NCBI GenBank assembly: GCA_023144005.1
Contig: JAGLGN010000032.1
Coordinates: 5,606 to 69,605, forward strand
Length of the DNA stretch: 64,000 bases
Direction: 5' to 3'
From: a bacterium
GTDB lineage: Bacteria > AUK180
In this document: positions 1-64,000 of the stretch, piece by piece
How the letters are laid out: the number at the start of each line of letters is the position of its first letter
Position numbering within the stretch: the first letter of the stretch is position 1
Notes under the pieces: generated by a model
Seen by the model: only the letters and a program-made list of their open reading frames with translations
What the model was told of the DNA's origin: nothing
Databases searched by the model: none
Position numbers and translations under genes: made by a program

Positions 1-566
1 CGGCACTTAGGACAGAGCACTACAAACATATCATCTCTTTTGTCAAAAGTAATGCTTCTGCTCGCATCATCGACTATGCCTAATTTCTTCAATTTCTCAT
101 TAAGCAGGCCAAGGTTCGCCGGCTGTTTTTCACCGAGTGAGTCAAGCATCCACAAGATATGATCGCGGGTAGACAGTATCTCTCCACACTCCTCACAAAC
201 AACAAGTTCAAATTCCTTCGCTGTGTGAAGATCATCCCTTGAAAATACCGCGAGTTCAAATTCCGGCACCATCTTGACGCCATCCTTTGTTGTGCATACC
301 CTTTCACATTCGCCGCACATGATACAATGATCTAAATGCCATATGACCTGTCTCTTTTTGCCTTCCGCGTCATTTATTTCTTCGATCGCCTCAGAAGGAC
401 ACCAATTTACACAGCCGCCGCAGCCGATACAACTGTCCTGCGGTTCTGGCTTCCCTTTAAAGCGGGGATGTATCGTAGCGGGCTTAAACGGGTATCTCGT
501 TGTTGCGGGACGGCTGAAAAGGGACTTAACAGCTTCTCTCAACTCTCTTAGTTTTGGCAGCCACAT
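1..566 (-). CDS. 4Fe-4S ferredoxin-like subunit (NuoI/HycF/MbhN-like), 3' partial at the window edge; not in the supplied ORF track because no stop falls inside the window
   Basis: Manual translation of the minus strand from ATG at 566-564, 1 nt after the mrpG stop, is open to position 1. It gives MWLPKLRELREAVKSLFSRPATTRYPFKP...CIGCGGCVNWCP...CIMCGECERVCT, i.e. two CxxCxxCxxxCP [4Fe-4S] motifs and a TxxYP motif typical of NuoI-type subunits. AAGGAG RBS lies 9 nt upstream. Confidence 0.75.
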   Translation of the reverse strand, partial: MWLPKLRELREAVKSLFSRPATTRYPFKPATIHPRFKGKPEPQDSCIGCGGCVNWCPSEAIEEINDAEGKKRQVIWHLDHCIMCGECERVCTTKDGVKMVPEFELAVFSRDDLHTAKEFELVVCEECGEILSTRDHILWMLDSLGEKQPANLGLLNEKLKKLGIVDDASRSITFDKRDDMFVVLCPKC

Positions 567-567
567 A

Positions 568-900
568 CTATTTACTCTCCTTATCCTTGTACTTGTCGCA
601 AACACTTTTCTTCCAGAGCTTCACTCCGGATTTGTATGCTCCCCGCGCAAGCGCGTGGGCGCCTGTCGGCGAGGTTACAAGAATAAATACCATACATATC
701 AGCGCCTTGACACCAAGCGGGTTGAACCCTACTATGACGACAACGCCGATTAAAACAAAGCAGATCCCCAGGGTAACGCACTTTGTCGCTGCCTGCAGAC
801 GGCAATAAACATCAGGCATACGCAGTAGGCCGATACAGCCGAAGAGATTGAAGAGAACTCCAATACCGATTATTATGTATCCTATTATATTATTCATCAA
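568..900 (-). CDS. mrpG: Mrp/Mnh antiporter subunit G (MbhC-like)
   Basis: 110 aa, 3 TM. MMNNIIGYIIIGIGVLFNLFGCIGLLRMPDVYCRLQAATK matches the MnhG N-terminal signature. Confidence 0.85.
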   Translation of the reverse strand: MMNNIIGYIIIGIGVLFNLFGCIGLLRMPDVYCRLQAATKCVTLGICFVLIGVVVIVGFNPLGVKALICMVFILVTSPTGAHALARGAYKSGVKLWKKSVCDKYKDKESK

Positions 901-1153
901 AACTCTTCCCCTCCAGATGCTTCGCCAGAGCGATAGTGCCCAAAAAGGAGATCAGGGCCCACGCGATGGCGATATTCATATAAAAGTCCTTCCCTGTTTC
1001 AACGGCGATCAAGGCGGTAAATCCCACCACGACTATCCCGAGAATATCAATAGCGACAACCCTGTCAGGAACAGTCGGGCCTCTCGCTATACGATAAAGG
1101 CAAAGAAAGCAGCATATCAGCAACACTACAAAGAATAGCAATTCGATGATCAT
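890..1153 (-). CDS. mrpF: Mrp/Mnh antiporter subunit F
   Basis: 87 aa. The ARGPTVPDRVVAIDILG motif is typical of MnhF. Overlaps mrpG by 11 nt. Confidence 0.85.
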   Translation of the reverse strand: MIIELLFFVVLLICCFLCLYRIARGPTVPDRVVAIDILGIVVVGFTALIAVETGKDFYMNIAIAWALISFLGTIALAKHLEGKSFDE

Positions 1154-1635
1154 CCGAACACCTTCATTAAATACTTCTCAAATTTTTCAACAATCTCTTT
1201 GCTTGCAAGATCCACATCATCTGATTTCACATTCAACCAGTGTATATAGATATATTCCCCTTCGATATCCACCGAGAGTGTTCCCGGGGTCAGGGTTATC
1301 GAATTACAGAGAACTGACCTCCCAGACCGTGATTTCAATTTCGTCTTCACCTTCACAATGCCGGGATGTATCGGAAGATCGGGATGCAGGACACGGTACA
1401 TGACGTCCAGATTTGCCAGTATCAAATAATATGTGAATACCGGAATATAGACCAGGAACCAGAACAAGCGGTCTATATGCCATAGCCGTTTGTAGTTCTC
1501 AACAAATTCCTTTCCGAAGAGCAGCGCTACTATCAAAGCAACAAAAAACCCAAGTATCAATGTCTGCAGATCAAGAGGCAGCACCAGAAGGATCCAGATA
1601 ATATACGAAATAAAAAAGAGTGTAAACCTTTTCAT
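1150..1635 (-). CDS. mrpE: Mrp/Mnh antiporter subunit E
   Basis: 161 aa. N-terminal TM region and an SITLTPGTLSVD motif characteristic of MnhE. Confidence 0.8.
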   Translation of the reverse strand: MKRFTLFFISYIIWILLVLPLDLQTLILGFFVALIVALLFGKEFVENYKRLWHIDRLFWFLVYIPVFTYYLILANLDVMYRVLHPDLPIHPGIVKVKTKLKSRSGRSVLCNSITLTPGTLSVDIEGEYIYIHWLNVKSDDVDLASKEIVEKFEKYLMKVFG

Positions 1636-3107
1636 TTTATCACCAGCGCCTTATATGTATCGGCATTTAAAATCACTTCAACGGCTGGAGTCAATACCGC
1701 ATCTCGTAATTGAGGGATCAGCAGGAAAGAGGTGGCTAAACATAAGATCGCCAGGATTATCATACTGACAGACATGAAAAATGGTGATTCCTTGATACTC
1801 TTATAACTCTCCTTCAATGACCCGAAAAACGCATATCTTTGCATCTTCATGTAATAGGCAAGGGTAAAAATGCTTCCAGCGATCGCCCAGAACGCAAAGA
1901 TCGTATGCCCCGACTGAATACATGCGATAATTATCAGAAGTTTTGAGAAAAACCCGTTGAAAGGAGGCATTCCCGATATACTGAGCGAGGCGATCAGAGA
2001 CGTTCCTCCGGTTATCGGCATTACTTTGTTCAGCCCACCCATTTCATCAAGATTTCTGGTGCCAAGCCTGTGATAGACCGAACCCGAATTCATAAAGAGC
2101 AGGGATTTAAAGACCGAATGGTTCACCAAGTGGAACAAAGCCGCAAGAATACCGAGTTTCGTTCCCAAGCCGATACCGAGAATAATGTACCCGATCTGGG
2201 ATATTGAACTATAAGCGAGCAGCCTTTTCATATCCATCTGTCCAAGAGCCAGTAACCCTCCCACCATAATGGAGATTAGCCCCATGTAAGCGAGCATATT
2301 TCCCCCGTTGAATCCGAAAATATTGTACATCACACGGATCATCGCATATAGTCCAAGCGTTTTGATCACGACGCCGCTGAGCATTGCGGATATCGGTGCA
2401 GGGGCAGCCGGATGGGCATCCGGTAGCCAGGCATGGAACGGTATGATCGCCGCCTTTACCGAAAATGCGGCAATAAATAGAAAGAGCGTGAACTTCAAGA
2501 GAATATTGAATTCCGAATTTGCGATCGCTTCACTGATATAGGCCATATTCAATACACCGAACTGTGAATATAAAAGGGCTATCGCAAGAAGTATGAAAGT
2601 GGACGCGATCCCGCCCATGACCATATACTTGAACGATGCTTCCAGCTCGTCAGCTTCCGTTCCGAAACCGACCAGAGCATATGACGCTATTGACGCGATC
2701 TCAATAAAAACGAAGAGGTTGAAAAAGTCTCCAGATAGAAGCACTCCGTTCATTCCCGCAAGCATCAGCAGAAAGAGCGCGTAATAATAATTATTAGCGG
2801 TGTAACGCCTCATATAATTAATCGAGAACAATGTAGCTGTAAAAGCTATCAGGTTCACTATGGACAGCATCAATCCGCTGAGACCGTCAAGAACCAGATT
2901 TATTCCCAGTGGAGGAACCCATTTTCCGATCACATACATTCCCGATTTATTAAACATGAATATCGTCATAATAAAAAGTGCCAATGTGATCACATTTGCA
3001 AGGATCTCGCTGATGACACGAACCTTATTCCTGGTCAGCACATTTAAGAACACGACCAGAAACGCGCCGGCAAGCGGTATTAATACAAAATACGGTAGAG
3101 TATTCAT
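1632..3107 (-). CDS. mrpD: Mrp antiporter subunit D / NuoN-NuoM-like proton-pumping subunit (MbhH-like)
   Basis: 491 aa polytopic membrane protein with the conserved NuoLMN-family core (WLPDAHPAAPAPISAML...). Confidence 0.85.
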   Translation of the reverse strand: MNTLPYFVLIPLAGAFLVVFLNVLTRNKVRVISEILANVITLALFIMTIFMFNKSGMYVIGKWVPPLGINLVLDGLSGLMLSIVNLIAFTATLFSINYMRRYTANNYYYALFLLMLAGMNGVLLSGDFFNLFVFIEIASIASYALVGFGTEADELEASFKYMVMGGIASTFILLAIALLYSQFGVLNMAYISEAIANSEFNILLKFTLFLFIAAFSVKAAIIPFHAWLPDAHPAAPAPISAMLSGVVIKTLGLYAMIRVMYNIFGFNGGNMLAYMGLISIMVGGLLALGQMDMKRLLAYSSISQIGYIILGIGLGTKLGILAALFHLVNHSVFKSLLFMNSGSVYHRLGTRNLDEMGGLNKVMPITGGTSLIASLSISGMPPFNGFFSKLLIIIACIQSGHTIFAFWAIAGSIFTLAYYMKMQRYAFFGSLKESYKSIKESPFFMSVSMIILAILCLATSFLLIPQLRDAVLTPAVEVILNADTYKALVIK

Positions 3108-3451
3108 CCCTTCAACCTTTTTATTTCCGTTATATCAAAGGTGCCGAACCTCTCATAGATCCTGATAGCTACTGCTACCATCAAAGCCGTCACAGCAAGG
3201 CCTATTACAATGGATGTCAGCACAAGCGCTTGAGGAAGCGGGTCCACACTGCTGGCAAGAAACTCATCTAATCGCATCGACTTTGTCATTATCGGAGCGA
3301 TGCCATTGTTCTTATAACCGAGAAGGATCAAGAACAAATTGACTGCATTCTCCATAATAATGAACCCGAGCACGATCTTTATAAGGTTCTTTTTGCAGAA
3401 GATCCCGTACAATCCAATAAAAAACAATATTAAGCAGAGAATATAAATCAT
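3104..3451 (-). CDS. mrpC: Mrp antiporter subunit C (NuoK-like)
   Basis: 115 aa, 3 TM. MIYILCLILFFIGLYGIF...ENAVNLFLILLGY is the NuoK/MnhC pattern. Confidence 0.85.
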   Translation of the reverse strand: MIYILCLILFFIGLYGIFCKKNLIKIVLGFIIMENAVNLFLILLGYKNNGIAPIMTKSMRLDEFLASSVDPLPQALVLTSIVIGLAVTALMVAVAIRIYERFGTFDITEIKRLKG

Positions 3452-3930
3452 TTGTCTTTCTCCGTTTTTGATATGTCCTCATCAAGGATGACTTTATGAG
3501 TAGACAGGACATAGAAGACAAGGAACAATCCCGCCATCACCTTGAGTGCTATCGCGACATTAGATATTGGAATCGTTCCGCCGCTTAGAAATGTAAAGGG
3601 TGTGCCGCCAAATTTCTGATGAAGGAAATTCGCAAAGAACCCACCACCGTAATAGATACCCAGCCATGCTACCGCAATAAAGAGCAAAGCACCAAAGGAC
3701 TCTACCAAAGTGGTTCTCGTCCTTGGAAAGAGTTTATCCGTTCTCTCTTTTCCGAAAGAAAGCATGATGAGGATAAAGCTTGCTGCCATTATCACGCCTC
3801 CAGCAAATCCGCCGCCGGGAGTCAGATGTCCGAAAAGAACGATATAACATCCGAATAGAAAGATAAACCCTTCGATCCAACAGCAAACTGATTTAACTAT
3901 TTCACTTAATCCGCTTTTGTTATTAGTCAT
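3448..3930 (-). CDS. mrpB: Mrp antiporter subunit B (MnhB domain)
   Basis: 160 aa. HLTPGGGFAGGVIMAASFIL is the MnhB-domain signature. Confidence 0.75.
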   Translation of the reverse strand: MTNNKSGLSEIVKSVCCWIEGFIFLFGCYIVLFGHLTPGGGFAGGVIMAASFILIMLSFGKERTDKLFPRTRTTLVESFGALLFIAVAWLGIYYGGGFFANFLHQKFGGTPFTFLSGGTIPISNVAIALKVMAGLFLVFYVLSTHKVILDEDISKTEKDK

Positions 3931-4447
3931 TTTTCGCTTTTCTCCTCAGAAGAACCACAGCCCCAAGAATTGCCGTGAACAGAACGGTAGCTTCTCCCAG
4001 TGTATCGTATGCCCTGTAGTCAAGGATCACACTGGTTACAATATTGGCAGACCCGGTCTCCTTCAATCCGTTTGCCAGATAATGGGGCGCTACTTTGCTC
4101 AAATAATTGCCGAACTCAGGCAGAAGATCCATTGCCTTAGAAGCGAACATAAAGAGCAGAAGAAGGAGCACCATACATATGGCAAAGGGGAAGAATTGCC
4201 GGATATTTTTCACCAGATGAACATCCACGGCTATTGTCGCTCTGATCAATATCACAAGCGTCAGAATTTCAATGATAACCTGAATGATCGCAATATCCGG
4301 TGCCCTCAATAAAAGGAAAACAACGGACAGCATGAATCCTACCGCGCCAATCGAAACAACTGAAGACAAAAGATTTTTCGCTTCAAGTGCGATTAATGCG
4401 GCAAGCAACATAAAAAGAATCAAAATATAAATTATTACATGAACCAT
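3923..4447 (-). CDS. MnhB-related membrane subunit (MrpA C-terminal domain-like / DUF4040-type, MbhD/E-like)
   Basis: 174 aa, multi-TM. VTSVILDYRAYDTLGEATVLFTA is the MnhB/MrpA C-terminal domain motif. Confidence 0.6.
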   Translation of the reverse strand: MVHVIIYILILFMLLAALIALEAKNLLSSVVSIGAVGFMLSVVFLLLRAPDIAIIQVIIEILTLVILIRATIAVDVHLVKNIRQFFPFAICMVLLLLLFMFASKAMDLLPEFGNYLSKVAPHYLANGLKETGSANIVTSVILDYRAYDTLGEATVLFTAILGAVVLLRRKAKND

Positions 4448-6186
4448 ATTACCACCAGTATTATGACTCCGCCTGCAAGTATCCAGGACAGGTAGTTGGA
4501 CAATACACCATTATGCAAATATCTTAGCAATTTAATTATATAAAAAGCCATTGCTTTTAGAACTTCGTAAAGGTCAAAGATCTTCTTCGCCGCCAATCCG
4601 TAAATAAATTTGAAGGGTTGGCCATTCTCAATTCCTTCGTAGAAGTCCGCTCCTGAAATATGCATATCCGGCCTGAGCCCTTCTCCGCCGGCAAAGCCCT
4701 TTACACGGCGGATCTTGATCCTTGATATAAGGAAGATCAATGCTCCGAGGACGAGGCCTACTACGATCAGCAGCATTGCCATTTTCGGATGCCATAGGCC
4801 TGTTAGATCAAGATTTCCATACATTGGTTTGATAAAAAGATCAAAGGCGAATACACCCAGAACAATACAGGAAAGAGCCAGAATGATCTGAGGAAAGACA
4901 AGGGAGAATTTCTCCTTGAACTTTTTCTCTGTTCCTTTTGGATACTTCTTCGCGCCAAGGAATAGCGCATGCATCAGCTTCATAAATGAAGCCAGCGTCA
5001 AGGCGGAGCCGAAGAGGGCGGCGAGCAGACAAAGTATTGAAAGGAACGGATATTGTTCAGCGGTAGCGGCCAATACTCCCTGATAGATCAACCACTTTGA
5101 AAAGAACCCGTTCAATGGAGGAAGTCCGGAAATCGCAAAAGAGGCGATAAGCATACTCGTGAACGTGATCGGAAGGTATTTCGCCATGCCTCCCAATTTA
5201 TCCAGATGATCGGTTTTGCTGACCTTCTCAACCTGACCGGTACCGAGAAAGAGACAGGACTTATAGATCGAATTATTTATCATATGGAAGAGACCTCCGG
5301 CAATACCCAGAGGATTTCCAGTTCCGATACCTAGAACCATGTATCCTACCTGAGAGATCGCATGATAGGACAGAAGTTTTTTCGCCGTATGCTGTGTCAG
5401 AGCCATAAATACAGCGCATATGATCGTTATTGACCCGATAAGCATTACACTTATTTTCACGACCGGAGGAATGGTGACGATAGAGAATATCCTCGCCAGA
5501 AGATAAATACCAAGTAGTTTATCTAAAGAAGCGGGCATAAAAGCTGTCACCGGAGGTGGGGCTTTATCCGCGCATTCCGGTATCCACGTATGAAAAGGCA
5601 TATTTCCCGCTTTGGCAAATGCCGCAGCGGCAATACAGATAAATGCTATCATCGACCAAGTTGAAGAAAGGATGCCGAATGATCCCGTCAGCCGGAATAA
5701 TACAGCAACACCCAGTATCAGGAGAGAATCACTTCCTCCGAGTATGATCAGGGTTTTCTTCGCGGCAAGATTAGCGCCCGAGTTAAATTGCATCATCAGG
5801 TAAAGGGTAATTCCCGAAATACCCCAGAATATGATCAAGACGATCCAGTTCGCGCTCAATATTATGCCGTATGCTGAAGCCAATGTCAGGAAAAAGTAAG
5901 AAAAATACTTATTCAACTTCTTCTTAATGAAACCTGCGGAGTAAATGGAAAGTACCAATCCGAAGAATCCTATAAAGAAAAAGACAAGTTTGGTCAAATT
6001 ATCCCATAAGATCCAAGCTGTATATTTCTCGGGAATGTTCGGGTTGAAAAGCAGGTACACGCCGATCACGATATTAGCGAACGCTAATATCGGTGCAATA
6101 ACTCTCAACGGCTTTTTCCAGTCAGGAGTAATAAAAAGGACAAAGGCTACGATCAGATTAAAAATGATTGGCAGAAAGATATTCAT
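4435..6186 (-). CDS. mrpA: NuoL/MrpA-like antiporter-type membrane subunit
   Basis: 583 aa polytopic protein with the NuoL-family core (FHTWIPECADKAPPPVTAFMPASLDK, HAISQVGYMVLGIG). Confidence 0.8.
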   Translation of the reverse strand: MNIFLPIIFNLIVAFVLFITPDWKKPLRVIAPILAFANIVIGVYLLFNPNIPEKYTAWILWDNLTKLVFFFIGFFGLVLSIYSAGFIKKKLNKYFSYFFLTLASAYGIILSANWIVLIIFWGISGITLYLMMQFNSGANLAAKKTLIILGGSDSLLILGVAVLFRLTGSFGILSSTWSMIAFICIAAAAFAKAGNMPFHTWIPECADKAPPPVTAFMPASLDKLLGIYLLARIFSIVTIPPVVKISVMLIGSITIICAVFMALTQHTAKKLLSYHAISQVGYMVLGIGTGNPLGIAGGLFHMINNSIYKSCLFLGTGQVEKVSKTDHLDKLGGMAKYLPITFTSMLIASFAISGLPPLNGFFSKWLIYQGVLAATAEQYPFLSILCLLAALFGSALTLASFMKLMHALFLGAKKYPKGTEKKFKEKFSLVFPQIILALSCIVLGVFAFDLFIKPMYGNLDLTGLWHPKMAMLLIVVGLVLGALIFLISRIKIRRVKGFAGGEGLRPDMHISGADFYEGIENGQPFKFIYGLAAKKIFDLYEVLKAMAFYIIKLLRYLHNGVLSNYLSWILAGGVIILVVIWFM

Positions 6187-7868
6187 CTCAATTCCCCCCG
6201 TAATCTTTTTGTTTTTTCTTCGGACAATCTAAGCAGTTCTTCCCAATTGTATTTAACATTTCCGTTCTCGACCGCCTGCATTCTTTCGGTGCAGCAATAA
6301 CATGGGTCAACAGCGGCAAGTGTTATTGCGGCATCCGACACATCACCGCCGACAGCCGCCAATTCATTTGAAAGCACATTCATATAAGAAGGAGCCCTTA
6401 TCTTATGCCTTACAGGAGTATTTCCACCATCGCTTCTGACATAATGCCATACCTCTCCACGGGGAGCCTCATATCTTCCGATACCTTCTCCCGGCGGGAT
6501 CTCGCGGACTTCCTCCCAGATATTCCCTTCTTTCAAACCTTTAAGTTTATCGAGACATTGAGTTATTATCTTTACCGATTCATACATTTCAAGAACACGG
6601 CAGACCGTCTTGTCGAAAATATCTCCGTTCTGACATACGATCACATCCCATTCAACCAATTGATAAGCACCATTGAGGATATCTATTTTCCTGATGTCCT
6701 GATCCAATCCGCTTGGGCGGGCAGTGGGGCCTGTAACACAATAATTGATCGCCTCTTCCTTGCTCAATACTCCGATGTTCTTCGTACGGGCATGAATAAC
6801 AGGGTCATCAATTACGGCACCCTTGAAGAGGTCAAAGATCGGGACCAATGACGCCGTCTTCTCCTTCATCGCGTCGATCTCCGAATTGAAAATATCCTTT
6901 CTCACACCGCCGATACGCATCATCGCATAGTGATTTCGGTTTCCGGAGATCTGTTCACAAAGGTCAAGAACTGTCTCGCGGTATTTCCATGCCCACATCC
7001 AGACCGTATTATAGCCCAGGAAATGTCCGGCAAGGCCAAGCCAGAGAAGATGTGAATGTACCCTTTCTAGCTCTGCGATAACGGTTCTGACATATTTCGC
7101 CCTTAAAGGGATCTCCAAACCCAGAAGGTCCTCAACGGCGTTGACATACGCATAAGGGTGAGAACATGAACAGATGCCGCAGATCCTTTCGACCAGAAAT
7201 GTGACCTGATCCCAATGTTTTCCTTCTGCGATCTTTTCTATCCCTCGGTGATTGTATCCGAGATTGATATTGAGGTCAATTACCTTTTCACCCTGAACCA
7301 TAAGTTCGAAGAACTCCGGTTCTTCCTGAAGAGGATGATAAGGGCCGATGGGAATTATTTTTGTTTTCTTGCCGTTCTTTGTTAATTCTTCGATCTTAAT
7401 ATTCGGACGGCGGCAGGAATCTTCTCCCCGGGGCTCTTTTCTTCCGTATTCATAATCCTTTCTTAGAGGGTATACACCTTCCGGCCATGTCGGGTCAAGA
7501 AGTAGCCTGCTGGTATCAGCAGCGCCCGTGAATTCAATACCCAGAAGTTCTCGCATTTCCCTTTCGATCCATGTCGCGCCTTTGATAATATCAGCGATCG
7601 ACGGGATCTGCCCCTTGTCACGGTCTGTAAAAACACGAAGAGAATACACAACGCCCGTCTTATCATCTGAAAAATGATAGAGGACCTCCATATTTTTCAC
7701 ATTGTCCAATCCTGTGGCAATACAGAAACGCAACTCCAATTTCCGGAACAAAAGCTCCGCAGCGGACCTGAGATCCTTCTTATCGATCTCGATATAATGG
7801 CGCTTGGAGCTCTTCTCTTCCCATTTAATGATCTTGCCTTTTAATATGTCTTTTACTTTATTAACCAT
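6183..7868 (-). CDS. Group 4 [NiFe]-hydrogenase large subunit, fused NuoC-like N-terminus plus NuoD-like catalytic domain (HycE/HyfG-like)
   Basis: 561 aa. NuoC-like N-terminal roughly 150 aa. L1 motif RICGICSCSH and C-terminal L2 motif DPCYCCTER supply the four Ni-Fe ligand cysteines, so this is a true hydrogenase and not complex I. Confidence 0.9.
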   Translation of the reverse strand: MVNKVKDILKGKIIKWEEKSSKRHYIEIDKKDLRSAAELLFRKLELRFCIATGLDNVKNMEVLYHFSDDKTGVVYSLRVFTDRDKGQIPSIADIIKGATWIEREMRELLGIEFTGAADTSRLLLDPTWPEGVYPLRKDYEYGRKEPRGEDSCRRPNIKIEELTKNGKKTKIIPIGPYHPLQEEPEFFELMVQGEKVIDLNINLGYNHRGIEKIAEGKHWDQVTFLVERICGICSCSHPYAYVNAVEDLLGLEIPLRAKYVRTVIAELERVHSHLLWLGLAGHFLGYNTVWMWAWKYRETVLDLCEQISGNRNHYAMMRIGGVRKDIFNSEIDAMKEKTASLVPIFDLFKGAVIDDPVIHARTKNIGVLSKEEAINYCVTGPTARPSGLDQDIRKIDILNGAYQLVEWDVIVCQNGDIFDKTVCRVLEMYESVKIITQCLDKLKGLKEGNIWEEVREIPPGEGIGRYEAPRGEVWHYVRSDGGNTPVRHKIRAPSYMNVLSNELAAVGGDVSDAAITLAAVDPCYCCTERMQAVENGNVKYNWEELLRLSEEKTKRLRGELR

Positions 7869-7870
7869 AA

Positions 7871-8293
7871 TTATATCTCTCCACGCAATTTCTTAACAAC
7901 CTTGACAACACCGTCAATTATTGCCTCGGGACGAGGGGGGCACCCGGGGATATACGCGGTTACCGGAATTATCTCATCTACAGGGATCACTCTATTGTAA
8001 GAAACCTTGAACATTCCCATTGAAGATGCGCAGCTTCCGAAGGCGATCACCGCGAGAGGTTTTGGCGCCTGATCATAAAGGTCTTTCAAAAATTCGGCAC
8101 CCTTTCTGTTCATCATTCCCGAAACAAGCATCGCGTCGGCATGTTTTATTGAACCGACCAGTTTAACTCCGAAGCGCTCCACATCAAATCTGGGCGTAAG
8201 GACATCAAGTATCTCTATGTCGCAATTATTACACGCCGCAGAAGCAAAATGAAAAACCCAGATCGATTTTGACAATATCTTTAATTTGTTCAT
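7871..8293 (-). CDS. [NiFe]-hydrogenase small subunit (NuoB-like, HycG/EchC/MbhJ-type)
   Basis: Start moved to the internal ATG at 8293 (MNKLKIL...), which gives an ATGA overlap with the upstream gene stop. Cys ligands (CNNCD, GSCA, GCPPRPE) for the proximal [4Fe-4S] cluster are present. Confidence 0.85.
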   Translation of the reverse strand: MNKLKILSKSIWVFHFASAACNNCDIEILDVLTPRFDVERFGVKLVGSIKHADAMLVSGMMNRKGAEFLKDLYDQAPKPLAVIAFGSCASSMGMFKVSYNRVIPVDEIIPVTAYIPGCPPRPEAIIDGVVKVVKKLRGEI

Positions 8294-9177
8294 AGACCCA
8301 CCACCGCTAATATCAAAGCTACCAGACTCAAAGGAAACAAGATAAACCAGAAGAGTTTCAGGCATTGCTTTACCTTTAACCTGGGATTCGTATTTTCCAC
8401 TAAGATCACAATCACCAGAAGGGCTACGTATTTAAAAACATTAACACCGCCCCAAAATATCGAAGAAATGAAAAACGGCAAAGTGGCAAGCAGGATATAC
8501 TGCCCCATTTTGAAAAATCCCAGAAGCGGGCCGGAATATTCTATATATGCCCCGGCCATGATCTCGGTCTCCGCTTCAGCTATATCAAATGGAACCCTTC
8601 CCAGTTTTGCCTGCATGACAAAGAGTGCGAGAACAGAGGCGATACCTCCCGAGTAAGAATACATCACCGGAGGTTTATTCATGATATTCACCAGGCTCAA
8701 TTCGCCACCGGTCTTGACCCAGATAACGGCGATCGTCATCCAGAACACCAGTTCATATGAAAGGACCAGCTTTATCTCCCTTGAGGCGCCCAAAGAAGCC
8801 AGCGGATTAGCGCTGGCGGCACCTGCGAGGATCAGACATATCGGCGGGATCGTCAGCAGGTAGACAATGACTATCAAGTCGCCCTGAAAAGCTGCATCCG
8901 GAAAGAAAAATGCCATTCCCGCATACATTGCGACCAGAGTGGCACTGACCATGAAGAGGACCGGAGTTGCCAAAAAGGTTAAGAGGTGAGCATTTTCTGG
9001 AACTACACTTTCCTTTGTAAATAATTTCAGAAGATCGTACCAAGGCTGCAGTATAGGAGGGCCTACACGCCATTGGACTCTGGCGGTAACCTTCCTCTCA
9101 ATATATGAAGCGACCATTCCTACGATCAAAGCAAAAAGGAACCCGGGGAAAACAAGGAAATAGAAGATAGTTTTCAT
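8290..9177 (-). CDS. NuoH-like membrane subunit (HycD/EchB/MbhM-type)
   Basis: 295 aa, 8 TM. VASYIERKVTARVQWRVGPP is the NuoH/formate hydrogenlyase subunit 4 signature. Confidence 0.85.
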   Translation of the reverse strand: MKTIFYFLVFPGFLFALIVGMVASYIERKVTARVQWRVGPPILQPWYDLLKLFTKESVVPENAHLLTFLATPVLFMVSATLVAMYAGMAFFFPDAAFQGDLIVIVYLLTIPPICLILAGAASANPLASLGASREIKLVLSYELVFWMTIAVIWVKTGGELSLVNIMNKPPVMYSYSGGIASVLALFVMQAKLGRVPFDIAEAETEIMAGAYIEYSGPLLGFFKMGQYILLATLPFFISSIFWGGVNVFKYVALLVIVILVENTNPRLKVKQCLKLFWFILFPLSLVALILAVVGL

Positions 9178-9650
9178 TCTGTCAACCCCAATTGCTTTTT
9201 CCAGTGAACCCCTTTCACAAAAAGGCCTTCTTTTATCATGTAAATATTCTCCTCGATATTTTCTTTGAAATCACCGATAGTGATCGCACCTTCGGGGCAT
9301 GATGTTACGCAAATAGGATCCCTTTCAGGGCAGAGATCACATGTGGATGTCTTGAATTCAACCGTCTCAAGCGTATTCACTCCGAACGGGCAGGCTAAAA
9401 GGCATGTTTTACAGGAAGTGCATAGGAAACTTGACCGGTGAAGATCATCATCCTTTTTCAAAGCGTCCGTAGGGCAACTGATAACACAGGGAGAATCTTC
9501 ACAATGGCGGCAATAGACCTTCCGTATCGCCTCTTCGAGTATTGATTTGAAACCCGTTTTCTGATCATGAAGAGGATAATTGCAATCCGCTACGCAATTA
9601 TTACAACTGTAACATTTTTCAAGATCAATTAATATCATTTTCATTCCCAA
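9174..9650 (-). CDS. Polyferredoxin with four [4Fe-4S] motifs (HycB/HyfA-like electron-transfer subunit)
   Basis: 158 aa with four Cys clusters: CYSCNNCVADC, CRHCEDSPCVISCP, CTSCKTCLLACP, CDLCPERDPICVTSCP. Confidence 0.8.
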   Translation of the reverse strand: MGMKMILIDLEKCYSCNNCVADCNYPLHDQKTGFKSILEEAIRKVYCRHCEDSPCVISCPTDALKKDDDLHRSSFLCTSCKTCLLACPFGVNTLETVEFKTSTCDLCPERDPICVTSCPEGAITIGDFKENIEENIYMIKEGLFVKGVHWKKQLGLTE

Positions 9651-10450
9651 ATCCCTTCAATGTCCTTGATCAGGCTGTACTTGAAAACCGGACCGTCTTT
9701 ACAAGCAAAATATTTACCTACCCCGCAATGGCCGCATTTACCTATGCCGCAGCTCATATTCTTTTCCATGGAAAGATAAATACTTTCCGGAGCAAAGCCG
9801 AGCTCCAGGAGTTTGAATGTGCCGAATTTCATCATTATAGGCGGGCCGCAAACGACAGCGACACCGTTTTTGGGATTTACGCTATAATCATCAAATAAAC
9901 AGGTCACCACTCCCTCTTTCTCCTTCCAGTCATTATCCGCCGCATCAACGGTCCTGCAGATCTCGGCACCGCGCTTTTTCCAGCTCTCGAACTGATCCTT
10001 ATAAACTATGTCAGCAGGATTTTTCGCGCCGTATAAGAGAGTTATCTTTTCGTACTTGTCTTTTTCATCCAGAAGCGTCAGAAGTAATGAACGCAGTGGA
10101 GCCATCCCGACACCGCCGCCCAGTAAGAGCACTTCTTTCCCTTCAAACTCATTGAGCGGATAAGAAGTTCCCAATGGCCCTCTGATCCCCACAGTATCGT
10201 TTGCTTTCAATTCATGAAGCTTCTCTGTAACTCGCCCGGCCTTCATTATCGTCACTTCAAACGGACCCTTGGCAAATTGAGAAGAGGATGGAGTAAATGG
10301 AGATTCCCCTATCTTCGGCATGGTAAGTTGAATGAATTGACCGGTAGCAAAAGAAAATTTCTTTTCCGGCTCCAGGATAAATGTTTTGATCAGCGAGGTC
10401 TCTTCGATAACCTTAATAACCTTACAATTGATCGTCTTATAAGGATCCAT
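9641..10450 (-). CDS. FNR-fold FAD/NAD(P)H-binding oxidoreductase with C-terminal [2Fe-2S] (sulfhydrogenase gamma HydG / AsrB / PyrK-like)
   Basis: Start trimmed to the ATG at 10450 (MDPYKTINCKV), which has a GGAGG RBS. Ferredoxin-NADP reductase-like barrel plus Rossmann (LLLGGGVGMAPL). C-terminal CGIGKCGHCGVG...C cluster motif. Confidence 0.8.
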   Translation of the reverse strand: MDPYKTINCKVIKVIEETSLIKTFILEPEKKFSFATGQFIQLTMPKIGESPFTPSSSQFAKGPFEVTIMKAGRVTEKLHELKANDTVGIRGPLGTSYPLNEFEGKEVLLLGGGVGMAPLRSLLLTLLDEKDKYEKITLLYGAKNPADIVYKDQFESWKKRGAEICRTVDAADNDWKEKEGVVTCLFDDYSVNPKNGVAVVCGPPIMMKFGTFKLLELGFAPESIYLSMEKNMSCGIGKCGHCGVGKYFACKDGPVFKYSLIKDIEGIWE

Positions 10451-10452
10451 AA

Positions 10453-11430
10453 TTATTTCGCCTCCGCAACTTTTATCAGCACTTCTTGGAAATCTATCTT
10501 CCCTTGACAGCCGGCAGTGCACCTTCCGCAGCCGGTACAGCCGTTAAAACCCTGCATTTGGGGCCTGTAAACGAATTTACAGGTAAATCTGTGTTTGAAC
10601 CGTTCTATAAGATCTTCCCTGGGATTAGCTCCGCCCGCGACACGCGCATAGCTCTTGAGCTGACAGCTGTCCATATACCTGATCTTGTTCTCATCCCCCT
10701 CTGACAGGAAGAAACAGAAACAACTGGAACAAACATTTGTGCAACTGCTGCAGCTGACACAGGTTTTGCCATATTCCTTAAATACATCGCTGTGCTTCTC
10801 GATCTTGCCCTCAAGGTCCTTGAGATCCAATACTTTGTTCCCGTTGAACTTCTTCAACTCTTCTTCAAAAGAGGTCCTGTGAGAGCTCATCGACTTTTCC
10901 TGTTCGGATCGGGCAGATTCAAAAAATCCGCCGTGGTCTTTTAAGAATTTCGCGCCGGCATCCGAACCAACAGAAACCAGATACCCATTCTCCACAATGG
11001 AGAAGTTCAGATCGAAATTCTCTGTAGCCCACGGCTGATCTCCCAGGACCGTACAGAAACAATCCGGGTGATGTGTGGTACAATCGGCCGAAAAGACAAG
11101 GACATCTTTTCTGAAATGGGGATCTTCGGGATCTTCCAGATAGATCTTCTTCAGAAGGGAAAGTCCTTTTGTGTCACAGCCGCGTGCGCCAAAAATGATC
11201 CTTGGCTTATCCTTTTTCTTTTCAACAAGATTCTCTTGGGGGGAATAGAAAAAGTACTTAAGAGGAAGGACCGTCCTGTGACCTTCGAATGTAAACTCCG
11301 AATCGGCTTCCATTCTTGCCCAATCCCAGCTTTCCTCTTGCCTGCGCGGATAAAAGATCTCGTAGTCGGGGATCAATTTTTTCGTCAGGGCTTTCACTTT
11401 TTCATTACTGATAAATTTTTGTTCCATCAC
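10453..11430 (-). CDS. FeS protein of the HydB / AsrA family (sulfhydrogenase beta-like)
   Basis: 325 aa. Cys-rich CVSCSSCTNVCSSCFC and C-terminal CTGCGRCTAGCQG motifs. First gene of the operon, with a 420-bp noncoding region upstream. Confidence 0.75.
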   Translation of the reverse strand: MMEQKFISNEKVKALTKKLIPDYEIFYPRRQEESWDWARMEADSEFTFEGHRTVLPLKYFFYSPQENLVEKKKDKPRIIFGARGCDTKGLSLLKKIYLEDPEDPHFRKDVLVFSADCTTHHPDCFCTVLGDQPWATENFDLNFSIVENGYLVSVGSDAGAKFLKDHGGFFESARSEQEKSMSSHRTSFEEELKKFNGNKVLDLKDLEGKIEKHSDVFKEYGKTCVSCSSCTNVCSSCFCFFLSEGDENKIRYMDSCQLKSYARVAGGANPREDLIERFKHRFTCKFVYRPQMQGFNGCTGCGRCTAGCQGKIDFQEVLIKVAEAK

Positions 11431-11592
11431 GATTTACACCTTAATAACGTAGTAGTTGGATTAAGAAATGCATGAGTAGCAACCATATTAACAATGTTTA
11501 TAGATGATTTTAGTGGAAAGAATATCTTGAAAAGTAACCTCACTCTTATTCCTCCAATAGATTATACCTTATTCTATTTATTAACCTGAAGA

Positions 11593-11621
11593 ATAATACC
11601 ACATTCTTTATTCAATGTCAA
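11593..11621 (-). promoter_or_regulatory. Candidate sigma-70 promoter for the hydrogenase operon (TTGACA-17-TATTAT on minus strand)
   Basis: Minus strand reads TTGACA (11621-11616), a 17-nt spacer, then TATTAT (11598-11593), about 160 nt upstream of the hydB-like start. Confidence 0.3.
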
Positions 11622-11848
11622 CCACTTCTTTATATTTGCGCAGTTATTAATCTAGAGCTATCGAGCCGGATATCCCCGTACATTGCTATACTTAGACAAT
11701 ATTGCATTCATAGGCAAGGCTAGCAACTATGTGAATTTTCTCACAAGCGGGATCAGTAGAGGCAAAGAGTCTACACGCACAAGAAAGTGTGTCTGGTCAA
11801 ATGTAAAACGAGGGAGTAAATTGCAGGAAAATATTGTATTTGATCTTG

Positions 11849-12811
11849 TCAGAATATCTTTTCAAGATAGGCAGTGATCTTGAAAGGCGCCAGGTCTTCA
11901 AATCTCTCCCCTGTACCCATGAAAAGAACGGGGATACTGAATTTCCTGAACGACTGCACAAGTATTCCGCCTTTTGCGGTTCCATCCATTTTCGTGATGA
12001 TCAGCCCGGTGGGCTCCGAATTCTTTTTGAAGATGTCTATCTGATTCAAAGCATTCTGTCCGGTGGTTCCGTCAATGATGAGTATGCGTTCATCAGCGGC
12101 TTTACCAGCGGCTTTTTCTATTACACGCTGTATCTTAGTGAATTGATTTATCAAATTTTCATTCGTATGTATGCGTCCGCCGGTGTCCACGATAAGAATA
12201 TCCGAATCTCCGCGCTGCTGAAAGGATTTCACGGCATCAAATATCACCGATCCGGGGTCTGCGCCCGCCTGCTGACTGTACAGCTTGATATCGAGTTTAT
12301 TTGCCCATTGCGCCAATTGCTCCACAGCGGCGGCGCGATATGTGTCTCCCGCTGCAAGGGACACTTTCATTTTTCTTTCTGATATTAGATAATGGGCCAA
12401 CTTAGCGACGGTAGTGGTCTTTCCAACACCATTGACACCCATTACCAAAATAATACTTCCCTTCTCCGGAGAAAATACCCTTTCACTTCCTTTCAGGATG
12501 CGTGAGATCTGGGAGGCCAACTGCTTGGATAAAAGGTCATAGTCCCTGAGCCCTTCAGCGTTATTCTTCAATTCCTCCATGATATCCACAACTGTCTGCG
12601 GACCCATATCCGCCTCAAGCAGCGTCATCTCGATCTTCTCCAGAATGCCCTTTTTGTCTCCTTTGAAAACACCCTTTAATCTCGCGGCTAACAGGCCTTC
12701 TCTGCGGGTGGATGGACGCTCAACGGATCTCCTTTTTAATAGTAAAAGCAGTAGAACAAGCACGAGGACCAAAAAGAAAGAAATCATAGATATTTGAAGA
12801 GGTTGTGTCAC
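11849..12811 (-). CDS. ftsY: Signal recognition particle receptor FtsY
   Basis: N-terminal membrane anchor. SRP GTPase domain with GVNGVGKTTTVAKLA and DTGGR motifs. Confidence 0.9.
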   Translation of the reverse strand: MTQPLQISMISFFLVLVLVLLLLLLKRRSVERPSTRREGLLAARLKGVFKGDKKGILEKIEMTLLEADMGPQTVVDIMEELKNNAEGLRDYDLLSKQLASQISRILKGSERVFSPEKGSIILVMGVNGVGKTTTVAKLAHYLISERKMKVSLAAGDTYRAAAVEQLAQWANKLDIKLYSQQAGADPGSVIFDAVKSFQQRGDSDILIVDTGGRIHTNENLINQFTKIQRVIEKAAGKAADERILIIDGTTGQNALNQIDIFKKNSEPTGLIITKMDGTAKGGILVQSFRKFSIPVLFMGTGERFEDLAPFKITAYLEKIF

Positions 12812-12813
12812 TT

Positions 12814-15800
12814 TTACTCGAACGCTACTGACATTATTTTAGAGACACCCTCTTCCTCCGAAGTAACTCCGTACAGGACATCCGCAAATTCCATTGAACG
12901 CTTATTATGTGTGATCACAATAAATTGTATATCCTCTGAGAATTTCTTTATCATTGAGAAAAATTTAACCAGATTCACTTCATCCATCGCCGAGTCAACC
13001 TCATCAAAAATACAAAACGGAGTAGGATTCTGAAGGAAAATAGCAAATATAAGAGCAGCGGTGATCAGGGCTTTCTCACCACCTGAAGTCAGACTGAGTG
13101 TCTGAACATTCTTGCCCGGTATATGCACTTGAATATCGACTCCCGTTTCAAGAGGGTCATTCGGCGTTACCATTACTACCTTGGCGTTACCGCCATTGAA
13201 GAGCTCCTTGAAGGTCTTATCAAAATAGACATTGATATTCTCCAAAGAAGCGGCAAATTTTTCGCAAATATCAATATTCACTTTCTCTATCATTTCCATC
13301 AGGCGGTCCTTGGACTGGGAAACATCATCGAAATTTGTCTTCAAGAGCTCATATTCTTCCTGAAATTTACTGTATTCGTCCTGGGCTTCAAAATTGATCG
13401 CGCCAAGTCGTTCGATCTTTCCCGAAAGCAGATCAACTTCTCCTTCAATGGCCGTTATGTCATGGCCGGCGCCGTCCAGTTCATTCAGAAATCCCGAGAT
13501 ATCCGCTCTGTCGTCAAAATATTCCTCCAGATGGGAATATTCTGTTTTTGCTTGGACGATCAGGTCGGTCTTACCCTCTTCAAAGCTAGCCAATTCCTTG
13601 TCAATGCCGTCAAGCTCACTTCTTGAGTTAATAATTTCCCTGCTCAGCTCTTCCTTCGCATCCTCTTTATCCTTCACTTCTTCATTTAGTGAGGATAGTT
13701 GGCTCTCATAACCTTCCAGTTCTTCTGCGTTCTTACCGATCTCGACCAAAAGGTCTTTGATCTCTATCCGCTTATGTTTAATGGATTCCTGGGATTCCTT
13801 GATCTCGCCTTTGTAGAATTTCAGATCCCTGTCGATCTCAAAGAGCAATGTTTCATAATTTGAAATATTGTTATCAAGATTGCCGAGCTCGCTTTCCAGA
13901 AGCCGGATATCACTCTGATTTCTGTCTCTGATCCTTTCATTCTCCAGAAGGTCATTCTCAAGCGCGGTTTTCGAGGAATGGTATTTCTCGTATTTCTCTC
14001 TGATCTCGGTATTTTCACCTCTGACGGTTTCAAGGGAATCCTCGATTTCAGTGAGCTGCTCCACATAATCCTGTATCTCTTTTTCATAGATCTCAATTGT
14101 TTCTTTTTCGGTGGTCTTGTTCTCCTGAAAATTCTTAATGGCTTGCTCAATAGAAATTGTCTCTTCTTTATATCGCGACAGATCAAAGCTGATCTTTTTC
14201 TTTTTCTGCTTTATCTCTTCGATCTCTTCCCGAATTGTAGTCGATCTGGAGAATTTCTTCTGATACTCTTCTTCCAGCTTGATGACTTGTTTTTCCTTCG
14301 CTTTATGCTTTTGTTTTAACTCATTGATCTCTTCTTTAAGTGTCAGCAGGCCGCCTTCGTGAGATCGTTTTCCACCCACAACACGACCATCAGAATGGAA
14401 TAACTCGCCGTTCAAAGTCACTATCCTGAAGCTCTTTCCTCTAAGCTCACCCTTCAGGCGGGTAGCAATATCCATATCTTTCACCACAATAACATTGCGG
14501 ATAAAACGATCAATTATTTCTTTATAAGCGGGTATAGCGGAATAAAGGTCAACAGCCCATCCTACAACACCCCCGATCATAGAAGGCAATTTAAAAGGAG
14601 CGCCATGACTTGGCTGAGAATCCAGAGGAAGGAAGGTCACCCTGCCGCCTTTAATTCTGTTCAGATATTTAATGGCCCTTTTCGCATCGTCTTCCTGATC
14701 AACGATCACATAATGCAGAACAGCTCCGAAGGCAACTTCCAAGGCATGCGCGTGAGCCTTGGAGTAAGAGATCAGATTGGCAACAGCATCATGTATGCCG
14801 GAGATGGAAGTATCGTCCTTCTGCGCGGATTTCTTCATCACATGCCGGACACCGCCGGGGAAAGCCGAGTAATTCTCAAGATTACTTGAAAGTATCTTGA
14901 TCTTCTCATTCAGAGAATCACATTCGACAGAGCTTTTTCCGAAAAGATCCTTCACATCGGCCATCTCATTTTCTGTCCGTAAATTTTCCTTTTCAAGATC
15001 TTCAAGAGTGGAATCAAATTCATCCATCTTGTCTTCGATCCGTTTAAGATCCGCTCTTGCGGCCTCCAGGTCATCGTTAAAATCGGTGATGCGCTTTTCA
15101 AAATTGCCCAGGCGCACTTTCAGATGCTCTATGCTGTTCTCCTTACTTGCCTTGGCGCTGGAAAGAGAGATCTTCTCGTTCTCCACTTCGGAAAGTTTGC
15201 CGGAAAAATTCATATATGTATCTTCGAGGTCAGCGTTCTCCTTCTCAAGATGAGCAAGGTCTTTCTCTAATCCCTTCAATTTATCAATGATCATTTCAAG
15301 GCCGGTTTCTAATTTCTTGCCTTCGGCTGATTTTTCCTTCGTATTGCTTTTCCATTCTTTCAATTGTTCCGCGTGTTTCTTCTTATTATCTTCGTTGCTA
15401 ACTATCCGGCGCTTATCCTCGCTGATCAAGTCTTCCTTATTCGTGATATCCTGTATCATTAATTGCCGCTTATTCTCAAGGCCCGCTATCTGATTGCTGA
15501 TAGACAGCTTTTTATTCACTTCGGCAGATTGAGAATTCCATGCCGATTTGATCTCCTGCTCTCTTTTTGCCCGCTCTTCTTCTTTTAACGAGATGGTCTT
15601 CAGCAGTTCCGCTTTTTTTAAAGAGAGCGGGCTGCGCTTATCATCGTATTGCTTGATATCATCCTCGAATACAAGGTATTTAAGCCCGGAAAAGAGTTTC
15701 TTGATCTCGGCAAGCTTATTTCGGTAATCCATGTATCTCTCATACTTGGATACCGCCCGCTTCAATCCGCCGTATTGCTTATCCTTTTCAGCTATGATAT

Positions 15801-16377
15801 CGGCAATACGCTGAAGATTCTCCTCTGTACGATGAAGTTTTCTCTCCGTTTCAATCTTTTCGATCTTTTCGCCCATGACACCTGCGGCTTCCTCAAAAAT
15901 GATACGCCTTTCTTTCGTTGAGGCCAGGAGGAAATTTTCTATCTTCCCCTGTTCAATTATGGCGTATGAGTTAGAAGTAATACCGGTATCAGCAAAGAGA
16001 GCAACGATCTCTTTCATCTTTGCGCGGCGGTCGTTTATAGTGAATTTTGAACTTTTATCCCTTGAAAATTTTCTGGAAACCACGATCTCGTCAAGGTCCA
16101 TCTTTAACTTCCGGTCGAGATTATCGAACTTCAATTCTACTTCGGCAAATCCTGACGGGTTCATCTTGTCATTGCCCTTGAAGATAACATCCTCCATCTG
16201 GCCGCCTCTGAGGGATTTCGGGCTCTTTTCCCCCAAGGTCCATTTTACGGCGTCCACGACATTGGATTTACCGGAACCATTGGGTCCGATAATGATATTT
16301 ATCCCGCTCTTTAATTCAATTTTAGTTTTTCGCGGAAATGTTTTAAATCCCTTCAGGGCAACTGATTTGAGTTTCAA
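12814..16377 (-). CDS. smc: Chromosome segregation protein SMC
   Basis: 1187 aa. Walker A GPNGSGKSN, long coiled coils, hinge, and C-terminal LSGGEKALITAALIFAIF...FDEVDSAMD. Conserved smc-ftsY synteny. Confidence 0.9.
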   Translation of the reverse strand: MKLKSVALKGFKTFPRKTKIELKSGINIIIGPNGSGKSNVVDAVKWTLGEKSPKSLRGGQMEDVIFKGNDKMNPSGFAEVELKFDNLDRKLKMDLDEIVVSRKFSRDKSSKFTINDRRAKMKEIVALFADTGITSNSYAIIEQGKIENFLLASTKERRIIFEEAAGVMGEKIEKIETERKLHRTEENLQRIADIIAEKDKQYGGLKRAVSKYERYMDYRNKLAEIKKLFSGLKYLVFEDDIKQYDDKRSPLSLKKAELLKTISLKEEERAKREQEIKSAWNSQSAEVNKKLSISNQIAGLENKRQLMIQDITNKEDLISEDKRRIVSNEDNKKKHAEQLKEWKSNTKEKSAEGKKLETGLEMIIDKLKGLEKDLAHLEKENADLEDTYMNFSGKLSEVENEKISLSSAKASKENSIEHLKVRLGNFEKRITDFNDDLEAARADLKRIEDKMDEFDSTLEDLEKENLRTENEMADVKDLFGKSSVECDSLNEKIKILSSNLENYSAFPGGVRHVMKKSAQKDDTSISGIHDAVANLISYSKAHAHALEVAFGAVLHYVIVDQEDDAKRAIKYLNRIKGGRVTFLPLDSQPSHGAPFKLPSMIGGVVGWAVDLYSAIPAYKEIIDRFIRNVIVVKDMDIATRLKGELRGKSFRIVTLNGELFHSDGRVVGGKRSHEGGLLTLKEEINELKQKHKAKEKQVIKLEEEYQKKFSRSTTIREEIEEIKQKKKKISFDLSRYKEETISIEQAIKNFQENKTTEKETIEIYEKEIQDYVEQLTEIEDSLETVRGENTEIREKYEKYHSSKTALENDLLENERIRDRNQSDIRLLESELGNLDNNISNYETLLFEIDRDLKFYKGEIKESQESIKHKRIEIKDLLVEIGKNAEELEGYESQLSSLNEEVKDKEDAKEELSREIINSRSELDGIDKELASFEEGKTDLIVQAKTEYSHLEEYFDDRADISGFLNELDGAGHDITAIEGEVDLLSGKIERLGAINFEAQDEYSKFQEEYELLKTNFDDVSQSKDRLMEMIEKVNIDICEKFAASLENINVYFDKTFKELFNGGNAKVVMVTPNDPLETGVDIQVHIPGKNVQTLSLTSGGEKALITAALIFAIFLQNPTPFCIFDEVDSAMDEVNLVKFFSMIKKFSEDIQFIVITHNKRSMEFADVLYGVTSEEEGVSKIMSVAFE

Positions 16378-16383
16378 CTTACC

Positions 16384-17361
16384 TTAACCAAGCAGCTCCG
16401 TCAATTTCGGCGCGATCTCAAAAAGGTCTCCAACGATCCCATAATCCGCTACATTAAAGATAGGAGCGTTCGAATCCTTGTTGACAGCGATAATATAATC
16501 GGCCGACTTCATTCCGACCTGATGCTGAATAGCACCTGAAATACCAAGGGCAATATACAATTTAGGCATAACGGTCGTACCTGTCTGGCCAACCTGATGC
16601 GCATAAGAGATCCATCCCGCATCAACAGCCGCACGGGAAGCTCCCACAGCAGCGTTCAATTTTGCCGCAAGATCAAAAACGACCTTGAAGTTGGCTTTAT
16701 CCCCGAGGCCGCGGCCGCCGGAAACAATAATATCAGAATCAGCGAGATTAACCATTTCCTCTATGCTTCTTACCGCTTCAATGATCTTCAGAGGCGAATC
16801 ACCGTCAATATAGGTGAATTTCGTAATATTCTTCTCCTTGCTGTATCCGGTCTCTACCTTAAAGACCTTAGGCCTTACCGTTGACATCTGAAGATGCTTC
16901 GGGGTCTTGATGGTAGCCATCAGATTTCCGCCGAAAGCGGGGCGTGTCTGCAGAAGGAGTCCTGTGCCCTCTTCAATATCCAACTCGGTACAATCAGCTG
17001 TCAGGCCGGCTTTCATTGTAATAGCGAGCTTGGGCATCAGCGAACGGCCCTGAGGAGTGGCTCCGGCAAGTACAATACCCGGCTCTTCCTCATTTATCAC
17101 AGCCGCGATATTTCGCAAATAATGAACATCGTTCAATTGCTGAAGTTTCTCATGGTCCAGAAGGATCACCTTGTCAGCTCCGGCTTTGAACAGGCCTTCC
17201 GTCTGAGCGGTATCTATCTTATATCCGGGGACAAGAACTACTACTTCCCCATTGTTCTTTTTTGAGAGCTCTGCTCCTTCCGAAACCAGTTCAAATGTAA
17301 CATGGTGAATACTGCTTTCCCTGCATTCCCCTATAATAAGTATTTTATTCTTTGTGCTCAT
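16384..17361 (-). CDS. etfA: Electron transfer flavoprotein alpha subunit
   Basis: Start set at MSTKNKILII (ATG 17361, AGGAGAG RBS). EtfA FAD-binding C-terminal domain is conserved. Confidence 0.9.
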   Translation of the reverse strand: MSTKNKILIIGECRESSIHHVTFELVSEGAELSKKNNGEVVVLVPGYKIDTAQTEGLFKAGADKVILLDHEKLQQLNDVHYLRNIAAVINEEEPGIVLAGATPQGRSLMPKLAITMKAGLTADCTELDIEEGTGLLLQTRPAFGGNLMATIKTPKHLQMSTVRPKVFKVETGYSKEKNITKFTYIDGDSPLKIIEAVRSIEEMVNLADSDIIVSGGRGLGDKANFKVVFDLAAKLNAAVGASRAAVDAGWISYAHQVGQTGTTVMPKLYIALGISGAIQHQVGMKSADYIIAVNKDSNAPIFNVADYGIVGDLFEIAPKLTELLG

Positions 17362-17371
17362 CTTCACTCTC

Positions 17372-18163
17372 CTAAGCCAGGTGGTTCTCTTTGATGAACT
17401 TGAAAACACCTTTTACCGTTTCCAGATCATCACCTTCAACCTTGATACCGCCCTTTTTTGGCGGGGGGGTAAATGCTTTTACGACTCGTGTAGGAGAACC
17501 CGTGAACCCGATATTCGCTTCATCGGTATTAAGATCATCTGCGCCCCAGACCGGTATTTCCGCCTTCTTCGCGGCCATCTTGCCGCGGAATGAAGGGATA
17601 CGCGGTTCATTCAATTCCTTGAGGACGGTCATAAGAAATTTCCCTTTGACCTCGATGATATCAAAGCCCTCGCTTCTCATTCTCTCGACCTTCGCATGTC
17701 CGGGTTCGAGCTCATCGATCTTTCTCACATATGTAACAGAGGGTATTTTCAGCCAGGTGGCTACACCGGGACCGACCTGCGCGGTATCTCCGTCGGTCGC
17801 CTGTTTACCTGCTATCAATACATCAAAATCGCCTAATTTTTCAACTGCCTTGGAAAGGATATATGAGGTAGCCCAGGTATCGGAAGCGGCAAATTTCTTA
17901 TCTGAAAGGAGTATGCCCTTATCAATACCCATAGAAATAGCTTCTCTTAATGCGGCATCGGCCTGAGGAGGGCCCATGGTCATGACGACCGTTTCTGTAT
18001 CTCCCCATTTATCCTTGATCTTCAAGGCCTCTTCGATCGCATACATATCGAACGGATTGATGATCGATGGAACACCTTCTCGTATCATGGTGTTCGTAAC
18101 CGGATCGATCTTGAGTTCGGCCGTATCCGGAACCTGTTTTATAAATACTACTACCCTTTTCAT
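17372..18163 (-). CDS. etfB: Electron transfer flavoprotein beta subunit
   Basis: 263 aa. MKRVVVFIKQVPDTAELKIDP is a typical EtfB N-terminus. Confidence 0.9.
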   Translation of the reverse strand: MKRVVVFIKQVPDTAELKIDPVTNTMIREGVPSIINPFDMYAIEEALKIKDKWGDTETVVMTMGPPQADAALREAISMGIDKGILLSDKKFAASDTWATSYILSKAVEKLGDFDVLIAGKQATDGDTAQVGPGVATWLKIPSVTYVRKIDELEPGHAKVERMRSEGFDIIEVKGKFLMTVLKELNEPRIPSFRGKMAAKKAEIPVWGADDLNTDEANIGFTGSPTRVVKAFTPPPKKGGIKVEGDDLETVKGVFKFIKENHLA

Positions 18164-18164
18164 A

Positions 18165-19346
18165 TTACTTCCTTAATCTCGACAGCTCCTTGGCTAAATG
18201 TGACGCTATGACCTCTCTTTGGATCTGATTCGTACCTTCGAAGATCTGAGTGATCTTTGCGTCTCGCATCATTTTTTCCACGGGATACTCTTTCATATAT
18301 CCGTATCCGCCGAGAACCTGTACGGCATCGGTTGTAACCTCCATCGCTACATCCGAGGCGAATGTCTTCGCCATTGCCGAATATCCGCCCGTATTTTTTG
18401 CGCCGGAGTCGATCAGCTTGGATACATTGTATATCAGCGCCCTGGCGGCTTCGATCTTTATTGCCATATCAGCGATCATAAATCTGATCGCCTGGAACGA
18501 ATATATCTTACTTCCGAATTGTATTCTCTCCTGTGCATAGCTAAGCGCCGCTTCCATCGCGCCTTGAGCTATTCCAAGAGCCTGTGCGGCAACGCCGGGA
18601 CGGGATTGATCAAAGGTTCCCATAGCAACTCTGAAGCCAGTTCCTTCCCTGCCGATCAGATTTTCAGCGGGGATCTTGCAGTTATTGAATATCAATTCCA
18701 CTGTCTCCGAAGCTCTTATGCCCAATTTGTTCTCTTTCTTACCGATCTCAAGACCATCGGTTTCACTATCGACGATAAATGCGGTCATTCCCCGTATTCC
18801 ACGGGTTGGATCTACGGTCGCGAATACCGAATGCACTCCGGCAACGCCGCCGTTCGTGATCCATTGCTTTGTTCCGTTAAGGATATAATGATCCCCTTCC
18901 TTCGTTGCGGTCGTCCTGACATTGGAGGCATCGGAGCCGGCTTCGGACTCGGTCAGGGCAAAAGCTGCTATCTTCTCGCCGGAAGCTATTGAAGGAAGAA
19001 ATTTTTTCTTCTGCTCTTCACTTCCGTACAAAAGAATGGGAAAAGCTCCCAAAGCGCTGCCCGCGTAAGCAAGAGCGATTCCGCCGCAAACCCTTGAAAG
19101 CTCTTCGGTAACCAGAGACATTTCAAATATTCCCATGCCGAGGCCATCGTATTCTTCCGGAACGAAAACCCGGTAAAGGTCTGACTTAGCCAGAATTTCT
19201 ACGATCTCATTCGGAAAGATCTGCCCTTCATCATACTCTTCTCTAATGGGCAGGATCTTCTCATCGGCGATCTGCTTCGCGATCTCAACTATTGCCTGCT
19301 GTTCTTCGGTCAATTCATAGTTCATCTTAACCATATCTTCCCCCAA
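18165..19346 (-). CDS. Acyl-CoA dehydrogenase (butyryl-CoA dehydrogenase-like)
   Basis: 393 aa ACAD fold with a C-terminal catalytic region ([27 protein letters not shown]). bcd-etfB-etfA order. Confidence 0.9.
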
Positions 19347-19352
19347 ACTTGT

Positions 19353-19994
19353 TTATTTATTCAGAAGTTCTGTAATGAACTTCATCTCGGGCTGCGCGCC
19401 CACAGTAATATTCTCTTCCTTGAGGTCCACGACCTGCTGAGGAACTGAAGACACATTGAATCTTTCGGATAATTCCTGTGCTTCGGTAGCTTCGACACAA
19501 ATCCCGCGAACCTTTTTATTGACAAAGGCGAGCGAATGCGCCAGGACAACAGAGCCCGGGCAATATGGACATGTGGGAGTAACAAAAACATGTATCGTCT
19601 TCTCGGTATCCAGCTCTCCGATCTTCTTTATTCCATTATCGGACAGTGAGCTTTTTCCGGAAGCGAGCATCTTGATCCCTTCGATAAGGCTCCTCGCCTC
19701 ATATCCAAGGGGCGCACCCATGAATTCGATTCGGTAACCTTGATCGTAACCCAGAAAGATATAGGGGAATACATTGATCTGATTCTTCTTGGAAATTTCA
19801 GAATCGCTTGGCAGCACTTCCACTTTTATCTTATCACTGAGCTCCGACAACTCACTTAAAAAATTAATTGTAAATTCCGTATACTCGTTATCTTCAGGTC
19901 CCTTGATCACCTTCACATCCACATCATTCTTGAAGGATGCGAATTCTTTTACCAACTCTTTGTGATCATTTTCGCCTATCAATCTCTCGGCCAT
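19353..19994 (-). CDS. Glutaredoxin-like / protein-disulfide oxidoreductase (PDO-type, two thioredoxin-fold halves)
   Basis: 213 aa. C-terminal half carries the CPYC active site (TPTCPYCPGSVVLAHSLA). GGAG RBS. Confidence 0.7.
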   Translation of the reverse strand: MAERLIGENDHKELVKEFASFKNDVDVKVIKGPEDNEYTEFTINFLSELSELSDKIKVEVLPSDSEISKKNQINVFPYIFLGYDQGYRIEFMGAPLGYEARSLIEGIKMLASGKSSLSDNGIKKIGELDTEKTIHVFVTPTCPYCPGSVVLAHSLAFVNKKVRGICVEATEAQELSERFNVSSVPQQVVDLKEENITVGAQPEMKFITELLNK

Positions 19995-20073
19995 ATCTTT
20001 CTCCTAATATAATGATTTGTTATTTTACCAAATTTATTGATTGAATTCAAGATAATCCGCAAGCCAGTTTAAT

Positions 20074-20094
20074 GTGTCATGCGTGGCGTGACAC
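20074..20094. promoter_or_regulatory. Inverted repeat GTGTCA-N9-TGACAC
   Basis: Read directly from the sequence. Lies upstream of the candidate -35 of the PDO/acd/etf operon. Confidence 0.4.
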
Positions 20095-20108
20095 GTATCA
20101 CGTGCATC

Positions 20109-20142
20109 ATGTCGCATTGTCGTAATTACGACAATGCGACAT
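20109..20142. promoter_or_regulatory. 34-bp perfect palindrome ATGTCGCATTGTCGTAA|TTACGACAATGCGACAT, a candidate operator
   Basis: Perfect 17+17 dyad read from the sequence. Sits 8 nt after the arsR stop and about 115-150 bp upstream of the PDO-acd-etfBA operon start. No U-tract follows on either strand. Confidence 0.5.
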
Positions 20143-20149
20143 TGAACAA

Positions 20150-20431
20150 TTAGTTTCTACTTAATATTTCTTCAACATGTTCTATTATTTCCAGGATTTC
20201 TCTCTTCTTCAAACTGTTTAGCACATTTCTATCCTCCGTAATATAGTACAAAATATCGAGGTCTCTTAATATTTTTAGATGCTTTGATACAGTTGTAGGA
20301 CTTTTCCCTATCAGAGTTCCAATTTCGCCCGTACATACCGCTCGCTTTGACAGCAACTTTATTATTTTATAACGAGTGGGACAACTCAATGCCTTAAAAA
20401 TACTTACTGCTCTTTTCTCTGCTTCTTTCAT
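20150..20431 (-). CDS. arsR: ArsR/SmtB-family transcriptional regulator
   Basis: 93 aa winged-HTH (FKALSCPTRYKIIKLL). Confidence 0.8.
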   Translation of the reverse strand: MKEAEKRAVSIFKALSCPTRYKIIKLLSKRAVCTGEIGTLIGKSPTTVSKHLKILRDLDILYYITEDRNVLNSLKKREILEIIEHVEEILSRN

Positions 20432-20497
20432 TATTTAATCCCCCCTTCTATGATCTTAGTAGTTTTCTTTCTTCTATCTTATCTTCTATTCTGAAGC

Positions 20498-20923
20498 TCA
20501 GCGCCTTAACTCTATTAGCTCTCGCAATCTCGCGATATCATTCCGCATTCCCTGCAGCATTTTCGAATCAGCCTTCAGGAGTAATTTCACTCCCGCTGAA
20601 ATAAGTGTCTTTGCAAAACCGGCTGCTATCGAAAGAAGTATAATAAATGCGAATATGCCGATACCGACACGGAAATTTTCGGGGATACTGATATCTACCC
20701 GCCCCGTATCTTGAGTCTTGATCCGGCTTACCATTTCACTTTGGAAATAGTCGACAAGGCCTACTTTTTCAGGTGATTTTATCATACCGATAAGATTGCT
20801 GAAAACCCAGATACCCAGAGCAATGCCGATGCCGATCAGAAGGAAGCCCAGCAGGCGATTTACCCGCGCATTCCTATCTTCACTGGATTCAGTCAAAAGC
20901 TGATTGTCATTTTCAATATCCAT
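20498..20923 (-). CDS. Small membrane protein of unknown function (2 TM)
   Basis: Start trimmed to the ATG at 20923 (MDIENDNQ), which has an AAGGAG RBS. Two hydrophobic helices. No recognisable family. Confidence 0.5.
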   Translation of the reverse strand: MDIENDNQLLTESSEDRNARVNRLLGFLLIGIGIALGIWVFSNLIGMIKSPEKVGLVDYFQSEMVSRIKTQDTGRVDISIPENFRVGIGIFAFIILLSIAAGFAKTLISAGVKLLLKADSKMLQGMRNDIARLRELIELRR

Positions 20924-21101
20924 GTCCGCTCCTTTTCTCATTATACTTGTTTCAGGAAAGTATTTCAAGATATGCGCAGCAAGCCTTTGGCAGTACGAAG
21001 TGGTAGTAGAGGAAATGAATAATTGGAAAATGAATAATGGAGAGGGTATTACGAGAAATTGTCAATTGCTTTTATCCACATTAGACGCGATACGTCAAAC
21101 G

Positions 21102-21518
21102 TCACATGTTCAATATCAACAACTGAAATTTCTCGCCAAGCTGCAGGATCTTCTTTCTTATCAAGTCACGGGATTCTGAATACTTCGGCAGGTCACCGCC
21201 CCAGGGGTCTTCAATACCCCAATCCTCAATGATCTTGCCTGATAACTCAGGGCAAGAGATCTCACAACCCATCTTTATCACGATGTCAAACTCCGAGGGG
21301 ATCTCCCGCAAGGATTTTGGAGAGTATGCTGAGATATCTATGCCTTCCTGTCTCATCACTTCAATGGCGTTCACGGCAACTTGCTTTGAGGGTGAAGTGC
21401 CGGCGCTGAATATCTCGACTGATTCTTTATACAATGCCCTGGCGAATCCTTCCGCCATCTGACTGCGGCACGAATTCCCTATGCATACGAATGCTATTTT
21501 CAAATTAGCTTCCTTCAT
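21102..21518 (-). CDS. arsC: Arsenate reductase, LMW-PTP family (thioredoxin-coupled ArsC)
   Basis: 138 aa. CIGNSCRS P-loop. Downstream Cys present. Confidence 0.85.
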   Translation of the reverse strand: MKEANLKIAFVCIGNSCRSQMAEGFARALYKESVEIFSAGTSPSKQVAVNAIEVMRQEGIDISAYSPKSLREIPSEFDIVIKMGCEISCPELSGKIIEDWGIEDPWGGDLPKYSESRDLIRKKILQLGEKFQLLILNM

Positions 21519-22462
21519 TTAGATCTCCGCCCAAAGCGAACAGGTATCATATCTTTGAGAGCGGCATTGAAGAGAGAGAAGGTGTCCTGTCGATAGATCT
21601 TTTTGAGAATATCGTACAATTTCTGATGCTTTCTCTTCATTTTCGCAGGGGCCTCAAAGAAGTATTCGCTGACCACGGAGAAAAATTCCGCCTCATTGGT
21701 TCCCCCGTAGGGATTGATATCGCTACGCCCGGATCTGATACGGCCCAGTTCATCTGCCATTATTTTACGCCAGCTCTCGATCAGGCCGTGGCTGGAAAGC
21801 AGAAAGGAAGGAATGCCGTCAATACTGCCGTCCGCTCCGTCTATCTTATGGACAAACTCGTGTATACCCACATTTGTACCGTCATCTGCATCCTTGAATG
21901 AGGAGTACAGATATGTTCTCGAAAGGATCATCGTCGTACCCCCGTCCACAAGGCCCATTATCCTTCCGCCCTTTCCTTGTTCATAATCCTCATTGAAACC
22001 ACCCGGATAGATCAGGATCTCGTTCAATTTGGAATACTCCCAGCCGGGAAGTTTGAAGATGGGGATAATGGCTCCAGCGGCGGTCAAGACCTTGTCTTTT
22101 TCGTTGATCTCAGTATCCACGGGCGTGATATGCTTCTCTCCGAGAAATATCTTCATCAGAGCCTCAAAACGCTTCTTCTCCTTTATCGGCAAGGCATTGT
22201 AGTATTTCACTTCGCTTTTGAGTATATCATACCATTCTGAAAGCATCTCACCCTTGACCAGGCGCATTCTGCGGCGCGAATTATGCGTAAAAATGAAGTA
22301 CAATACAATAAAGAGCAAGACCGCGGATAAAAGCGCAATAGCAAATCTCGCCGTGACAAAAGTCTCACCGAATCCAAGGGTTATTATGGGAGCGGATATC
22401 AGAAAGGCACCGAATAACGATAATCTCGAAATGAACCAGTTATGCCCCTTGGAATACTCCAT
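21515..22462 (-). CDS. Membrane-anchored zinc metallopeptidase, MtfA/M90-like
   Basis: 315 aa. N-terminal TM helices. HEFVHKID HExxH zinc motif. Confidence 0.6.
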   Translation of the reverse strand: MEYSKGHNWFISRLSLFGAFLISAPIITLGFGETFVTARFAIALLSAVLLFIVLYFIFTHNSRRRMRLVKGEMLSEWYDILKSEVKYYNALPIKEKKRFEALMKIFLGEKHITPVDTEINEKDKVLTAAGAIIPIFKLPGWEYSKLNEILIYPGGFNEDYEQGKGGRIMGLVDGGTTMILSRTYLYSSFKDADDGTNVGIHEFVHKIDGADGSIDGIPSFLLSSHGLIESWRKIMADELGRIRSGRSDINPYGGTNEAEFFSVVSEYFFEAPAKMKRKHQKLYDILKKIYRQDTFSLFNAALKDMIPVRFGRRSK

Positions 22463-23526
22463 TACTTGAACCTGAGCACCGCACTTACGGGGTTATGATC
22501 ACTATTGGTGAAACCAAGATCGTGCCCCTTTACCGAGATCACCTCGATATTTGGAGAAAGTAAAAAGCCGTCAATAACGGTGACAAAGTTCTCACCTTCC
22601 ACATAGGGGGCATCATTATCGCGGCATGTCCAAATGCTCTCATCCACAGCCCAGTGAAAAGTTTCCGGTGTAAAATCATCCGGCAAGAGTACAAGCCATG
22701 CAGGCCATACTTCATCCGGCCGTTTTTCTTCCAATTGCTTCTTTGACAGCAGATGGTTCCAATCGCCTCCGAGAATGAGGTAGGTGTTCTCGTCATATTT
22801 TTCGGCGATATAATCCTTCACATATTTGATCTGATGCTTTCTCACCTTGCCGCCTTTGTCATAAGCGGAGAGATGAAGATTGATCAATATCAGTTTCTTC
22901 CCTTCTGCCATCGGGATAACTGTCTCCAAAAGGCATCGGTCCAGAACAAAGAGCTGTCTGGGGAAATCTTCCTTACCGGGAAGCTGCAGCCGGCGGGAAT
23001 GTTCAAACGGGTATTTTGAAAATGTGCAAAGCCCCGAGTGGACTGAACCCATCGGGTTTTTCATCGGGACGGGAACCCATGAGACCTTGTAATTAAGCGC
23101 GAATACATTATTATACTCGGGAAGGGCGTTGCGGAAACGCTCCAATTGATTCAATTTCCAGCTTCGAGAGGCCTTCACATCGATCTCTTGAATTAAGAGA
23201 ATATCGGGCGAGATCGCCTTGATAAAATCCAGTATGCTCACACAATTTTCAAGCGTCTTCTCATGACTTTCGGACCTGGACATCAGGCCGCCGTCCATAA
23301 AGAAATCCCGGCCCTTATCCAAGCCGCAATACCCAATATTGAAAGTGGTCAGTGCGAAGGTGTCTCCCAAGGTCAATTCTTTCGCCCTTTTTCCGGGAAA
23401 TACTGAAAGATCCGTTACTTCGGGCGGCTTGAAATCCGCTATCACCATGGAGAGCACAAATAATCCAAAGAGTAGGATAGGGATGGAAACACCTATACCG
23501 ACCCATTTCAAAGCTTTTTTCATCAC
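22462..23526 (-). CDS. Endonuclease/exonuclease/phosphatase (EEP) family protein, secreted or membrane-anchored
   Basis: 354 aa. N-terminal signal/TM. C-terminal GHDLGFTNSDHNPVSAVLRF is the EEP catalytic His motif. Confidence 0.7.
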   Translation of the reverse strand: MMKKALKWVGIGVSIPILLFGLFVLSMVIADFKPPEVTDLSVFPGKRAKELTLGDTFALTTFNIGYCGLDKGRDFFMDGGLMSRSESHEKTLENCVSILDFIKAISPDILLIQEIDVKASRSWKLNQLERFRNALPEYNNVFALNYKVSWVPVPMKNPMGSVHSGLCTFSKYPFEHSRRLQLPGKEDFPRQLFVLDRCLLETVIPMAEGKKLILINLHLSAYDKGGKVRKHQIKYVKDYIAEKYDENTYLILGGDWNHLLSKKQLEEKRPDEVWPAWLVLLPDDFTPETFHWAVDESIWTCRDNDAPYVEGENFVTVIDGFLLSPNIEVISVKGHDLGFTNSDHNPVSAVLRFK

Positions 23527-24332
23527 TTATCCCCACCGATCTGAAATTCCTTACCTATGAGTAATGCAAAATACAGATCGTAATACTTGTCTCTGAGAAA
23601 TCCTCCGAGAATGGTAACTACATATGCCCCTTTCGCGAAACCGCTTTGGGGAGTAAAAATGGAGGTTAGCGAAATCCTCTGTGATATATACTTCGAATCA
23701 GGGATATAAAGGTAATAATGCTGCAGTCCCAGCATAATACCCGGATTGAACTTATACAGGAAATATGTTTCATTCTCTAGGTTGACATCCTCTTGCGCCA
23801 TTATTGCATTACTCATCCTTTCAAAAAAATACTTCGAGCGGGTGCCCATATTAAAATAATTGATGGTGAGACTGTGCATGGCTATCATTTTCCCGAATGC
23901 CATCTTCACGGTCGGACAGAGATATGCGTATGTTCCTGTCCTGTTCAGGGGTTCAAGCAGATCCAATGCCGCGTCATCAAAGTCACTATCATATCCCTGA
24001 AGCTCAAGAAACGGGAAGCCCAATACCTCGAAGGCGGCGAATACACCGGCAGACAATGTAATGTCCAAAATGGCGATGGGTTCGATATTCATCCTCACTC
24101 CCAGGTAGTCATAGCTTGGGGTTAACTTATTCTGAATACCGATATCGATCTTTGAATCCTTAAAAAGGATATTATCAGAATCGTAGAGATCGAATCTGAT
24201 AAACAGCCGAGAATCATTCTGTATCCCCGGCGGATACTGAAGGGCGAAACTGGATGTATAATACAATTCGGAGCAAACCGCAGTCTGCAATAATAGCGCG
24301 AGGATAAATAACAACACTTTTTTCATATGCAC
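23523..24332 (-). CDS. Hypothetical secreted or outer-membrane protein
   Basis: 269 aa. Signal peptide MKKVLLFILALLLQTAVCS. Aromatic-rich beta-type composition. No family recognised. Confidence 0.4.
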   Translation of the reverse strand: MHMKKVLLFILALLLQTAVCSELYYTSSFALQYPPGIQNDSRLFIRFDLYDSDNILFKDSKIDIGIQNKLTPSYDYLGVRMNIEPIAILDITLSAGVFAAFEVLGFPFLELQGYDSDFDDAALDLLEPLNRTGTYAYLCPTVKMAFGKMIAMHSLTINYFNMGTRSKYFFERMSNAIMAQEDVNLENETYFLYKFNPGIMLGLQHYYLYIPDSKYISQRISLTSIFTPQSGFAKGAYVVTILGGFLRDKYYDLYFALLIGKEFQIGGDK

Positions 24333-24435
24333 CTCATTGTATTATTATACTGTGAATAGCAGGTACGGTCAAGCAAATATCCGCTCAATCGGCAGTTGAC
24401 TAAATTCACATATTTTTGCTATAATATAAGCAAAT

Positions 24436-25212
24436 ATGGATAATGACGTATTCCAATTCGCCTTAAACCTCGTATTAGATGCCGGCAAGCTTTTCAAAGA
24501 AGGCTATCACCACCCCAAAGAAGTGAAGATGAAGGGTCAGCGGGAGATGGTGACCAAAACGGATGAGGATATCGAAAAACTCATCAAGGACCGATTCGCA
24601 GAGAGATTCCCCGATATCATATTTATCGGTGAAGAGAAATCCGCGGACGCTCCATTCGGAAAGGGGCGCAATATTATTCTTGATCCGGTTGACGGTACGA
24701 TGAACTTCATACACAAGATCCCTTTTACGGCGATCTCTCTGGGTTTCTATGAGGACGCAAAGGGGGTCTTCGGAATGGTCTATAACCCCATACTGGAAGA
24801 ATTCTTCGTAGGAGTAGAGGGCGAAGGGAGTTATCTCAACAACGCTCACATTAGAGTTTCCAAAATATCAACTGTCAATGATTCCCTGCTGGCTACTGGG
24901 CTGCCATATGACAGAACAGAACATTCAAATTTGGACCATATCTCAAAGATCGGCCCTATATGCCGTGACATCCGTAGGTTGGGGTCAGCCGCGCTCGATA
25001 TGTGCTATACCGCCAACGGGACATTTGACGGATATTGGGAGCTCGGATTGAAAGCATGGGATGTGGCGGCGGGAGCGATCATCGTAAACAATGCAGGTGG
25101 AAAGATCACTAATTTTAACAATGAGAAGCTGGATCTCTTTGCAGGAGATTTCTTAGCTTCCAATGGAAAGATACATAATGAAATTCATGGACTTATCAAG
25201 GAGGGTTTATGA
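24436..25212 (+). CDS. suhB: Inositol monophosphatase family protein (SuhB-like)
   Basis: 258 aa. DPVDGT and WELGLKAWDVAAG motifs. Confidence 0.85.
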   Translation: MDNDVFQFALNLVLDAGKLFKEGYHHPKEVKMKGQREMVTKTDEDIEKLIKDRFAERFPDIIFIGEEKSADAPFGKGRNIILDPVDGTMNFIHKIPFTAISLGFYEDAKGVFGMVYNPILEEFFVGVEGEGSYLNNAHIRVSKISTVNDSLLATGLPYDRTEHSNLDHISKIGPICRDIRRLGSAALDMCYTANGTFDGYWELGLKAWDVAAGAIIVNNAGGKITNFNNEKLDLFAGDFLASNGKIHNEIHGLIKEGL

Positions 25213-25853
25213 GCTTTTTCAGCACAGGTAAGATAGAAAAAGAGGTCAAAGAGCTTATTCATCAACACATTGACCTGGTTGATCAATGTTTGATGGATCT
25301 GAACAAAATGCTGGTATCCGCATGCGCGAAAGAGGGACAATGTCCCGAATTCACCATAAGGATACACAATAATGAAACCGCGGCGGATAAGCTGAGACGA
25401 GTAATTCTCCAGAAGATAGAAAAGGGAGCGTTCCTTCCCAATCTGAGGGGAGAATTATTGAAGCTCATCGAAATAATCGATGATGTTGCAAACAGGTCTG
25501 AAACCGTTGGGGATTACTATGTCCTTTATCAACCGGAGTTCACCGACGAAGAGGCAAAGACACTGGTCGAGATCGGCAAGATGACCAAGGTAGCCTTTGA
25601 TCTTCTCAAAGAGGCATACGGAAGCCTTTTCAAGAATTTCAAAAAGACCGTTGAGAAGTGCGCGGAAATAGAATTAATTGAAGAGCAAATTGATACGATC
25701 GAGTGGAGGATACGCAAAGATATCTTCAAGGGAGAGGACCTGGCTATGAATATCCTGAAAAAGGATTATGTGCTCCTTCTTTGCGATATCTCCGACAAGA
25801 TCGAGGACGCCAGTGATATGCTTGAGATAATGGTTGTAAGAAGGAAGGCGTAG
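25209..25853 (+). CDS. DUF47 / PhoU-like putative phosphate transport regulator
   Basis: 214 aa helical protein directly upstream of a PiT transporter. Family is typically paired with PiT. Confidence 0.7.
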   Translation: MSFFSTGKIEKEVKELIHQHIDLVDQCLMDLNKMLVSACAKEGQCPEFTIRIHNNETAADKLRRVILQKIEKGAFLPNLRGELLKLIEIIDDVANRSETVGDYYVLYQPEFTDEEAKTLVEIGKMTKVAFDLLKEAYGSLFKNFKKTVEKCAEIELIEEQIDTIEWRIRKDIFKGEDLAMNILKKDYVLLLCDISDKIEDASDMLEIMVVRRKA

Positions 25854-25857
25854 AATA

Positions 25858-26832
25858 TTGTCTTTTCTAAATATATTACCTAAAATATTACCCGGAACCT
25901 TCCTGGGATGGGGATTGGGGGCAAATGACGCCTCTAATATTTTCGGAACCGCTGTTGCCAACAATATCATCAAGTTCTACCATGCCGCTATACTGGCAAG
26001 TATATTCGTTATCGTGGGATCATTCCTCGAAGGGCCGAAAACCTTTGACACAGTCGGCGGCCTCGCAGCGATCACAAAAGGCGACCTCGCGGCGATCACG
26101 CTTGGCGCCGCGGTCAGCGTAGCTTTCTTCACCTATTTGAAACTTCCCATCTCAACCTCTCAGGCATTGGTCGGCTCGATCCTCGGGATCGGTATAATAA
26201 AAGGTTCTGATATCGACCTCAAGATCCTTTTGAAGATCGTTCTTTGCTGGATCACAACCCCGCTGGGAGCGTTCATCATCGGATTTATTTTATATGCGTT
26301 CATCAAATGGATCTTCTCCAAATTCAATTACGGTGTACTCTTTTACAGCATCTTCATAAAGGTCGGGATCCTGCTCGCGGGCATAATGGGTTCCTATTCA
26401 TTGGGTGCCAATAATGTAGGGAATGTCACCGGTATTTACGCTGTGCATATGAAGATCGCGAATCTGCCTTTCGGCCTTTCCTCAGATCGTTTCTGGGCGC
26501 TTTTGGGCGGCATTTCGATCGCCATAGGCATAATGACCTATTCCAAAAGGGTGATGGAAACCGTTGGCAAGAAGATAACGAACATGCTGCCGATGATGGC
26601 TCTGATCTCTGTTGTGGCACAAAGTATTACCGTTTACATTTACACCAATGTTGGCGTACCTGTATCGACATCACAGGCAATAGTCGGCGCAGTGGCCGGC
26701 GTAGGCGCTGTACACGGTTTTTCAAGCGTGAACTTCAAGTCCATCGGACGGATAGCCATCGGATGGTTGATGACACCTATCGCCGCGGGAGCAGTTGCCA
26801 TAGGAACATATTTCTTGTTTAAACTGTTTTAA
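25858..26832 (+). CDS. Inorganic phosphate transporter, PiT family
   Basis: 324 aa, TTG start with an AAGGAAGG RBS. Two GANDxxN signatures (GANDASNIFG, GANNVGNVTG). Confidence 0.85.
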   Translation: MSFLNILPKILPGTFLGWGLGANDASNIFGTAVANNIIKFYHAAILASIFVIVGSFLEGPKTFDTVGGLAAITKGDLAAITLGAAVSVAFFTYLKLPISTSQALVGSILGIGIIKGSDIDLKILLKIVLCWITTPLGAFIIGFILYAFIKWIFSKFNYGVLFYSIFIKVGILLAGIMGSYSLGANNVGNVTGIYAVHMKIANLPFGLSSDRFWALLGGISIAIGIMTYSKRVMETVGKKITNMLPMMALISVVAQSITVYIYTNVGVPVSTSQAIVGAVAGVGAVHGFSSVNFKSIGRIAIGWLMTPIAAGAVAIGTYFLFKLF

Positions 26833-26833
26833 A

Positions 26834-27613
26834 ATGGAATTAAAAGATATTCAAAGGGAATTGCCTGAATTTAAAGAGAAGATCGACCTTGTCGGCGTTA
26901 AGAACATCTGCGCTCCCATAAGGATCAAGGACAGGGCGAATAAGGTGCAGAATACAGTGGCGAAAATTGAAATGTCCGTATGCCTGCCTCATCATCAGAG
27001 GGGCACTCATATGAGCCGTTTCACGGAGCAGCTGCACCTCTCTGAAAGGACACTTTCCTATAAGACCTTAAAGAAAACCCTTGAGGACCTTCAGAAAATA
27101 CTGCATGCTGATTCATCCTTCATTATCGTAAGATTCCCCTATTTCATTAAAAAGACCGCCCCTGTATCGAAATCAAAGAGCCTTATGAATTATGATGTGG
27201 AATTCACCGGACGGTTAAAGAATGGGAAATTCTTATTCACTTTGACAGTAAAAGTTCCTGTTATGACACTTTGCCCGTGTTCTAAGGAGATCAGCGAGAA
27301 CGGCGCTCACAATCAGAGGGCATTTGTAACGATCTCCATTGACACCAACAGCTTTGTCTGGATCGAGGACTTGGTCAAGCTTGCCGAAAACAGCGCATCC
27401 GCCCCTCTATATATGACGCTGAAGCGGCCCGATGAGAAATTCATTACCGAGCTCTCCTATAATAATCCTCGATTCGTGGAGGATGTAGTAAGAAAGGTGG
27501 CAGACGGACTGAAGGGGATCAGCAAGATAAGGAGATTTAGAGTAGAGGTTGAGTCTCAGGAATCCATACACAATCATTCTGCTTACGCCTTCATAGAGTA
27601 TGAGAAAGAATAA
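26834..27613 (+). CDS. folE2: GTP cyclohydrolase FolE2/MptA-like (T-fold)
   Basis: 259 aa. N-terminal LPEF...IDLVGVKNICAPIRI and a conserved Cys/His/Glu pattern reminiscent of FolE2. Assigned from memory of the family, not verified. Confidence 0.5.
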   Translation: MELKDIQRELPEFKEKIDLVGVKNICAPIRIKDRANKVQNTVAKIEMSVCLPHHQRGTHMSRFTEQLHLSERTLSYKTLKKTLEDLQKILHADSSFIIVRFPYFIKKTAPVSKSKSLMNYDVEFTGRLKNGKFLFTLTVKVPVMTLCPCSKEISENGAHNQRAFVTISIDTNSFVWIEDLVKLAENSASAPLYMTLKRPDEKFITELSYNNPRFVEDVVRKVADGLKGISKIRRFRVEVESQESIHNHSAYAFIEYEKE

Positions 27614-28181
27614 AGCCATCGGGATCGATATCGATGCCGTTCTGGCAGATTCTGATCCCGTATTCATCAAAGAACTTCAGCAGATAACCGGCAAGGAGTT
27701 TATCAGAACTAAGGAAACGCCATTCAAATACGAGGATGCCTTCGGTATTGATGAAGACACAATGAACATCTTCTGGGATACCTTTACCCGCAAGAACGGC
27801 TGGATTGATATTCCCGTTCTCTCAGGCGCTGTTGAAGCGGTCAAGCTGCTCCACGAGGAGTATCATATCGCCATTGTTTCAGCAAGGCCGCAGGTCCTGG
27901 AAACACAGACAGTCAAATGGCTAGAGCTCAACAATATCCCGTTCGACGAGATATTCTTCACTGATTTTGAAGATAAGGCACAAAAACTGTCGCATCTTGA
28001 TGAATTGGAATACTTTCTGGAAGACAATCCCATTTTTATAATGGATCTGATAAAACGGGGTGTACATATTCTGCTTTTTGATTATCCGTGGAATCAGAAT
28101 TTTACTGATCCTGGAGTTACAAGGGTCTTCGGTTGGGAGGATGTCTATAAATTGTTCTTCAAGTCCAATCGCGCCAGATAG
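27600..28181 (+). CDS. HAD-family 5'(3')-deoxyribonucleotidase-like protein (NT5C type)
   Basis: 193 aa. N-terminal GIDIDAVLAD DxDxV HAD motif I typical of the NT5C family. Confidence 0.6.
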   Translation: MRKNKAIGIDIDAVLADSDPVFIKELQQITGKEFIRTKETPFKYEDAFGIDEDTMNIFWDTFTRKNGWIDIPVLSGAVEAVKLLHEEYHIAIVSARPQVLETQTVKWLELNNIPFDEIFFTDFEDKAQKLSHLDELEYFLEDNPIFIMDLIKRGVHILLFDYPWNQNFTDPGVTRVFGWEDVYKLFFKSNRAR

Positions 28182-28696
28182 TCGATAAACGAATAGAGAG
28201 TTACACCGAAAAGCATCCAATTGGCGATGGTCAGGGATATTCCCTTCCAGCCGATCATCATTGCGGCATCTCCCGCTGAATCAACCACAAGCAAAAGAAT
28301 GAATATGATAGCTATCATCTGAACGGTTGTCTTTATCTTCCCTGAAAGCATTGCGGGTATCACTTTTCCCTTGGCGGATATGACCATTCTTAATCCGGTA
28401 ATAGTGAATTCCCTGAAAAGAATGAAGATCACGATCCATGCCGGAGTGATACCGTACTTGACGAAAAGGATCAATGCTGAAAAGACCAGGATCTTATCCG
28501 CCAGCGGATCGGCGAATTTACCAAAATCAGATACGGCATTGTATTTTCTGGCTATCAAACCGTCAAAAAAGTCGGTGACCGCGGAAATGATAAATGCGGC
28601 GCCGGCAAATGTGAATGCTTCTATCTCGAATAAATAAACAAAGAGCGCTGCCAGGATTATCCTGACGGCAGTCAAAATATTTGGTACTTTTTTCAT
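28145..28696 (-). CDS. pgsA: CDP-diacylglycerol--glycerol-3-phosphate 3-phosphatidyltransferase
   Basis: 183 aa. CDP-alcohol phosphatidyltransferase motif DFFDGLIARKYNAVSDFGKFADPLADK. Confidence 0.8.
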   Translation of the reverse strand: MKKVPNILTAVRIILAALFVYLFEIEAFTFAGAAFIISAVTDFFDGLIARKYNAVSDFGKFADPLADKILVFSALILFVKYGITPAWIVIFILFREFTITGLRMVISAKGKVIPAMLSGKIKTTVQMIAIIFILLLVVDSAGDAAMMIGWKGISLTIANWMLFGVTLYSFIDYLARLDLKNNL

Positions 28697-29982
28697 GTTC
28701 TTCCTCTGAATTCCCCATCTTGAATATACAATTTCGCTTTGATGAATTTTCCGGGTGTCATCCGTTTGCCCGTAACTTTTATATTAAGGTCCACACCGGG
28801 AGAATCCCTGAAGGTCCTACCCTCATATCCTCCCTTTGCTTCGCGGTCAATGACCACTATTTCCTTTTTCCCGACGGGGAAGGTTTCATAAATATTTTCG
28901 GTCTGTATCTCTTCCAGCAGAGAGAGCCTCTTTTCAATTTTATCAAGGGGAACGGGCTGAAGCGAAAGAGAGTCGGTAATATTATTCTCATCGCTGAAAG
29001 GGAAAAAGACTGCCCTTTCAACCCTGTTCTTCCTCAGGAAATCAGCAAGTTCTTTAAAATCATCTTCACTCTCACCGGGAAATCCGATAATCAGATTAGT
29101 CCGCAAAATGCCTCCCGCTGAACGGATAAGGGGAAGGGAATCGTAAAACCCCTTATTCAAGGATGGGCGGCCCATGAAACGAAGCAGCCTTTCCGATACA
29201 TGCTGTATTGGAATATCAAAATACGGAATAATAGTTTTCATTTCCAGAAATCTTTCAACCCATGCGGGATCAATATCTGCGGGGTTGAGGTAATGCACCC
29301 TTATCCAGGTAAATCCCATCTTATCCAGCTCCTCAAGCAATTCAAGCAGGCGTGATCCGCCGAAAAGGTCTTTGCCGTAATCGGTGGTGTCCTGCGCGAT
29401 GATGATGAGCTCGCTTATACCTTGCTTAAGCAATTTCCCGGCTTCTGCCAGGATATCATTGATACTCCTGCTTCTTAAAGGGCCTTTGATATGCGGGATG
29501 AGACAGTATGTGCATTTATGAGAACAACCCTCGGCGATCTTCAGATACTCGTAATGAGCTCCTGTCAGCAGAAGCCGCTCCGCACCCGGATATTGATTGT
29601 TCTTTTCTCCGAAGATAAAACGCTTTCTCTCATTATAGAATTGTTTAGGAACATCATAATGATCTATTCCTCTAATAAGATCAACATCCTTGAATATCTT
29701 CTTATCCCTGCCGAAACGCTCCGCCATACATCCGCTGACAATGATCTTTAATTGGGGATTTGTCTTTTTTAATTCAAGATATTCTTCTATCACATCCTCT
29801 GCCTCTTTAATTGAACTTTCGAGGAATCCGCAGGTATTGATGACTATATGATCGGCTTCGTAGGGGTCGAAGGTGATCTCATAATTTCCATCCATGATAG
29901 ATGAAGCCGCAAGTATTTCAGAATCTACCAGATTTCTTGGACATCCCAGGGAAATCAGGAATACCTTCTGCTTTTTTTTCAT
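28693..29982 (-). CDS. rimO: Ribosomal protein S12 methylthiotransferase RimO (radical SAM MTTase)
   Basis: 429 aa. N-terminal MTTase domain LGCPRNLVDSE, radical SAM CSHKCTYC, C-terminal TRAM domain. Confidence 0.85.
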   Translation of the reverse strand: MKKKQKVFLISLGCPRNLVDSEILAASSIMDGNYEITFDPYEADHIVINTCGFLESSIKEAEDVIEEYLELKKTNPQLKIIVSGCMAERFGRDKKIFKDVDLIRGIDHYDVPKQFYNERKRFIFGEKNNQYPGAERLLLTGAHYEYLKIAEGCSHKCTYCLIPHIKGPLRSRSINDILAEAGKLLKQGISELIIIAQDTTDYGKDLFGGSRLLELLEELDKMGFTWIRVHYLNPADIDPAWVERFLEMKTIIPYFDIPIQHVSERLLRFMGRPSLNKGFYDSLPLIRSAGGILRTNLIIGFPGESEDDFKELADFLRKNRVERAVFFPFSDENNITDSLSLQPVPLDKIEKRLSLLEEIQTENIYETFPVGKKEIVVIDREAKGGYEGRTFRDSPGVDLNIKVTGKRMTPGKFIKAKLYIQDGEFRGRT

Positions 29983-30629
29983 AGGGAGAAATACTTTTTC
30001 AGTTTCCCCTCAGTAACTTTCTTCTTTTTATATGATTCTATGCGGAAATGAAGTATCCTTCCGTCGGTGCCGGTAAATACCACTTCCTTCAACTTAAAAT
30101 TCTTCTCATCAATGAGAAATTCAATGGAGGAGAACGGAAAATTCTTATCCATGGGTTTGATCTTAACAAGGACGATCCCGTCCGAACTCCTGAAGACCTC
30201 TTTATGGAATTGCTCCCATTTCTTCTTGGAAGGGATGATATAGGTAAGAGAATCATCTTCCAGTTCGAACTCCTTTCTAACCCTCTTGCCGCTCTCTTCG
30301 GTTTCATAATGCAAGGCGTCTCCGTTTGAAACATAAATATCACTTGTAGAATTCTTCATTTCCAATCGGAATTTTTTTGAATTTAAAAGATATATCCCCT
30401 TGCCGTTCATTTCACTCCACTTCTCTAAAAAAGGGATCCACACCCGCTCGGAGAAACTAAGGAATACTGTATCATTGCTGTTAAATACAGCATATAGGGA
30501 ATGGAGAAAAAGTGATGAGTCCTTTTCTTTCATCGGAACAAAGGTATCATTGTATAATGTGAATCCGAAATTCAGCAATGCGGCGATCACCAAAAGGATC
30601 AGAGAAAATCTTTTCTCATATCGTACCAT
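29979..30629 (-). CDS. LolA-like periplasmic lipoprotein-carrier-like protein (hypothetical)
   Basis: 216 aa. Signal/TM anchor. Sits immediately downstream of ftsK, which is the conserved ftsK-lolA synteny. No strong motif. Confidence 0.4.
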   Translation of the reverse strand: MVRYEKRFSLILLVIAALLNFGFTLYNDTFVPMKEKDSSLFLHSLYAVFNSNDTVFLSFSERVWIPFLEKWSEMNGKGIYLLNSKKFRLEMKNSTSDIYVSNGDALHYETEESGKRVRKEFELEDDSLTYIIPSKKKWEQFHKEVFRSSDGIVLVKIKPMDKNFPFSSIEFLIDEKNFKLKEVVFTGTDGRILHFRIESYKKKKVTEGKLKKYFSL

Positions 30630-32797
30630 TTTTCCTCCGTGATGAGCATTTCCCTTTTGCCCGATTTGTCCTTTTGTGAAACGATGCCGTTCTGCTCCAT
30701 CAAGTGGATCAGCCGGGATGATCTGTTGTATCCTATAGATAGAACCGTCTGAAGGTAAGATGTCGAAACCTTTCCTGCCTCCAGCAGAGCTGATACCGCC
30801 GGGACAAAAAGCTCATCGTCCACCTCTTTAGTTCCAGCGTCAAGGCCGTTCAAAGCCGCTTCGGTAACATACTCCTCTTCCCAATCAAAGAATTCCTGCT
30901 GATCCAGCGAGGCCCAGTATTGAACTATTCTCAAGGTCTCTTCATCAGCGGGAAAAGGAGCCTGCGCTCTGACGAGATCACTGGAGCCCGGGGGAAGATA
31001 AAGCAGATCGCCTTTTCCTAAAAGTGCTTCTGCGCCGTTCTTGTCAAAGATCGTTCTTGAATCGACTTTCGAGGCAACCCGGAAGGAGATCCGAACAGGG
31101 AAATTGCTCTTAATGACCCCGGTGATAACATCCACCGAAGGCCTCTGTGTAGCTAATACAAGATGTATACCAACTGCACGCGCCAATTGCGCTAAACGGG
31201 CTATGGAAGACTCTACATCGCCTCTGGCGACCATCATGAGATCAGCGAGCTCATCAATGATCACGACTATATAGGGGAATTTCTTCAATTCCTGATCTTC
31301 CTTGGAATGTTTTTCAACATAAGCATTATATTTGGTAATGTGATTGAGGCCGTAATTGGCCATCTCACGGTATCTGAACTCCATCCGGCGAACCATTTCC
31401 TGAAGCTTCTTTGCAGCAGTCTTTGGTTCGACCACAATATCTCCGAGTATATGCGGTAATTTACTGAATTTGGTCATCTCGACCCTCTTCGGATCTATGA
31501 GCAGCATCCTCAGGTCATCCGGAGTGAATTGCATCAGCAGAAAATCGATAAGGGCTTTTATCATCACGGATTTGCCTGAACCGGTTGACCCCGCGATGAG
31601 CAGATGCGGCATATCATTCAGGCAGCCGGCGATATGCGAGCCGTCGATCGTGCACCCGATACCGAAAGCCAGCCCTTTACATTTTTTCAGAGGGCCGCCC
31701 ATGAATTCACTCAAGGCAATTGTCCGCTTATTCTCGTTCGGTATCTCAATGCCTATTGCCTGTTTTCCCGGGATGGGGGCGATTATTCTCACCGGTGATT
31801 TTGCGAGGGCGTAGGAGATATCATTTTCCAGAGAAGTTATCTGACTGACCCTTTGTCCCGGCGATAGCGTTATCTCATAACGGGTAACCGTGGGCCCGGT
31901 AACATAAGAGGCAAGCGTTGCTTCCACACCAAGGAGGTTCAATTTTTCAATGAGTATCTCCCCCAATGCCTCAAGAGCATCCACATCGTTCTTCAGATTA
32001 CCCTTGGAAACGGGATTTAGGATCGACGCGGGGGGCGGCTTGATCTGTCCGGCGCTCATGACAGGAATGGGGATCGCCTCTATTTTTTTCTGAGGTGCTT
32101 TCGCAGTTTTCTTCTCGGATACTTTTGCTTTCTTCTTCTGGGGAGCGGGTTTACTGCTCAATTTTTTCTCTTTTCTTTTTATTCTTTTCTGCTTTTCCTT
32201 TTCCACTGTTTTTTCAAGAGATTTCCGCTTTCTCTCTCTTCTGAGTGCAATGAGATTGAACACCTTGTTCTTGAGTTTTTGAACGAATTTCCGAAAAAGG
32301 AAATTCGTCATTGTAAATATCGCGCCAACAGTGAGCAGTACGGCAACGATGATCGCGCCGAGTTTGCCGGCCGTCTTAATAAGGATGCGCACAGAGAACC
32401 ACCCCAAATACCCTATCTTGAAAAGTATGTCCTGAGTCGGCTTGGCATTACCTACAACACTCTTTGAAATGAAAAGGCCGAATATTATGGAGAAGGCGAA
32501 CATAAAGAGAAATACTCCATAAAAACTCTTAAAATTCCTATCGCTGCTGTCAAAAAGCCGAATGCCTATATATATCAGCATCAATGGTATCAGAAGGCTT
32601 GACCAGCCGAAAGCGACCTTCAGGCCGAAGGCGATGACCATACCTATCTGTCCGATCACCGAATAATCCTTCGCAACATTTGTTACCAACGGGTTTTTGG
32701 CGGGATTATATGTTACAAGGCTGAATCCCACATATATGGCCAGCAAAAATATGATTATGCCGATAAGTTCGAATTTTTGTTCTTTTTTTATGTTCAT
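30599..32797 (-). CDS. ftsK: DNA translocase FtsK/SpoIIIE
   Basis: 732 aa. N-terminal TM helices, K/P-rich linker, motor with Walker A GSTGSGKSV, C-terminal gamma winged-helix domain. Confidence 0.9.
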   Translation of the reverse strand: MNIKKEQKFELIGIIIFLLAIYVGFSLVTYNPAKNPLVTNVAKDYSVIGQIGMVIAFGLKVAFGWSSLLIPLMLIYIGIRLFDSSDRNFKSFYGVFLFMFAFSIIFGLFISKSVVGNAKPTQDILFKIGYLGWFSVRILIKTAGKLGAIIVAVLLTVGAIFTMTNFLFRKFVQKLKNKVFNLIALRRERKRKSLEKTVEKEKQKRIKRKEKKLSSKPAPQKKKAKVSEKKTAKAPQKKIEAIPIPVMSAGQIKPPPASILNPVSKGNLKNDVDALEALGEILIEKLNLLGVEATLASYVTGPTVTRYEITLSPGQRVSQITSLENDISYALAKSPVRIIAPIPGKQAIGIEIPNENKRTIALSEFMGGPLKKCKGLAFGIGCTIDGSHIAGCLNDMPHLLIAGSTGSGKSVMIKALIDFLLMQFTPDDLRMLLIDPKRVEMTKFSKLPHILGDIVVEPKTAAKKLQEMVRRMEFRYREMANYGLNHITKYNAYVEKHSKEDQELKKFPYIVVIIDELADLMMVARGDVESSIARLAQLARAVGIHLVLATQRPSVDVITGVIKSNFPVRISFRVASKVDSRTIFDKNGAEALLGKGDLLYLPPGSSDLVRAQAPFPADEETLRIVQYWASLDQQEFFDWEEEYVTEAALNGLDAGTKEVDDELFVPAVSALLEAGKVSTSYLQTVLSIGYNRSSRLIHLMEQNGIVSQKDKSGKREMLITEEKWYDMRKDFL

Positions 32798-33588
32798 ATA
32801 AAAATAACCGTTACCAATCCTGCTATTATAGCATAGATCCCGAAAAGATAGTATTTTCCTGAGTTCACTAAATTGCGAAGTAATTTAAGAGCAAAATATC
32901 CCGAGATCAAAGCGGCCAGAAAACCAATGATCATCTGACTCATCGGCAAGGATTGAGCACCGCCTGCGCCGGATATGGTTTCCAGAATAAAAGCGCCGCC
33001 GATGGCGGGAAGTGACAGTAAAAATGAAAAATTGAATGCCTTTTCGGGAGAAAGGCCTGAAATGCCCCCAGCCAAGATAGTCGCACCCGATCTTGATATA
33101 CCGGGTATCGCGGCAAAGCCCTGCATCAGTCCTACAAATGCTCCGGATGCCGGATTCGCGGTCTTGATACTGTTTTTGTTCTTTGTAAGAAAGACTTGTG
33201 CAAGAATATTGATACCGCCGGTGAATAATAATGCCCACCCGGCAACCTTAGGAGTAGAGAACATATCCATCAGGATCTTCTTGAAAAATATTATGAACAC
33301 CGCAGTAACCAGTGTTCCCAGTAAAAGGGAATGTAGCAGAGCGGCTTTCTTTGAAAAGGGGTTCTTGAACATCAGCAGTACTTCCCAGATCTGCTTACGC
33401 ATGAAGATCAGAACCGCGAGTAATGTACCCATATGGAGAACTATCCCGAAGTACACATTACCGGAAAACTCGTTTCCCATTAGAGATTGTATGATAGAAA
33501 GATGTCCCGATGATGATATCGGTAGGAATTCGGTCGCCCCCTGCACCAATCCCAGGAGCAGGGAGTAAACCGATCTGAGTACGCTCAT
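32794..33588 (-). CDS. uppP: Undecaprenyl-diphosphatase
   Basis: 264 aa. GATEFLPISSSGHL signature. Confidence 0.9.
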   Translation of the reverse strand: MSVLRSVYSLLLGLVQGATEFLPISSSGHLSIIQSLMGNEFSGNVYFGIVLHMGTLLAVLIFMRKQIWEVLLMFKNPFSKKAALLHSLLLGTLVTAVFIIFFKKILMDMFSTPKVAGWALLFTGGINILAQVFLTKNKNSIKTANPASGAFVGLMQGFAAIPGISRSGATILAGGISGLSPEKAFNFSFLLSLPAIGGAFILETISGAGGAQSLPMSQMIIGFLAALISGYFALKLLRNLVNSGKYYLFGIYAIIAGLVTVIFI

Positions 33589-34947
33589 TTACTTATTGAG
33601 CACTCCGCTTTTTTCAATATTGGATACTATTTCAGCGATGTATTTATCATTCTTTCTCTTGAGAACCTTTTTTGCCCAATAATAGGCCTTCTTATGGTCT
33701 TTATTAGAATAATAAGCCACGGTGATACCCATCATGGAAGGAAGGAAGCGGCCGTCCAGACTAAGAGCTTTCTTGAAATACTGAATGGCTTTCTGAAAAT
33801 TCGGTGTCTTCTTGCTCATATAACACTTACCAAGATTATGAAGAACGCTTATATCGGCTTTTTTGAGCATCTCTACTCTTGCGTAATAATTTATTGCCTG
33901 ACTGTATTTTTGAAGGTCCATATAGGCGTCACCGATATTTACTAAAACCAGATAGTCGCTTCCGCCGTATTGCTCCGCGATCTTGAATTGTTCCATGGCA
34001 GCCTGTTTCTTACCCATCTTAAAGAGCGCTTTACCCGCGCCGAGATAACCTATGGCGTTAGTATCGTCCTTTTCAATAACCTTGTCAAAGAGCCCCTTGG
34101 CCTTTTCATATTCGCCGTTATCCAGAGCATCCTGGCCGAGCCAGGTAAGCACTTGAGCATCTTCACCGCCCATTTTCTCCAGCTTCGCCATTTCCTTTAA
34201 AACGAGTTCTTTTTCACCCATGGTGCTCAGAACATTGATCTTAAGCTTGATGAGGTTCATATTCTTTGAGTCTTTCTTCAGCCGCTTCGAAATGGTCTTC
34301 AGGGCTTCGTCGAATCTTTTTGTTCTCTGATATATCTGTATCAGCTGAGTTGACATGGTCTCTTCGAAATCCGGATGCACCATAGCGTTCAGGGCAGCAT
34401 TTTCTGCCTGCGTCCAATTCTCTTCCTCAAAGTAGATAATATAAAGATTGTAATAGATCGAGGCCTGATTCTTCTTGACTGATTCCTCTTTCTCCATATC
34501 GGATTCTTCGGTTTTCAATCCCTTATCGAAATACTTCTTGGCCTGTGACTTGAATTCCTTCTTTTGAGCGTCAATCTTGGAAGCGGTTGACTTTCTCAAA
34601 TAAGAGGTACCTATCTGTAGATATGCATAGGTGGTCGGCGTCTGAGCAAGGGATTTGACATACCATTCTATGGCACCATCGACATCGTCCACACGGTATT
34701 CCATATTGGCAAGGCTGTAATAGGCACTCACAAATTCCGGGGATGACTTGACAACCTTCTTGAAATACTTCGCTGCTTCTTCGAATTTAGCCGATCTATC
34801 TTCATCGGAAAGGCCGTTAGTTGTATCTAAAGCCTCGGTTTCGGCCTTTTTTGCACGCTTCCAATAGTTAGCGGAGAGTTCTCCCCAACCGTAAACTACC
34901 GAAAAGCTAAATAATGTAACAAGCAAAACTGCGATGATCTTTTTCAT
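33589..34947 (-). CDS. Secreted TPR-repeat protein
   Basis: 452 aa. Signal peptide. Repeated AxxYYxxA TPR-like units. AAGGAG RBS. Confidence 0.7.
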   Translation of the reverse strand: MKKIIAVLLVTLFSFSVVYGWGELSANYWKRAKKAETEALDTTNGLSDEDRSAKFEEAAKYFKKVVKSSPEFVSAYYSLANMEYRVDDVDGAIEWYVKSLAQTPTTYAYLQIGTSYLRKSTASKIDAQKKEFKSQAKKYFDKGLKTEESDMEKEESVKKNQASIYYNLYIIYFEEENWTQAENAALNAMVHPDFEETMSTQLIQIYQRTKRFDEALKTISKRLKKDSKNMNLIKLKINVLSTMGEKELVLKEMAKLEKMGGEDAQVLTWLGQDALDNGEYEKAKGLFDKVIEKDDTNAIGYLGAGKALFKMGKKQAAMEQFKIAEQYGGSDYLVLVNIGDAYMDLQKYSQAINYYARVEMLKKADISVLHNLGKCYMSKKTPNFQKAIQYFKKALSLDGRFLPSMMGITVAYYSNKDHKKAYYWAKKVLKRKNDKYIAEIVSNIEKSGVLNK

Positions 34948-34958
34948 CCTACAACTCC

Positions 34959-35054
34959 TTAGTAGGCTTTCTTTTTATGTCTATTTGCCCTTCTTTTCTT
35001 TCTTCTTTTGTGTTTTTTGACCTTCAAAAGCTTTCTTCTGCGTCCTGACGGCAT
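34959..35054 (-). CDS. Unlisted 31-aa K/R-rich small ORF, candidate bS22/bTHX-class ribosomal protein
   Basis: Manual translation gives MPSGRRRKLLKVKKHKRRKKRRANRHKKKAY. Strong GGAGG RBS 6 nt upstream. Begins 11 nt upstream of the TPR gene on the same strand. Confidence 0.45.
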   Translation of the reverse strand: MPSGRRRKLLKVKKHKRRKKRRANRHKKKAY

Positions 35055-35111
35055 GGCGTCCTCCTGTATAAAAATATTAATTATTCATTATACAGTATTT
35101 ACACCCTGTTT

Positions 35112-36875
35112 TCAATCAATAAAGGCAAATTTCAAGACCTTTTTAAAGAGCCCACCTGATTTCTCTGCCTTTATATAAACAAGATATATGCCAGATGCTA
35201 AAGAAGTGCCATCAGGGCGTAACTTATCAACGATAAAGGAGTCCTCTACCACATTTGAAGTGCTTGTTTTCGGCGGGAAAGTGTAGATAATACTGCCATC
35301 GATAGAATATATGGAACAGTTAAGCAGCCAACCCTCTTGAGGAACCTCCAGCGCGATAACCGTATTACTCCCGAAGGCGGGATTAGGAACGATCTTCACA
35401 GCTATTTCCTCACTTTCGAACGGCTGCATTTCAATATTTATCTCCTGTGGTGTCTGATCGATGGAGAAAGGGTGAAATACCGTTTGATAACCCGGTTTGG
35501 AGACCATAAGAGTATAGTCCCCTGCTGTCAGCCCCCAGTAATAATTACCAGCGGTATTTGAATACCTATTTCTCACCAGTGAATAATTGTACAGCTCTGT
35601 TATCTTCAGGGTTGCTCCGGAAATGGGTAATCCTGTCTCAGCATCGGAGATACAGCCGTAAATGTGCCTTGAACAGATCTCTTGCGCGAAGCTTAGAAAT
35701 CCTTCATACTGCTCAGGCAAATAGGCCTCAACAACCGACCAGGACGGGTGAAAGCCCAATGATGAGGGGCCGGCCTCGACCGTGAATGCAAGTGTGCCGA
35801 GTTCACCATAAAGCCAATCATCGGAATCACCGGCTGCAGGATACAGGAACACACTCATATAGGGATCATACTTCTCACTGCTGGAATATTTATCCATCAC
35901 CGCTGACATTGAGGAGGCGATCTGAGATAGCCGGCCGTGATCGGGAGTATAAACATAATCGTAGCCGAAAGGAAAGAGGATCATCTCGCCATAAGTGTGA
36001 AAAGACAAAGAGGCGATCGGATTAAGTTCTGTCGCAAGGTCTCTGACCGCGATATTCTCATATTCAGTAAACGGGCCGGTGCCGGGAAAAACATCGCTTG
36101 TAGAATCAAATTCCACACCGGATTCACCCCAATGCCAGTCATAATTTCTATTGGGATCAACACCGTCATCGATAGCGGCATATGATTGATCGGAATTATT
36201 ATCCCTTGTATTCTTTCTCCAGAAAGAGTCAAGTCCGCTGTAAACCACTTCAAGGCCGTCCGGATTGACCATTGGAACAAACCATAACGCATAATTGTCC
36301 ACAAGAGCGGAAAAGAAGGTATCCCCCTCACTGATGTCATTCAGAAGATTTTCCATGATGTAGAGGACGATCTCCGTCGTTTCCAGCTCTCTGGCGTGAT
36401 GCTCGCCCATGATCAGGATATTGAATTCCTCCTCATCCACAGAAGGATTGTCCGAGATCCTCAATGCCCATATGTCACGAGAGGTATAGCTTGCGTTATA
36501 CCCTGTACCCTTGACCTTCTCCCAGGAATCTCCGATATCGTAGATCTCCACATAAGCGGGATAAGAATCCTTCAATGCCTCGATACGCAGCAAAGCAGTA
36601 TCATAGGAGGAATATCCCGTGATCGAGCGGTTGATGGCGATCACCTCAAATCCCGAAGAACCGCAAAGCGCCGCGTACTCCTCTATCTGTGATTCATTCA
36701 ACACAACATCGACCGACGAGGGAATTACCATTTGAATGTCCCAGCCCTTGATCGGCGGGTCAAGAGGGTCGTTGAAGCGGACGAGTACCTGCTCCGCTCC
36801 GATACTCACCGTGATAATAAATAGAATAAGGACAAAAAATGGTACCCGGCCTATATTTTTTACTTTTTTCTCCAT
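35112..36875 (-). CDS. Secreted M14 zinc carboxypeptidase with type-IX-secretion-like C-terminal sorting domain
   Basis: 587 aa. Signal peptide. M14 motifs (HARE, FHTYGEMILFPFGYDYVY). C-terminal roughly 80 aa beta-rich domain ending GIYLVYIKAEKSGGLFKKVLKFAFID, resembling a T9SS CTD. Confidence 0.7.
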   Translation of the reverse strand: MEKKVKNIGRVPFFVLILFIITVSIGAEQVLVRFNDPLDPPIKGWDIQMVIPSSVDVVLNESQIEEYAALCGSSGFEVIAINRSITGYSSYDTALLRIEALKDSYPAYVEIYDIGDSWEKVKGTGYNASYTSRDIWALRISDNPSVDEEEFNILIMGEHHARELETTEIVLYIMENLLNDISEGDTFFSALVDNYALWFVPMVNPDGLEVVYSGLDSFWRKNTRDNNSDQSYAAIDDGVDPNRNYDWHWGESGVEFDSTSDVFPGTGPFTEYENIAVRDLATELNPIASLSFHTYGEMILFPFGYDYVYTPDHGRLSQIASSMSAVMDKYSSSEKYDPYMSVFLYPAAGDSDDWLYGELGTLAFTVEAGPSSLGFHPSWSVVEAYLPEQYEGFLSFAQEICSRHIYGCISDAETGLPISGATLKITELYNYSLVRNRYSNTAGNYYWGLTAGDYTLMVSKPGYQTVFHPFSIDQTPQEINIEMQPFESEEIAVKIVPNPAFGSNTVIALEVPQEGWLLNCSIYSIDGSIIYTFPPKTSTSNVVEDSFIVDKLRPDGTSLASGIYLVYIKAEKSGGLFKKVLKFAFID

Positions 36876-37236
36876 TTCTAAATTACCCTCATCTGTGGGA
36901 TTATACCATAAGCGATGCGAGAATCAAAAAAAAAGTACGAAGTACGGGGTGCGATGTACGAGGTGAAAACGAAAACAATATCCACATCCGTAACCGGAAA
37001 AACATTATTTCGTTGCTTTCAATAAAATCACCCATTAAAACAATAGAACACCGGAGCGAAGGAAGATATGGGACATGTCGTACGCTGCAGGCGTTCGTCT
37101 GTCCCGATGTAAAAGTTCAAAGCAAAGAGTTGACAGGAAGCGAAGCGTGTAAACTCTTTGCCCCGTTAGAATCAAGTACTAACCTTATCCACAACTTCCT
37201 TTTCTGCAATTCTCCATTCTTCCTTTCCCCCTGTTC

Positions 37237-37282
37237 CACTGGGTCCACTTGTACCTGGGTCCACTGCGAAGCGCCATTGTCA
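37237..37282 (+). promoter_or_regulatory. Conserved upstream element, copy A (CACTGGGTCC-ACTTGTACC-TGGGTCCAC-TGCGAAGCGCCATTGTCA)
   Basis: 26 of 27 nt identical to copy B at 63569-63623, which lies in the same orientation relative to its downstream gene. Followed by two CCATTGTCAATT direct repeats. Confidence 0.45.
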
Positions 37283-37357
37283 ATTGTCCATTGTCAATTT
37301 CTCAATTATTCATTCTCCCCTCTGCACCTATCACCTCTTTTCTGCACTTACTCTCTG

Positions 37358-37386
37358 TTGACACCCCCGCACTCATTCAGTATAAT
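37358..37386 (+). promoter_or_regulatory. Consensus sigma-70 promoter TTGACA-17-TATAAT, with the -10 ending 5 nt before the GGDEF ATG (leaderless mRNA)
   Basis: TTGACA at 37358-37363, a 17-nt spacer, TATAAT at 37381-37386, ATG at 37392. No room for an SD. Confidence 0.55.
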
Positions 37387-37391
37387 AACAC

Positions 37392-38309
37392 ATGGCTGAT
37401 AAAACATTTCCGAGCACATATTTCGAAAAGATCATCGAGAATATCTCCGGGGGAGTGTATATAGTGAATACCTCCCGCAAAGTAATCTATTGGAATAAGG
37501 GAGCAGAAGCGATCACCGGCTTTTCCAATGAGGAAATGATGGGTAAGGAATGTGCGTTCGTCGGTGATAAACTTATCAACGGTCACGGGGAAAAACCCTG
37601 CGATGATAAATGTCCGTTCAATATCACCAGCAAAGCAACTGAAAGGCGCAAAGGAGATGAGCTTTTTTTCCTGCACAAAGCAGGACATAGGATCCCTGTT
37701 ATCGTTAGATCGATACCCCTTTTGAATAAAGATGGGGAAGTTGAGGCGATGGGAGAGTATTTCTTTGATAATTCTATCTTTGTTCTCGCTTTGGAACAAC
37801 TTGAGAAATTTCACAATGACTCTACCGTTGACAAATTAACCGGCATCGGGAACAGGAGATACGCCGAATCTCATCTCAAATATCTTTCCAAGAGAAACCT
37901 TTCTTTGAATGACCCCTTCTCTCTTTTATTTGTGGATATTGATGACTTCAAAAAAATAAACGATGTATTCGGGCATGAAACAGGTGACAAGATACTTCAA
38001 ATGACCGTTAATTCGCTCAAGAGCGGATTAAGAGGAACTGATCTCTTGTTCAGGTGGGGAGGTGAGGAATTTCTCATTATTCTTCCATCCACTGAATTAG
38101 AAAGGATCAAGAGCATTGGCGAAAGATGCAGAATGCTGGTTGAGAACTCTTCTATTGAACATGAGGGACAGCGGATATCTGTCACCGTTTCTCTCGGGGG
38201 CACGCAATATATTTCCGGCGAGGACTCTCTTATTGCTGTTGACAGAGCTGATACATATCTTTATTCCAGTAAGAAGGACGGAAAAAACATCACCACCATT
38301 GGGAAATAG
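37392..38309 (+). CDS. PAS-domain diguanylate cyclase (GGDEF)
   Basis: 305 aa. N-terminal PAS. GGDEF domain with an intact GGEEF active-site motif (RWGGEEFLIILP). Confidence 0.85.
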   Translation: MADKTFPSTYFEKIIENISGGVYIVNTSRKVIYWNKGAEAITGFSNEEMMGKECAFVGDKLINGHGEKPCDDKCPFNITSKATERRKGDELFFLHKAGHRIPVIVRSIPLLNKDGEVEAMGEYFFDNSIFVLALEQLEKFHNDSTVDKLTGIGNRRYAESHLKYLSKRNLSLNDPFSLLFVDIDDFKKINDVFGHETGDKILQMTVNSLKSGLRGTDLLFRWGGEEFLIILPSTELERIKSIGERCRMLVENSSIEHEGQRISVTVSLGGTQYISGEDSLIAVDRADTYLYSSKKDGKNITTIGK

Positions 38310-38315
38310 TAATAT

Positions 38316-38350
38316 GGGGACGATGGTTGCAGAAGTTGCAACCTCACCCC
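38316..38350 (+). terminator. Candidate hairpin terminator after the GGDEF gene
   Basis: GGGGAcgatGGTTGCAgaagtTGCAACCtcaCCCC: nested 7-bp and 4-bp stems, followed by a moderately U-rich tract (CAAUAUUCUC). Also forms one arm of a long-range inverted repeat with 38517-38541. Confidence 0.35.
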
Positions 38351-38596
38351 CAATATTCTCGTACTGCCCCTTTATTTACATACTTATCACCCTTTCCACT
38401 TGACATTATGATATTTCTCCATGCATTTCATACAGCCTCGTACCACACTCAACATATATCTATTCGGCCCAGTATAATATGAATTACATGACCCGTAACA
38501 TAAGAATATTCATACTGTGCAACTTTTGCAACCACCGTCCCTATTTTTCCATAATTGACTTTTTCCATCTGATACTATAAACTTTTATGTGGGCAT

Positions 38597-41500
38597 ATGA
38601 AAAAAGACGAACAAAACATCGGCAAGAGCTTCTTAATAGATGATCTTCCATCTCCCTATATGTTGATCAAGAATGAAAAGGTTTCTTCTATGAATGAGAT
38701 CGCCCATTCGCTCACGGGATATGCATCTACCACAGAACCGGTGCCCCTTTCTGAAATATTCGAAGAGGCGGACCTCGCCATTCTACTTAATAAAATAAAC
38801 TCAATAGAGCCCAAGGACTTCAGGAGAATGGACGCGATACTGCTGACAAAAGGGAAAAAGAGGATACATGTCGAATTATTTCTCTCAAGGCCTCACAAGG
38901 AGAAAGCCATCCTATGCTGCCTGAATCCTGTTGAGAAAAGGTATGATTTTCAGAACAAGCTCTTTGAGAGGGAGAGGCAATTCGCCTCATTGCTGAAAAA
39001 TCTTCCGGGGATCGCCTATCGGTGTAAGATCGATGAATACTGGACAATGGAGTTTCTTTCAGAAGGCTGCTATGAAGTTACAGGATACACTCCTGAACAG
39101 CTTATTGAAAATAACGAGCTCGCGTACGCTGATCTGATCAGCGAAGAAGACAAGGAATATGTGAGTAGAACAGTGCTTTCTTCCGTAGAGAAAAGAGAGA
39201 TGTTCACCCTGGTTTATAGAATAAAGACCGCTAAGGACGAGATTAAATGGGTTTGGGAAAAAGGTCAATCATTTGAAAATGAAAAGGGCGAAAAAAGACT
39301 GGAAGGGTTTATTTCAGATATTACCGACCGGATAAAATACGAAAAGGAATTTCAAGAGAGCCGTACCCTCTACGAGCAACTTGTTGAGACATCTCCCGAT
39401 GCCATCATCCTCCTGCATCCCGAGGGAATAATAAAGATGTCCAATTCCAAGACAGCGGAGCTTTTCGGATATGCGGATCCAAACGCTTTTGTAGGGAAGT
39501 CGATCTACGATTATGTTTACCCCGAATACAAATTCCCTTTGGAAAAGTGTATTTCCAGCACAATGATCACAAATGAGCCAGCCGAGAAGGAACTCATCTT
39601 TAAAAAGGGAAATGATGTGATTTTCTGGGGAGATGTCAGAGCATCCGTGATCCGGGATAATCACGGAAATGTTCAAATGATAACCCTTATCATTAGGGAC
39701 ACTACCGAGCGGAATATCACGGATGAGAATCTGAGAAAGAGCCGCGAGAAATACAAAGCGGTCCTTGCCGCTGTTCCCGATCTTATCTTCCTGATGGACA
39801 ATGAAGGTACGTTTCTCGATTACAAAGCGGAGATCGGGCAGGATCTGATACAAAAACCCGATTATTTCATTCATCGCAATGTCTATGAGGTCGTTCCTAA
39901 ATATATTGCCGATCTGACACTGGCACACATCAAAAAAGCGGTGAAAACCAATAAGATGCAGAAGTATGAGTATATGCTTATAAACGCCAATGGGCAGAGA
40001 GAGGATTTTGAATCCAGAGTTGTCCCTGCGGGCAGAGGTGAATGCCTCGCTATTGTCCGAAATATCACCGAAAGAAAAAGGGCTGAGAGAGAGTTGATCT
40101 CTGAAAAAGAAAGATTGGACATTACCTTGAGTTCGATCGGTGATGGAGTGATCTCAACCGACACCAAAGGCAATATTACTCTTATCAACAAGGTAGCGGA
40201 AAAAGTATTGAAAGTGCGGAAAACCGATGTTATGGGACATCCTATCACGAAGTACTTCAAATTACTGCGGTCGCGCGATAAAAAGCCTCTTTCACCGCCG
40301 CCTTTCAAGGCGGTCCTTGTAGACAAAAAAGCGATCGATTACACCGAAAATATCCTACTTTCCTTCACGGATGCTGAACCCATACAGATCGGTTTTTCAC
40401 TCTCGCCCGTTAAGGCAACAGACGGCACATTGATCGGCTCCGTTCTGGCTTTCCGCGATATTACCGATATCCTTCAGATGCAGAATGAAATGGTCAAATC
40501 ACAGCGTTTAGAATCCTTGGGAGTCCTCGCGGGAGGTATCGCGCATGATTTCAAGAATATCCTTACCGTAATATCCGGAAATATACAATTGGCAGAGATG
40601 TTCTACGATAAAAAGGAACAGACCCTGGAAATATTGAGAGAGGCCTATGATGCCTCGGACAAAGCGGTCGAGCTCACTCAGCAGTTCCTCACCTTTTCCA
40701 AGGGCGGCGCACCCGTCAAAAAGGCGGCTTCTCTCTTCGAATTACTGGAAGAATCCATCACCTTCACTTCAAGGGGTTCGAGCATCACACCCAAGATAAA
40801 AGCCGTGGATGGACTATGGAATGCCGAGGTAGATTCCGGGCAGATCAGTCAGGTGGTAAATAACCTGGTTCTCAACGCCATTCAGGCGATGGGCGATAAT
40901 GGTAAATTGACAGTAAGCGCATCCAATGTCAAGTTTAAAAAGGGAGAGCATCACACCCTGCCCGCAGGCAATTATATTAAGATCGATTTTGAAGACAACG
41001 GCCCCGGGATCCCCGAAAAGACATTGGCCAAGATTTGGGACCCGTATTTTACAACAAAGGACGCGGGTAATGGCCTGGGACTTTCATCATGCTACTCAAT
41101 CATCTCAAAGCATGAAGGACATATTTCAGTAACTTCTAAAGTCGGGAAGGGAACCACCTTTACGATTCTGCTGCCGGCACTTGGGAAATCAGGAAAGATC
41201 AAAAGCATGCGTTCCGCAGAGGAATTGAAAAGAGGCAGCGGAAGGATACTTCTGATGGATGATGAAGAAGGGATCAGAGATCTTACTAAACGAATGTTGG
41301 CAGGATTGGGGTATTTCGTCACCGCTGTTTCTGACGGCGACAATTTATTAAAAGAATACAACAAGTCGGTAAAGCAGAAAAAACCTTTTGACCTTTATAT
41401 AATGGACCTTATTATTGCCGGGGGAATGGGCGGCAAGCAAACTATGAAGAAGTTACTGGTAAAAGACCCAAAGGCGAAAGTCATTGTAGTAAGCGCATTT

Positions 41501-41614
41501 TCAAGAGACGATTCAATTACCAATCATAAGGCACTCGGATTTGCGGGAAGCCTCAAAAAGCCATTCAAACTCGAGGAGATGGCGGAGCTCGTTTTCCAAA
41601 TTATCAATTCATAG
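38597..41614 (+). CDS. Multi-PAS hybrid sensor histidine kinase with C-terminal receiver domain
   Basis: 1005 aa. At least four PAS/PAC modules, HisKA H-box (IAHDFKNILTVISGN), HATPase_c (DNGPGIPE...GLGLS), and a REC domain with conserved Asp (DLYIMDLIIAG). Confidence 0.85.
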   Translation: MKKDEQNIGKSFLIDDLPSPYMLIKNEKVSSMNEIAHSLTGYASTTEPVPLSEIFEEADLAILLNKINSIEPKDFRRMDAILLTKGKKRIHVELFLSRPHKEKAILCCLNPVEKRYDFQNKLFERERQFASLLKNLPGIAYRCKIDEYWTMEFLSEGCYEVTGYTPEQLIENNELAYADLISEEDKEYVSRTVLSSVEKREMFTLVYRIKTAKDEIKWVWEKGQSFENEKGEKRLEGFISDITDRIKYEKEFQESRTLYEQLVETSPDAIILLHPEGIIKMSNSKTAELFGYADPNAFVGKSIYDYVYPEYKFPLEKCISSTMITNEPAEKELIFKKGNDVIFWGDVRASVIRDNHGNVQMITLIIRDTTERNITDENLRKSREKYKAVLAAVPDLIFLMDNEGTFLDYKAEIGQDLIQKPDYFIHRNVYEVVPKYIADLTLAHIKKAVKTNKMQKYEYMLINANGQREDFESRVVPAGRGECLAIVRNITERKRAERELISEKERLDITLSSIGDGVISTDTKGNITLINKVAEKVLKVRKTDVMGHPITKYFKLLRSRDKKPLSPPPFKAVLVDKKAIDYTENILLSFTDAEPIQIGFSLSPVKATDGTLIGSVLAFRDITDILQMQNEMVKSQRLESLGVLAGGIAHDFKNILTVISGNIQLAEMFYDKKEQTLEILREAYDASDKAVELTQQFLTFSKGGAPVKKAASLFELLEESITFTSRGSSITPKIKAVDGLWNAEVDSGQISQVVNNLVLNAIQAMGDNGKLTVSASNVKFKKGEHHTLPAGNYIKIDFEDNGPGIPEKTLAKIWDPYFTTKDAGNGLGLSSCYSIISKHEGHISVTSKVGKGTTFTILLPALGKSGKIKSMRSAEELKRGSGRILLMDDEEGIRDLTKRMLAGLGYFVTAVSDGDNLLKEYNKSVKQKKPFDLYIMDLIIAGGMGGKQTMKKLLVKDPKAKVIVVSAFSRDDSITNHKALGFAGSLKKPFKLEEMAELVFQIINS

Positions 41615-41650
41615 ATTTTGAGAATTCCATGTTTTCTGTTAAAATTAAGG

Positions 41651-42232
41651 ATGAAAGAAAAGCATAAAAAGAGACTTAGAACTTACACATATATTGCCAT
41701 ATTAATATCATTTATTGTTCTGTGGATCTTCTTCAGGGAGGAAGCCATTCTATACGGCCTTTCATGCATATTTTTCTTTTCTCTGATCTTCGAAAAGGAC
41801 AAATTATGGGCATGGATACCCGCATTCATAATATCATGGGTATGGGTATACCTCGCCAGAGAAATGTATATGGGATACTCCGGGTTCAAATACAATATAT
41901 ACGGGGTTTCTCTCTTCCCTATTCTGGCCTGGCCCACACTTCTCATGCTGGGATACTTCGTTCTTTTCTCTGCTGTCAAGGCCAAGAATCAACTCTTCAG
42001 ATGGCTCAAGATGTGTATTGTCTGGGCTGTGGGACTTATAATAATCGAAAGTGTGGGTTACAATCTCCTCGGGGTTCATCTGTCTCAAGGAACTCAATAC
42101 GCGGGGTGGCCTATATTGAATTGTTTCCATTCTCCCGCCTGGATGCAAGTATCATATTTCAGTGTCGGTTTTTTCTTTTATGGAAGCATTGCATATTTTG
42201 AAAAACGGCTCAGGGACAAATCAGTGTCCTGA
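41651..42232 (+). CDS. Hypothetical polytopic membrane protein
   Basis: About 5 TM helices. Start at the internal ATG 41651 is preferred over the TTG at 41618. No family recognised. Confidence 0.4.
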   Translation: MKEKHKKRLRTYTYIAILISFIVLWIFFREEAILYGLSCIFFFSLIFEKDKLWAWIPAFIISWVWVYLAREMYMGYSGFKYNIYGVSLFPILAWPTLLMLGYFVLFSAVKAKNQLFRWLKMCIVWAVGLIIIESVGYNLLGVHLSQGTQYAGWPILNCFHSPAWMQVSYFSVGFFFYGSIAYFEKRLRDKSVS

Positions 42233-42368
42233 TTCATAAATACAATGACAATGGCTGATGCTATTTTTTCAGCATGAGAGGAGCAAGGGACTCCACACTC
42301 AATGTTCGTTGAAATTGACTCAAAGCCCGGCACTACACTGCTACCATCTTTATGAATCAGGACACTAC

Positions 42369-43445
42369 TCAGAAAGAAGAGGTATAAATTCCGACTCCCA
42401 TATTCCTGTAATATTGTGCACCCCGCTTCATCGCTATTCGAAATGTTTTACCCCAAGATAGCGGGATCCTCTGTGTAACGATAACGATATCACCCTTTTT
42501 TACTGAGAAATACGCATCCGTAAAGAGCATATCCTGGCAAACAAATAGGTGATACTTGCGCTCATCCATGTAGAACTGCCTTGCCATTTTTTCCTTTGGA
42601 GAATCCTCCACAAATATTATGGGGTGATGTTTATTGGTATAAATGGCGGATTCTTCGGTCATAAGAGCGGCATGAGATTCCTTGCCTACATTATAGCCAT
42701 ATGCCAAAAATTTGTTATTATCCCAGAAACGATTCAGGTTATTTATCATGAATTGCTGCAACGGCCTCATATCCCTTGGGAAAAAATACTCATTCAAGAT
42801 AATTCCATCATGCTTTTTCATAGAATTCAGCAGAGGTAATATTTCACCGTGCAGGATTTCCGGCGACGCGGTTTTCAAGAACGGATATCCGTAATTGATC
42901 ATCTTCTGCGGGATAAAAAGAAAGAATGAGACCAAGATCAACATGGGTACATATCCCCTTCTGAATGAAGTGAATGAAAGAAAAACAGACAGGATCAAAG
43001 AAGCCCAGATCGGATTAAGTGAAACTCCTCTCGGAAAGAGTTCAACCATCGGAAAAGTAATATTGAAAGCTGGAAAATAGCCTGTGAACTCAAGGATGTA
43101 CTGTACCACCGGGATGCCTATGATAAAGATAATAAGATAGATCCAGCGGCCCCGCATTAATAGAAGAAATGGTATCAGATACAATATAAGAGCGGCGAAA
43201 AAGGGAATGAAATAGTAAATACCGAGAACCAGAATTCCTTGAAATGTTATCCCTAGAATGGTGAAGAAGATGAAAAGCACCATATGAAGTTGTCGTAGCC
43301 GCCTCACAAAATAAAGAGCTATCGTGAAAAATAAGAGATACAGGATTCCGTCAAAATGAAATAAAAATCCAGCGGCAGCCCCTGAAAGAGCTGCCGCGAT
43401 AAATGTCAGTAAATTCTTAAAGCGCGGGTCAACGCTTACCGTCAT
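42369..43445 (-). CDS. Membrane protein with an N-terminal multi-TM region and a C-terminal soluble domain (possible CN-hydrolase/Lnt-like)
   Basis: 358 aa. Six or seven N-terminal TM helices. C-terminal roughly 190 aa with weak resemblance to the C-terminal half of apolipoprotein N-acyltransferase. Overlaps the SPFH gene by 17 nt. Confidence 0.3.
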   Translation of the reverse strand: MTVSVDPRFKNLLTFIAAALSGAAAGFLFHFDGILYLLFFTIALYFVRRLRQLHMVLFIFFTILGITFQGILVLGIYYFIPFFAALILYLIPFLLLMRGRWIYLIIFIIGIPVVQYILEFTGYFPAFNITFPMVELFPRGVSLNPIWASLILSVFLSFTSFRRGYVPMLILVSFFLFIPQKMINYGYPFLKTASPEILHGEILPLLNSMKKHDGIILNEYFFPRDMRPLQQFMINNLNRFWDNNKFLAYGYNVGKESHAALMTEESAIYTNKHHPIIFVEDSPKEKMARQFYMDERKYHLFVCQDMLFTDAYFSVKKGDIVIVTQRIPLSWGKTFRIAMKRGAQYYRNMGVGIYTSSF

Positions 43446-44382
43446 TGATCAGGCCTTCAAGATTCATGATCGTGGTCTGATCGGCAACTATGACCTTAAT
43501 ATTGCCTGACAATTTATTCACATAAAGCCAGTTTGAATATCCGGGATTTGCCTTGATAGCCTTTCCGATAGCGCGGATCTTTGCGACCTCGCCTCCGGCT
43601 TCTATCTCTTTTCTTTTAGCTTCCAGTTTCTCCTTTTCATTGATATACACCATCTTTTGAGCCTGCTGTTCCGCTATTTGCTTTTCTTCGATCGCTTTTT
43701 CGAATAGTTTCGGAAATGCGATATCTCTTAAAAGAAGCTTCTCGACGATAAAGCCACGCTGAGCAAGCTCTTGTTTCAGATCTTCAAAAAGAAAATTTTG
43801 GACCTCGGCTCTCTTTTCAGAGTAAAGTTGCATAACCTTGTATTGAGCAACTGTATTGCGGATAAGAGAACGGATAGCGGGACGGATTATCTTACTCTCA
43901 TAATGTTTTCCGATCGTTGTATGCATTTCCGCCAATGTTTCCGGGTTGATACGATACCAGACAGAAAGATCAACTCCGACCTGCAGTCCCTCTTTTGTAG
44001 GCGACCATACGGAATCATCCCCATGCATCCTTCCTTCGCCTTTTGCAATCGACATAGTGTAATCCTGTATTCGCACATCATATTTGTCCAGTTTATAAAT
44101 GAACGGAAATATTATGTGAAAGCCCTGCTCCATCGTGGAAATACTTCCCTTGACAGAGAAGCGGTTGAACTTCACGACCTGGTCTCCCGGATGAACGATC
44201 ACGATACCCTGTGAGACAAGAATAAGCAAAATGACCAGAATAAATGCGATCAGGCCCCAACCTGATTTAAATTTCTGAGAGAGTCGCTTGCCCTCTTTGT
44301 CGAACCAGACCTTCTTCGGTAAGGCAAGATTTAATGCAATGATAATAATGACAACAAAAATGATAAAGATGATCAAACCCAT
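43429..44382 (-). CDS. SPFH/band-7 (prohibitin/stomatin-like) membrane protein
   Basis: 317 aa. N-terminal TM, SPFH domain, and a C-terminal coiled coil (EEKQIAEQQAQKMVYINEKEKLEAKRKEIEA). Confidence 0.8.
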   Translation of the reverse strand: MGLIIFIIFVVIIIIALNLALPKKVWFDKEGKRLSQKFKSGWGLIAFILVILLILVSQGIVIVHPGDQVVKFNRFSVKGSISTMEQGFHIIFPFIYKLDKYDVRIQDYTMSIAKGEGRMHGDDSVWSPTKEGLQVGVDLSVWYRINPETLAEMHTTIGKHYESKIIRPAIRSLIRNTVAQYKVMQLYSEKRAEVQNFLFEDLKQELAQRGFIVEKLLLRDIAFPKLFEKAIEEKQIAEQQAQKMVYINEKEKLEAKRKEIEAGGEVAKIRAIGKAIKANPGYSNWLYVNKLSGNIKVIVADQTTIMNLEGLINDGKR

Positions 44383-44523
44383 CTTATTCCTCCTTTTTCA
44401 TCAGCTCAAAAAGCAATGAATTTTCTTCGTTATATCCGTTCACGCCAAGATATACTGCTGAATATCCCTCTCGGGAATATGCATCTATCTCGGTGTACAC
44501 TAATGTATTGTTCAATGTACGGT

Positions 44524-46347
44524 TCAATTCTCCTCCATTTTCAACATATTCAAGAGCTTCAGCTGCAAATTGGATTTTGCCGTCTCGCCATGTTCCGAAT
44601 ATATCTCCGCAAGCAAAGCTCTGAGTTCTATTTCCAAATACACAAAACGGTCCTGTTGTGAAATTGCCGCTGCATCCTCAACAAATCTGATCGCAGTATG
44701 AAGGTCTTTTTTCCTGTAAAGCTGGCCCATAAGGTGATAGTATTCTATCAGGCATCGTGGATCTTTCAGAGTTTTTGGATCCACCTGATCTAATTTTTTC
44801 TCCATCTTCTCCATATTGCCTTCCTGAAGGTCGATCGTAGCAAGCGCCAATATGATCTCAGAGGTAGGATCAAACTGTTTCTTAAGATCAGAAATAATAG
44901 GTCTTGCCTTTCTCAATTTTCCCCAACGGATAAAATTCTTCGCCCTTTCCAGATTTACCAGATATATCCCTCTTTTTATCTCTAAATTGCGAGATGTTCT
45001 CAAATTCATAAGGAAGTTCTGCTCGGCAGCCTCATAGCGCCCCATCACGCTGAGAAGTTTTCCTTTGCCGCCGTGAGATATGGACAAGCCATAGGAATCG
45101 TCCAGATCATGTTTCAGGTCAAGAGAAAGATCATAATATTTCAAGGCCTTATTAAAACCGCCAAGATCGAATTGTATCCTGGCTTGAACATCATACATCT
45201 TGGCTAAGTTCAGAGAGATCTCCTCATAGAGCTGGTAATTCTCATCCAGAAGCTCAAAGTACTTTAAGCCGATGGAGTAATTCTTATCATGCACCAGCAT
45301 CAATGTGCCTGACAATTCCTTGTATATCTCTTCACAATAGGCCATCTCAACCAATGCCGCCTCTTTCTTATTCAGCTTCCAATAGCTCATCGCCAGATGC
45401 CTCAATGCGCGGGCGTGCTCCAGAGGAGATATATGCCGATTCGACAGGATCATCTCCGAAATATTGATCACCTCATCAAATTCCTTCTTATAATAGTGGT
45501 AGAGCGCGTTTTCATTCAAGAATTTATCATTGATGGCGATCCCGTACTCGCTGGATAACTGCTCCAGTTTCCGTATCGTCAAAAGGGACTGGTCTAATTG
45601 CTTCATCTTATTGTGGATCTCGAGCATTTTCAATTCAATTGAATACTTTCTTTCGGGGTCTTTAAATTTTTTCTCCGCTCTTTTAAATAGCTTAACCGCC
45701 TCTCCCCAGGCATTGGTCTCGAATCCCCTGCTGAAATTCATCCCTTTTAAGAACTCTATTTCACCTTCTTTAAATAGAATTACGAAGGCATCAACAAGCT
45801 TAGGGTCGTACAATGTGCCTTTATGGGCGATCAGCTCTCTAACGGCATCTGAATCGCGCTTTCTGCGGCGATAGACCCTATTTGTGGTCATCGCGTCATA
45901 GGAATCACAAATGCCGATTATTCTCGATACTAAGGGAATATTTTCTCCGGTCAGACCGCCCGGATAACCGCTGCCGTCCCATCTCTCATGATGATGCTTG
46001 ACAATGATATTGACTTCCTGTAGAAGGGGGTGTTTTGAAAGGATGTGCTGCGCATAGATAACATGTTTTTCCATTTCTAATGTCTCTTCTCTGCTTAAAA
46101 TCCCTTTTTTCTTCAATACATGCTCCGAGATCTTTGCCTTACCGACATCGTGAAGCTGAGAAGCAAGATATACGGTGGATATTTCATTTTTAGAAAGGCC
46201 GATGTACTCGGCTACTTTAACCGCATAGAGTCTTACGCGGTCTGAATGTCCGGAGGTATATTTATCTTTCGCGTCAATGGATTCTGTCAGATATTTGACC
46301 GCTAGAACGAAAAGGTCCTGAACATTGAAGTTTAAAATATTCCCCAT
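44524..46347 (-). CDS. HD-GYP domain c-di-GMP phosphodiesterase with C-terminal TPR-like repeats
   Basis: 607 aa. N-terminal HD motif HDVGK and the HHERWDGSGYPGGL HD-GYP signature, followed by long TPR-like helical repeats. Confidence 0.8.
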   Translation of the reverse strand: MGNILNFNVQDLFVLAVKYLTESIDAKDKYTSGHSDRVRLYAVKVAEYIGLSKNEISTVYLASQLHDVGKAKISEHVLKKKGILSREETLEMEKHVIYAQHILSKHPLLQEVNIIVKHHHERWDGSGYPGGLTGENIPLVSRIIGICDSYDAMTTNRVYRRRKRDSDAVRELIAHKGTLYDPKLVDAFVILFKEGEIEFLKGMNFSRGFETNAWGEAVKLFKRAEKKFKDPERKYSIELKMLEIHNKMKQLDQSLLTIRKLEQLSSEYGIAINDKFLNENALYHYYKKEFDEVINISEMILSNRHISPLEHARALRHLAMSYWKLNKKEAALVEMAYCEEIYKELSGTLMLVHDKNYSIGLKYFELLDENYQLYEEISLNLAKMYDVQARIQFDLGGFNKALKYYDLSLDLKHDLDDSYGLSISHGGKGKLLSVMGRYEAAEQNFLMNLRTSRNLEIKRGIYLVNLERAKNFIRWGKLRKARPIISDLKKQFDPTSEIILALATIDLQEGNMEKMEKKLDQVDPKTLKDPRCLIEYYHLMGQLYRKKDLHTAIRFVEDAAAISQQDRFVYLEIELRALLAEIYSEHGETAKSNLQLKLLNMLKMEEN

Positions 46348-46390
46348 GACTAGATTATAATATAATTAGGTGTTAATTTCAACACAGAAA

Positions 46391-46466
<76 letters not shown>

Positions 46467-46475
46467 ATCCCATTT

Positions 46476-46991
46476 TTAGTATTCTATTATAGTGAATATC
46501 TCCAGATTGTCAAGTTTTTTCCGGGCTTCCAGGAATTTTAATTCCACTAAGAACAAAGCCCCGACCACACTTGCACCATTTTTTTCGATCATTTTCTTCA
46601 CAGCACCTACGGTTCCGCCTGTAGCAAGAAGATCGTCTATGATCAAGAATCGATCACCTTTATTTATGGCATCTTTGTGCATCTCCAATGTGTCTTCCCC
46701 GTATTCAAGGGAATAACTCTCAGAAATGGTCTCAGCGGGGAGCTTCCCTTTCTTTCTCACGGGAATAAAGGGTTTGTCCAAAAGATACGACAGTGCGCCG
46801 CCAAAGATAAATCCCCTGGATTCGATCGAAGCCAATTTATCATACTCAACATTTGCCAGAACATCTTTCATGGCATCAATTGCCTTTTTAAAACCCGCAG
46901 GATCCTTCAGCAGAGTAGTGATATCTTTGAATACTATACCCTTTTTCGGGAAATCCGGAACATCTCTGATCAAAGATGATAATTCTTCCAT
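46476..46991 (-). CDS. apt: Adenine phosphoribosyltransferase, possible independent translation product from the internal start
   Basis: 171 aa starting MEELSSLIRDVPDFPKKGIVF with its own strong SD. Canonical APRT PRPP-binding motif. Confidence 0.6.
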   Translation of the reverse strand: MEELSSLIRDVPDFPKKGIVFKDITTLLKDPAGFKKAIDAMKDVLANVEYDKLASIESRGFIFGGALSYLLDKPFIPVRKKGKLPAETISESYSLEYGEDTLEMHKDAINKGDRFLIIDDLLATGGTVGAVKKMIEKNGASVVGALFLVELKFLEARKKLDNLEIFTIIEY

Positions 46992-47819
46992 ATGCCTCTC
47001 CTTTTCAATATTTAAATTGCTTTGTATTATTCCTACACCCTTATTGATGATCTGTCTAACCCTTTCTTTCGAAAGGCTCATAATGGTCCCAACCTCATCA
47101 AGAGTTCGAAAGGCATGGCCATCCAGCCCAAAACGCAATGAAATGGCCTGCTTAACTTTCGGTTTTAAGGATGAGATCATCTTCGACACATATTCACTCT
47201 TATCCTTTCTGTCCTCTTCTTCGTAAAATGAGGCGCTGTCGCGGGAAAGCGTGAGATAATTAATGAAATCCTCGCTATCATTATCTATCTTGAATGACAT
47301 CGAATATTCATTTTGAACAATATTTAATTGATGCAGAAACTTCTCTTCTTCCATGTCAAATTGCTTTGCGATCTCTTTCGTTGTTGGTTTTCTCTCATGC
47401 TCGTGAAAGAACTCGTCGATATAATTCATAACTTTCACGCGAAAATCAAGAATATATATCGGGATCTTAACTATTCGCGCGTTCTTATCGATGAAATTGA
47501 TTATATACGCCTTGATCCAAAAATATGCGTATGTAGAAAATTTGAAATGCTTCTCAGGTTTAAAATGATCGATGGCTTTGAGCATGCCGGAAACTCCTTC
47601 AGAAAGGATATCCAATTTACTGATCCCCCGCAATCTGAAGTACTTCTTTGCGACCATTATTACAAGTCGTTGATTATGAAGGATGATTTTTTCTCTAAGA
47701 GCATGATCACCTGTCTTCTTGTACTCTACAAAATACTCATACTCTTCTTCGGAAGTGAACGGTTTGTAATCCTTCAATTCACGAAAATATATTTTTAAGA
47801 GCTTATCTTCAATATCCAT
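46476..47819 (-). CDS. Sigma-70-family sigma factor fused in frame to adenine phosphoribosyltransferase (APRT)
   Basis: 447 aa with no internal stop. Residues 1-276 carry sigma regions 2 and 4 (FSTYAYFWIKAYI, ARIVKIP, LSKERVRQII). Residues 277-447 are a complete APRT (LIRDVPDFPKKGIVFKDIT...LIIDDLLATGGT). An AAGGAGAGG RBS lies 5 nt before the internal ATG at 46991. Confidence 0.7.
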   Translation of the reverse strand: MDIEDKLLKIYFRELKDYKPFTSEEEYEYFVEYKKTGDHALREKIILHNQRLVIMVAKKYFRLRGISKLDILSEGVSGMLKAIDHFKPEKHFKFSTYAYFWIKAYIINFIDKNARIVKIPIYILDFRVKVMNYIDEFFHEHERKPTTKEIAKQFDMEEEKFLHQLNIVQNEYSMSFKIDNDSEDFINYLTLSRDSASFYEEEDRKDKSEYVSKMISSLKPKVKQAISLRFGLDGHAFRTLDEVGTIMSLSKERVRQIINKGVGIIQSNLNIEKERHMEELSSLIRDVPDFPKKGIVFKDITTLLKDPAGFKKAIDAMKDVLANVEYDKLASIESRGFIFGGALSYLLDKPFIPVRKKGKLPAETISESYSLEYGEDTLEMHKDAINKGDRFLIIDDLLATGGTVGAVKKMIEKNGASVVGALFLVELKFLEARKKLDNLEIFTIIEY

Positions 47820-47825
47820 ATTTTC

Positions 47826-48566
47826 TCATGGTAAGAACAGTAGAGGGTTCAGCGGAAGCTTCTTTTTTCTCACTTCGAAGTGAAGGATCTCGCCGCTCAC
47901 CTTAGCAACTACCTGTCCGGTAACGATCTTCTCACCCTTTTTCACTTTAACTTCCTCGCAGGGATAGTAGAAGACGTAATATTCGGCATCGACCTGAAAT
48001 CCGACCATTAAGCCAATACCCTTAAGGAAGTCCAAATATGTTACCACCCCGTTATTTACGGCTATGATCTCCTTTGTCCGGGGTTTGATATCTATTCCAT
48101 TATTATTCGTGAAGATCCCTAATTCTTCATTGTATATCCTGCCGAATTTCCGGATCACGCTTTTTCTGTCAACATTATGTAAAGGCCATGACCTCAAGAA
48201 AGAGTCTCCCCCGTTGGAAAGCTTTGCGCCGGGCAAGGGCTTCTCGGCAGTTGAAAATGACCCGGCGCCTGGAATACGCAAGACCTGCCCCACTGATATT
48301 TTCGTGGCATCTTCAATAGAATTGAACTCCGCGATATCCTCTATGGGCACCTTGAAATTCTTACTGATACGGTAGAGGGTCTCCCCTTTTCTCACCTTGT
48401 GAACCGCATAGTTCTTGTCTGGAATCACAATCTTCTCAATTTCCTCTCTGGCTTCTTTTTTTGCCGCCAGAATTGTTGTCTTATTATTTTCAGTGACCAT
48501 TGATCTTCCGATCAGGGAACATGAAGAAAAGACAAGGGGAATAAATAGAAGCGCAGCTAAATTCAC
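47826..48566 (-). CDS. LysM-domain M23-family peptidoglycan peptidase
   Basis: 246 aa. Signal peptide, LysM (YRISKNFKVPIEDIAEFNSI...GQVLRIP), C-terminal M23/LytM-like domain. Confidence 0.8.
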   Translation of the reverse strand: MNLAALLFIPLVFSSCSLIGRSMVTENNKTTILAAKKEAREEIEKIVIPDKNYAVHKVRKGETLYRISKNFKVPIEDIAEFNSIEDATKISVGQVLRIPGAGSFSTAEKPLPGAKLSNGGDSFLRSWPLHNVDRKSVIRKFGRIYNEELGIFTNNNGIDIKPRTKEIIAVNNGVVTYLDFLKGIGLMVGFQVDAEYYVFYYPCEEVKVKKGEKIVTGQVVAKVSGEILHFEVRKKKLPLNPLLFLP

Positions 48567-49027
48567 TTTTTTCTGGAACTGAATATTTTTTCTGCCTCGG
48601 TGATCGCACCCTGAGCTTCATTGACTTTGATCACTTTGTCATCCACATCCCACGAGCTGATCGAGATCACAGGCTTATTGATCTTAAGAGCCATCGCGAT
48701 CTCCGATAATGTTCCCAAACCCCCGCCGACGGCAATAACGATATCGGCAGTTCTAACGATGATCGCATTCCTCGCCTGCTGCATTGAAGTTAAGATGGGA
48801 ACTTGGATATGCGGATTCGCATCTTTCTTATCGGATCCGGGTAATATCCCAATCGTAAGGCCGTCCTTGCTTCTGGCACCTTTCGCTACACTTTCCATGA
48901 CGCCGCCAAGGCCGCCGCACACGAGGATCCAGCCCTTCTCAGCGATCAAAGCACCTAAATCTTCGGCGATTTTCTCATATTCTTTTAGGGGAACGCTGTT
49001 TCCGACAACTCCGATTATCTTGCTCAT
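48563..49027 (-). CDS. TIGR00725/LOG-like Rossmann-fold protein
   Basis: 154 aa. GVVGNS...VCGGLGGVMESVAKGA...AVGGGLGTLSEIA pattern of the LOG/TIGR00725 family. Confidence 0.7.
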   Translation of the reverse strand: MSKIIGVVGNSVPLKEYEKIAEDLGALIAEKGWILVCGGLGGVMESVAKGARSKDGLTIGILPGSDKKDANPHIQVPILTSMQQARNAIIVRTADIVIAVGGGLGTLSEIAMALKINKPVISISSWDVDDKVIKVNEAQGAITEAEKIFSSRKK

Positions 49028-49043
49028 AGTTTTACTCCATAAA

Positions 49044-49119
49044 TGGTCGGGGTGACTGGATTCGAACCAGCGACCTCTCGGCCCCGAACCGAGCGCGCTA
49101 CCAACTGCGCTACACCCCG
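49044..49119 (-). tRNA. tRNA-Pro (anticodon CGG)
   Basis: Hand-folded 76-nt cloverleaf: acceptor CGGGGTG/CACCCCG, D-arm GCGC-AGTTGGTA-GCGC, anticodon stem CTCGG/CCGAG with loop TTCGGGG, T-arm GCTGG-TTCGAAT-CCAGT, discriminator A, encoded CCA. Confidence 0.8.
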
Positions 49120-49637
49120 ATCTCTTTCAAAAAAAATCCAGCATTTTTGATTATACCAATATCAATTAAATAAGTCAATAAACCCACTGCTATTGAGGCA
49201 ATGAAGACACCCAAAGCAATAAAGACAATTGACTTCTTCTTATCCAATTTCAAAAAGAAATATATAAGCGCTCCCGTCCAGGCGCCACTGCCCGGTAATG
49301 GGATGGATACAAATAACATCAGACCGACAAACTCTAATTTCTGGACCAGAGCCGATTTGGTTAAGGCCTTTTGCCTTAATTTCTCTAATATATTGTTCCC
49401 GCCGTTGATGCCTTCGATCCACTTTGAAACAGGATCCAAAAGTAAGACAACCGGAAGAATGACTGCCAAGTTTCCTGTCAACGACAGTAACACTGTTTTT
49501 ATAATACCGAATTTGAACAGGAAAACACCTAAAGGGATCCCTCCCCGCAGTTCAAAGATCGGAAGCATCGAAACGAGAATAACTATGGCTTCGCCTGACA
49601 ATCCGATCGAAGCGAGATAATCAACAATTGGCTGCAT
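49110..49637 (-). CDS. Small multidrug export-like membrane protein (COG2426/PF06695-like)
   Basis: 175 aa, 4 TM. FELRGGIPLG motif. The 3' end overlaps the tRNA-Pro 5' end by 10 nt. Confidence 0.55.
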   Translation of the reverse strand: MQPIVDYLASIGLSGEAIVILVSMLPIFELRGGIPLGVFLFKFGIIKTVLLSLTGNLAVILPVVLLLDPVSKWIEGINGGNNILEKLRQKALTKSALVQKLEFVGLMLFVSIPLPGSGAWTGALIYFFLKLDKKKSIVFIALGVFIASIAVGLLTYLIDIGIIKNAGFFLKEIGV

Positions 49638-49642
49638 AAAGT

Positions 49643-50080
49643 CTATTTCTTAAAAGGTACCAGGGGTTCTACTCCTCGTTCAAAAAACAGAAGCTTATAA
49701 AGGCGAACCCTCTTTTTACCCATCTCCCAGATCGCTACTCGGATATTAAGTTCTTCATCCATAAAATACATGATGATGTATCCAGTGTCTTTGACACTTT
49801 CCGCATTTATCAATGTACCCCATTCATATGGGATAGCGGGATTCTTGGATTCTATCTTATCCTTCTTCGCTTTTGCCTCAATTTTCTCTTTCAAGGCCGG
49901 CTTTCTTCCTTTCGGCAGGGGTTTGATCTGCTCCTGTTCGGTTTCAACCGGCTCTGGAACGGTTTCGGCAACAGAAGTTGTCTGTATCGTATCCTTTGGG
50001 GCTACAGGGGTTTCTTCAGCATACACTCCTATGGTTAGGAGCATTAAAAACATTATCGCAAATATCACTTTGCATTTCAT
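49643..50080 (-). CDS. Hypothetical secreted protein
   Basis: 145 aa. Signal peptide MKCKVIFAIMFLMLLTIGVYA. Pro/Glu-rich linker. Confidence 0.4.
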   Translation of the reverse strand: MKCKVIFAIMFLMLLTIGVYAEETPVAPKDTIQTTSVAETVPEPVETEQEQIKPLPKGRKPALKEKIEAKAKKDKIESKNPAIPYEWGTLINAESVKDTGYIIMYFMDEELNIRVAIWEMGKKRVRLYKLLFFERGVEPLVPFKK

Positions 50081-50985
50081 ATACTTCTCCTTGAGGCCAG
50101 GTGCACTCCCAGTAGAATGGAGTTGAATTTGGCCTCTGCGTCATCGGCCCGTGAAAGCAGAATTATTGGTATCCTCGCCCCCAATATCACTCCGCCGGCA
50201 CGTACTTTAGCAAAATATAATATCGCTTTGGCGGTCATATTACCCGCCTCCACATTAGGCGCAAGCAGAATATCCGCGCTACCTGCCAGGAAGGTATCCA
50301 CACCTTTATGCTCTGCGGACCTCTTTGAAATTGCAATATCTATACCAAAAGGACCGTCAACGCGAATATCCTTTCGCGCCTTAAAATGCCTCTTCAATGA
50401 CTCGGCATCAAGTGTTGATGGTATTTTTTTTGAAACTTTTTCAGAGGCGGAGAGCAGGGCGACCTTGACCCGTCTGGACCCGAAAGAATGCATCAATTCC
50501 GATCCATTCTCAATAATGGCGATTTTCTGTTCCACATCTGGAAAAGGGACAACGCCGCCATCTGTTATAATCGTGAATTTCTTGGCTAAGGGGTTCTCAA
50601 ACACAAAACAATGCGTTATCAGACTGCTCTTTCTGAGCCCGGTATCTTTGGAAAGAACTCCCTTCATGAACAGAGGAGTAGGTATCAGGCCCTTCATCAA
50701 AAGAGAATCGGATTTTTCCTTTACCTGATCTGTGCTTTTTGCGATCGTATCTTCATCGGAATCACTATTAATTATCCGAAACATCAGAGGAGGTATATCC
50801 TCTTTTTTCAGCAATGAAATGATCTTGCGCTTATTCCCGACAAGAACTCCTTTGCAGATACCCCTCTTTACAGCTTTAAACAATCCCTTTAATGGCTCTT
50901 CATCATGAGCGGCAACCAAAATAACATCCAAAATATTCTTACTTCCTCTGACCGTGCGCTCAAGTTCCTTGAAATTCCTGATCAT
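50077..50985 (-). CDS. Phosphate acyltransferase (phosphate butyryltransferase/acetyltransferase family)
   Basis: 302 aa. Pta/Ptb-family fold with a conserved C-terminal SRADDAEAKFNSILLG region. Confidence 0.75.
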   Translation of the reverse strand: MIRNFKELERTVRGSKNILDVILVAAHDEEPLKGLFKAVKRGICKGVLVGNKRKIISLLKKEDIPPLMFRIINSDSDEDTIAKSTDQVKEKSDSLLMKGLIPTPLFMKGVLSKDTGLRKSSLITHCFVFENPLAKKFTIITDGGVVPFPDVEQKIAIIENGSELMHSFGSRRVKVALLSASEKVSKKIPSTLDAESLKRHFKARKDIRVDGPFGIDIAISKRSAEHKGVDTFLAGSADILLAPNVEAGNMTAKAILYFAKVRAGGVILGARIPIILLSRADDAEAKFNSILLGVHLASRRSI

Positions 50986-51342
50986 CTACTTCTCCTGAAT
51001 TCTGCTTATCCGATTCTTTTCATCCAAAAAGATCTTTGTCGGAAAATGGCCCTTCATTTCATTTTTATCTAATTGACAGAATGAAAATATGATCACGCTA
51101 TCTCTCTTTTTACCCAATAAAGCTGTGCCTCCATTGAGGATGATCACGCCTTTATCTCCGGGAATGGCATATGTTTCAAAGCGGTTCCCATTACTCACAT
51201 TGACAACCAGGACCTTTTCATATTCGTCAATACCTGCCTTTTCCATCAGGTCTTTATCAATAGTAATACTACCATCATATCCTACCTGTGAATCAGTTAC
51301 AACTCCCATATGAAGTTTGGAATACAGATATGTCTTTTTCAT
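50986..51342 (-). CDS. panD: Aspartate 1-decarboxylase
   Basis: 118 aa. LHMGVVTDSQVGYDGSITIDKDLMEKAGI with the Gly-Ser self-processing site context. Confidence 0.85.
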   Translation of the reverse strand: MKKTYLYSKLHMGVVTDSQVGYDGSITIDKDLMEKAGIDEYEKVLVVNVSNGNRFETYAIPGDKGVIILNGGTALLGKKRDSVIIFSFCQLDKNEMKGHFPTKIFLDEKNRISRIQEK

Positions 51343-52778
51343 TTAGCCACCTTTGCTAATTTATAATTATAGGTCTCTCTCCTTACCGGAGAAAATATCG
51401 AAATGATATAGATCCCATCCGGATATTTACTGAGGTCAACATCCCATTTGTTCGTTTCAAAATCAGATCGGTTGATGAAACGGCTGCCCGCTATCGTGAA
51501 TATCCGCACCGTATCGTTCGAATAAAGCCCCGAGATCGAGAAGATGCCCGTGCAGGGATTTGGAGATATTTCAAAACCCTCCGAAGAATTCTTATAAAAT
51601 AGTATCTCGTCCCATAAGAGATCAGAAGAGGTCAATGATTCCAAATACGCGGGATCATTTATATAATTGATCGTTATGCCGGTTGACGGGACCTCTTTAT
51701 AAGAAGAGGTCAGGTGCTCTCCTAAAGATGTTGATACAAATATCTCATATTGTAAAAGAGCATCAGAAGCAGAGGTATTAACCATCAGCGAAAAAGAAGC
51801 GGTATCCTCTGAGATAGCTCCAAGAACATTTCCCATATCTGAATTTCCTCGATTGTTCCATAGTTCGTATTCATGCAAAACATCCATAAGCCGGTCCTTA
51901 TTCAGGCGATCGGTATCGTTGAGGGGTAACTCCATGTCTGACAGGAGCGCTGAGCAAAAAAGATTAAATGAGCTAACGATAGCTGGATAGGCGGACATAC
52001 GAAGCAGTGACATTGAGTTCCACTCAACAGAAGCGGCATTGTCCTCATAATGCCGATAGAATTCCCGGCAGAAGGATAATCCCAATTCCTCGGGGGATAT
52101 CACTCCATCTTCATCAAATACTGCATTTATTACGGGAGAATAATTCCATCCATAGGATGAGAGATAATCCTCATTCGCGGCAATAAAACCGGCATATCCG
52201 TTTACTTCAGATGCAAGGGTCATGGTAGAACTGATACAGGCGTCGATACCCAGAAGCGATAAGATAATGCCCGAGTCAGATAATGCCTGCCTCATTTCCC
52301 CGCCGGCGATAGATAGAGAATCCGAGTTCGTTTCATCAATACTGAGATCCGATCCCGAAAAACGGTACCAGGAATTTCCATGATCCCAGAGGATCAAGGC
52401 GTAATTGTCTGCGGGAAATGATGATACTGACCATTTGATGAAATCGCTTAATACCGCAGGCGAACCCATGTTTACTTCTCCGAGAGAAAGAATCGCGTTT
52501 TCAGGAGAAGGGGTCATATCGGTGGTCATGTAAAACCTTCTGGCATCCGACCAATCGCCGTATGCGTTGTCATATCCGGGGTGTCTGTCAAATTGACAAA
52601 CGATATTCACATTGGGTGAAGTTCCGATCGCGGAGGAAATCTCCATAAAATCCGTTATAGCGTATTCCTCAAGATTATTATCCCCGTTCAAATAGATCAT
52701 GACCGTCCAATTATCGGAAAAAGCATTCATGGCAAAAGCCATTAAAAGTACAAGCAGAAAAAGACCGGCTCGGATCAC
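51339..52778 (-). CDS. Secreted clostripain-like (C11) cysteine peptidase with T9SS-like C-terminal domain
   Basis: 479 aa. Signal peptide. WTVMIYLNGDNNLE and ALILWDHGNSW C11 motifs. C-terminal beta-rich domain ending IYIISIFSPVRRETYNYKLAKVAK. Confidence 0.65.
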   Translation of the reverse strand: MIRAGLFLLVLLMAFAMNAFSDNWTVMIYLNGDNNLEEYAITDFMEISSAIGTSPNVNIVCQFDRHPGYDNAYGDWSDARRFYMTTDMTPSPENAILSLGEVNMGSPAVLSDFIKWSVSSFPADNYALILWDHGNSWYRFSGSDLSIDETNSDSLSIAGGEMRQALSDSGIILSLLGIDACISSTMTLASEVNGYAGFIAANEDYLSSYGWNYSPVINAVFDEDGVISPEELGLSFCREFYRHYEDNAASVEWNSMSLLRMSAYPAIVSSFNLFCSALLSDMELPLNDTDRLNKDRLMDVLHEYELWNNRGNSDMGNVLGAISEDTASFSLMVNTSASDALLQYEIFVSTSLGEHLTSSYKEVPSTGITINYINDPAYLESLTSSDLLWDEILFYKNSSEGFEISPNPCTGIFSISGLYSNDTVRIFTIAGSRFINRSDFETNKWDVDLSKYPDGIYIISIFSPVRRETYNYKLAKVAK

Positions 52779-54682
52779 TTTTGGACCTTAACCACCGTAG
52801 GTTCATACCCGAATTCCATCATCATATCAGAAAATGGTGCTGCTTCGCTGGCCGAAGAATACGGGCCGGAATAGAGGATATAATTACTGCCGCTTTTTGA
52901 AATATAGAGTTTCTCAACGCCATAACTCTCCATCTCATCTTTCATATCATCAACAGTTGCCCTTGTCCCGGAAACGATCTTTATCTTGTATTCATAAACC
53001 ACTTTCTTGGCGGCAGCAGCACGACGGGCCTCATCTTCCTTGCGTTTTTTCTCCGCTGCGGCAGCGCGCCTTCTGTCATCGGCCGCTTTTTTATCTCTTG
53101 CCGCCTTGGCATCAGCGGCTTTCCTTCTGTCCAATTCCGCCTGAGCGTCAGTAGCTTTCTGTCTGTCCAGTTCCGCCTGAGCATCTAATTCTGCCTGTCT
53201 GTCCAGCTCCGCCTGAGCATCTAATTCTTTTTGCGTGTCCAGCTCCGTCTTAGCATCTAATTCTGTCTGTTCATCAAGCTCCGCCTGAGCATCTAATTCT
53301 GTCTGCCTTTCGAGTTCAGCCTGCCTTTCAGCTTCCGCTTTCTTTAGGGCTTTCTTATCTACTTTCGGCTTAGCTTCTTTCTTGATCTTCGGTGTTGAGG
53401 GGCCCGCAGGAAATCCGCCCTTCATAATAAGATATACGTTCGTGGCAAGCAGGATCACAATAAGGCCCATGAAGATATTTCTGAAGAGAATGCTTTGAAA
53501 ATAGAACTTTCTGGCCCCTTCCTTGATATCCTCGAAATCCTCTCCGGCATAAGTATCATTGTATATTCTTGAATGCAGGTATTTCTTTACCTTCTTGTCT
53601 CTCAGTCCCTTTTCCAGTTTTTTCCTTTCCTCGTCCAGGATCTCACTAAAACCAGAGTATTCCTTTCTCACTTTTTCGAGTTGGCCCATATCCTTATCAA
53701 GATCTTTTTTTAGATTGACGATCTCGCCTTTTTCCTTGGCAATATCAATCTTGATCGTTTTTACTTCTTCCAGCATTTCCTGGTACTTGGAATAGAAGTT
53801 CTTCATCCCGTCGAGAAATTTATCGTATGTACCTTCAAGTGGTTTCAACTTCTTATTGTATCCGTCGATAACGCCCAAACGCTTCTGAATCTCTGATTTT
53901 ACCGCATTGAAGTTCTGAACGATCTTCGTAATGCCGTTTTTCAATTCCTCTAATTTATCTTTCAATAATCGGTTCTGCTTCCCCAACTTCTCTATTTCAG
54001 GAGAGATCACATCCTTTTCCAAATACGAAGGCTCTACGCCGGTATTTTGCTGTACCTGGGATGGCTGATAAGTCTGCTGTTGTGCCGGAGCCGGAGTCTG
54101 CTGCATCATTTGAGCTGTTTTATCCACAGTGGTCGGCTCTTCCGAATCAAAACCCAATATGGCATCGATATCATCATCATTGAATCCGGCATTGGCAGCG
54201 GGCGGTGGTTCCTCTATATGCGATATTACTTCTGTCTTCATCGATTCTGCCGCAGAATTTGACGGATAATATTTCTTCAGGGCTTCGCTCAATGAGTGTT
54301 CTGATGTCACCAGAGGGTCAACCTTCAATCCTGTCATTGACTCTATCTTCGCCTTCAGGCTTTCATCAAGAGGGTCGATCATAACTATTGACAGGTTCGA
54401 TGCAAATTTATCCACTGGAAGTACTTTATTGGCAAGGCAGAAATCTTGCGGCATTATTTGAAGGACATTATCCGGGACATGGAAATTATTCAGATCAATG
54501 GTAGAAACTCCGAATTTATCGGTAAGGAATTTAAGAAGGATATCTTCTGTGATATATCCTAACTCCACCAGTATAGAGCCAACCTTCTTGCCGGATTGTT
54601 TCTGCACCTTCAATGCCTGCAAAAGCTCTTCCTTTTTTATGATGTTATTAATAACCAGCAGTTCGCCTAATTTCAATGCCAT
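52775..54682 (-). CDS. MshEN (c-di-GMP-binding) - TM - ELDxQx repeat - SPOR domain protein
   Basis: 635 aa. N-terminus has two tandem MshEN motifs (KLGELLVINNIIKKEELLQALKVQ, KVGSILVELGYITEDILLKFLTDKF). Then one TM helix, about 8 ELDxQx tandem repeats and a K/R/A-rich segment. C-terminal SPOR-like domain (YKIKIVSGTRATVDDM...YILYSGPYSSASEA). Confidence 0.6.
   Translation of the reverse strand: MALKLGELLVINNIIKKEELLQALKVQKQSGKKVGSILVELGYITEDILLKFLTDKFGVSTIDLNNFHVPDNVLQIMPQDFCLANKVLPVDKFASNLSIVMIDPLDESLKAKIESMTGLKVDPLVTSEHSLSEALKKYYPSNSAAESMKTEVISHIEEPPPAANAGFNDDDIDAILGFDSEEPTTVDKTAQMMQQTPAPAQQQTYQPSQVQQNTGVEPSYLEKDVISPEIEKLGKQNRLLKDKLEELKNGITKIVQNFNAVKSEIQKRLGVIDGYNKKLKPLEGTYDKFLDGMKNFYSKYQEMLEEVKTIKIDIAKEKGEIVNLKKDLDKDMGQLEKVRKEYSGFSEILDEERKKLEKGLRDKKVKKYLHSRIYNDTYAGEDFEDIKEGARKFYFQSILFRNIFMGLIVILLATNVYLIMKGGFPAGPSTPKIKKEAKPKVDKKALKKAEAERQAELERQTELDAQAELDEQTELDAKTELDTQKELDAQAELDRQAELDAQAELDRQKATDAQAELDRRKAADAKAARDKKAADDRRRAAAAEKKRKEDEARRAAAAKKVVYEYKIKIVSGTRATVDDMKDEMESYGVEKLYISKSGSNYILYSGPYSSASEAAPFSDMMMEFGYEPTVVKVQK
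53120..53340. repeat. Tandem 18/36-nt coding repeats (ELDxQx units) inside the MshEN-SPOR gene
   Basis: Repeated ...ctccgcctgagcatctaattctg... units are visible directly in the sequence. Confidence 0.7.
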
Positions 54683-54691
54683 AATTTACCT

Positions 54692-55621
54692 CTAATTAAA
54701 ATCCAGATTTCTCTTATCAAAAATGTCCTTAACATATAGTACAAATTCTTCGCGGCCTAATTTGACCTTCTCGATAATATCTCCGTAGTAACTGCTCAAA
54801 TGATGATGTTTCAAAGATCTTTTGAGCTCCTCCTCCGCAAGTTTATGGGAGGGGTCCACGATATGGAGAAGGGCAATATAATAAAGGGAATATGATATCG
54901 ATTCAAATATTCCATAGACATGAGAGACTTTTCTAAGGGTACTCTTGTACAATTTATCATGTTCCTGTTTCAGACTCAAAGAGCTTTCATAATACTTCAG
55001 CGCATTATCAAGATCGTTTTTCTCAAAGAAAATATCCCCCAACTTGATAACGATGGTCCGGGAGATATTCTCTTCAGCGAATTTTTCATAAAATCGTATT
55101 TCTTCGTCAGAAAATGATGCGAATTCCTCCTTCTTCAGATTCTTGATCCGGGAATTCACATAATTGTTGTACTGCTCTTCAGAAAGCGTTTCCTTCAGGC
55201 ATTCATGCGAGTTGAGAACATTTAGAAATGCGTAAAAATTATTGAAGTCGGAACGGTAAAAATAATCGAGATACTTCTCCAATATATTAGGGTCGTCCAT
55301 TGGAACAACCTTCAGTACACTGTCCAGAAGAGCAAATATCTCTTCAGTGCCGGGGCGGGAGATATACTTAAGGAAGTATGTGTAGAATGATTTATTGTCA
55401 ACTCCCTGTGGAAGGGAATTATTGTCTTTGATGTAATTCAGGACAATATTGAATATCCCCGTATCCTCCATATAATATGATTGGGAAACTATGAATTTAC
55501 TTGTGTCATATTTGTTCTTTCTGCTCAATACCACGATAGTGATTATGATAAAGAGAGTAAGGACGATGACAATTATCAGAGTTTCTATATTAATTCTTCC
55601 CTGAGAGAAATTCCTCAACAA
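54692..55621 (-). CDS. Hypothetical membrane-anchored helical-repeat protein
   Basis: 309 aa. One N-terminal TM. Tyr/Phe-rich helical (TPR-like) body. No family recognised. Confidence 0.4.
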   Translation of the reverse strand: MLRNFSQGRINIETLIIVIVLTLFIIITIVVLSRKNKYDTSKFIVSQSYYMEDTGIFNIVLNYIKDNNSLPQGVDNKSFYTYFLKYISRPGTEEIFALLDSVLKVVPMDDPNILEKYLDYFYRSDFNNFYAFLNVLNSHECLKETLSEEQYNNYVNSRIKNLKKEEFASFSDEEIRFYEKFAEENISRTIVIKLGDIFFEKNDLDNALKYYESSLSLKQEHDKLYKSTLRKVSHVYGIFESISYSLYYIALLHIVDPSHKLAEEELKRSLKHHHLSSYYGDIIEKVKLGREEFVLYVKDIFDKRNLDFN

Positions 55622-56954
55622 AATGGGTGTTATAATTACCCTGCAAAAAGGCGGGAGTGTTGACCAATTCCTTCAAAAAGGAAATATTCGTATTTATCCC
55701 GTCAATATAAAATTCATCCAGAGCGCGGTTTAATCTGTTGATGGCTAAATATCTGGTCTCTCCGTATACGATCAATTTGGCTATCATTGAATCATAATGC
55801 GGCGGTATCTCATATCCAGCATGCACAAATGTATCGATTCTTATTCCAAATCCTCCAGGGAGATTGAGCTTTTTGATCTTTCCTGGACTAGGCATAAAGC
55901 CCTGGGAAGGATTCTCGGCATTGATCCTCACTTCGATCGCGTGGCCGCGGAGATTGATATCCTTCTGCTTAATTTTCAGTTTTTCTCCGTCAGCGATACG
56001 GATCTGCTTAGCGATCAGGTCCATCTCGCTCCTCATTTCTGAAACAGTATGTTCAACCTGAATGCGTGTATTCATCTCCATAAAATAGAAATTCAAGTCC
56101 TTGTCAACGATAAACTCCATGGTACCGGCACTGTTGTATTTCACTTCTCTGGCACCCTTGATGGCCATCTCCAGAATCGCTTTTCTCTTCTCGTCATCAA
56201 GGATAGGAGAAGGAGATTCTTCCACGATCTTCTGGTGGCGGCGCTGCATAGAACAGTCCCTTTCGCCAATATGAACGATATTACCGTAATTATCTCCAAG
56301 AAGCTGGACCTCAATATGATGAGGGTTCTCTATATATTTCTCAACATATACGGATGCGTCATTAAAGGCATTTTGCGATTCACTCTTTGCCATCTCGAAA
56401 TTGTTTTTCAGTTCCCCGTCATTGCGCACAATGCGCATGCCTTTCCCGCCGCCGCCTGAAGAGGCCTTTATTATTATGGGATATCTTATCTTCTTAACGA
56501 TCTTCTTCAAGTCCTCAAAAGAGTCAATATTTCCCTTAGAGCCGGGGACCACAGGGACACCGGCACTGGTCATTGTCTTTCTTGCTTCCGACTTATTTCC
56601 CATCAAACCGATTATGGAAGAGGAGGGGCCGATAAAGATGATATTACTCTCTTCACAGATCTTGGCAAATTCCGCATTTTCGGCAAGAAATCCATAGCCC
56701 GGATGGATCGCATTGGCACCGCTTATCTCCGCGGCGGTAATAATGGAAGGGATCTTCAAGTAACTGCTCTTTGAAGCAGGAGGGCCTATGCATATCGCTT
56801 CATTGGAAAATGCGACATGCGGAGAATTCTTATCTGCCGTAGAGAATACGGCAACTGTCGGGATCTTAAGGTCTTTACAGCTCCTTATCACCCTTAAAGC
56901 GATCTCGCCTCTATTGGCTATCAGAACCTTTTTGATCTTTGCCATTCTACTCAA
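55590..56954 (-). CDS. accC: Acetyl-CoA carboxylase biotin carboxylase subunit
   Basis: 454 aa. KVLIANRGEIALRVIR N-terminus and ATP-grasp motifs. Confidence 0.9.
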   Translation of the reverse strand: MSRMAKIKKVLIANRGEIALRVIRSCKDLKIPTVAVFSTADKNSPHVAFSNEAICIGPPASKSSYLKIPSIITAAEISGANAIHPGYGFLAENAEFAKICEESNIIFIGPSSSIIGLMGNKSEARKTMTSAGVPVVPGSKGNIDSFEDLKKIVKKIRYPIIIKASSGGGGKGMRIVRNDGELKNNFEMAKSESQNAFNDASVYVEKYIENPHHIEVQLLGDNYGNIVHIGERDCSMQRRHQKIVEESPSPILDDEKRKAILEMAIKGAREVKYNSAGTMEFIVDKDLNFYFMEMNTRIQVEHTVSEMRSEMDLIAKQIRIADGEKLKIKQKDINLRGHAIEVRINAENPSQGFMPSPGKIKKLNLPGGFGIRIDTFVHAGYEIPPHYDSMIAKLIVYGETRYLAINRLNRALDEFYIDGINTNISFLKELVNTPAFLQGNYNTHFVEEFLSGKN

Positions 56955-58692
56955 AACCCTCGATCTTCATCATATTGTATTCCTGAAGCAGATGCGCGAA
57001 TTCACCCCAAAGTATTCTACTTTTAATAAGCTTCTTAATAATATTCTGAAGCTTGGCGTATGTGTGTGTCTCTTCAAGGTTCTTGAAACCGACTTCAATA
57101 AGTTTGTTGATCTCAACAAAGAAAAGGTATTGGATCACATTGGACATTCCCGGAGGCGAATCCCTGTTCTTGTCAATATGAAGATTGATCACATCGATCT
57201 TGGGTATTTTCTCACTCGGGATGCTCTTTGCCTTAGCGATCTCCCTCAACTGCTGCATCATTTCCTGTGTATCTCCCCAATCCTTGGTGAGTATCATACC
57301 AACATCAAGATCATATTCAATATCTCCGGAACCGGTGGTATTATGCATTGTAGGGCGCTCATAACTTTCTTTTTCATCAAGCTTACACCCTTCCCTGTCC
57401 AAGGAAGAGATCGCCCAGATCGGACAGTTCAAGGAAAGTGAGAGTTCAGAAAGGCCCGAAGATATCCTATTGATCCTGGTCTGAGGATCGGTGATATGAG
57501 ATTCCAGAGGCATCTTCTGAAGATAATCTATGAAGATCGCTATCTCATCTGTCTCAAATTCATGGAGGACATTGTAGGCATGAGATTCTATCCTTTCAAA
57601 ATTCTCTCTCTGACCGCCTTCGATCAGGAAAATATAGTTCATGAAAGCTTCTGTTGAATGCCATCCCTTTATGAATTTATTCTTGATAAGTTTATCTTCC
57701 ATGATATTCTTGGTCTGGAGCACGGTGGGATTCACCAAACTCTCTTTGGATAGAATTCTCAAAGTAAGAACGCGCTGCGTCTGTTCCCAGGAATAGTAAA
57801 GAACGGGGATCTTGTTTTGTGCAGCGACATGAGAGGCTATGGCAAGAGAGAAATTGGTCTTGCCCCTTCTGGGCGCGCCCAATAAACCGTAATAGAATCC
57901 CTTTCTCAAGCCGGAAAGTACCTTATTGAGTGTATTGAAGGGTTTTATGGAGTAACCCATCACTCCGTCCAGCAATTCTTCTTTTCTCGTTCTGATCTCA
58001 CTCTCCAATTCGTACAGATTGTATTTCATGGGCATGATAACTTCATGGAATTGCATCTTCTGCAGAGAGATCAGCTGATGCCCCAGTTTACCGGCAAAAT
58101 CAGCGACATCGATCTTATTTGATGATGTGGAGAGAAGATATTCCTCTATTTTTTCGCGAACTTCTTTCAGCTTATCCTTACCAGCCCTCATCTTCATGAT
58201 CTCAATATAAGTCATTACCTGCGAAAGCTGCGGTGGATCCACATTCCTTAATTTGGTGTAGAATTTCTGCATCTCAATGGTATAATAGTTACGAGGGATC
58301 AGTTCGTTCTTTATGGATTCATAATCAATGACCGAATCCTCTCTTTTACTGTCAAAGAACTCAAAGATGACATTACAGACTATTCTCGACAGTTTCGATC
58401 TCAGCAGAAACGGCTTGAAACCCTTTTCGATGGCGGTGGAGATCAGGAACCTATCCTGCAGGAAACCGGCGAGGATCTTTATTTCCTCTTCTTCATAGCT
58501 CTCCGTTTCCTCCGGGGATAAATATTCCTCTTCTTCCTCTATGATCGGCCTCTGCTCCTCTTTCTTTAAAACAGGAGCTTCTTCCTTCTTCTCTTCCTTT
58601 GCTTCACCCTTCTTAAGGGGATTATCCTTAATGAATTCCGCAAATAGATCTTCCGGATTGACCTTCTTCTTGTTATCTTTCTTCTCTTCCAT
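56947..58692 (-). CDS. Divergent DnaB-family helicase-like ATPase with an acidic/Lys-rich N-terminal extension
   Basis: 581 aa. Low-complexity N-terminus of about 90 aa. DnaB-N-like helical region. RecA-fold with H1 GAPRRGKTNFSLAIA, H2 IFIDYLQKM, H4 SSLDREG...GSGDIEYDLDVGMIL. Confidence 0.55.
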   Translation of the reverse strand: MEEKKDNKKKVNPEDLFAEFIKDNPLKKGEAKEEKKEEAPVLKKEEQRPIIEEEEEYLSPEETESYEEEEIKILAGFLQDRFLISTAIEKGFKPFLLRSKLSRIVCNVIFEFFDSKREDSVIDYESIKNELIPRNYYTIEMQKFYTKLRNVDPPQLSQVMTYIEIMKMRAGKDKLKEVREKIEEYLLSTSSNKIDVADFAGKLGHQLISLQKMQFHEVIMPMKYNLYELESEIRTRKEELLDGVMGYSIKPFNTLNKVLSGLRKGFYYGLLGAPRRGKTNFSLAIASHVAAQNKIPVLYYSWEQTQRVLTLRILSKESLVNPTVLQTKNIMEDKLIKNKFIKGWHSTEAFMNYIFLIEGGQRENFERIESHAYNVLHEFETDEIAIFIDYLQKMPLESHITDPQTRINRISSGLSELSLSLNCPIWAISSLDREGCKLDEKESYERPTMHNTTGSGDIEYDLDVGMILTKDWGDTQEMMQQLREIAKAKSIPSEKIPKIDVINLHIDKNRDSPPGMSNVIQYLFFVEINKLIEVGFKNLEETHTYAKLQNIIKKLIKSRILWGEFAHLLQEYNMMKIEGFE

Positions 58693-58707
58693 AATGATTT
58701 CTCCTGT

Positions 58708-59139
58708 CTACTCGATCTCAAAAATAGGCTGGTCGTATTCCAGACTTTCGCCGCTCTCGACCAGAACCTTAACGATCTTCCCGCTCATTTCGGCTTTGAT
58801 CTCATTGAAGATCTTCATCGCCTCGATTATACAAACAACGGTGTCGTCATTGATGGTATCCCCCACCTTCACATAATCAGGTGATTCCGGAGAAGGGGTA
58901 CTGTAAAAAGTGCCCGGCATCTTTGCTTTAATAAAACGGGCATTTGAAACCGGTGCTTCAACGACTTGGGGAGTCGGCCCTGACTGGATCAATACCTCGG
59001 CCGGTTTTGACAGTACCTCGCCGTGGGTTATCAGATCACGCTTCAGGCTGAATTTAACACCTTCCTGTTCAATGGTAAGTTCACTGATGTCCGAATCTTT
59101 TAGCATCTGAATGATCTTTTCAATATCATCTATCTTCAT
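58708..59139 (-). CDS. accB: Biotin carboxyl carrier protein
   Basis: 143 aa. Biotinyl-lysine motif CIIEAMKIFNEI. Confidence 0.85.
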   Translation of the reverse strand: MKIDDIEKIIQMLKDSDISELTIEQEGVKFSLKRDLITHGEVLSKPAEVLIQSGPTPQVVEAPVSNARFIKAKMPGTFYSTPSPESPDYVKVGDTINDDTVVCIIEAMKIFNEIKAEMSGKIVKVLVESGESLEYDQPIFEIE

Positions 59140-59148
59140 ATACTCTCC

Positions 59149-59706
59149 CTAAACTCTTTCAACATATGAATTGCTCCTTGTATCAACTTTTATATTGTCC
59201 CCTTCATTTATGAAAAGAGGAACCGTAACTACAAGGCCGGTCTCCAAGGTCGCAGGCTTACTTCCTCCGGAAACAGTATTCCCCCTGATACCCGGCTGGG
59301 TTTCCGCAACTTTCAAAGCAACATGGATCGGGGGTTCCACCATGATTATCCGCTCTTGATAGAAATAACCGGTGATCTTGCCGCCCGCAATAATATAATT
59401 GGCGGTGTTACCGATAACTTCATCATTTAAAAGGTATTGCTCATAGGTCTGTGTGTCCATGAAAACATAATTATCGCCATCGTGATAGGAGTATTCCAGA
59501 TCCCTTCGCTCCACCACAGCGGCCTCAACTTTTTCGCCGGATCGGAATGTTTTTTCGATCACCGCGCCCGTCAGGAGATTCTTCAACTTACTTCTAACAA
59601 ATGCTCCACCCTTTCCGGGTTTTACATGCATGAACTCAACAACGGTAAAAAGGACATCCTTCATCTTGATGACCATGCCGTTTTTGAAATCATTCGATGT
59701 AGTCAC
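59149..59706 (-). CDS. efp: Elongation factor P
   Basis: 185 aa. Conserved KPGKGGAFVRSKLKNL loop region. Confidence 0.9.
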   Translation of the reverse strand: MTTSNDFKNGMVIKMKDVLFTVVEFMHVKPGKGGAFVRSKLKNLLTGAVIEKTFRSGEKVEAAVVERRDLEYSYHDGDNYVFMDTQTYEQYLLNDEVIGNTANYIIAGGKITGYFYQERIIMVEPPIHVALKVAETQPGIRGNTVSGGSKPATLETGLVVTVPLFINEGDNIKVDTRSNSYVERV

Positions 59707-59715
59707 AACTACCTC

Positions 59716-60807
59716 CTAAATTATGGTCAGTTCTTTTGTTATCCCGGAGGACAATGCGACAGCACCGCCATCCGTGATCAAAAGATCGTCTTCAATTCGA
59801 ACGCCGAATTCATTTGGCAAATAGATCCCTGGTTCGTCAGTGAACACCATTCCCGGCTTAAGCCGCCCTCTTGCCGCGCGAGGCGAAAGCCAGGGTTGTT
59901 CATGAACCTCAAGCCCCAGGCCATGACCAAGGCTATGCGTAAAATATTTTCCGTATCCGGCTGATACGATCTCTTTTCTGGCGATCTCATCAACTTTCTT
60001 AAAGGATACATCCTTTTTGACTTTCTCTATAACGCTCTGATTAGCCCTTAGGACTGTGAGGTAAACCTCCTTCATCTTCTGAGTCGGTTGGCCCAGAAAA
60101 AAGGTACGGGTGATATCAGCATTGTAATGTTCATAAACAGCGCCGAAATCCAGAAGGATGATCTCTTTTTCCCTGCATTTAACATCACGGCTCGGTACAC
60201 CGTGAGGCAAAGAAGCTCTGGGGCCGAAAAGGCTAATTATCTCAAAGCCGGAACGCTCACCGCCCGCAGACTTGATCTGATATTCAAGTTCTGCTTCAAG
60301 ATCCTTTTCGGAAATGCCCGGCTTCACAGATTTTATTGTTTCATAGAACGCCTTTTCTGCGATTTCAACCGCTCTCGTTATCTTTGCTATTTCTTCATTG
60401 TCCTTGATCACCCTCAAAGGTGAAAGTAGGCCGGGAACCGGTTTCATCTTGATCTTTGAAAAGACCTTCCTCAGATTTCTGTAGCCGCTGTATGTGATCC
60501 GGTCGGGATCGAATATCACATTTTTCGGAGAAAGCTTTGACATTCTTTCCGCAATATCAGAGAATGCGGCCGCATAAGTTGAAGCAAGGATGACCTTGGC
60601 CTCTTGAATGCCCTTTTTGGCATCCTCAATATAGCGGGAATCGATATGAAGCTCGGCGTGATCAGGAAAAACAGCTAAAATGCCGTCTCCATCTTCACTG
60701 GAACGGAATCCCGTTAAATAAGTCCGGGAAACATTGTCCCTGAAAATAAATAACGAGTCCGGATAAAGCTTCCGGAGTTTGTCCAGGCGTCTCCTATAGT
60801 ATACCAT
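59716..60807 (-). CDS. pepP: Xaa-Pro aminopeptidase (M24B)
   Basis: 363 aa. HSLGHGLGLEVHE metal-binding motif. Confidence 0.85.
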   Translation of the reverse strand: MVYYRRRLDKLRKLYPDSLFIFRDNVSRTYLTGFRSSEDGDGILAVFPDHAELHIDSRYIEDAKKGIQEAKVILASTYAAAFSDIAERMSKLSPKNVIFDPDRITYSGYRNLRKVFSKIKMKPVPGLLSPLRVIKDNEEIAKITRAVEIAEKAFYETIKSVKPGISEKDLEAELEYQIKSAGGERSGFEIISLFGPRASLPHGVPSRDVKCREKEIILLDFGAVYEHYNADITRTFFLGQPTQKMKEVYLTVLRANQSVIEKVKKDVSFKKVDEIARKEIVSAGYGKYFTHSLGHGLGLEVHEQPWLSPRAARGRLKPGMVFTDEPGIYLPNEFGVRIEDDLLITDGGAVALSSGITKELTII

Positions 60808-63454
60808 TGGTTTTTACTTTTTCCGAAAGGAACCTCATTATAGGAATAATGCTGGGTGAATGGATAAATGCCTCGCCTGCGAGGACAAGATATCCATATG
60901 TATCCTTGATGAAAAATGTTTTAATCCCACCAAGCGTAGCAGTGCCTTCCTGAACATCTTCGGCTGAAAGCAGAGAAGCCATCTCATTCTTTTTCTGCTG
61001 GATCTCCGCGAAAAGTGCGGCAAATTTATTGATATCAATATCGGAATCTCCTGTATCTGAAGAAATGATCAAACCGTCTTCGCTGACGATAAATACCATA
61101 TTCACTCCCTCAAAACCTTTGAGCTTAGACATGAGATCTTCGATAGATTCCAACTTTCCTCCAACTCTATTGGCCAGATACATAGGAATGGCAGAGACAG
61201 CCGTCTGCGGGCTGGATATAACAGCAGCGGGCTCTTCAACTGATTCCTCTTGCTGTATCTCGTCTACTATTTCTTCCTCGGCCTCAACTTCAAGCGATTC
61301 TTCCTCGACATCGTCCTCAGAAACCTCTTCTTCCACTTCCTCTTCTTCCACTTCCTCTTCTTCCACTTCCTCTTCTTCTTCTTCTTCTTCTTCTTCAGAA
61401 GAGTCGTCATATGATTCCTCTGCTTCTTCTTCCGCTTCTTCCTCTGGTTCTTCTGTCATCGTATCCTCAAGAAGCTCACCGGGTTTCTGATCGGGAGAAT
61501 ATATTACGGTTTCTTCAGATTCGCCGCCTTCAAAATCATCATCTTCATCAGATTCAGATGCCGCGAAGATCGAATCCAAGGCCTCATCAACCTCCTCTTC
61601 ATCATCTTCGTCCACCGTATCTTCATCTTCGGTTTCCTCAAGGTCTTCGTCCTGGGTATCTTCGATTATATCGCCCTCGGGAGAAAGCTCCTCTTCCAGA
61701 GTAACTTCATCATCATCAGAGGCGGCGAACACATTTTCCTCGTCCTCATCATCCTCGGAAACTTCCGCTTCCTCAGAAAGCTCAAGTTCTTCTTCGTCAC
61801 CGTCTTCTTCAGCAGCAATTTCTTCGGAGGGCTCTTCTGTGGCCTCCTCGTCATCAGTTTCATCTTCGTCTGTGACTTTGTCAAAGAGATCCTCATCGTC
61901 GGCATCCTCATCCTCGGATTCTTCGCTTGCGAAGATATCTTCCTCTGCTACTTCTTCTTCTGTTACTTCTTCTTCTTCAACTACTTCTTCATCCTCTTCC
62001 GGTTCTTCTTCTACTGATTCTTCGTCTGCCGTTTCTTCCTCTATTTCTAACTCTTCGTCTACTTCTTCATCCTCTGTTTCTTCTTTCGGTTCTTCTACTT
62101 CCGATTCTTCTTCCGCCGGTTCTTCCACATCCGCTTCTATTTCTTCATCTGATCCGAATATATCCTCTAAAGCGTCATCTTCTTCAGAAACTTCATCCTC
62201 TTCTGAAAAGAGATCTTCCGCTTCAACACTCTCTTCTTCAGAGGATCCGTCAGCTTCGTCTTCTCCAAAAAGAGCGTCTACATTCTCTTCCGCTTCTTCT
62301 TCCACTTCTGTATCGGAGGGCTCTTCGTCCTCTATAATATCTTCAATATCTCCTGCTGACACTTCTGCTGAATCTTCATCCGCTCCAAAAATATCCTCGA
62401 TATCATCTTCTTCGCTATCCTTTGACTCTTCAGCCGTATCGGGAGAAGCAAAAATATCATCTTCCGCGTCTTCACTTGAACCTTCACCGAAGATATCATC
62501 GAATGCTTCGTCAGAAGAGGGGGCTTCGGGAGTGGATGAGAAGACATCCTTTTTTGAATCATCCGAACTTTCGGGATCTGCTCCAAAGATATCATCAAAT
62601 GCGTCGTCGCCTTTACCGGCCGCGTCCTTATCGCCGCTATCGGTTTCAGTATCGTCCTGATCTGTAACATCATCACTGGCTTCTTCTTCGAAAATATCGC
62701 CGAAGTCACCTTCCTCGGATGCGGCCTGCTCTTCCTTTGGGGCTTCATCAGAACCAAAGATATCGTCAAAACCGCCATCGGCATCCGCAGCTTCTTCCGG
62801 TTCATCACCTTCATCAAAGAGGTCAGCGAATTTATCCTCTACATCATCACCCTCGGCTTCGTCTCCCTCATCCTCAGGTGATTCAAGGTGCTGCAGCATA
62901 TCTTTCGCCTCTTCGTTATCAGCGTCATTGCTCAATATTTTCTCCAGGATCTCCTTTGCCTTATCTTCTTTACCCTTCTCCTCGTACAATCGGGCATTGG
63001 CAACGGTGTAGATCTCGGCATCTGAGGATTCTTCGGGTTCATCGCCCTTTTCAGAAACCTTTGCGCGGAGTTCCTTCAATTCCTCTTCAACCAGCTCATC
63101 ATCCGGATTCTCTTCATAAATAACCTCAAGATGCTTCAAGGCATCTGAAAGGTTGCCCATCTCTTTATAGACACGGGCGATCTGTTGATTCGCCATGTAA
63201 TGGGTGGGTTTATTCTCAAGGATCTTCAGGAATACCTCTTCCGCGTCTTCCAATTGGGCAGCTTCTATCAGCACCTTTCCCTTGACAAGCATTGTCTTAA
63301 GATCACCGGGAAATTCTTCCAGGCATTCATCGGCATACTTAACAGCATTTTCATAATCTTCGCCTTGTCTGTAGTTTTCAATAAGCTTTGAGTAATTTCT
63401 CGGAGAGGGGTCTCCCCTTACAAGGTCGAGCAGATTTTGGAGTTCTTCGTTCAT
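60794..63454 (-). CDS. TPR - poly-Asp/Glu low-complexity (about 600 aa) - Roadblock/LC7-like C-terminal domain protein
   Basis: 886 aa. N-terminal roughly 140 aa TPR-like. Very long D/E-rich tract. C-terminal roughly 120 aa with a Roadblock-like pattern (GVNMVFIVSEDGLIISS...GYLVLAGEAF). Confidence 0.55.
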   Translation of the reverse strand: MNEELQNLLDLVRGDPSPRNYSKLIENYRQGEDYENAVKYADECLEEFPGDLKTMLVKGKVLIEAAQLEDAEEVFLKILENKPTHYMANQQIARVYKEMGNLSDALKHLEVIYEENPDDELVEEELKELRAKVSEKGDEPEESSDAEIYTVANARLYEEKGKEDKAKEILEKILSNDADNEEAKDMLQHLESPEDEGDEAEGDDVEDKFADLFDEGDEPEEAADADGGFDDIFGSDEAPKEEQAASEEGDFGDIFEEEASDDVTDQDDTETDSGDKDAAGKGDDAFDDIFGADPESSDDSKKDVFSSTPEAPSSDEAFDDIFGEGSSEDAEDDIFASPDTAEESKDSEEDDIEDIFGADEDSAEVSAGDIEDIIEDEEPSDTEVEEEAEENVDALFGEDEADGSSEEESVEAEDLFSEEDEVSEEDDALEDIFGSDEEIEADVEEPAEEESEVEEPKEETEDEEVDEELEIEEETADEESVEEEPEEDEEVVEEEEVTEEEVAEEDIFASEESEDEDADDEDLFDKVTDEDETDDEEATEEPSEEIAAEEDGDEEELELSEEAEVSEDDEDEENVFAASDDDEVTLEEELSPEGDIIEDTQDEDLEETEDEDTVDEDDEEEVDEALDSIFAASESDEDDDFEGGESEETVIYSPDQKPGELLEDTMTEEPEEEAEEEAEESYDDSSEEEEEEEEEEVEEEEVEEEEVEEEVSEDDVEEESLEVEAEEEIVDEIQQEESVEEPAAVISSPQTAVSAIPMYLANRVGGKLESIEDLMSKLKGFEGVNMVFIVSEDGLIISSDTGDSDIDINKFAALFAEIQQKKNEMASLLSAEDVQEGTATLGGIKTFFIKDTYGYLVLAGEAFIHSPSIIPIMRFLSEKVKTNGIL

Positions 63455-63484
63455 ATAGGCCCCCTAAAAGGTTTATTATTATTT

Positions 63485-63513
63485 ATTATATACGATATCA
63501 TGCGACAAGTCAA
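63485..63513 (-). promoter_or_regulatory. Sigma-70-like promoter TTGACT-17-TATAAT for the acidic Roadblock protein gene
   Basis: Minus strand reads TTGACT (63513-63508), a 17-nt spacer, TATAAT (63490-63485). About 24-nt leader with an AGGGGG RBS before the ATG at 63454. Confidence 0.45.
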
Positions 63514-63568
63514 GTATTACAGGGATATTTCCCTTTATTTTCTAGTGTGCTCTAATTCATAAATCCGA

Positions 63569-63623
63569 TGACAATGACGCTTCGCAGTGGACCCAGTGGA
63601 CCCAGGGACAAGTGTACCAGTGG
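63569..63623 (-). promoter_or_regulatory. Conserved upstream element, copy B (CCACTGGTAC-ACTTGTCCC-TGGGTCCAC-TGGGTCCAC-TGCGAAGCGTCATTGTCA on the minus strand)
   Basis: Shares 26 of 27 proximal nt with copy A (37237-37282), with one extra TGGGTCCAC unit. Lies 55 bp upstream of the -35. Confidence 0.45.
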
Positions 63624-64000
63624 AGAAGGAATATTGTGAGAACCGGTAAGTATTATATTTGTCATTCTGAAAGAGCGGTAGCGACTGAAGAATCCATCTC
63701 TTCGAGGTACGGGGTACGAAGTGCGCAGTGGGGAAAAGTCGGGATGAAATAAAACTGGATCCCACGGTCGCCAACTCCCTCTGGATGACACTCTCCACTT
63801 CTATATTTTCCCTCCCGCATCCGCTCAACGGGAGCCCGGCAGCGCCGGGCGACCAACCCAAAAGAGTTTTGAACCATTTAAGCGACATTGACATTTTTAA
63901 CGGCAGGAATGAATGGTGGCGAAGCCGAAAATATCCAATTGTCTGAGTGAGCGTTCGTTAGAGCTTTTAGAGGCGGGAACGAATGTTCGAGGAAAAATGA

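Follow-up and report, generated by a model that had tools for sequence, protein, structure and literature searches.

A rare protein architecture joining an MshEN module to a SPOR-fold domain through a predicted transmembrane helix

Can an MshEN module, known from the MshE/PilB/GspE traffic ATPases, be joined in a single protein to a SPOR-fold domain, and what would such a protein do? The question is raised by a gene on the minus strand (52775..54682) of the window, that is, the whole 64,000-nt stretch of DNA analysed here. The ORF begins with ATG, carries a GAGGT Shine-Dalgarno sequence 5' of the start, and encodes a probably bitopic protein of 635 aa composed of MshEN, coiled coil, transmembrane (TM) helix, spacer and SPOR-fold domain. 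All orthologues begin with MA[LI][KR]LGELL, and the protein is identical to database entry P0001, named "hypothetical protein KAI78_10680 [bacterium]" at NCBI. The layout proposed in the initial annotation, with MshEN followed by a TM helix, a repeat spacer and a SPOR-fold domain, was borne out by profile matches and by the AF2 fold. The combination of MshEN and SPOR fold is confirmed as real, with domain scores far above chance.

MshEN_N (aa 4-56; 54515..54673, minus strand) was located by a motif scan and by a match of aa 4-54 to NCBIfam NF053729, a 53-residue c-di-GMP motif domain (57.2 bits; cut-off 38). Its two 24-residue c-di-GMP motifs, K4-Q27 and K33-K56, are separated by exactly five residues (aa 28-32), and the MshEN unit has been defined as 53 residues consisting of two 24-residue motifs and a 5-residue spacer (PMC5013675). 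The following MshEN_C/T2SSE_N1 subdomain (aa 57-141; 54260..54514, minus strand) matched Pfam PF05157 with 59 bits (gathering score 23.1) and aligns to the N-domains of PilB, PilF and MshE in PDB. In a phmmer search of PDB, aa 4-139 matched residues 9-145 of MshE (5htl) at an E-value of 9.8e-16, and PilF (6f8l) was matched at 9.5e-33. The NCBIfam NfrB model gave a local match to aa 5-149. The identification of the N-terminus as MshEN therefore stands, the thresholds being passed in both Pfam and NCBIfam. The full module (MshEN_N plus T2SSE_N1) is shared with MshE, PilB and PilF (5htl, 6f8l, 8pdk) at 30-40% identity; however, the place of their ATPase is taken here by the coiled-coil, TM, spacer and SPOR-fold segments, and Gln61 is replaced by Lys. 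PF00437 (T2SSE ATPase) gave no match in the protein, the PilB equivalog model scored 73 bits vs. 675.65, and a Walker A motif was not found. The initial statement that no ATPase is attached was thus correct; the protein falls outside the MshE/PilB/GspE traffic ATPases, and the label "GspE, partial" on the fragment P0165 is a mis-annotation.

We compared the contact residues with those of known binders and non-binders. Of the 14 contact positions, nine carry the canonical residue in every family member, and the others are either an invariant Lys or restricted to R/K, V/I or G/N. In VcMshE numbering, L10, G11, L25, L29, Q32, G40, G47, L54 and L58 are invariant in nine family members. The deviations are G18 to N, found within the family only in the window protein and P0002 and present also in Geobacter PilB; L39 to V/I; and Q61, at the end of motif II, which is Lys throughout. 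Both motifs start with Lys, which is permitted by the extended MshEN consensus used for comparison, (R/K/L)LGxx[LVI][LVI]xxG[LVI][LVI]xxxxLxxxLxxQ (PMC11731258). Lys at this position is shared with the high-affinity PilF GSPII-B and is compatible with binding or even favourable to it: GSPII-B has a KD of 6 nM, and its K167R variant binds 25-fold weaker (PMC11731258). In PilF GSPII-A, which by nature does not bind c-di-GMP, the residue at the Q61 position is Arg, and a perfect consensus motif failed to restore binding in the full GSPII-A domain, so the motif is not sufficient (PMC12002112). XpsE, another non-binder of the MshEN type, carries drastic substitutions (G11V, L29R, G40L and others; PMC5013675), none of which occurs in the MshEN-SPOR family. 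MshEN_N is the best conserved of all segments (59-79% identity vs. 7-39% in the linkers), which indicates selection on the ligand site. From these residues we infer that the module may bind c-di-GMP. The tight binding assumed at first is not established, since motif II ends in the invariant Lys and a consensus motif alone does not suffice.

The module is followed by a variable cytoplasmic linker (aa 142-222; 54017..54259, minus strand), acidic and Q/P-rich, with 20-38% identity to distant orthologues and a conserved DDIDxILGF patch in the alignment; the part of it that was modelled (aa 211-223) had pLDDT <50. Next comes a family-specific coiled-coil stalk (aa 223-392; 53507..54016, minus strand), predicted by AF2 as a pair of long helices, one of 55 and one of 76 residues (pLDDT 80.6, pTM 0.30). 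The stalk model had no Foldseek match in PDB, and Pfam and NCBIfam gave nothing beyond coiled-coil noise. The motifs VISPEIE, KKLKPxEGxYD, GMKxFYxKY and ETYxGED are conserved in the stalk. With 19-residue Kyte-Doolittle windows, values above 1.6 were obtained for one hydrophobic segment only (aa ~396-421; 53420..53497, minus strand). The segment, conserved also in P0002 and P0003, agrees with the single-pass membrane protein described initially. The TM flanks are equally basic on either side, so that the positive-inside rule leaves the topology undecided. The best reading is a bitopic inner-membrane protein whose N-terminal part lies in the cytoplasm and whose C-terminal part is periplasmic. 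FtsN, DamX and DedD are built in the same way, with one N-in TM helix, then a long linker of low complexity in the periplasm, and a SPOR fold at the C terminus (PMC7642682, PMC6895207), and this likeness argues for the overall model. Those proteins differ in having a short cytoplasmic peptide or small domain in place of a ~390-aa stretch with MshEN and coiled coil; the canonical glycan-contacting Gln is missing here. No FtsN family model was among the NCBIfam matches at E-values up to 0.1, and the large cytoplasmic part is unlike the short FtsA-binding peptide that, together with an essential helix in the periplasm, marks FtsN; the protein does not count as an FtsN.

The periplasmic low-complexity spacer (aa 422-558; 53009..53419, minus strand) is K-rich at first, then made up of ELDxQx hexapeptides, and finally K/A/R-rich, and is only 7-39% identical to the orthologues. 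The initial count of about eight repeats is corrected to nine EL[DE]x[QKE]x hexapeptides in a row (aa 456-509), flanked by degenerate copies. At the DNA level, TRF detected a tandem repeat encoding the array (53126..53323, minus strand) with a period of 36 nt, equal to two hexapeptides, 5.5 copies and 80% matches. The spacer is exchanged for an EAEKK-type sequence (acidic-basic helix) in P0002 and for a PEPKP sequence (TonB-like, polyproline-like) in L004, P0003 and P0173. Length variation among strains, as had been anticipated, was found in the near-identical P0167 and P0171, which differ by 12 aa, exactly one 36-nt unit (TELDEQTELDAQ).

The C-terminal domain (aa 559-635; 52778..53008, minus strand) proved harder to classify. 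Pfam SPOR (PF05036) scored 15.9 bits in the whole-protein scan, below the threshold of 21, and 21.5 bits with the isolated 77 aa, covering only profile positions 13-75. All three orthologues that were tested matched SPOR (best E-value 7.6e-5), and SPOR is the sole Pfam family common to all orthologues for this domain. The AF2 model (pLDDT 89.6) has the beta-alpha-beta-beta-alpha-beta topology of SPOR and superposes on solved SPOR domains. The Pfam and hhalign SPOR alignments start only past beta1. Aligned by hhalign with the SPOR sequence of FtsN, the family profile covered alpha1 to alpha2 only, leaving the beta1 register unfixed; the numbering of the FtsN sequence was consistent with the published Q251, S254, W283, R285 and I313. 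Beta1 of SPOR domains carries one highly conserved glycan-contacting Gln (RlpA Q270, FtsN Q251), and we looked for this residue at HMM position 8 and for the Phe four residues later at position 12 (PMC6895207). In all family members the beta1 sequence is Y-x-[IV]-K-[IV]-x-[SA]-[GSA], with neither the Gln nor the Phe. From strand-register reasoning rather than residue-level superposition, the invariant Lys (K568) most likely takes the place of the Gln. SPOR sites rely on a basic patch whose residues differ between family members (PMC6895207), and with an invariant Lys at the Gln position glycan binding is still plausible. The SPOR assignment made in the initial annotation thus holds for the fold and for the orthologue matches, but not for the whole-protein score or the canonical Gln and Phe. 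Its further claim, targeting to denuded septal glycan, is not established, given that the conserved Gln is absent in every family member and the alignments begin after beta1. Peptidoglycan binding is likely, and its specificity would be that of other SPOR domains if the domain behaves as they do.

The suggestion that the MshEN-SPOR pairing might be undescribed was upheld as far as checked. A literature search found no paper naming both "MshEN" and "SPOR domain", the 2016 catalogue of MshEN architectures does not contain the pairing, and among the best MshEN matches the other 147 all lack a SPOR domain. Of 1.84 billion representative proteins, the family accounts for three clusters, and it occurs in 5 of 185,579 species genomes; a metagenome scan returned no new members. 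The family is limited to a few uncultured species. The source labels of the family sequences disagree ("bacterium," "Ca. Calescamantes," and "Ca. Atribacteria"). We considered as membrane-anchored cousins the ~380-aa MshEN proteins without Walker A of Geobacter/Desulfuromonadales, and rejected them because their hydrophobic stretch lies within an apparently soluble C-terminal domain. Other MshEN proteins with TM helices among the top matches were NfrB-like glycosyltransferases, ComEC-like proteins or unknowns, none with SPOR. NfrB of E. coli, a GT2 glycosyltransferase-MshEN protein, is likewise a non-ATPase inner-membrane MshEN effector coupling c-di-GMP to an envelope process (PMC10118264), but its output is enzymatic and its MshEN is C-terminal, whereas the present protein has an N-terminal MshEN and no enzymatic domain. 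The sole listed pairing of MshEN with a peptidoglycan-related domain is AM1_1153 of Acaryochloris, an NlpD-like MshEN_N-Peptidase_M23 protein (Wang et al., 2016, Suppl. Table 4). AM1_1153, itself uncharacterised, stems from another phylum; of the MshEN module it has MshEN_N alone, and the domain paired with it is LytM/M23, not SPOR.

The gene is tightly packed between its neighbours. Upstream, the gene of TPR309 (54692..55621, minus strand) ends 9 nt before the MshEN start, in the same position in L002-L006. TPR309 has 309 aa, a hydrophobic helix at its N-terminal end and a weak match to TPR; it is a possible partner. Downstream lies the gene of a C11 peptidase (51339..52778, minus strand), clostripain-like and with a sorting domain for T9SS at its C terminus, identified by Pfam (Peptidase_C11, 118 bits; Por_Secre_tail, 30.9 bits vs. 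27). The start of the C11 gene overlaps the MshEN-SPOR stop (GTGA), again in the same position in L002-L004, and its sorting signal points to a diderm envelope. The order M24 peptidase, EF-P, BCCP, DnaB-like, AccC, TPR309, MshEN-SPOR, C11, PanD, PTA and onward is collinear over ~15 kb in all relatives. The adjacency thus reflects shared ancestry, and we rejected synteny as a functional clue; PanD and PTA follow at equally tight spacing, so the packing is not function-specific. Promoter and terminator scans gave counts near shuffle expectation, with one terminator-like site, inside the C11 gene. Some 4 kb from the MshEN-SPOR gene lies a gene for an NlpD-type LytM lipoprotein (amidase activator), degenerate in sequence; we count this envelope context in favour of the model given next.

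What might the protein do? Judging from its architecture, we give about an even chance to a peptidoglycan-tethered, c-di-GMP-responsive inner-membrane scaffold. In the cytoplasm, the complete MshEN module would take one c-di-GMP through its tandem 24-residue motifs. It would be carried on a long, probably dimeric coiled-coil stalk running into the TM helix. In the periplasm, the ~135-residue spacer, free to vary in composition (acidic-basic helix or PEPKP) and always long and extended, would bring the SPOR-fold domain out to the peptidoglycan layer. There the domain would most likely sit on glycan strands, and if it is SPOR-typical these would be strands "denuded" by amidases, as present at septa and new poles. 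The SPOR end would then set the location of the protein, and c-di-GMP on MshEN would act via T2SSE_N1 and the stalk on the cytoplasmic end, altering its conformation or its binding of partners. Turnover enzymes for c-di-GMP are encoded in the same window, a PAS-GGDEF cyclase (GGEEF motif, 146.8 bits) and an HD-GYP phosphodiesterase (HHERWDGSGYP motif), and we count them in favour of c-di-GMP responsiveness.

A rival reading, possible but unlikely, is that MshEN serves for docking independently of any ligand. The protein would then be a structural scaffold anchored to peptidoglycan, whose T2SSE_N1 docks on a platform protein of a pilus or secretion system or competes with PilB for it, and c-di-GMP would play no role. 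Binding of GspL by the N1 domain of GspE serves as a model for such docking, and the nearest solved relatives of the module are the N-domains of PilB and PilF. Peptidoglycan-anchored accessories of pilus and secretion machines are known, of the type of FimV/HubP. These, too, bind peptidoglycan through a domain in the periplasm, cross the membrane with one TM helix and have a large scaffold in the cytoplasm that includes acidic stretches of low complexity; they have, however, the reversed orientation with an N-terminal LysM instead of SPOR, and no nucleotide-binding domain (PMC12918733). Non-binders of the MshEN type also exist in XpsE (PMC5013675) and GSPII-A (PMC12002112), and the invariant Lys at the Gln61 position recalls the Arg of the latter. 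Against this, the hydrophobic and glycine contacts are all invariant, the XpsE-type changes are lacking, and the NCBIfam model specific to the c-di-GMP motif was passed. MshEN_N is also more conserved than MshEN_C, which is unexpected for docking by N1 only, and pilus or T2SS genes were not found within the 64-kb window.

It is quite improbable that the protein is a c-di-GMP receptor whose SPOR fold binds some other envelope ligand or protein, for example regulating export or activity of the T9SS-dependent C11 protease, presumably co-transcribed with it, or acting with the membrane protein TPR309. The missing Gln and Phe, the off-consensus beta1 and the tight packing in every relative with the C11/T9SS gene and TPR309 fit this reading, but PanD and PTA are packed just as closely, and we know of no c-di-GMP control of T9SS. 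In addition, the Gln is replaced by an invariant Lys and the basic patch varies among SPOR sites (PMC6895207), so glycan binding is plausible. Finally, an artefact (misassembly, gene-fusion error or decayed PilB/GspE remnant) is effectively refuted: although every source is a metagenome assembly and the 94-aa fragment P0165 was auto-labelled "type II secretion system protein GspE, partial," the uninterrupted ORF recurs in at least nine independent assemblies at 45-100% identity with the order of parts kept, its per-domain conservation fits selection, and no ATPase remnant lies 3' of the gene.

Known targets of c-di-GMP are pili, secretion, exopolysaccharide synthesis and transcription. Few direct c-di-GMP protein receptors are known within the machinery of the cell wall or of division. 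A bolder version of the c-di-GMP-responsive scaffold, which we regard as speculative and rather unlikely, is that here, for the first time, a direct receptor of c-di-GMP would be physically tied to peptidoglycan at septa or poles: an FtsN/DamX-like divisome or pole organiser with a c-di-GMP-switched cytoplasmic activity and a spacer serving as an evolvable molecular ruler. Any part played in cell division is here purely conjectural. If the bolder version were true, one lineage would have a one-protein link from the level of a second messenger to cell division or pole identity. A c-di-GMP receptor with a SPOR fold at its other end would be a simple case of local signalling anchored at a defined envelope site. 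The family also offers a natural SPOR variant with Lys for the hallmark Gln, and a natural experiment on periplasmic spacers, in which acidic-basic helices and polyproline-like sequences replace one another and length changes by units.

The MshEN-SPOR ORF (window 52775-54682, minus strand) encodes 635 aa from an ATG preceded by a GAGGT Shine-Dalgarno sequence, just past the stop of the preceding gene. The start site is confirmed by the orthologues, which all begin with MA[LI][KR]LGELL. The initial annotation had described an MshEN module without an ATPase, a single transmembrane (TM) helix, ELDxQx repeats and a C-terminal domain, and this order was upheld with small corrections. No PF00437 match was found after MshEN, and the PilB equivalog model gave 73 bits vs. 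a 675-bit cut-off. The sole TM candidate is one hydrophobic segment at aa ∼396-421, which is kept in orthologues. Between MshEN and this segment lie a variable, acidic and Q/P-rich linker (aa 142-222) with one conserved patch, DDIDxILGF, and a family-specific helical region (aa 223-392) predicted to form two long helices (55 and 76 residues) and then short ones that lead into the TM segment. A model of the helical region reached a pLDDT of 80.6 and a pTM of 0.30; it had no structural match in PDB, and the HMM libraries (Pfam and NCBIfam) returned only coiled-coil noise. Going by the model, this region is probably a coiled-coil stalk that acts as a dimerisation element. We concluded that the domain architecture is real, rare, built from known modules and apparently undescribed.

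Pfam PF05157 (T2SSE_N1, the MshEN_C subdomain) matched aa 57-141 with 59 bits vs. a gathering score of 23.1, and NCBIfam NF053729, a model of the 53-residue c-di-GMP-binding unit, matched aa 4-54 with 57.2 bits vs. 38. With both models above threshold, the N-terminal assignment made in the initial annotation is borne out. In a PDB sequence search aa 4-139 aligned with residues 9-145 of V. cholerae MshE (5htl; E 9.8e-16), and stronger matches were obtained to T. thermophilus PilF (E 9.5e-33) and to Geobacter and Myxococcus PilB. Together, these matches identify a complete MshEN module at the N terminus. We compared the contact positions in nine family sequences (VcMshE numbering, offset −5). 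L10, G11, L25, L29, Q32, G40, G47, L54 and L58 are invariant in all nine. The expected Leu/Gly/Arg conservation held for most Leu and Gly positions, and R9 and R38 are K or R; it did not hold at G18, where the window protein and P0002 have N (G in the other family sequences; N also in Geobacter PilB), or at L39, which is V or I. Q61 is replaced by K in all nine. Identity to distant orthologues is highest in MshEN_N (59-79%), compared with 42-52% in the coiled coil, 34-44% in the SPOR-like domain and 7-39% in the two linkers, which argues for selection acting on the putative ligand site.

The GSPII-B domain of PilF (LKLGELLL...; PDB 8pdk) binds c-di-GMP with a KD of 6 nM, K167R binds 25-fold more weakly, and the motif consensus has been widened to (R/K/L)LG... 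(PMC11731258); the Lys at the first motif position of the MshEN-SPOR protein is therefore not a defect. The non-binding GSPII-A domain of PilF carries H and R at its two terminal-Gln positions, and in the full-domain context a restored perfect consensus did not suffice for binding (PMC12002112). Weighing site conservation and the allowed Lys against the doubts raised by GSPII-A, we consider it fairly probable that the MshEN module binds c-di-GMP. The alternative that MshEN is a docking domain independent of ligand draws on the same GSPII-A results and has the conservation of the putative ligand site against it; we regard it as unlikely.

Past the TM helix a K-rich stretch is followed by the hexapeptide array and a K/A/R-rich stretch. 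The ELDxQx array and the KA-rich stretch after it are present as first described; the count of about 8 was revised to nine clean EL[DE]x[QKE]x hexapeptides at aa 456-509, with degenerate copies on either side. In the DNA the array is a 36-nt tandem repeat of 5.5 copies (window 53126-53323). Since orthologues exchange it for EAEKK-type sequence (P0002) or for PEPKP, TonB-like sequence (L004, P0003 and P0173), the composition of the spacer is free, with an extended spacer of ∼95-135 residues always retained. Variation of spacer length among strains had also been anticipated, and was seen within one 90%-identity cluster, in which P0171 (623 aa) lacks exactly TELDEQTELDAQ relative to P0167 (635 aa), corresponding to one 36-nt repeat unit, both being from short-read metagenome assemblies. 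In such assemblies, the lack of exactly one unit supports a change of spacer length by whole repeat units. By analogy with the FtsN, DamX and TonB linkers, the spacer may be a ruler that lets the SPOR domain reach the peptidoglycan layer.

The C-terminal domain (aa 559-635) had been read as SPOR. Pfam SPOR gave 15.9 bits vs. a threshold of 21 in the whole-protein scan and 21.5 bits vs. 21 for the isolated C-terminal 77 aa, and was the only family matched by every one of three tested orthologues (best E 7.6e-5). The domain has a SPOR fold, with borderline sequence support and marginal Pfam membership; that much of the SPOR reading stands, and the hallmark residue does not. Alcorlo et al. reported that the sole highly conserved glycan-contacting side chain of SPOR domains is the β1 Gln (RlpA Q270, FtsN Q251, HMM position 8), with Phe preferred four residues past it (PMC6895207). 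In our alignment β1 of the family reads Y-x-[IV]-K-[IV]-x-[SA]-[GSA] and every member lacks this Gln, so the domain does not pass the hallmark-Gln test; the Pfam and hhalign alignments to SPOR both start only past β1. SPOR Q and F occupy i and i+4 on the exposed face of the strand, which is E-K-K-V-G here, so that by strand register, as distinct from superposition, the invariant Lys K568 most likely takes the Gln position. K568 might nevertheless contact the lactyl carboxylate. SPOR sites depend on a basic patch whose residues differ between members (PMC6895207). Even with the Lys and basic-patch arguments, peptidoglycan binding by the putative SPOR domain, and its specificity, are no more than plausible. 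In another reading the protein is a c-di-GMP receptor, perhaps linked with the co-transcribed genes, and the ligand of its SPOR-fold domain is not denuded glycan. This would fit the missing Gln and has the Lys and basic-patch arguments against it; we think it quite improbable.

Among 1.84 billion representative proteins, a profile built from three orthologues recovered three full-length clusters only (P0001, P0002 and P0017); past these the score drops from 721 to 209 bits, and the matches cover MshEN alone. The gene is found in 5 of 185,579 species genomes (L002-L006), and no further members were found among 241 million metagenome records scanned with family-specific motifs. Database labels on the sources differ ('bacterium', 'Ca. 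Calescamantes' and 'Ca. Atribacteria'); the family is limited to a small number of uncultured species. At least nine independent intact copies contradict an artefactual ORF, a reading that can practically be dismissed. Full-length copies are labelled 'hypothetical protein'. A fragment of the gene in another assembly (P0165, 94 aa, MCK5224422.1) bears the automatic label 'type II secretion system protein GspE, partial', a mis-annotation due to the MshEN module.

None of the other 147 best MshEN matches has a SPOR-like C-terminal domain; the TM-bearing proteins among them are NfrB-like glycosyltransferases, ComEC-like proteins or unknowns. SPOR is in none of the many MshEN architectures catalogued by Wang et al. 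(2016), where the nearest is MshEN_N-Peptidase_M23 from two cyanobacterial genera. Our literature search returned no paper with both 'MshEN' and 'SPOR domain', and the titles and abstracts of the seven papers with both 'SPOR domain' and 'c-di-GMP' mentioned no such protein. The pairing, suspected at the outset to be undescribed, is so as far as the literature and published architecture catalogues searched extend. Other non-ATPase MshEN proteins were seen at Geobacter/Desulfuromonadales loci (L050-L080, match start near 6001): they are ∼377-390 aa long and lack Walker A, with MshEN at the N terminus and, at the C terminus, a conserved soluble domain that ends in ...LAFEMLIIKNKILMT.

The MshEN-SPOR gene lies 9 nt past that of TPR309, a TPR-like protein of 309 aa whose N terminus carries a hydrophobic helix. 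The stop of the MshEN-SPOR gene overlaps the GTG start (GTGA) of a gene for a C11 peptidase of the clostripain family that has a T9SS sorting domain at its C terminus (51339-52778, minus strand). On sequence grounds, the sorting domain implies a diderm lineage with a type IX secretion system. Adjacency was rejected as evidence of shared function, because the whole ∼15-kb stretch is conserved (M24 peptidase, EF-P, BCCP, DnaB-like, AccC, TPR309, MshEN-SPOR, C11, PanD, PTA and onward) and PanD likewise overlaps the C11 gene. Between accB (BCCP with an EAMK biotinylation motif; 58708-59139, minus strand) and accC (55590-56954, minus strand) is a gene for a 581-aa protein with DnaB_C helicase as sole domain and an acidic N-terminal region (56947-58692, minus strand); it is the best-conserved of the region (∼80% identity in L003-L006), and its product may be a replicative helicase whose N-domain has diverged, or another kind of protein. 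An 886-aa protein (60794-63454, minus strand) has TPR repeats in its N-terminal part and, at its C terminus, a Roadblock/LC7 domain, a typical module of small-GTPase regulators such as MglB.

Because the window encodes a PAS-GGDEF diguanylate cyclase (37392-38309, plus strand; GGEEF motif, 146.8 bits) and an HD-GYP (HD_5) phosphodiesterase fused to TPR repeats (44524-46347, minus strand; motif HHERWDGSGYP), the host, as judged from these predicted enzymes, clearly uses c-di-GMP. Between them lies the gene for a hybrid histidine kinase (38597-41614) that is rich in PAS domains and has a receiver domain. A LysM-Peptidase_M23 (LytM) lipoprotein candidate (47826-48566, minus strand; signal ...LVFSSC) has neither of the catalytic motifs, HxxxD and HxH, and is thus a putative degenerate LytM factor of the NlpD/EnvC amidase-activator type; FtsK, UppP and an M14 carboxypeptidase are other envelope or division genes nearby. 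In an unusual 447-aa fusion protein (46476-47819, minus strand), conserved in L004, sigma-70 regions 2, 3 and 4 are joined to a phosphoribosyltransferase domain at the C terminus. A cluster at 1632-11430 (minus strand) is similar to a membrane-bound, energy-converting hydrogenase: it encodes membrane subunits of Mrp-antiporter type, a NiFe-hydrogenase large subunit in which NuoC- and NuoD-like parts are fused, and a 4Fe-4S protein. Beyond it are ETF-alpha, acyl-CoA dehydrogenase and SMC (12814-16377).

We propose, with belief and doubt about evenly balanced, that the MshEN-SPOR protein is an N-in/C-out inner-membrane scaffold, tethered to peptidoglycan and responsive to c-di-GMP. The cytoplasmic coiled coil would dimerise, c-di-GMP on MshEN would alter the cytoplasmic end in its conformation or in its binding to partners, and the SPOR-fold domain would tie the scaffold to glycan, probably to strands that amidases have processed at septa or poles. 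The model starts from the observed architecture, fold, motif conservation and presence of c-di-GMP enzymes, and from these we infer both ligand interactions, dimerisation, partners and localisation.

HMM criteria place the protein in the MshEN domain family; it falls outside the MshE/PilB/GspE ATPases, since the defining ATPase is missing. Its C terminus shares the fold of SPOR domains, with marginal Pfam membership and without the hallmark Gln, and the protein matches no FtsN sequence model. The weight of the finding is limited by a function predicted from sequence, two deviating hallmark residues and occurrence in few uncultured species. The protein resembles a cross between an MshEN effector such as MshE, PilB or NfrB and a bitopic SPOR protein such as FtsN, DamX or DedD, which makes a clean hypothesis, and both of its halves are easily testable in vitro.
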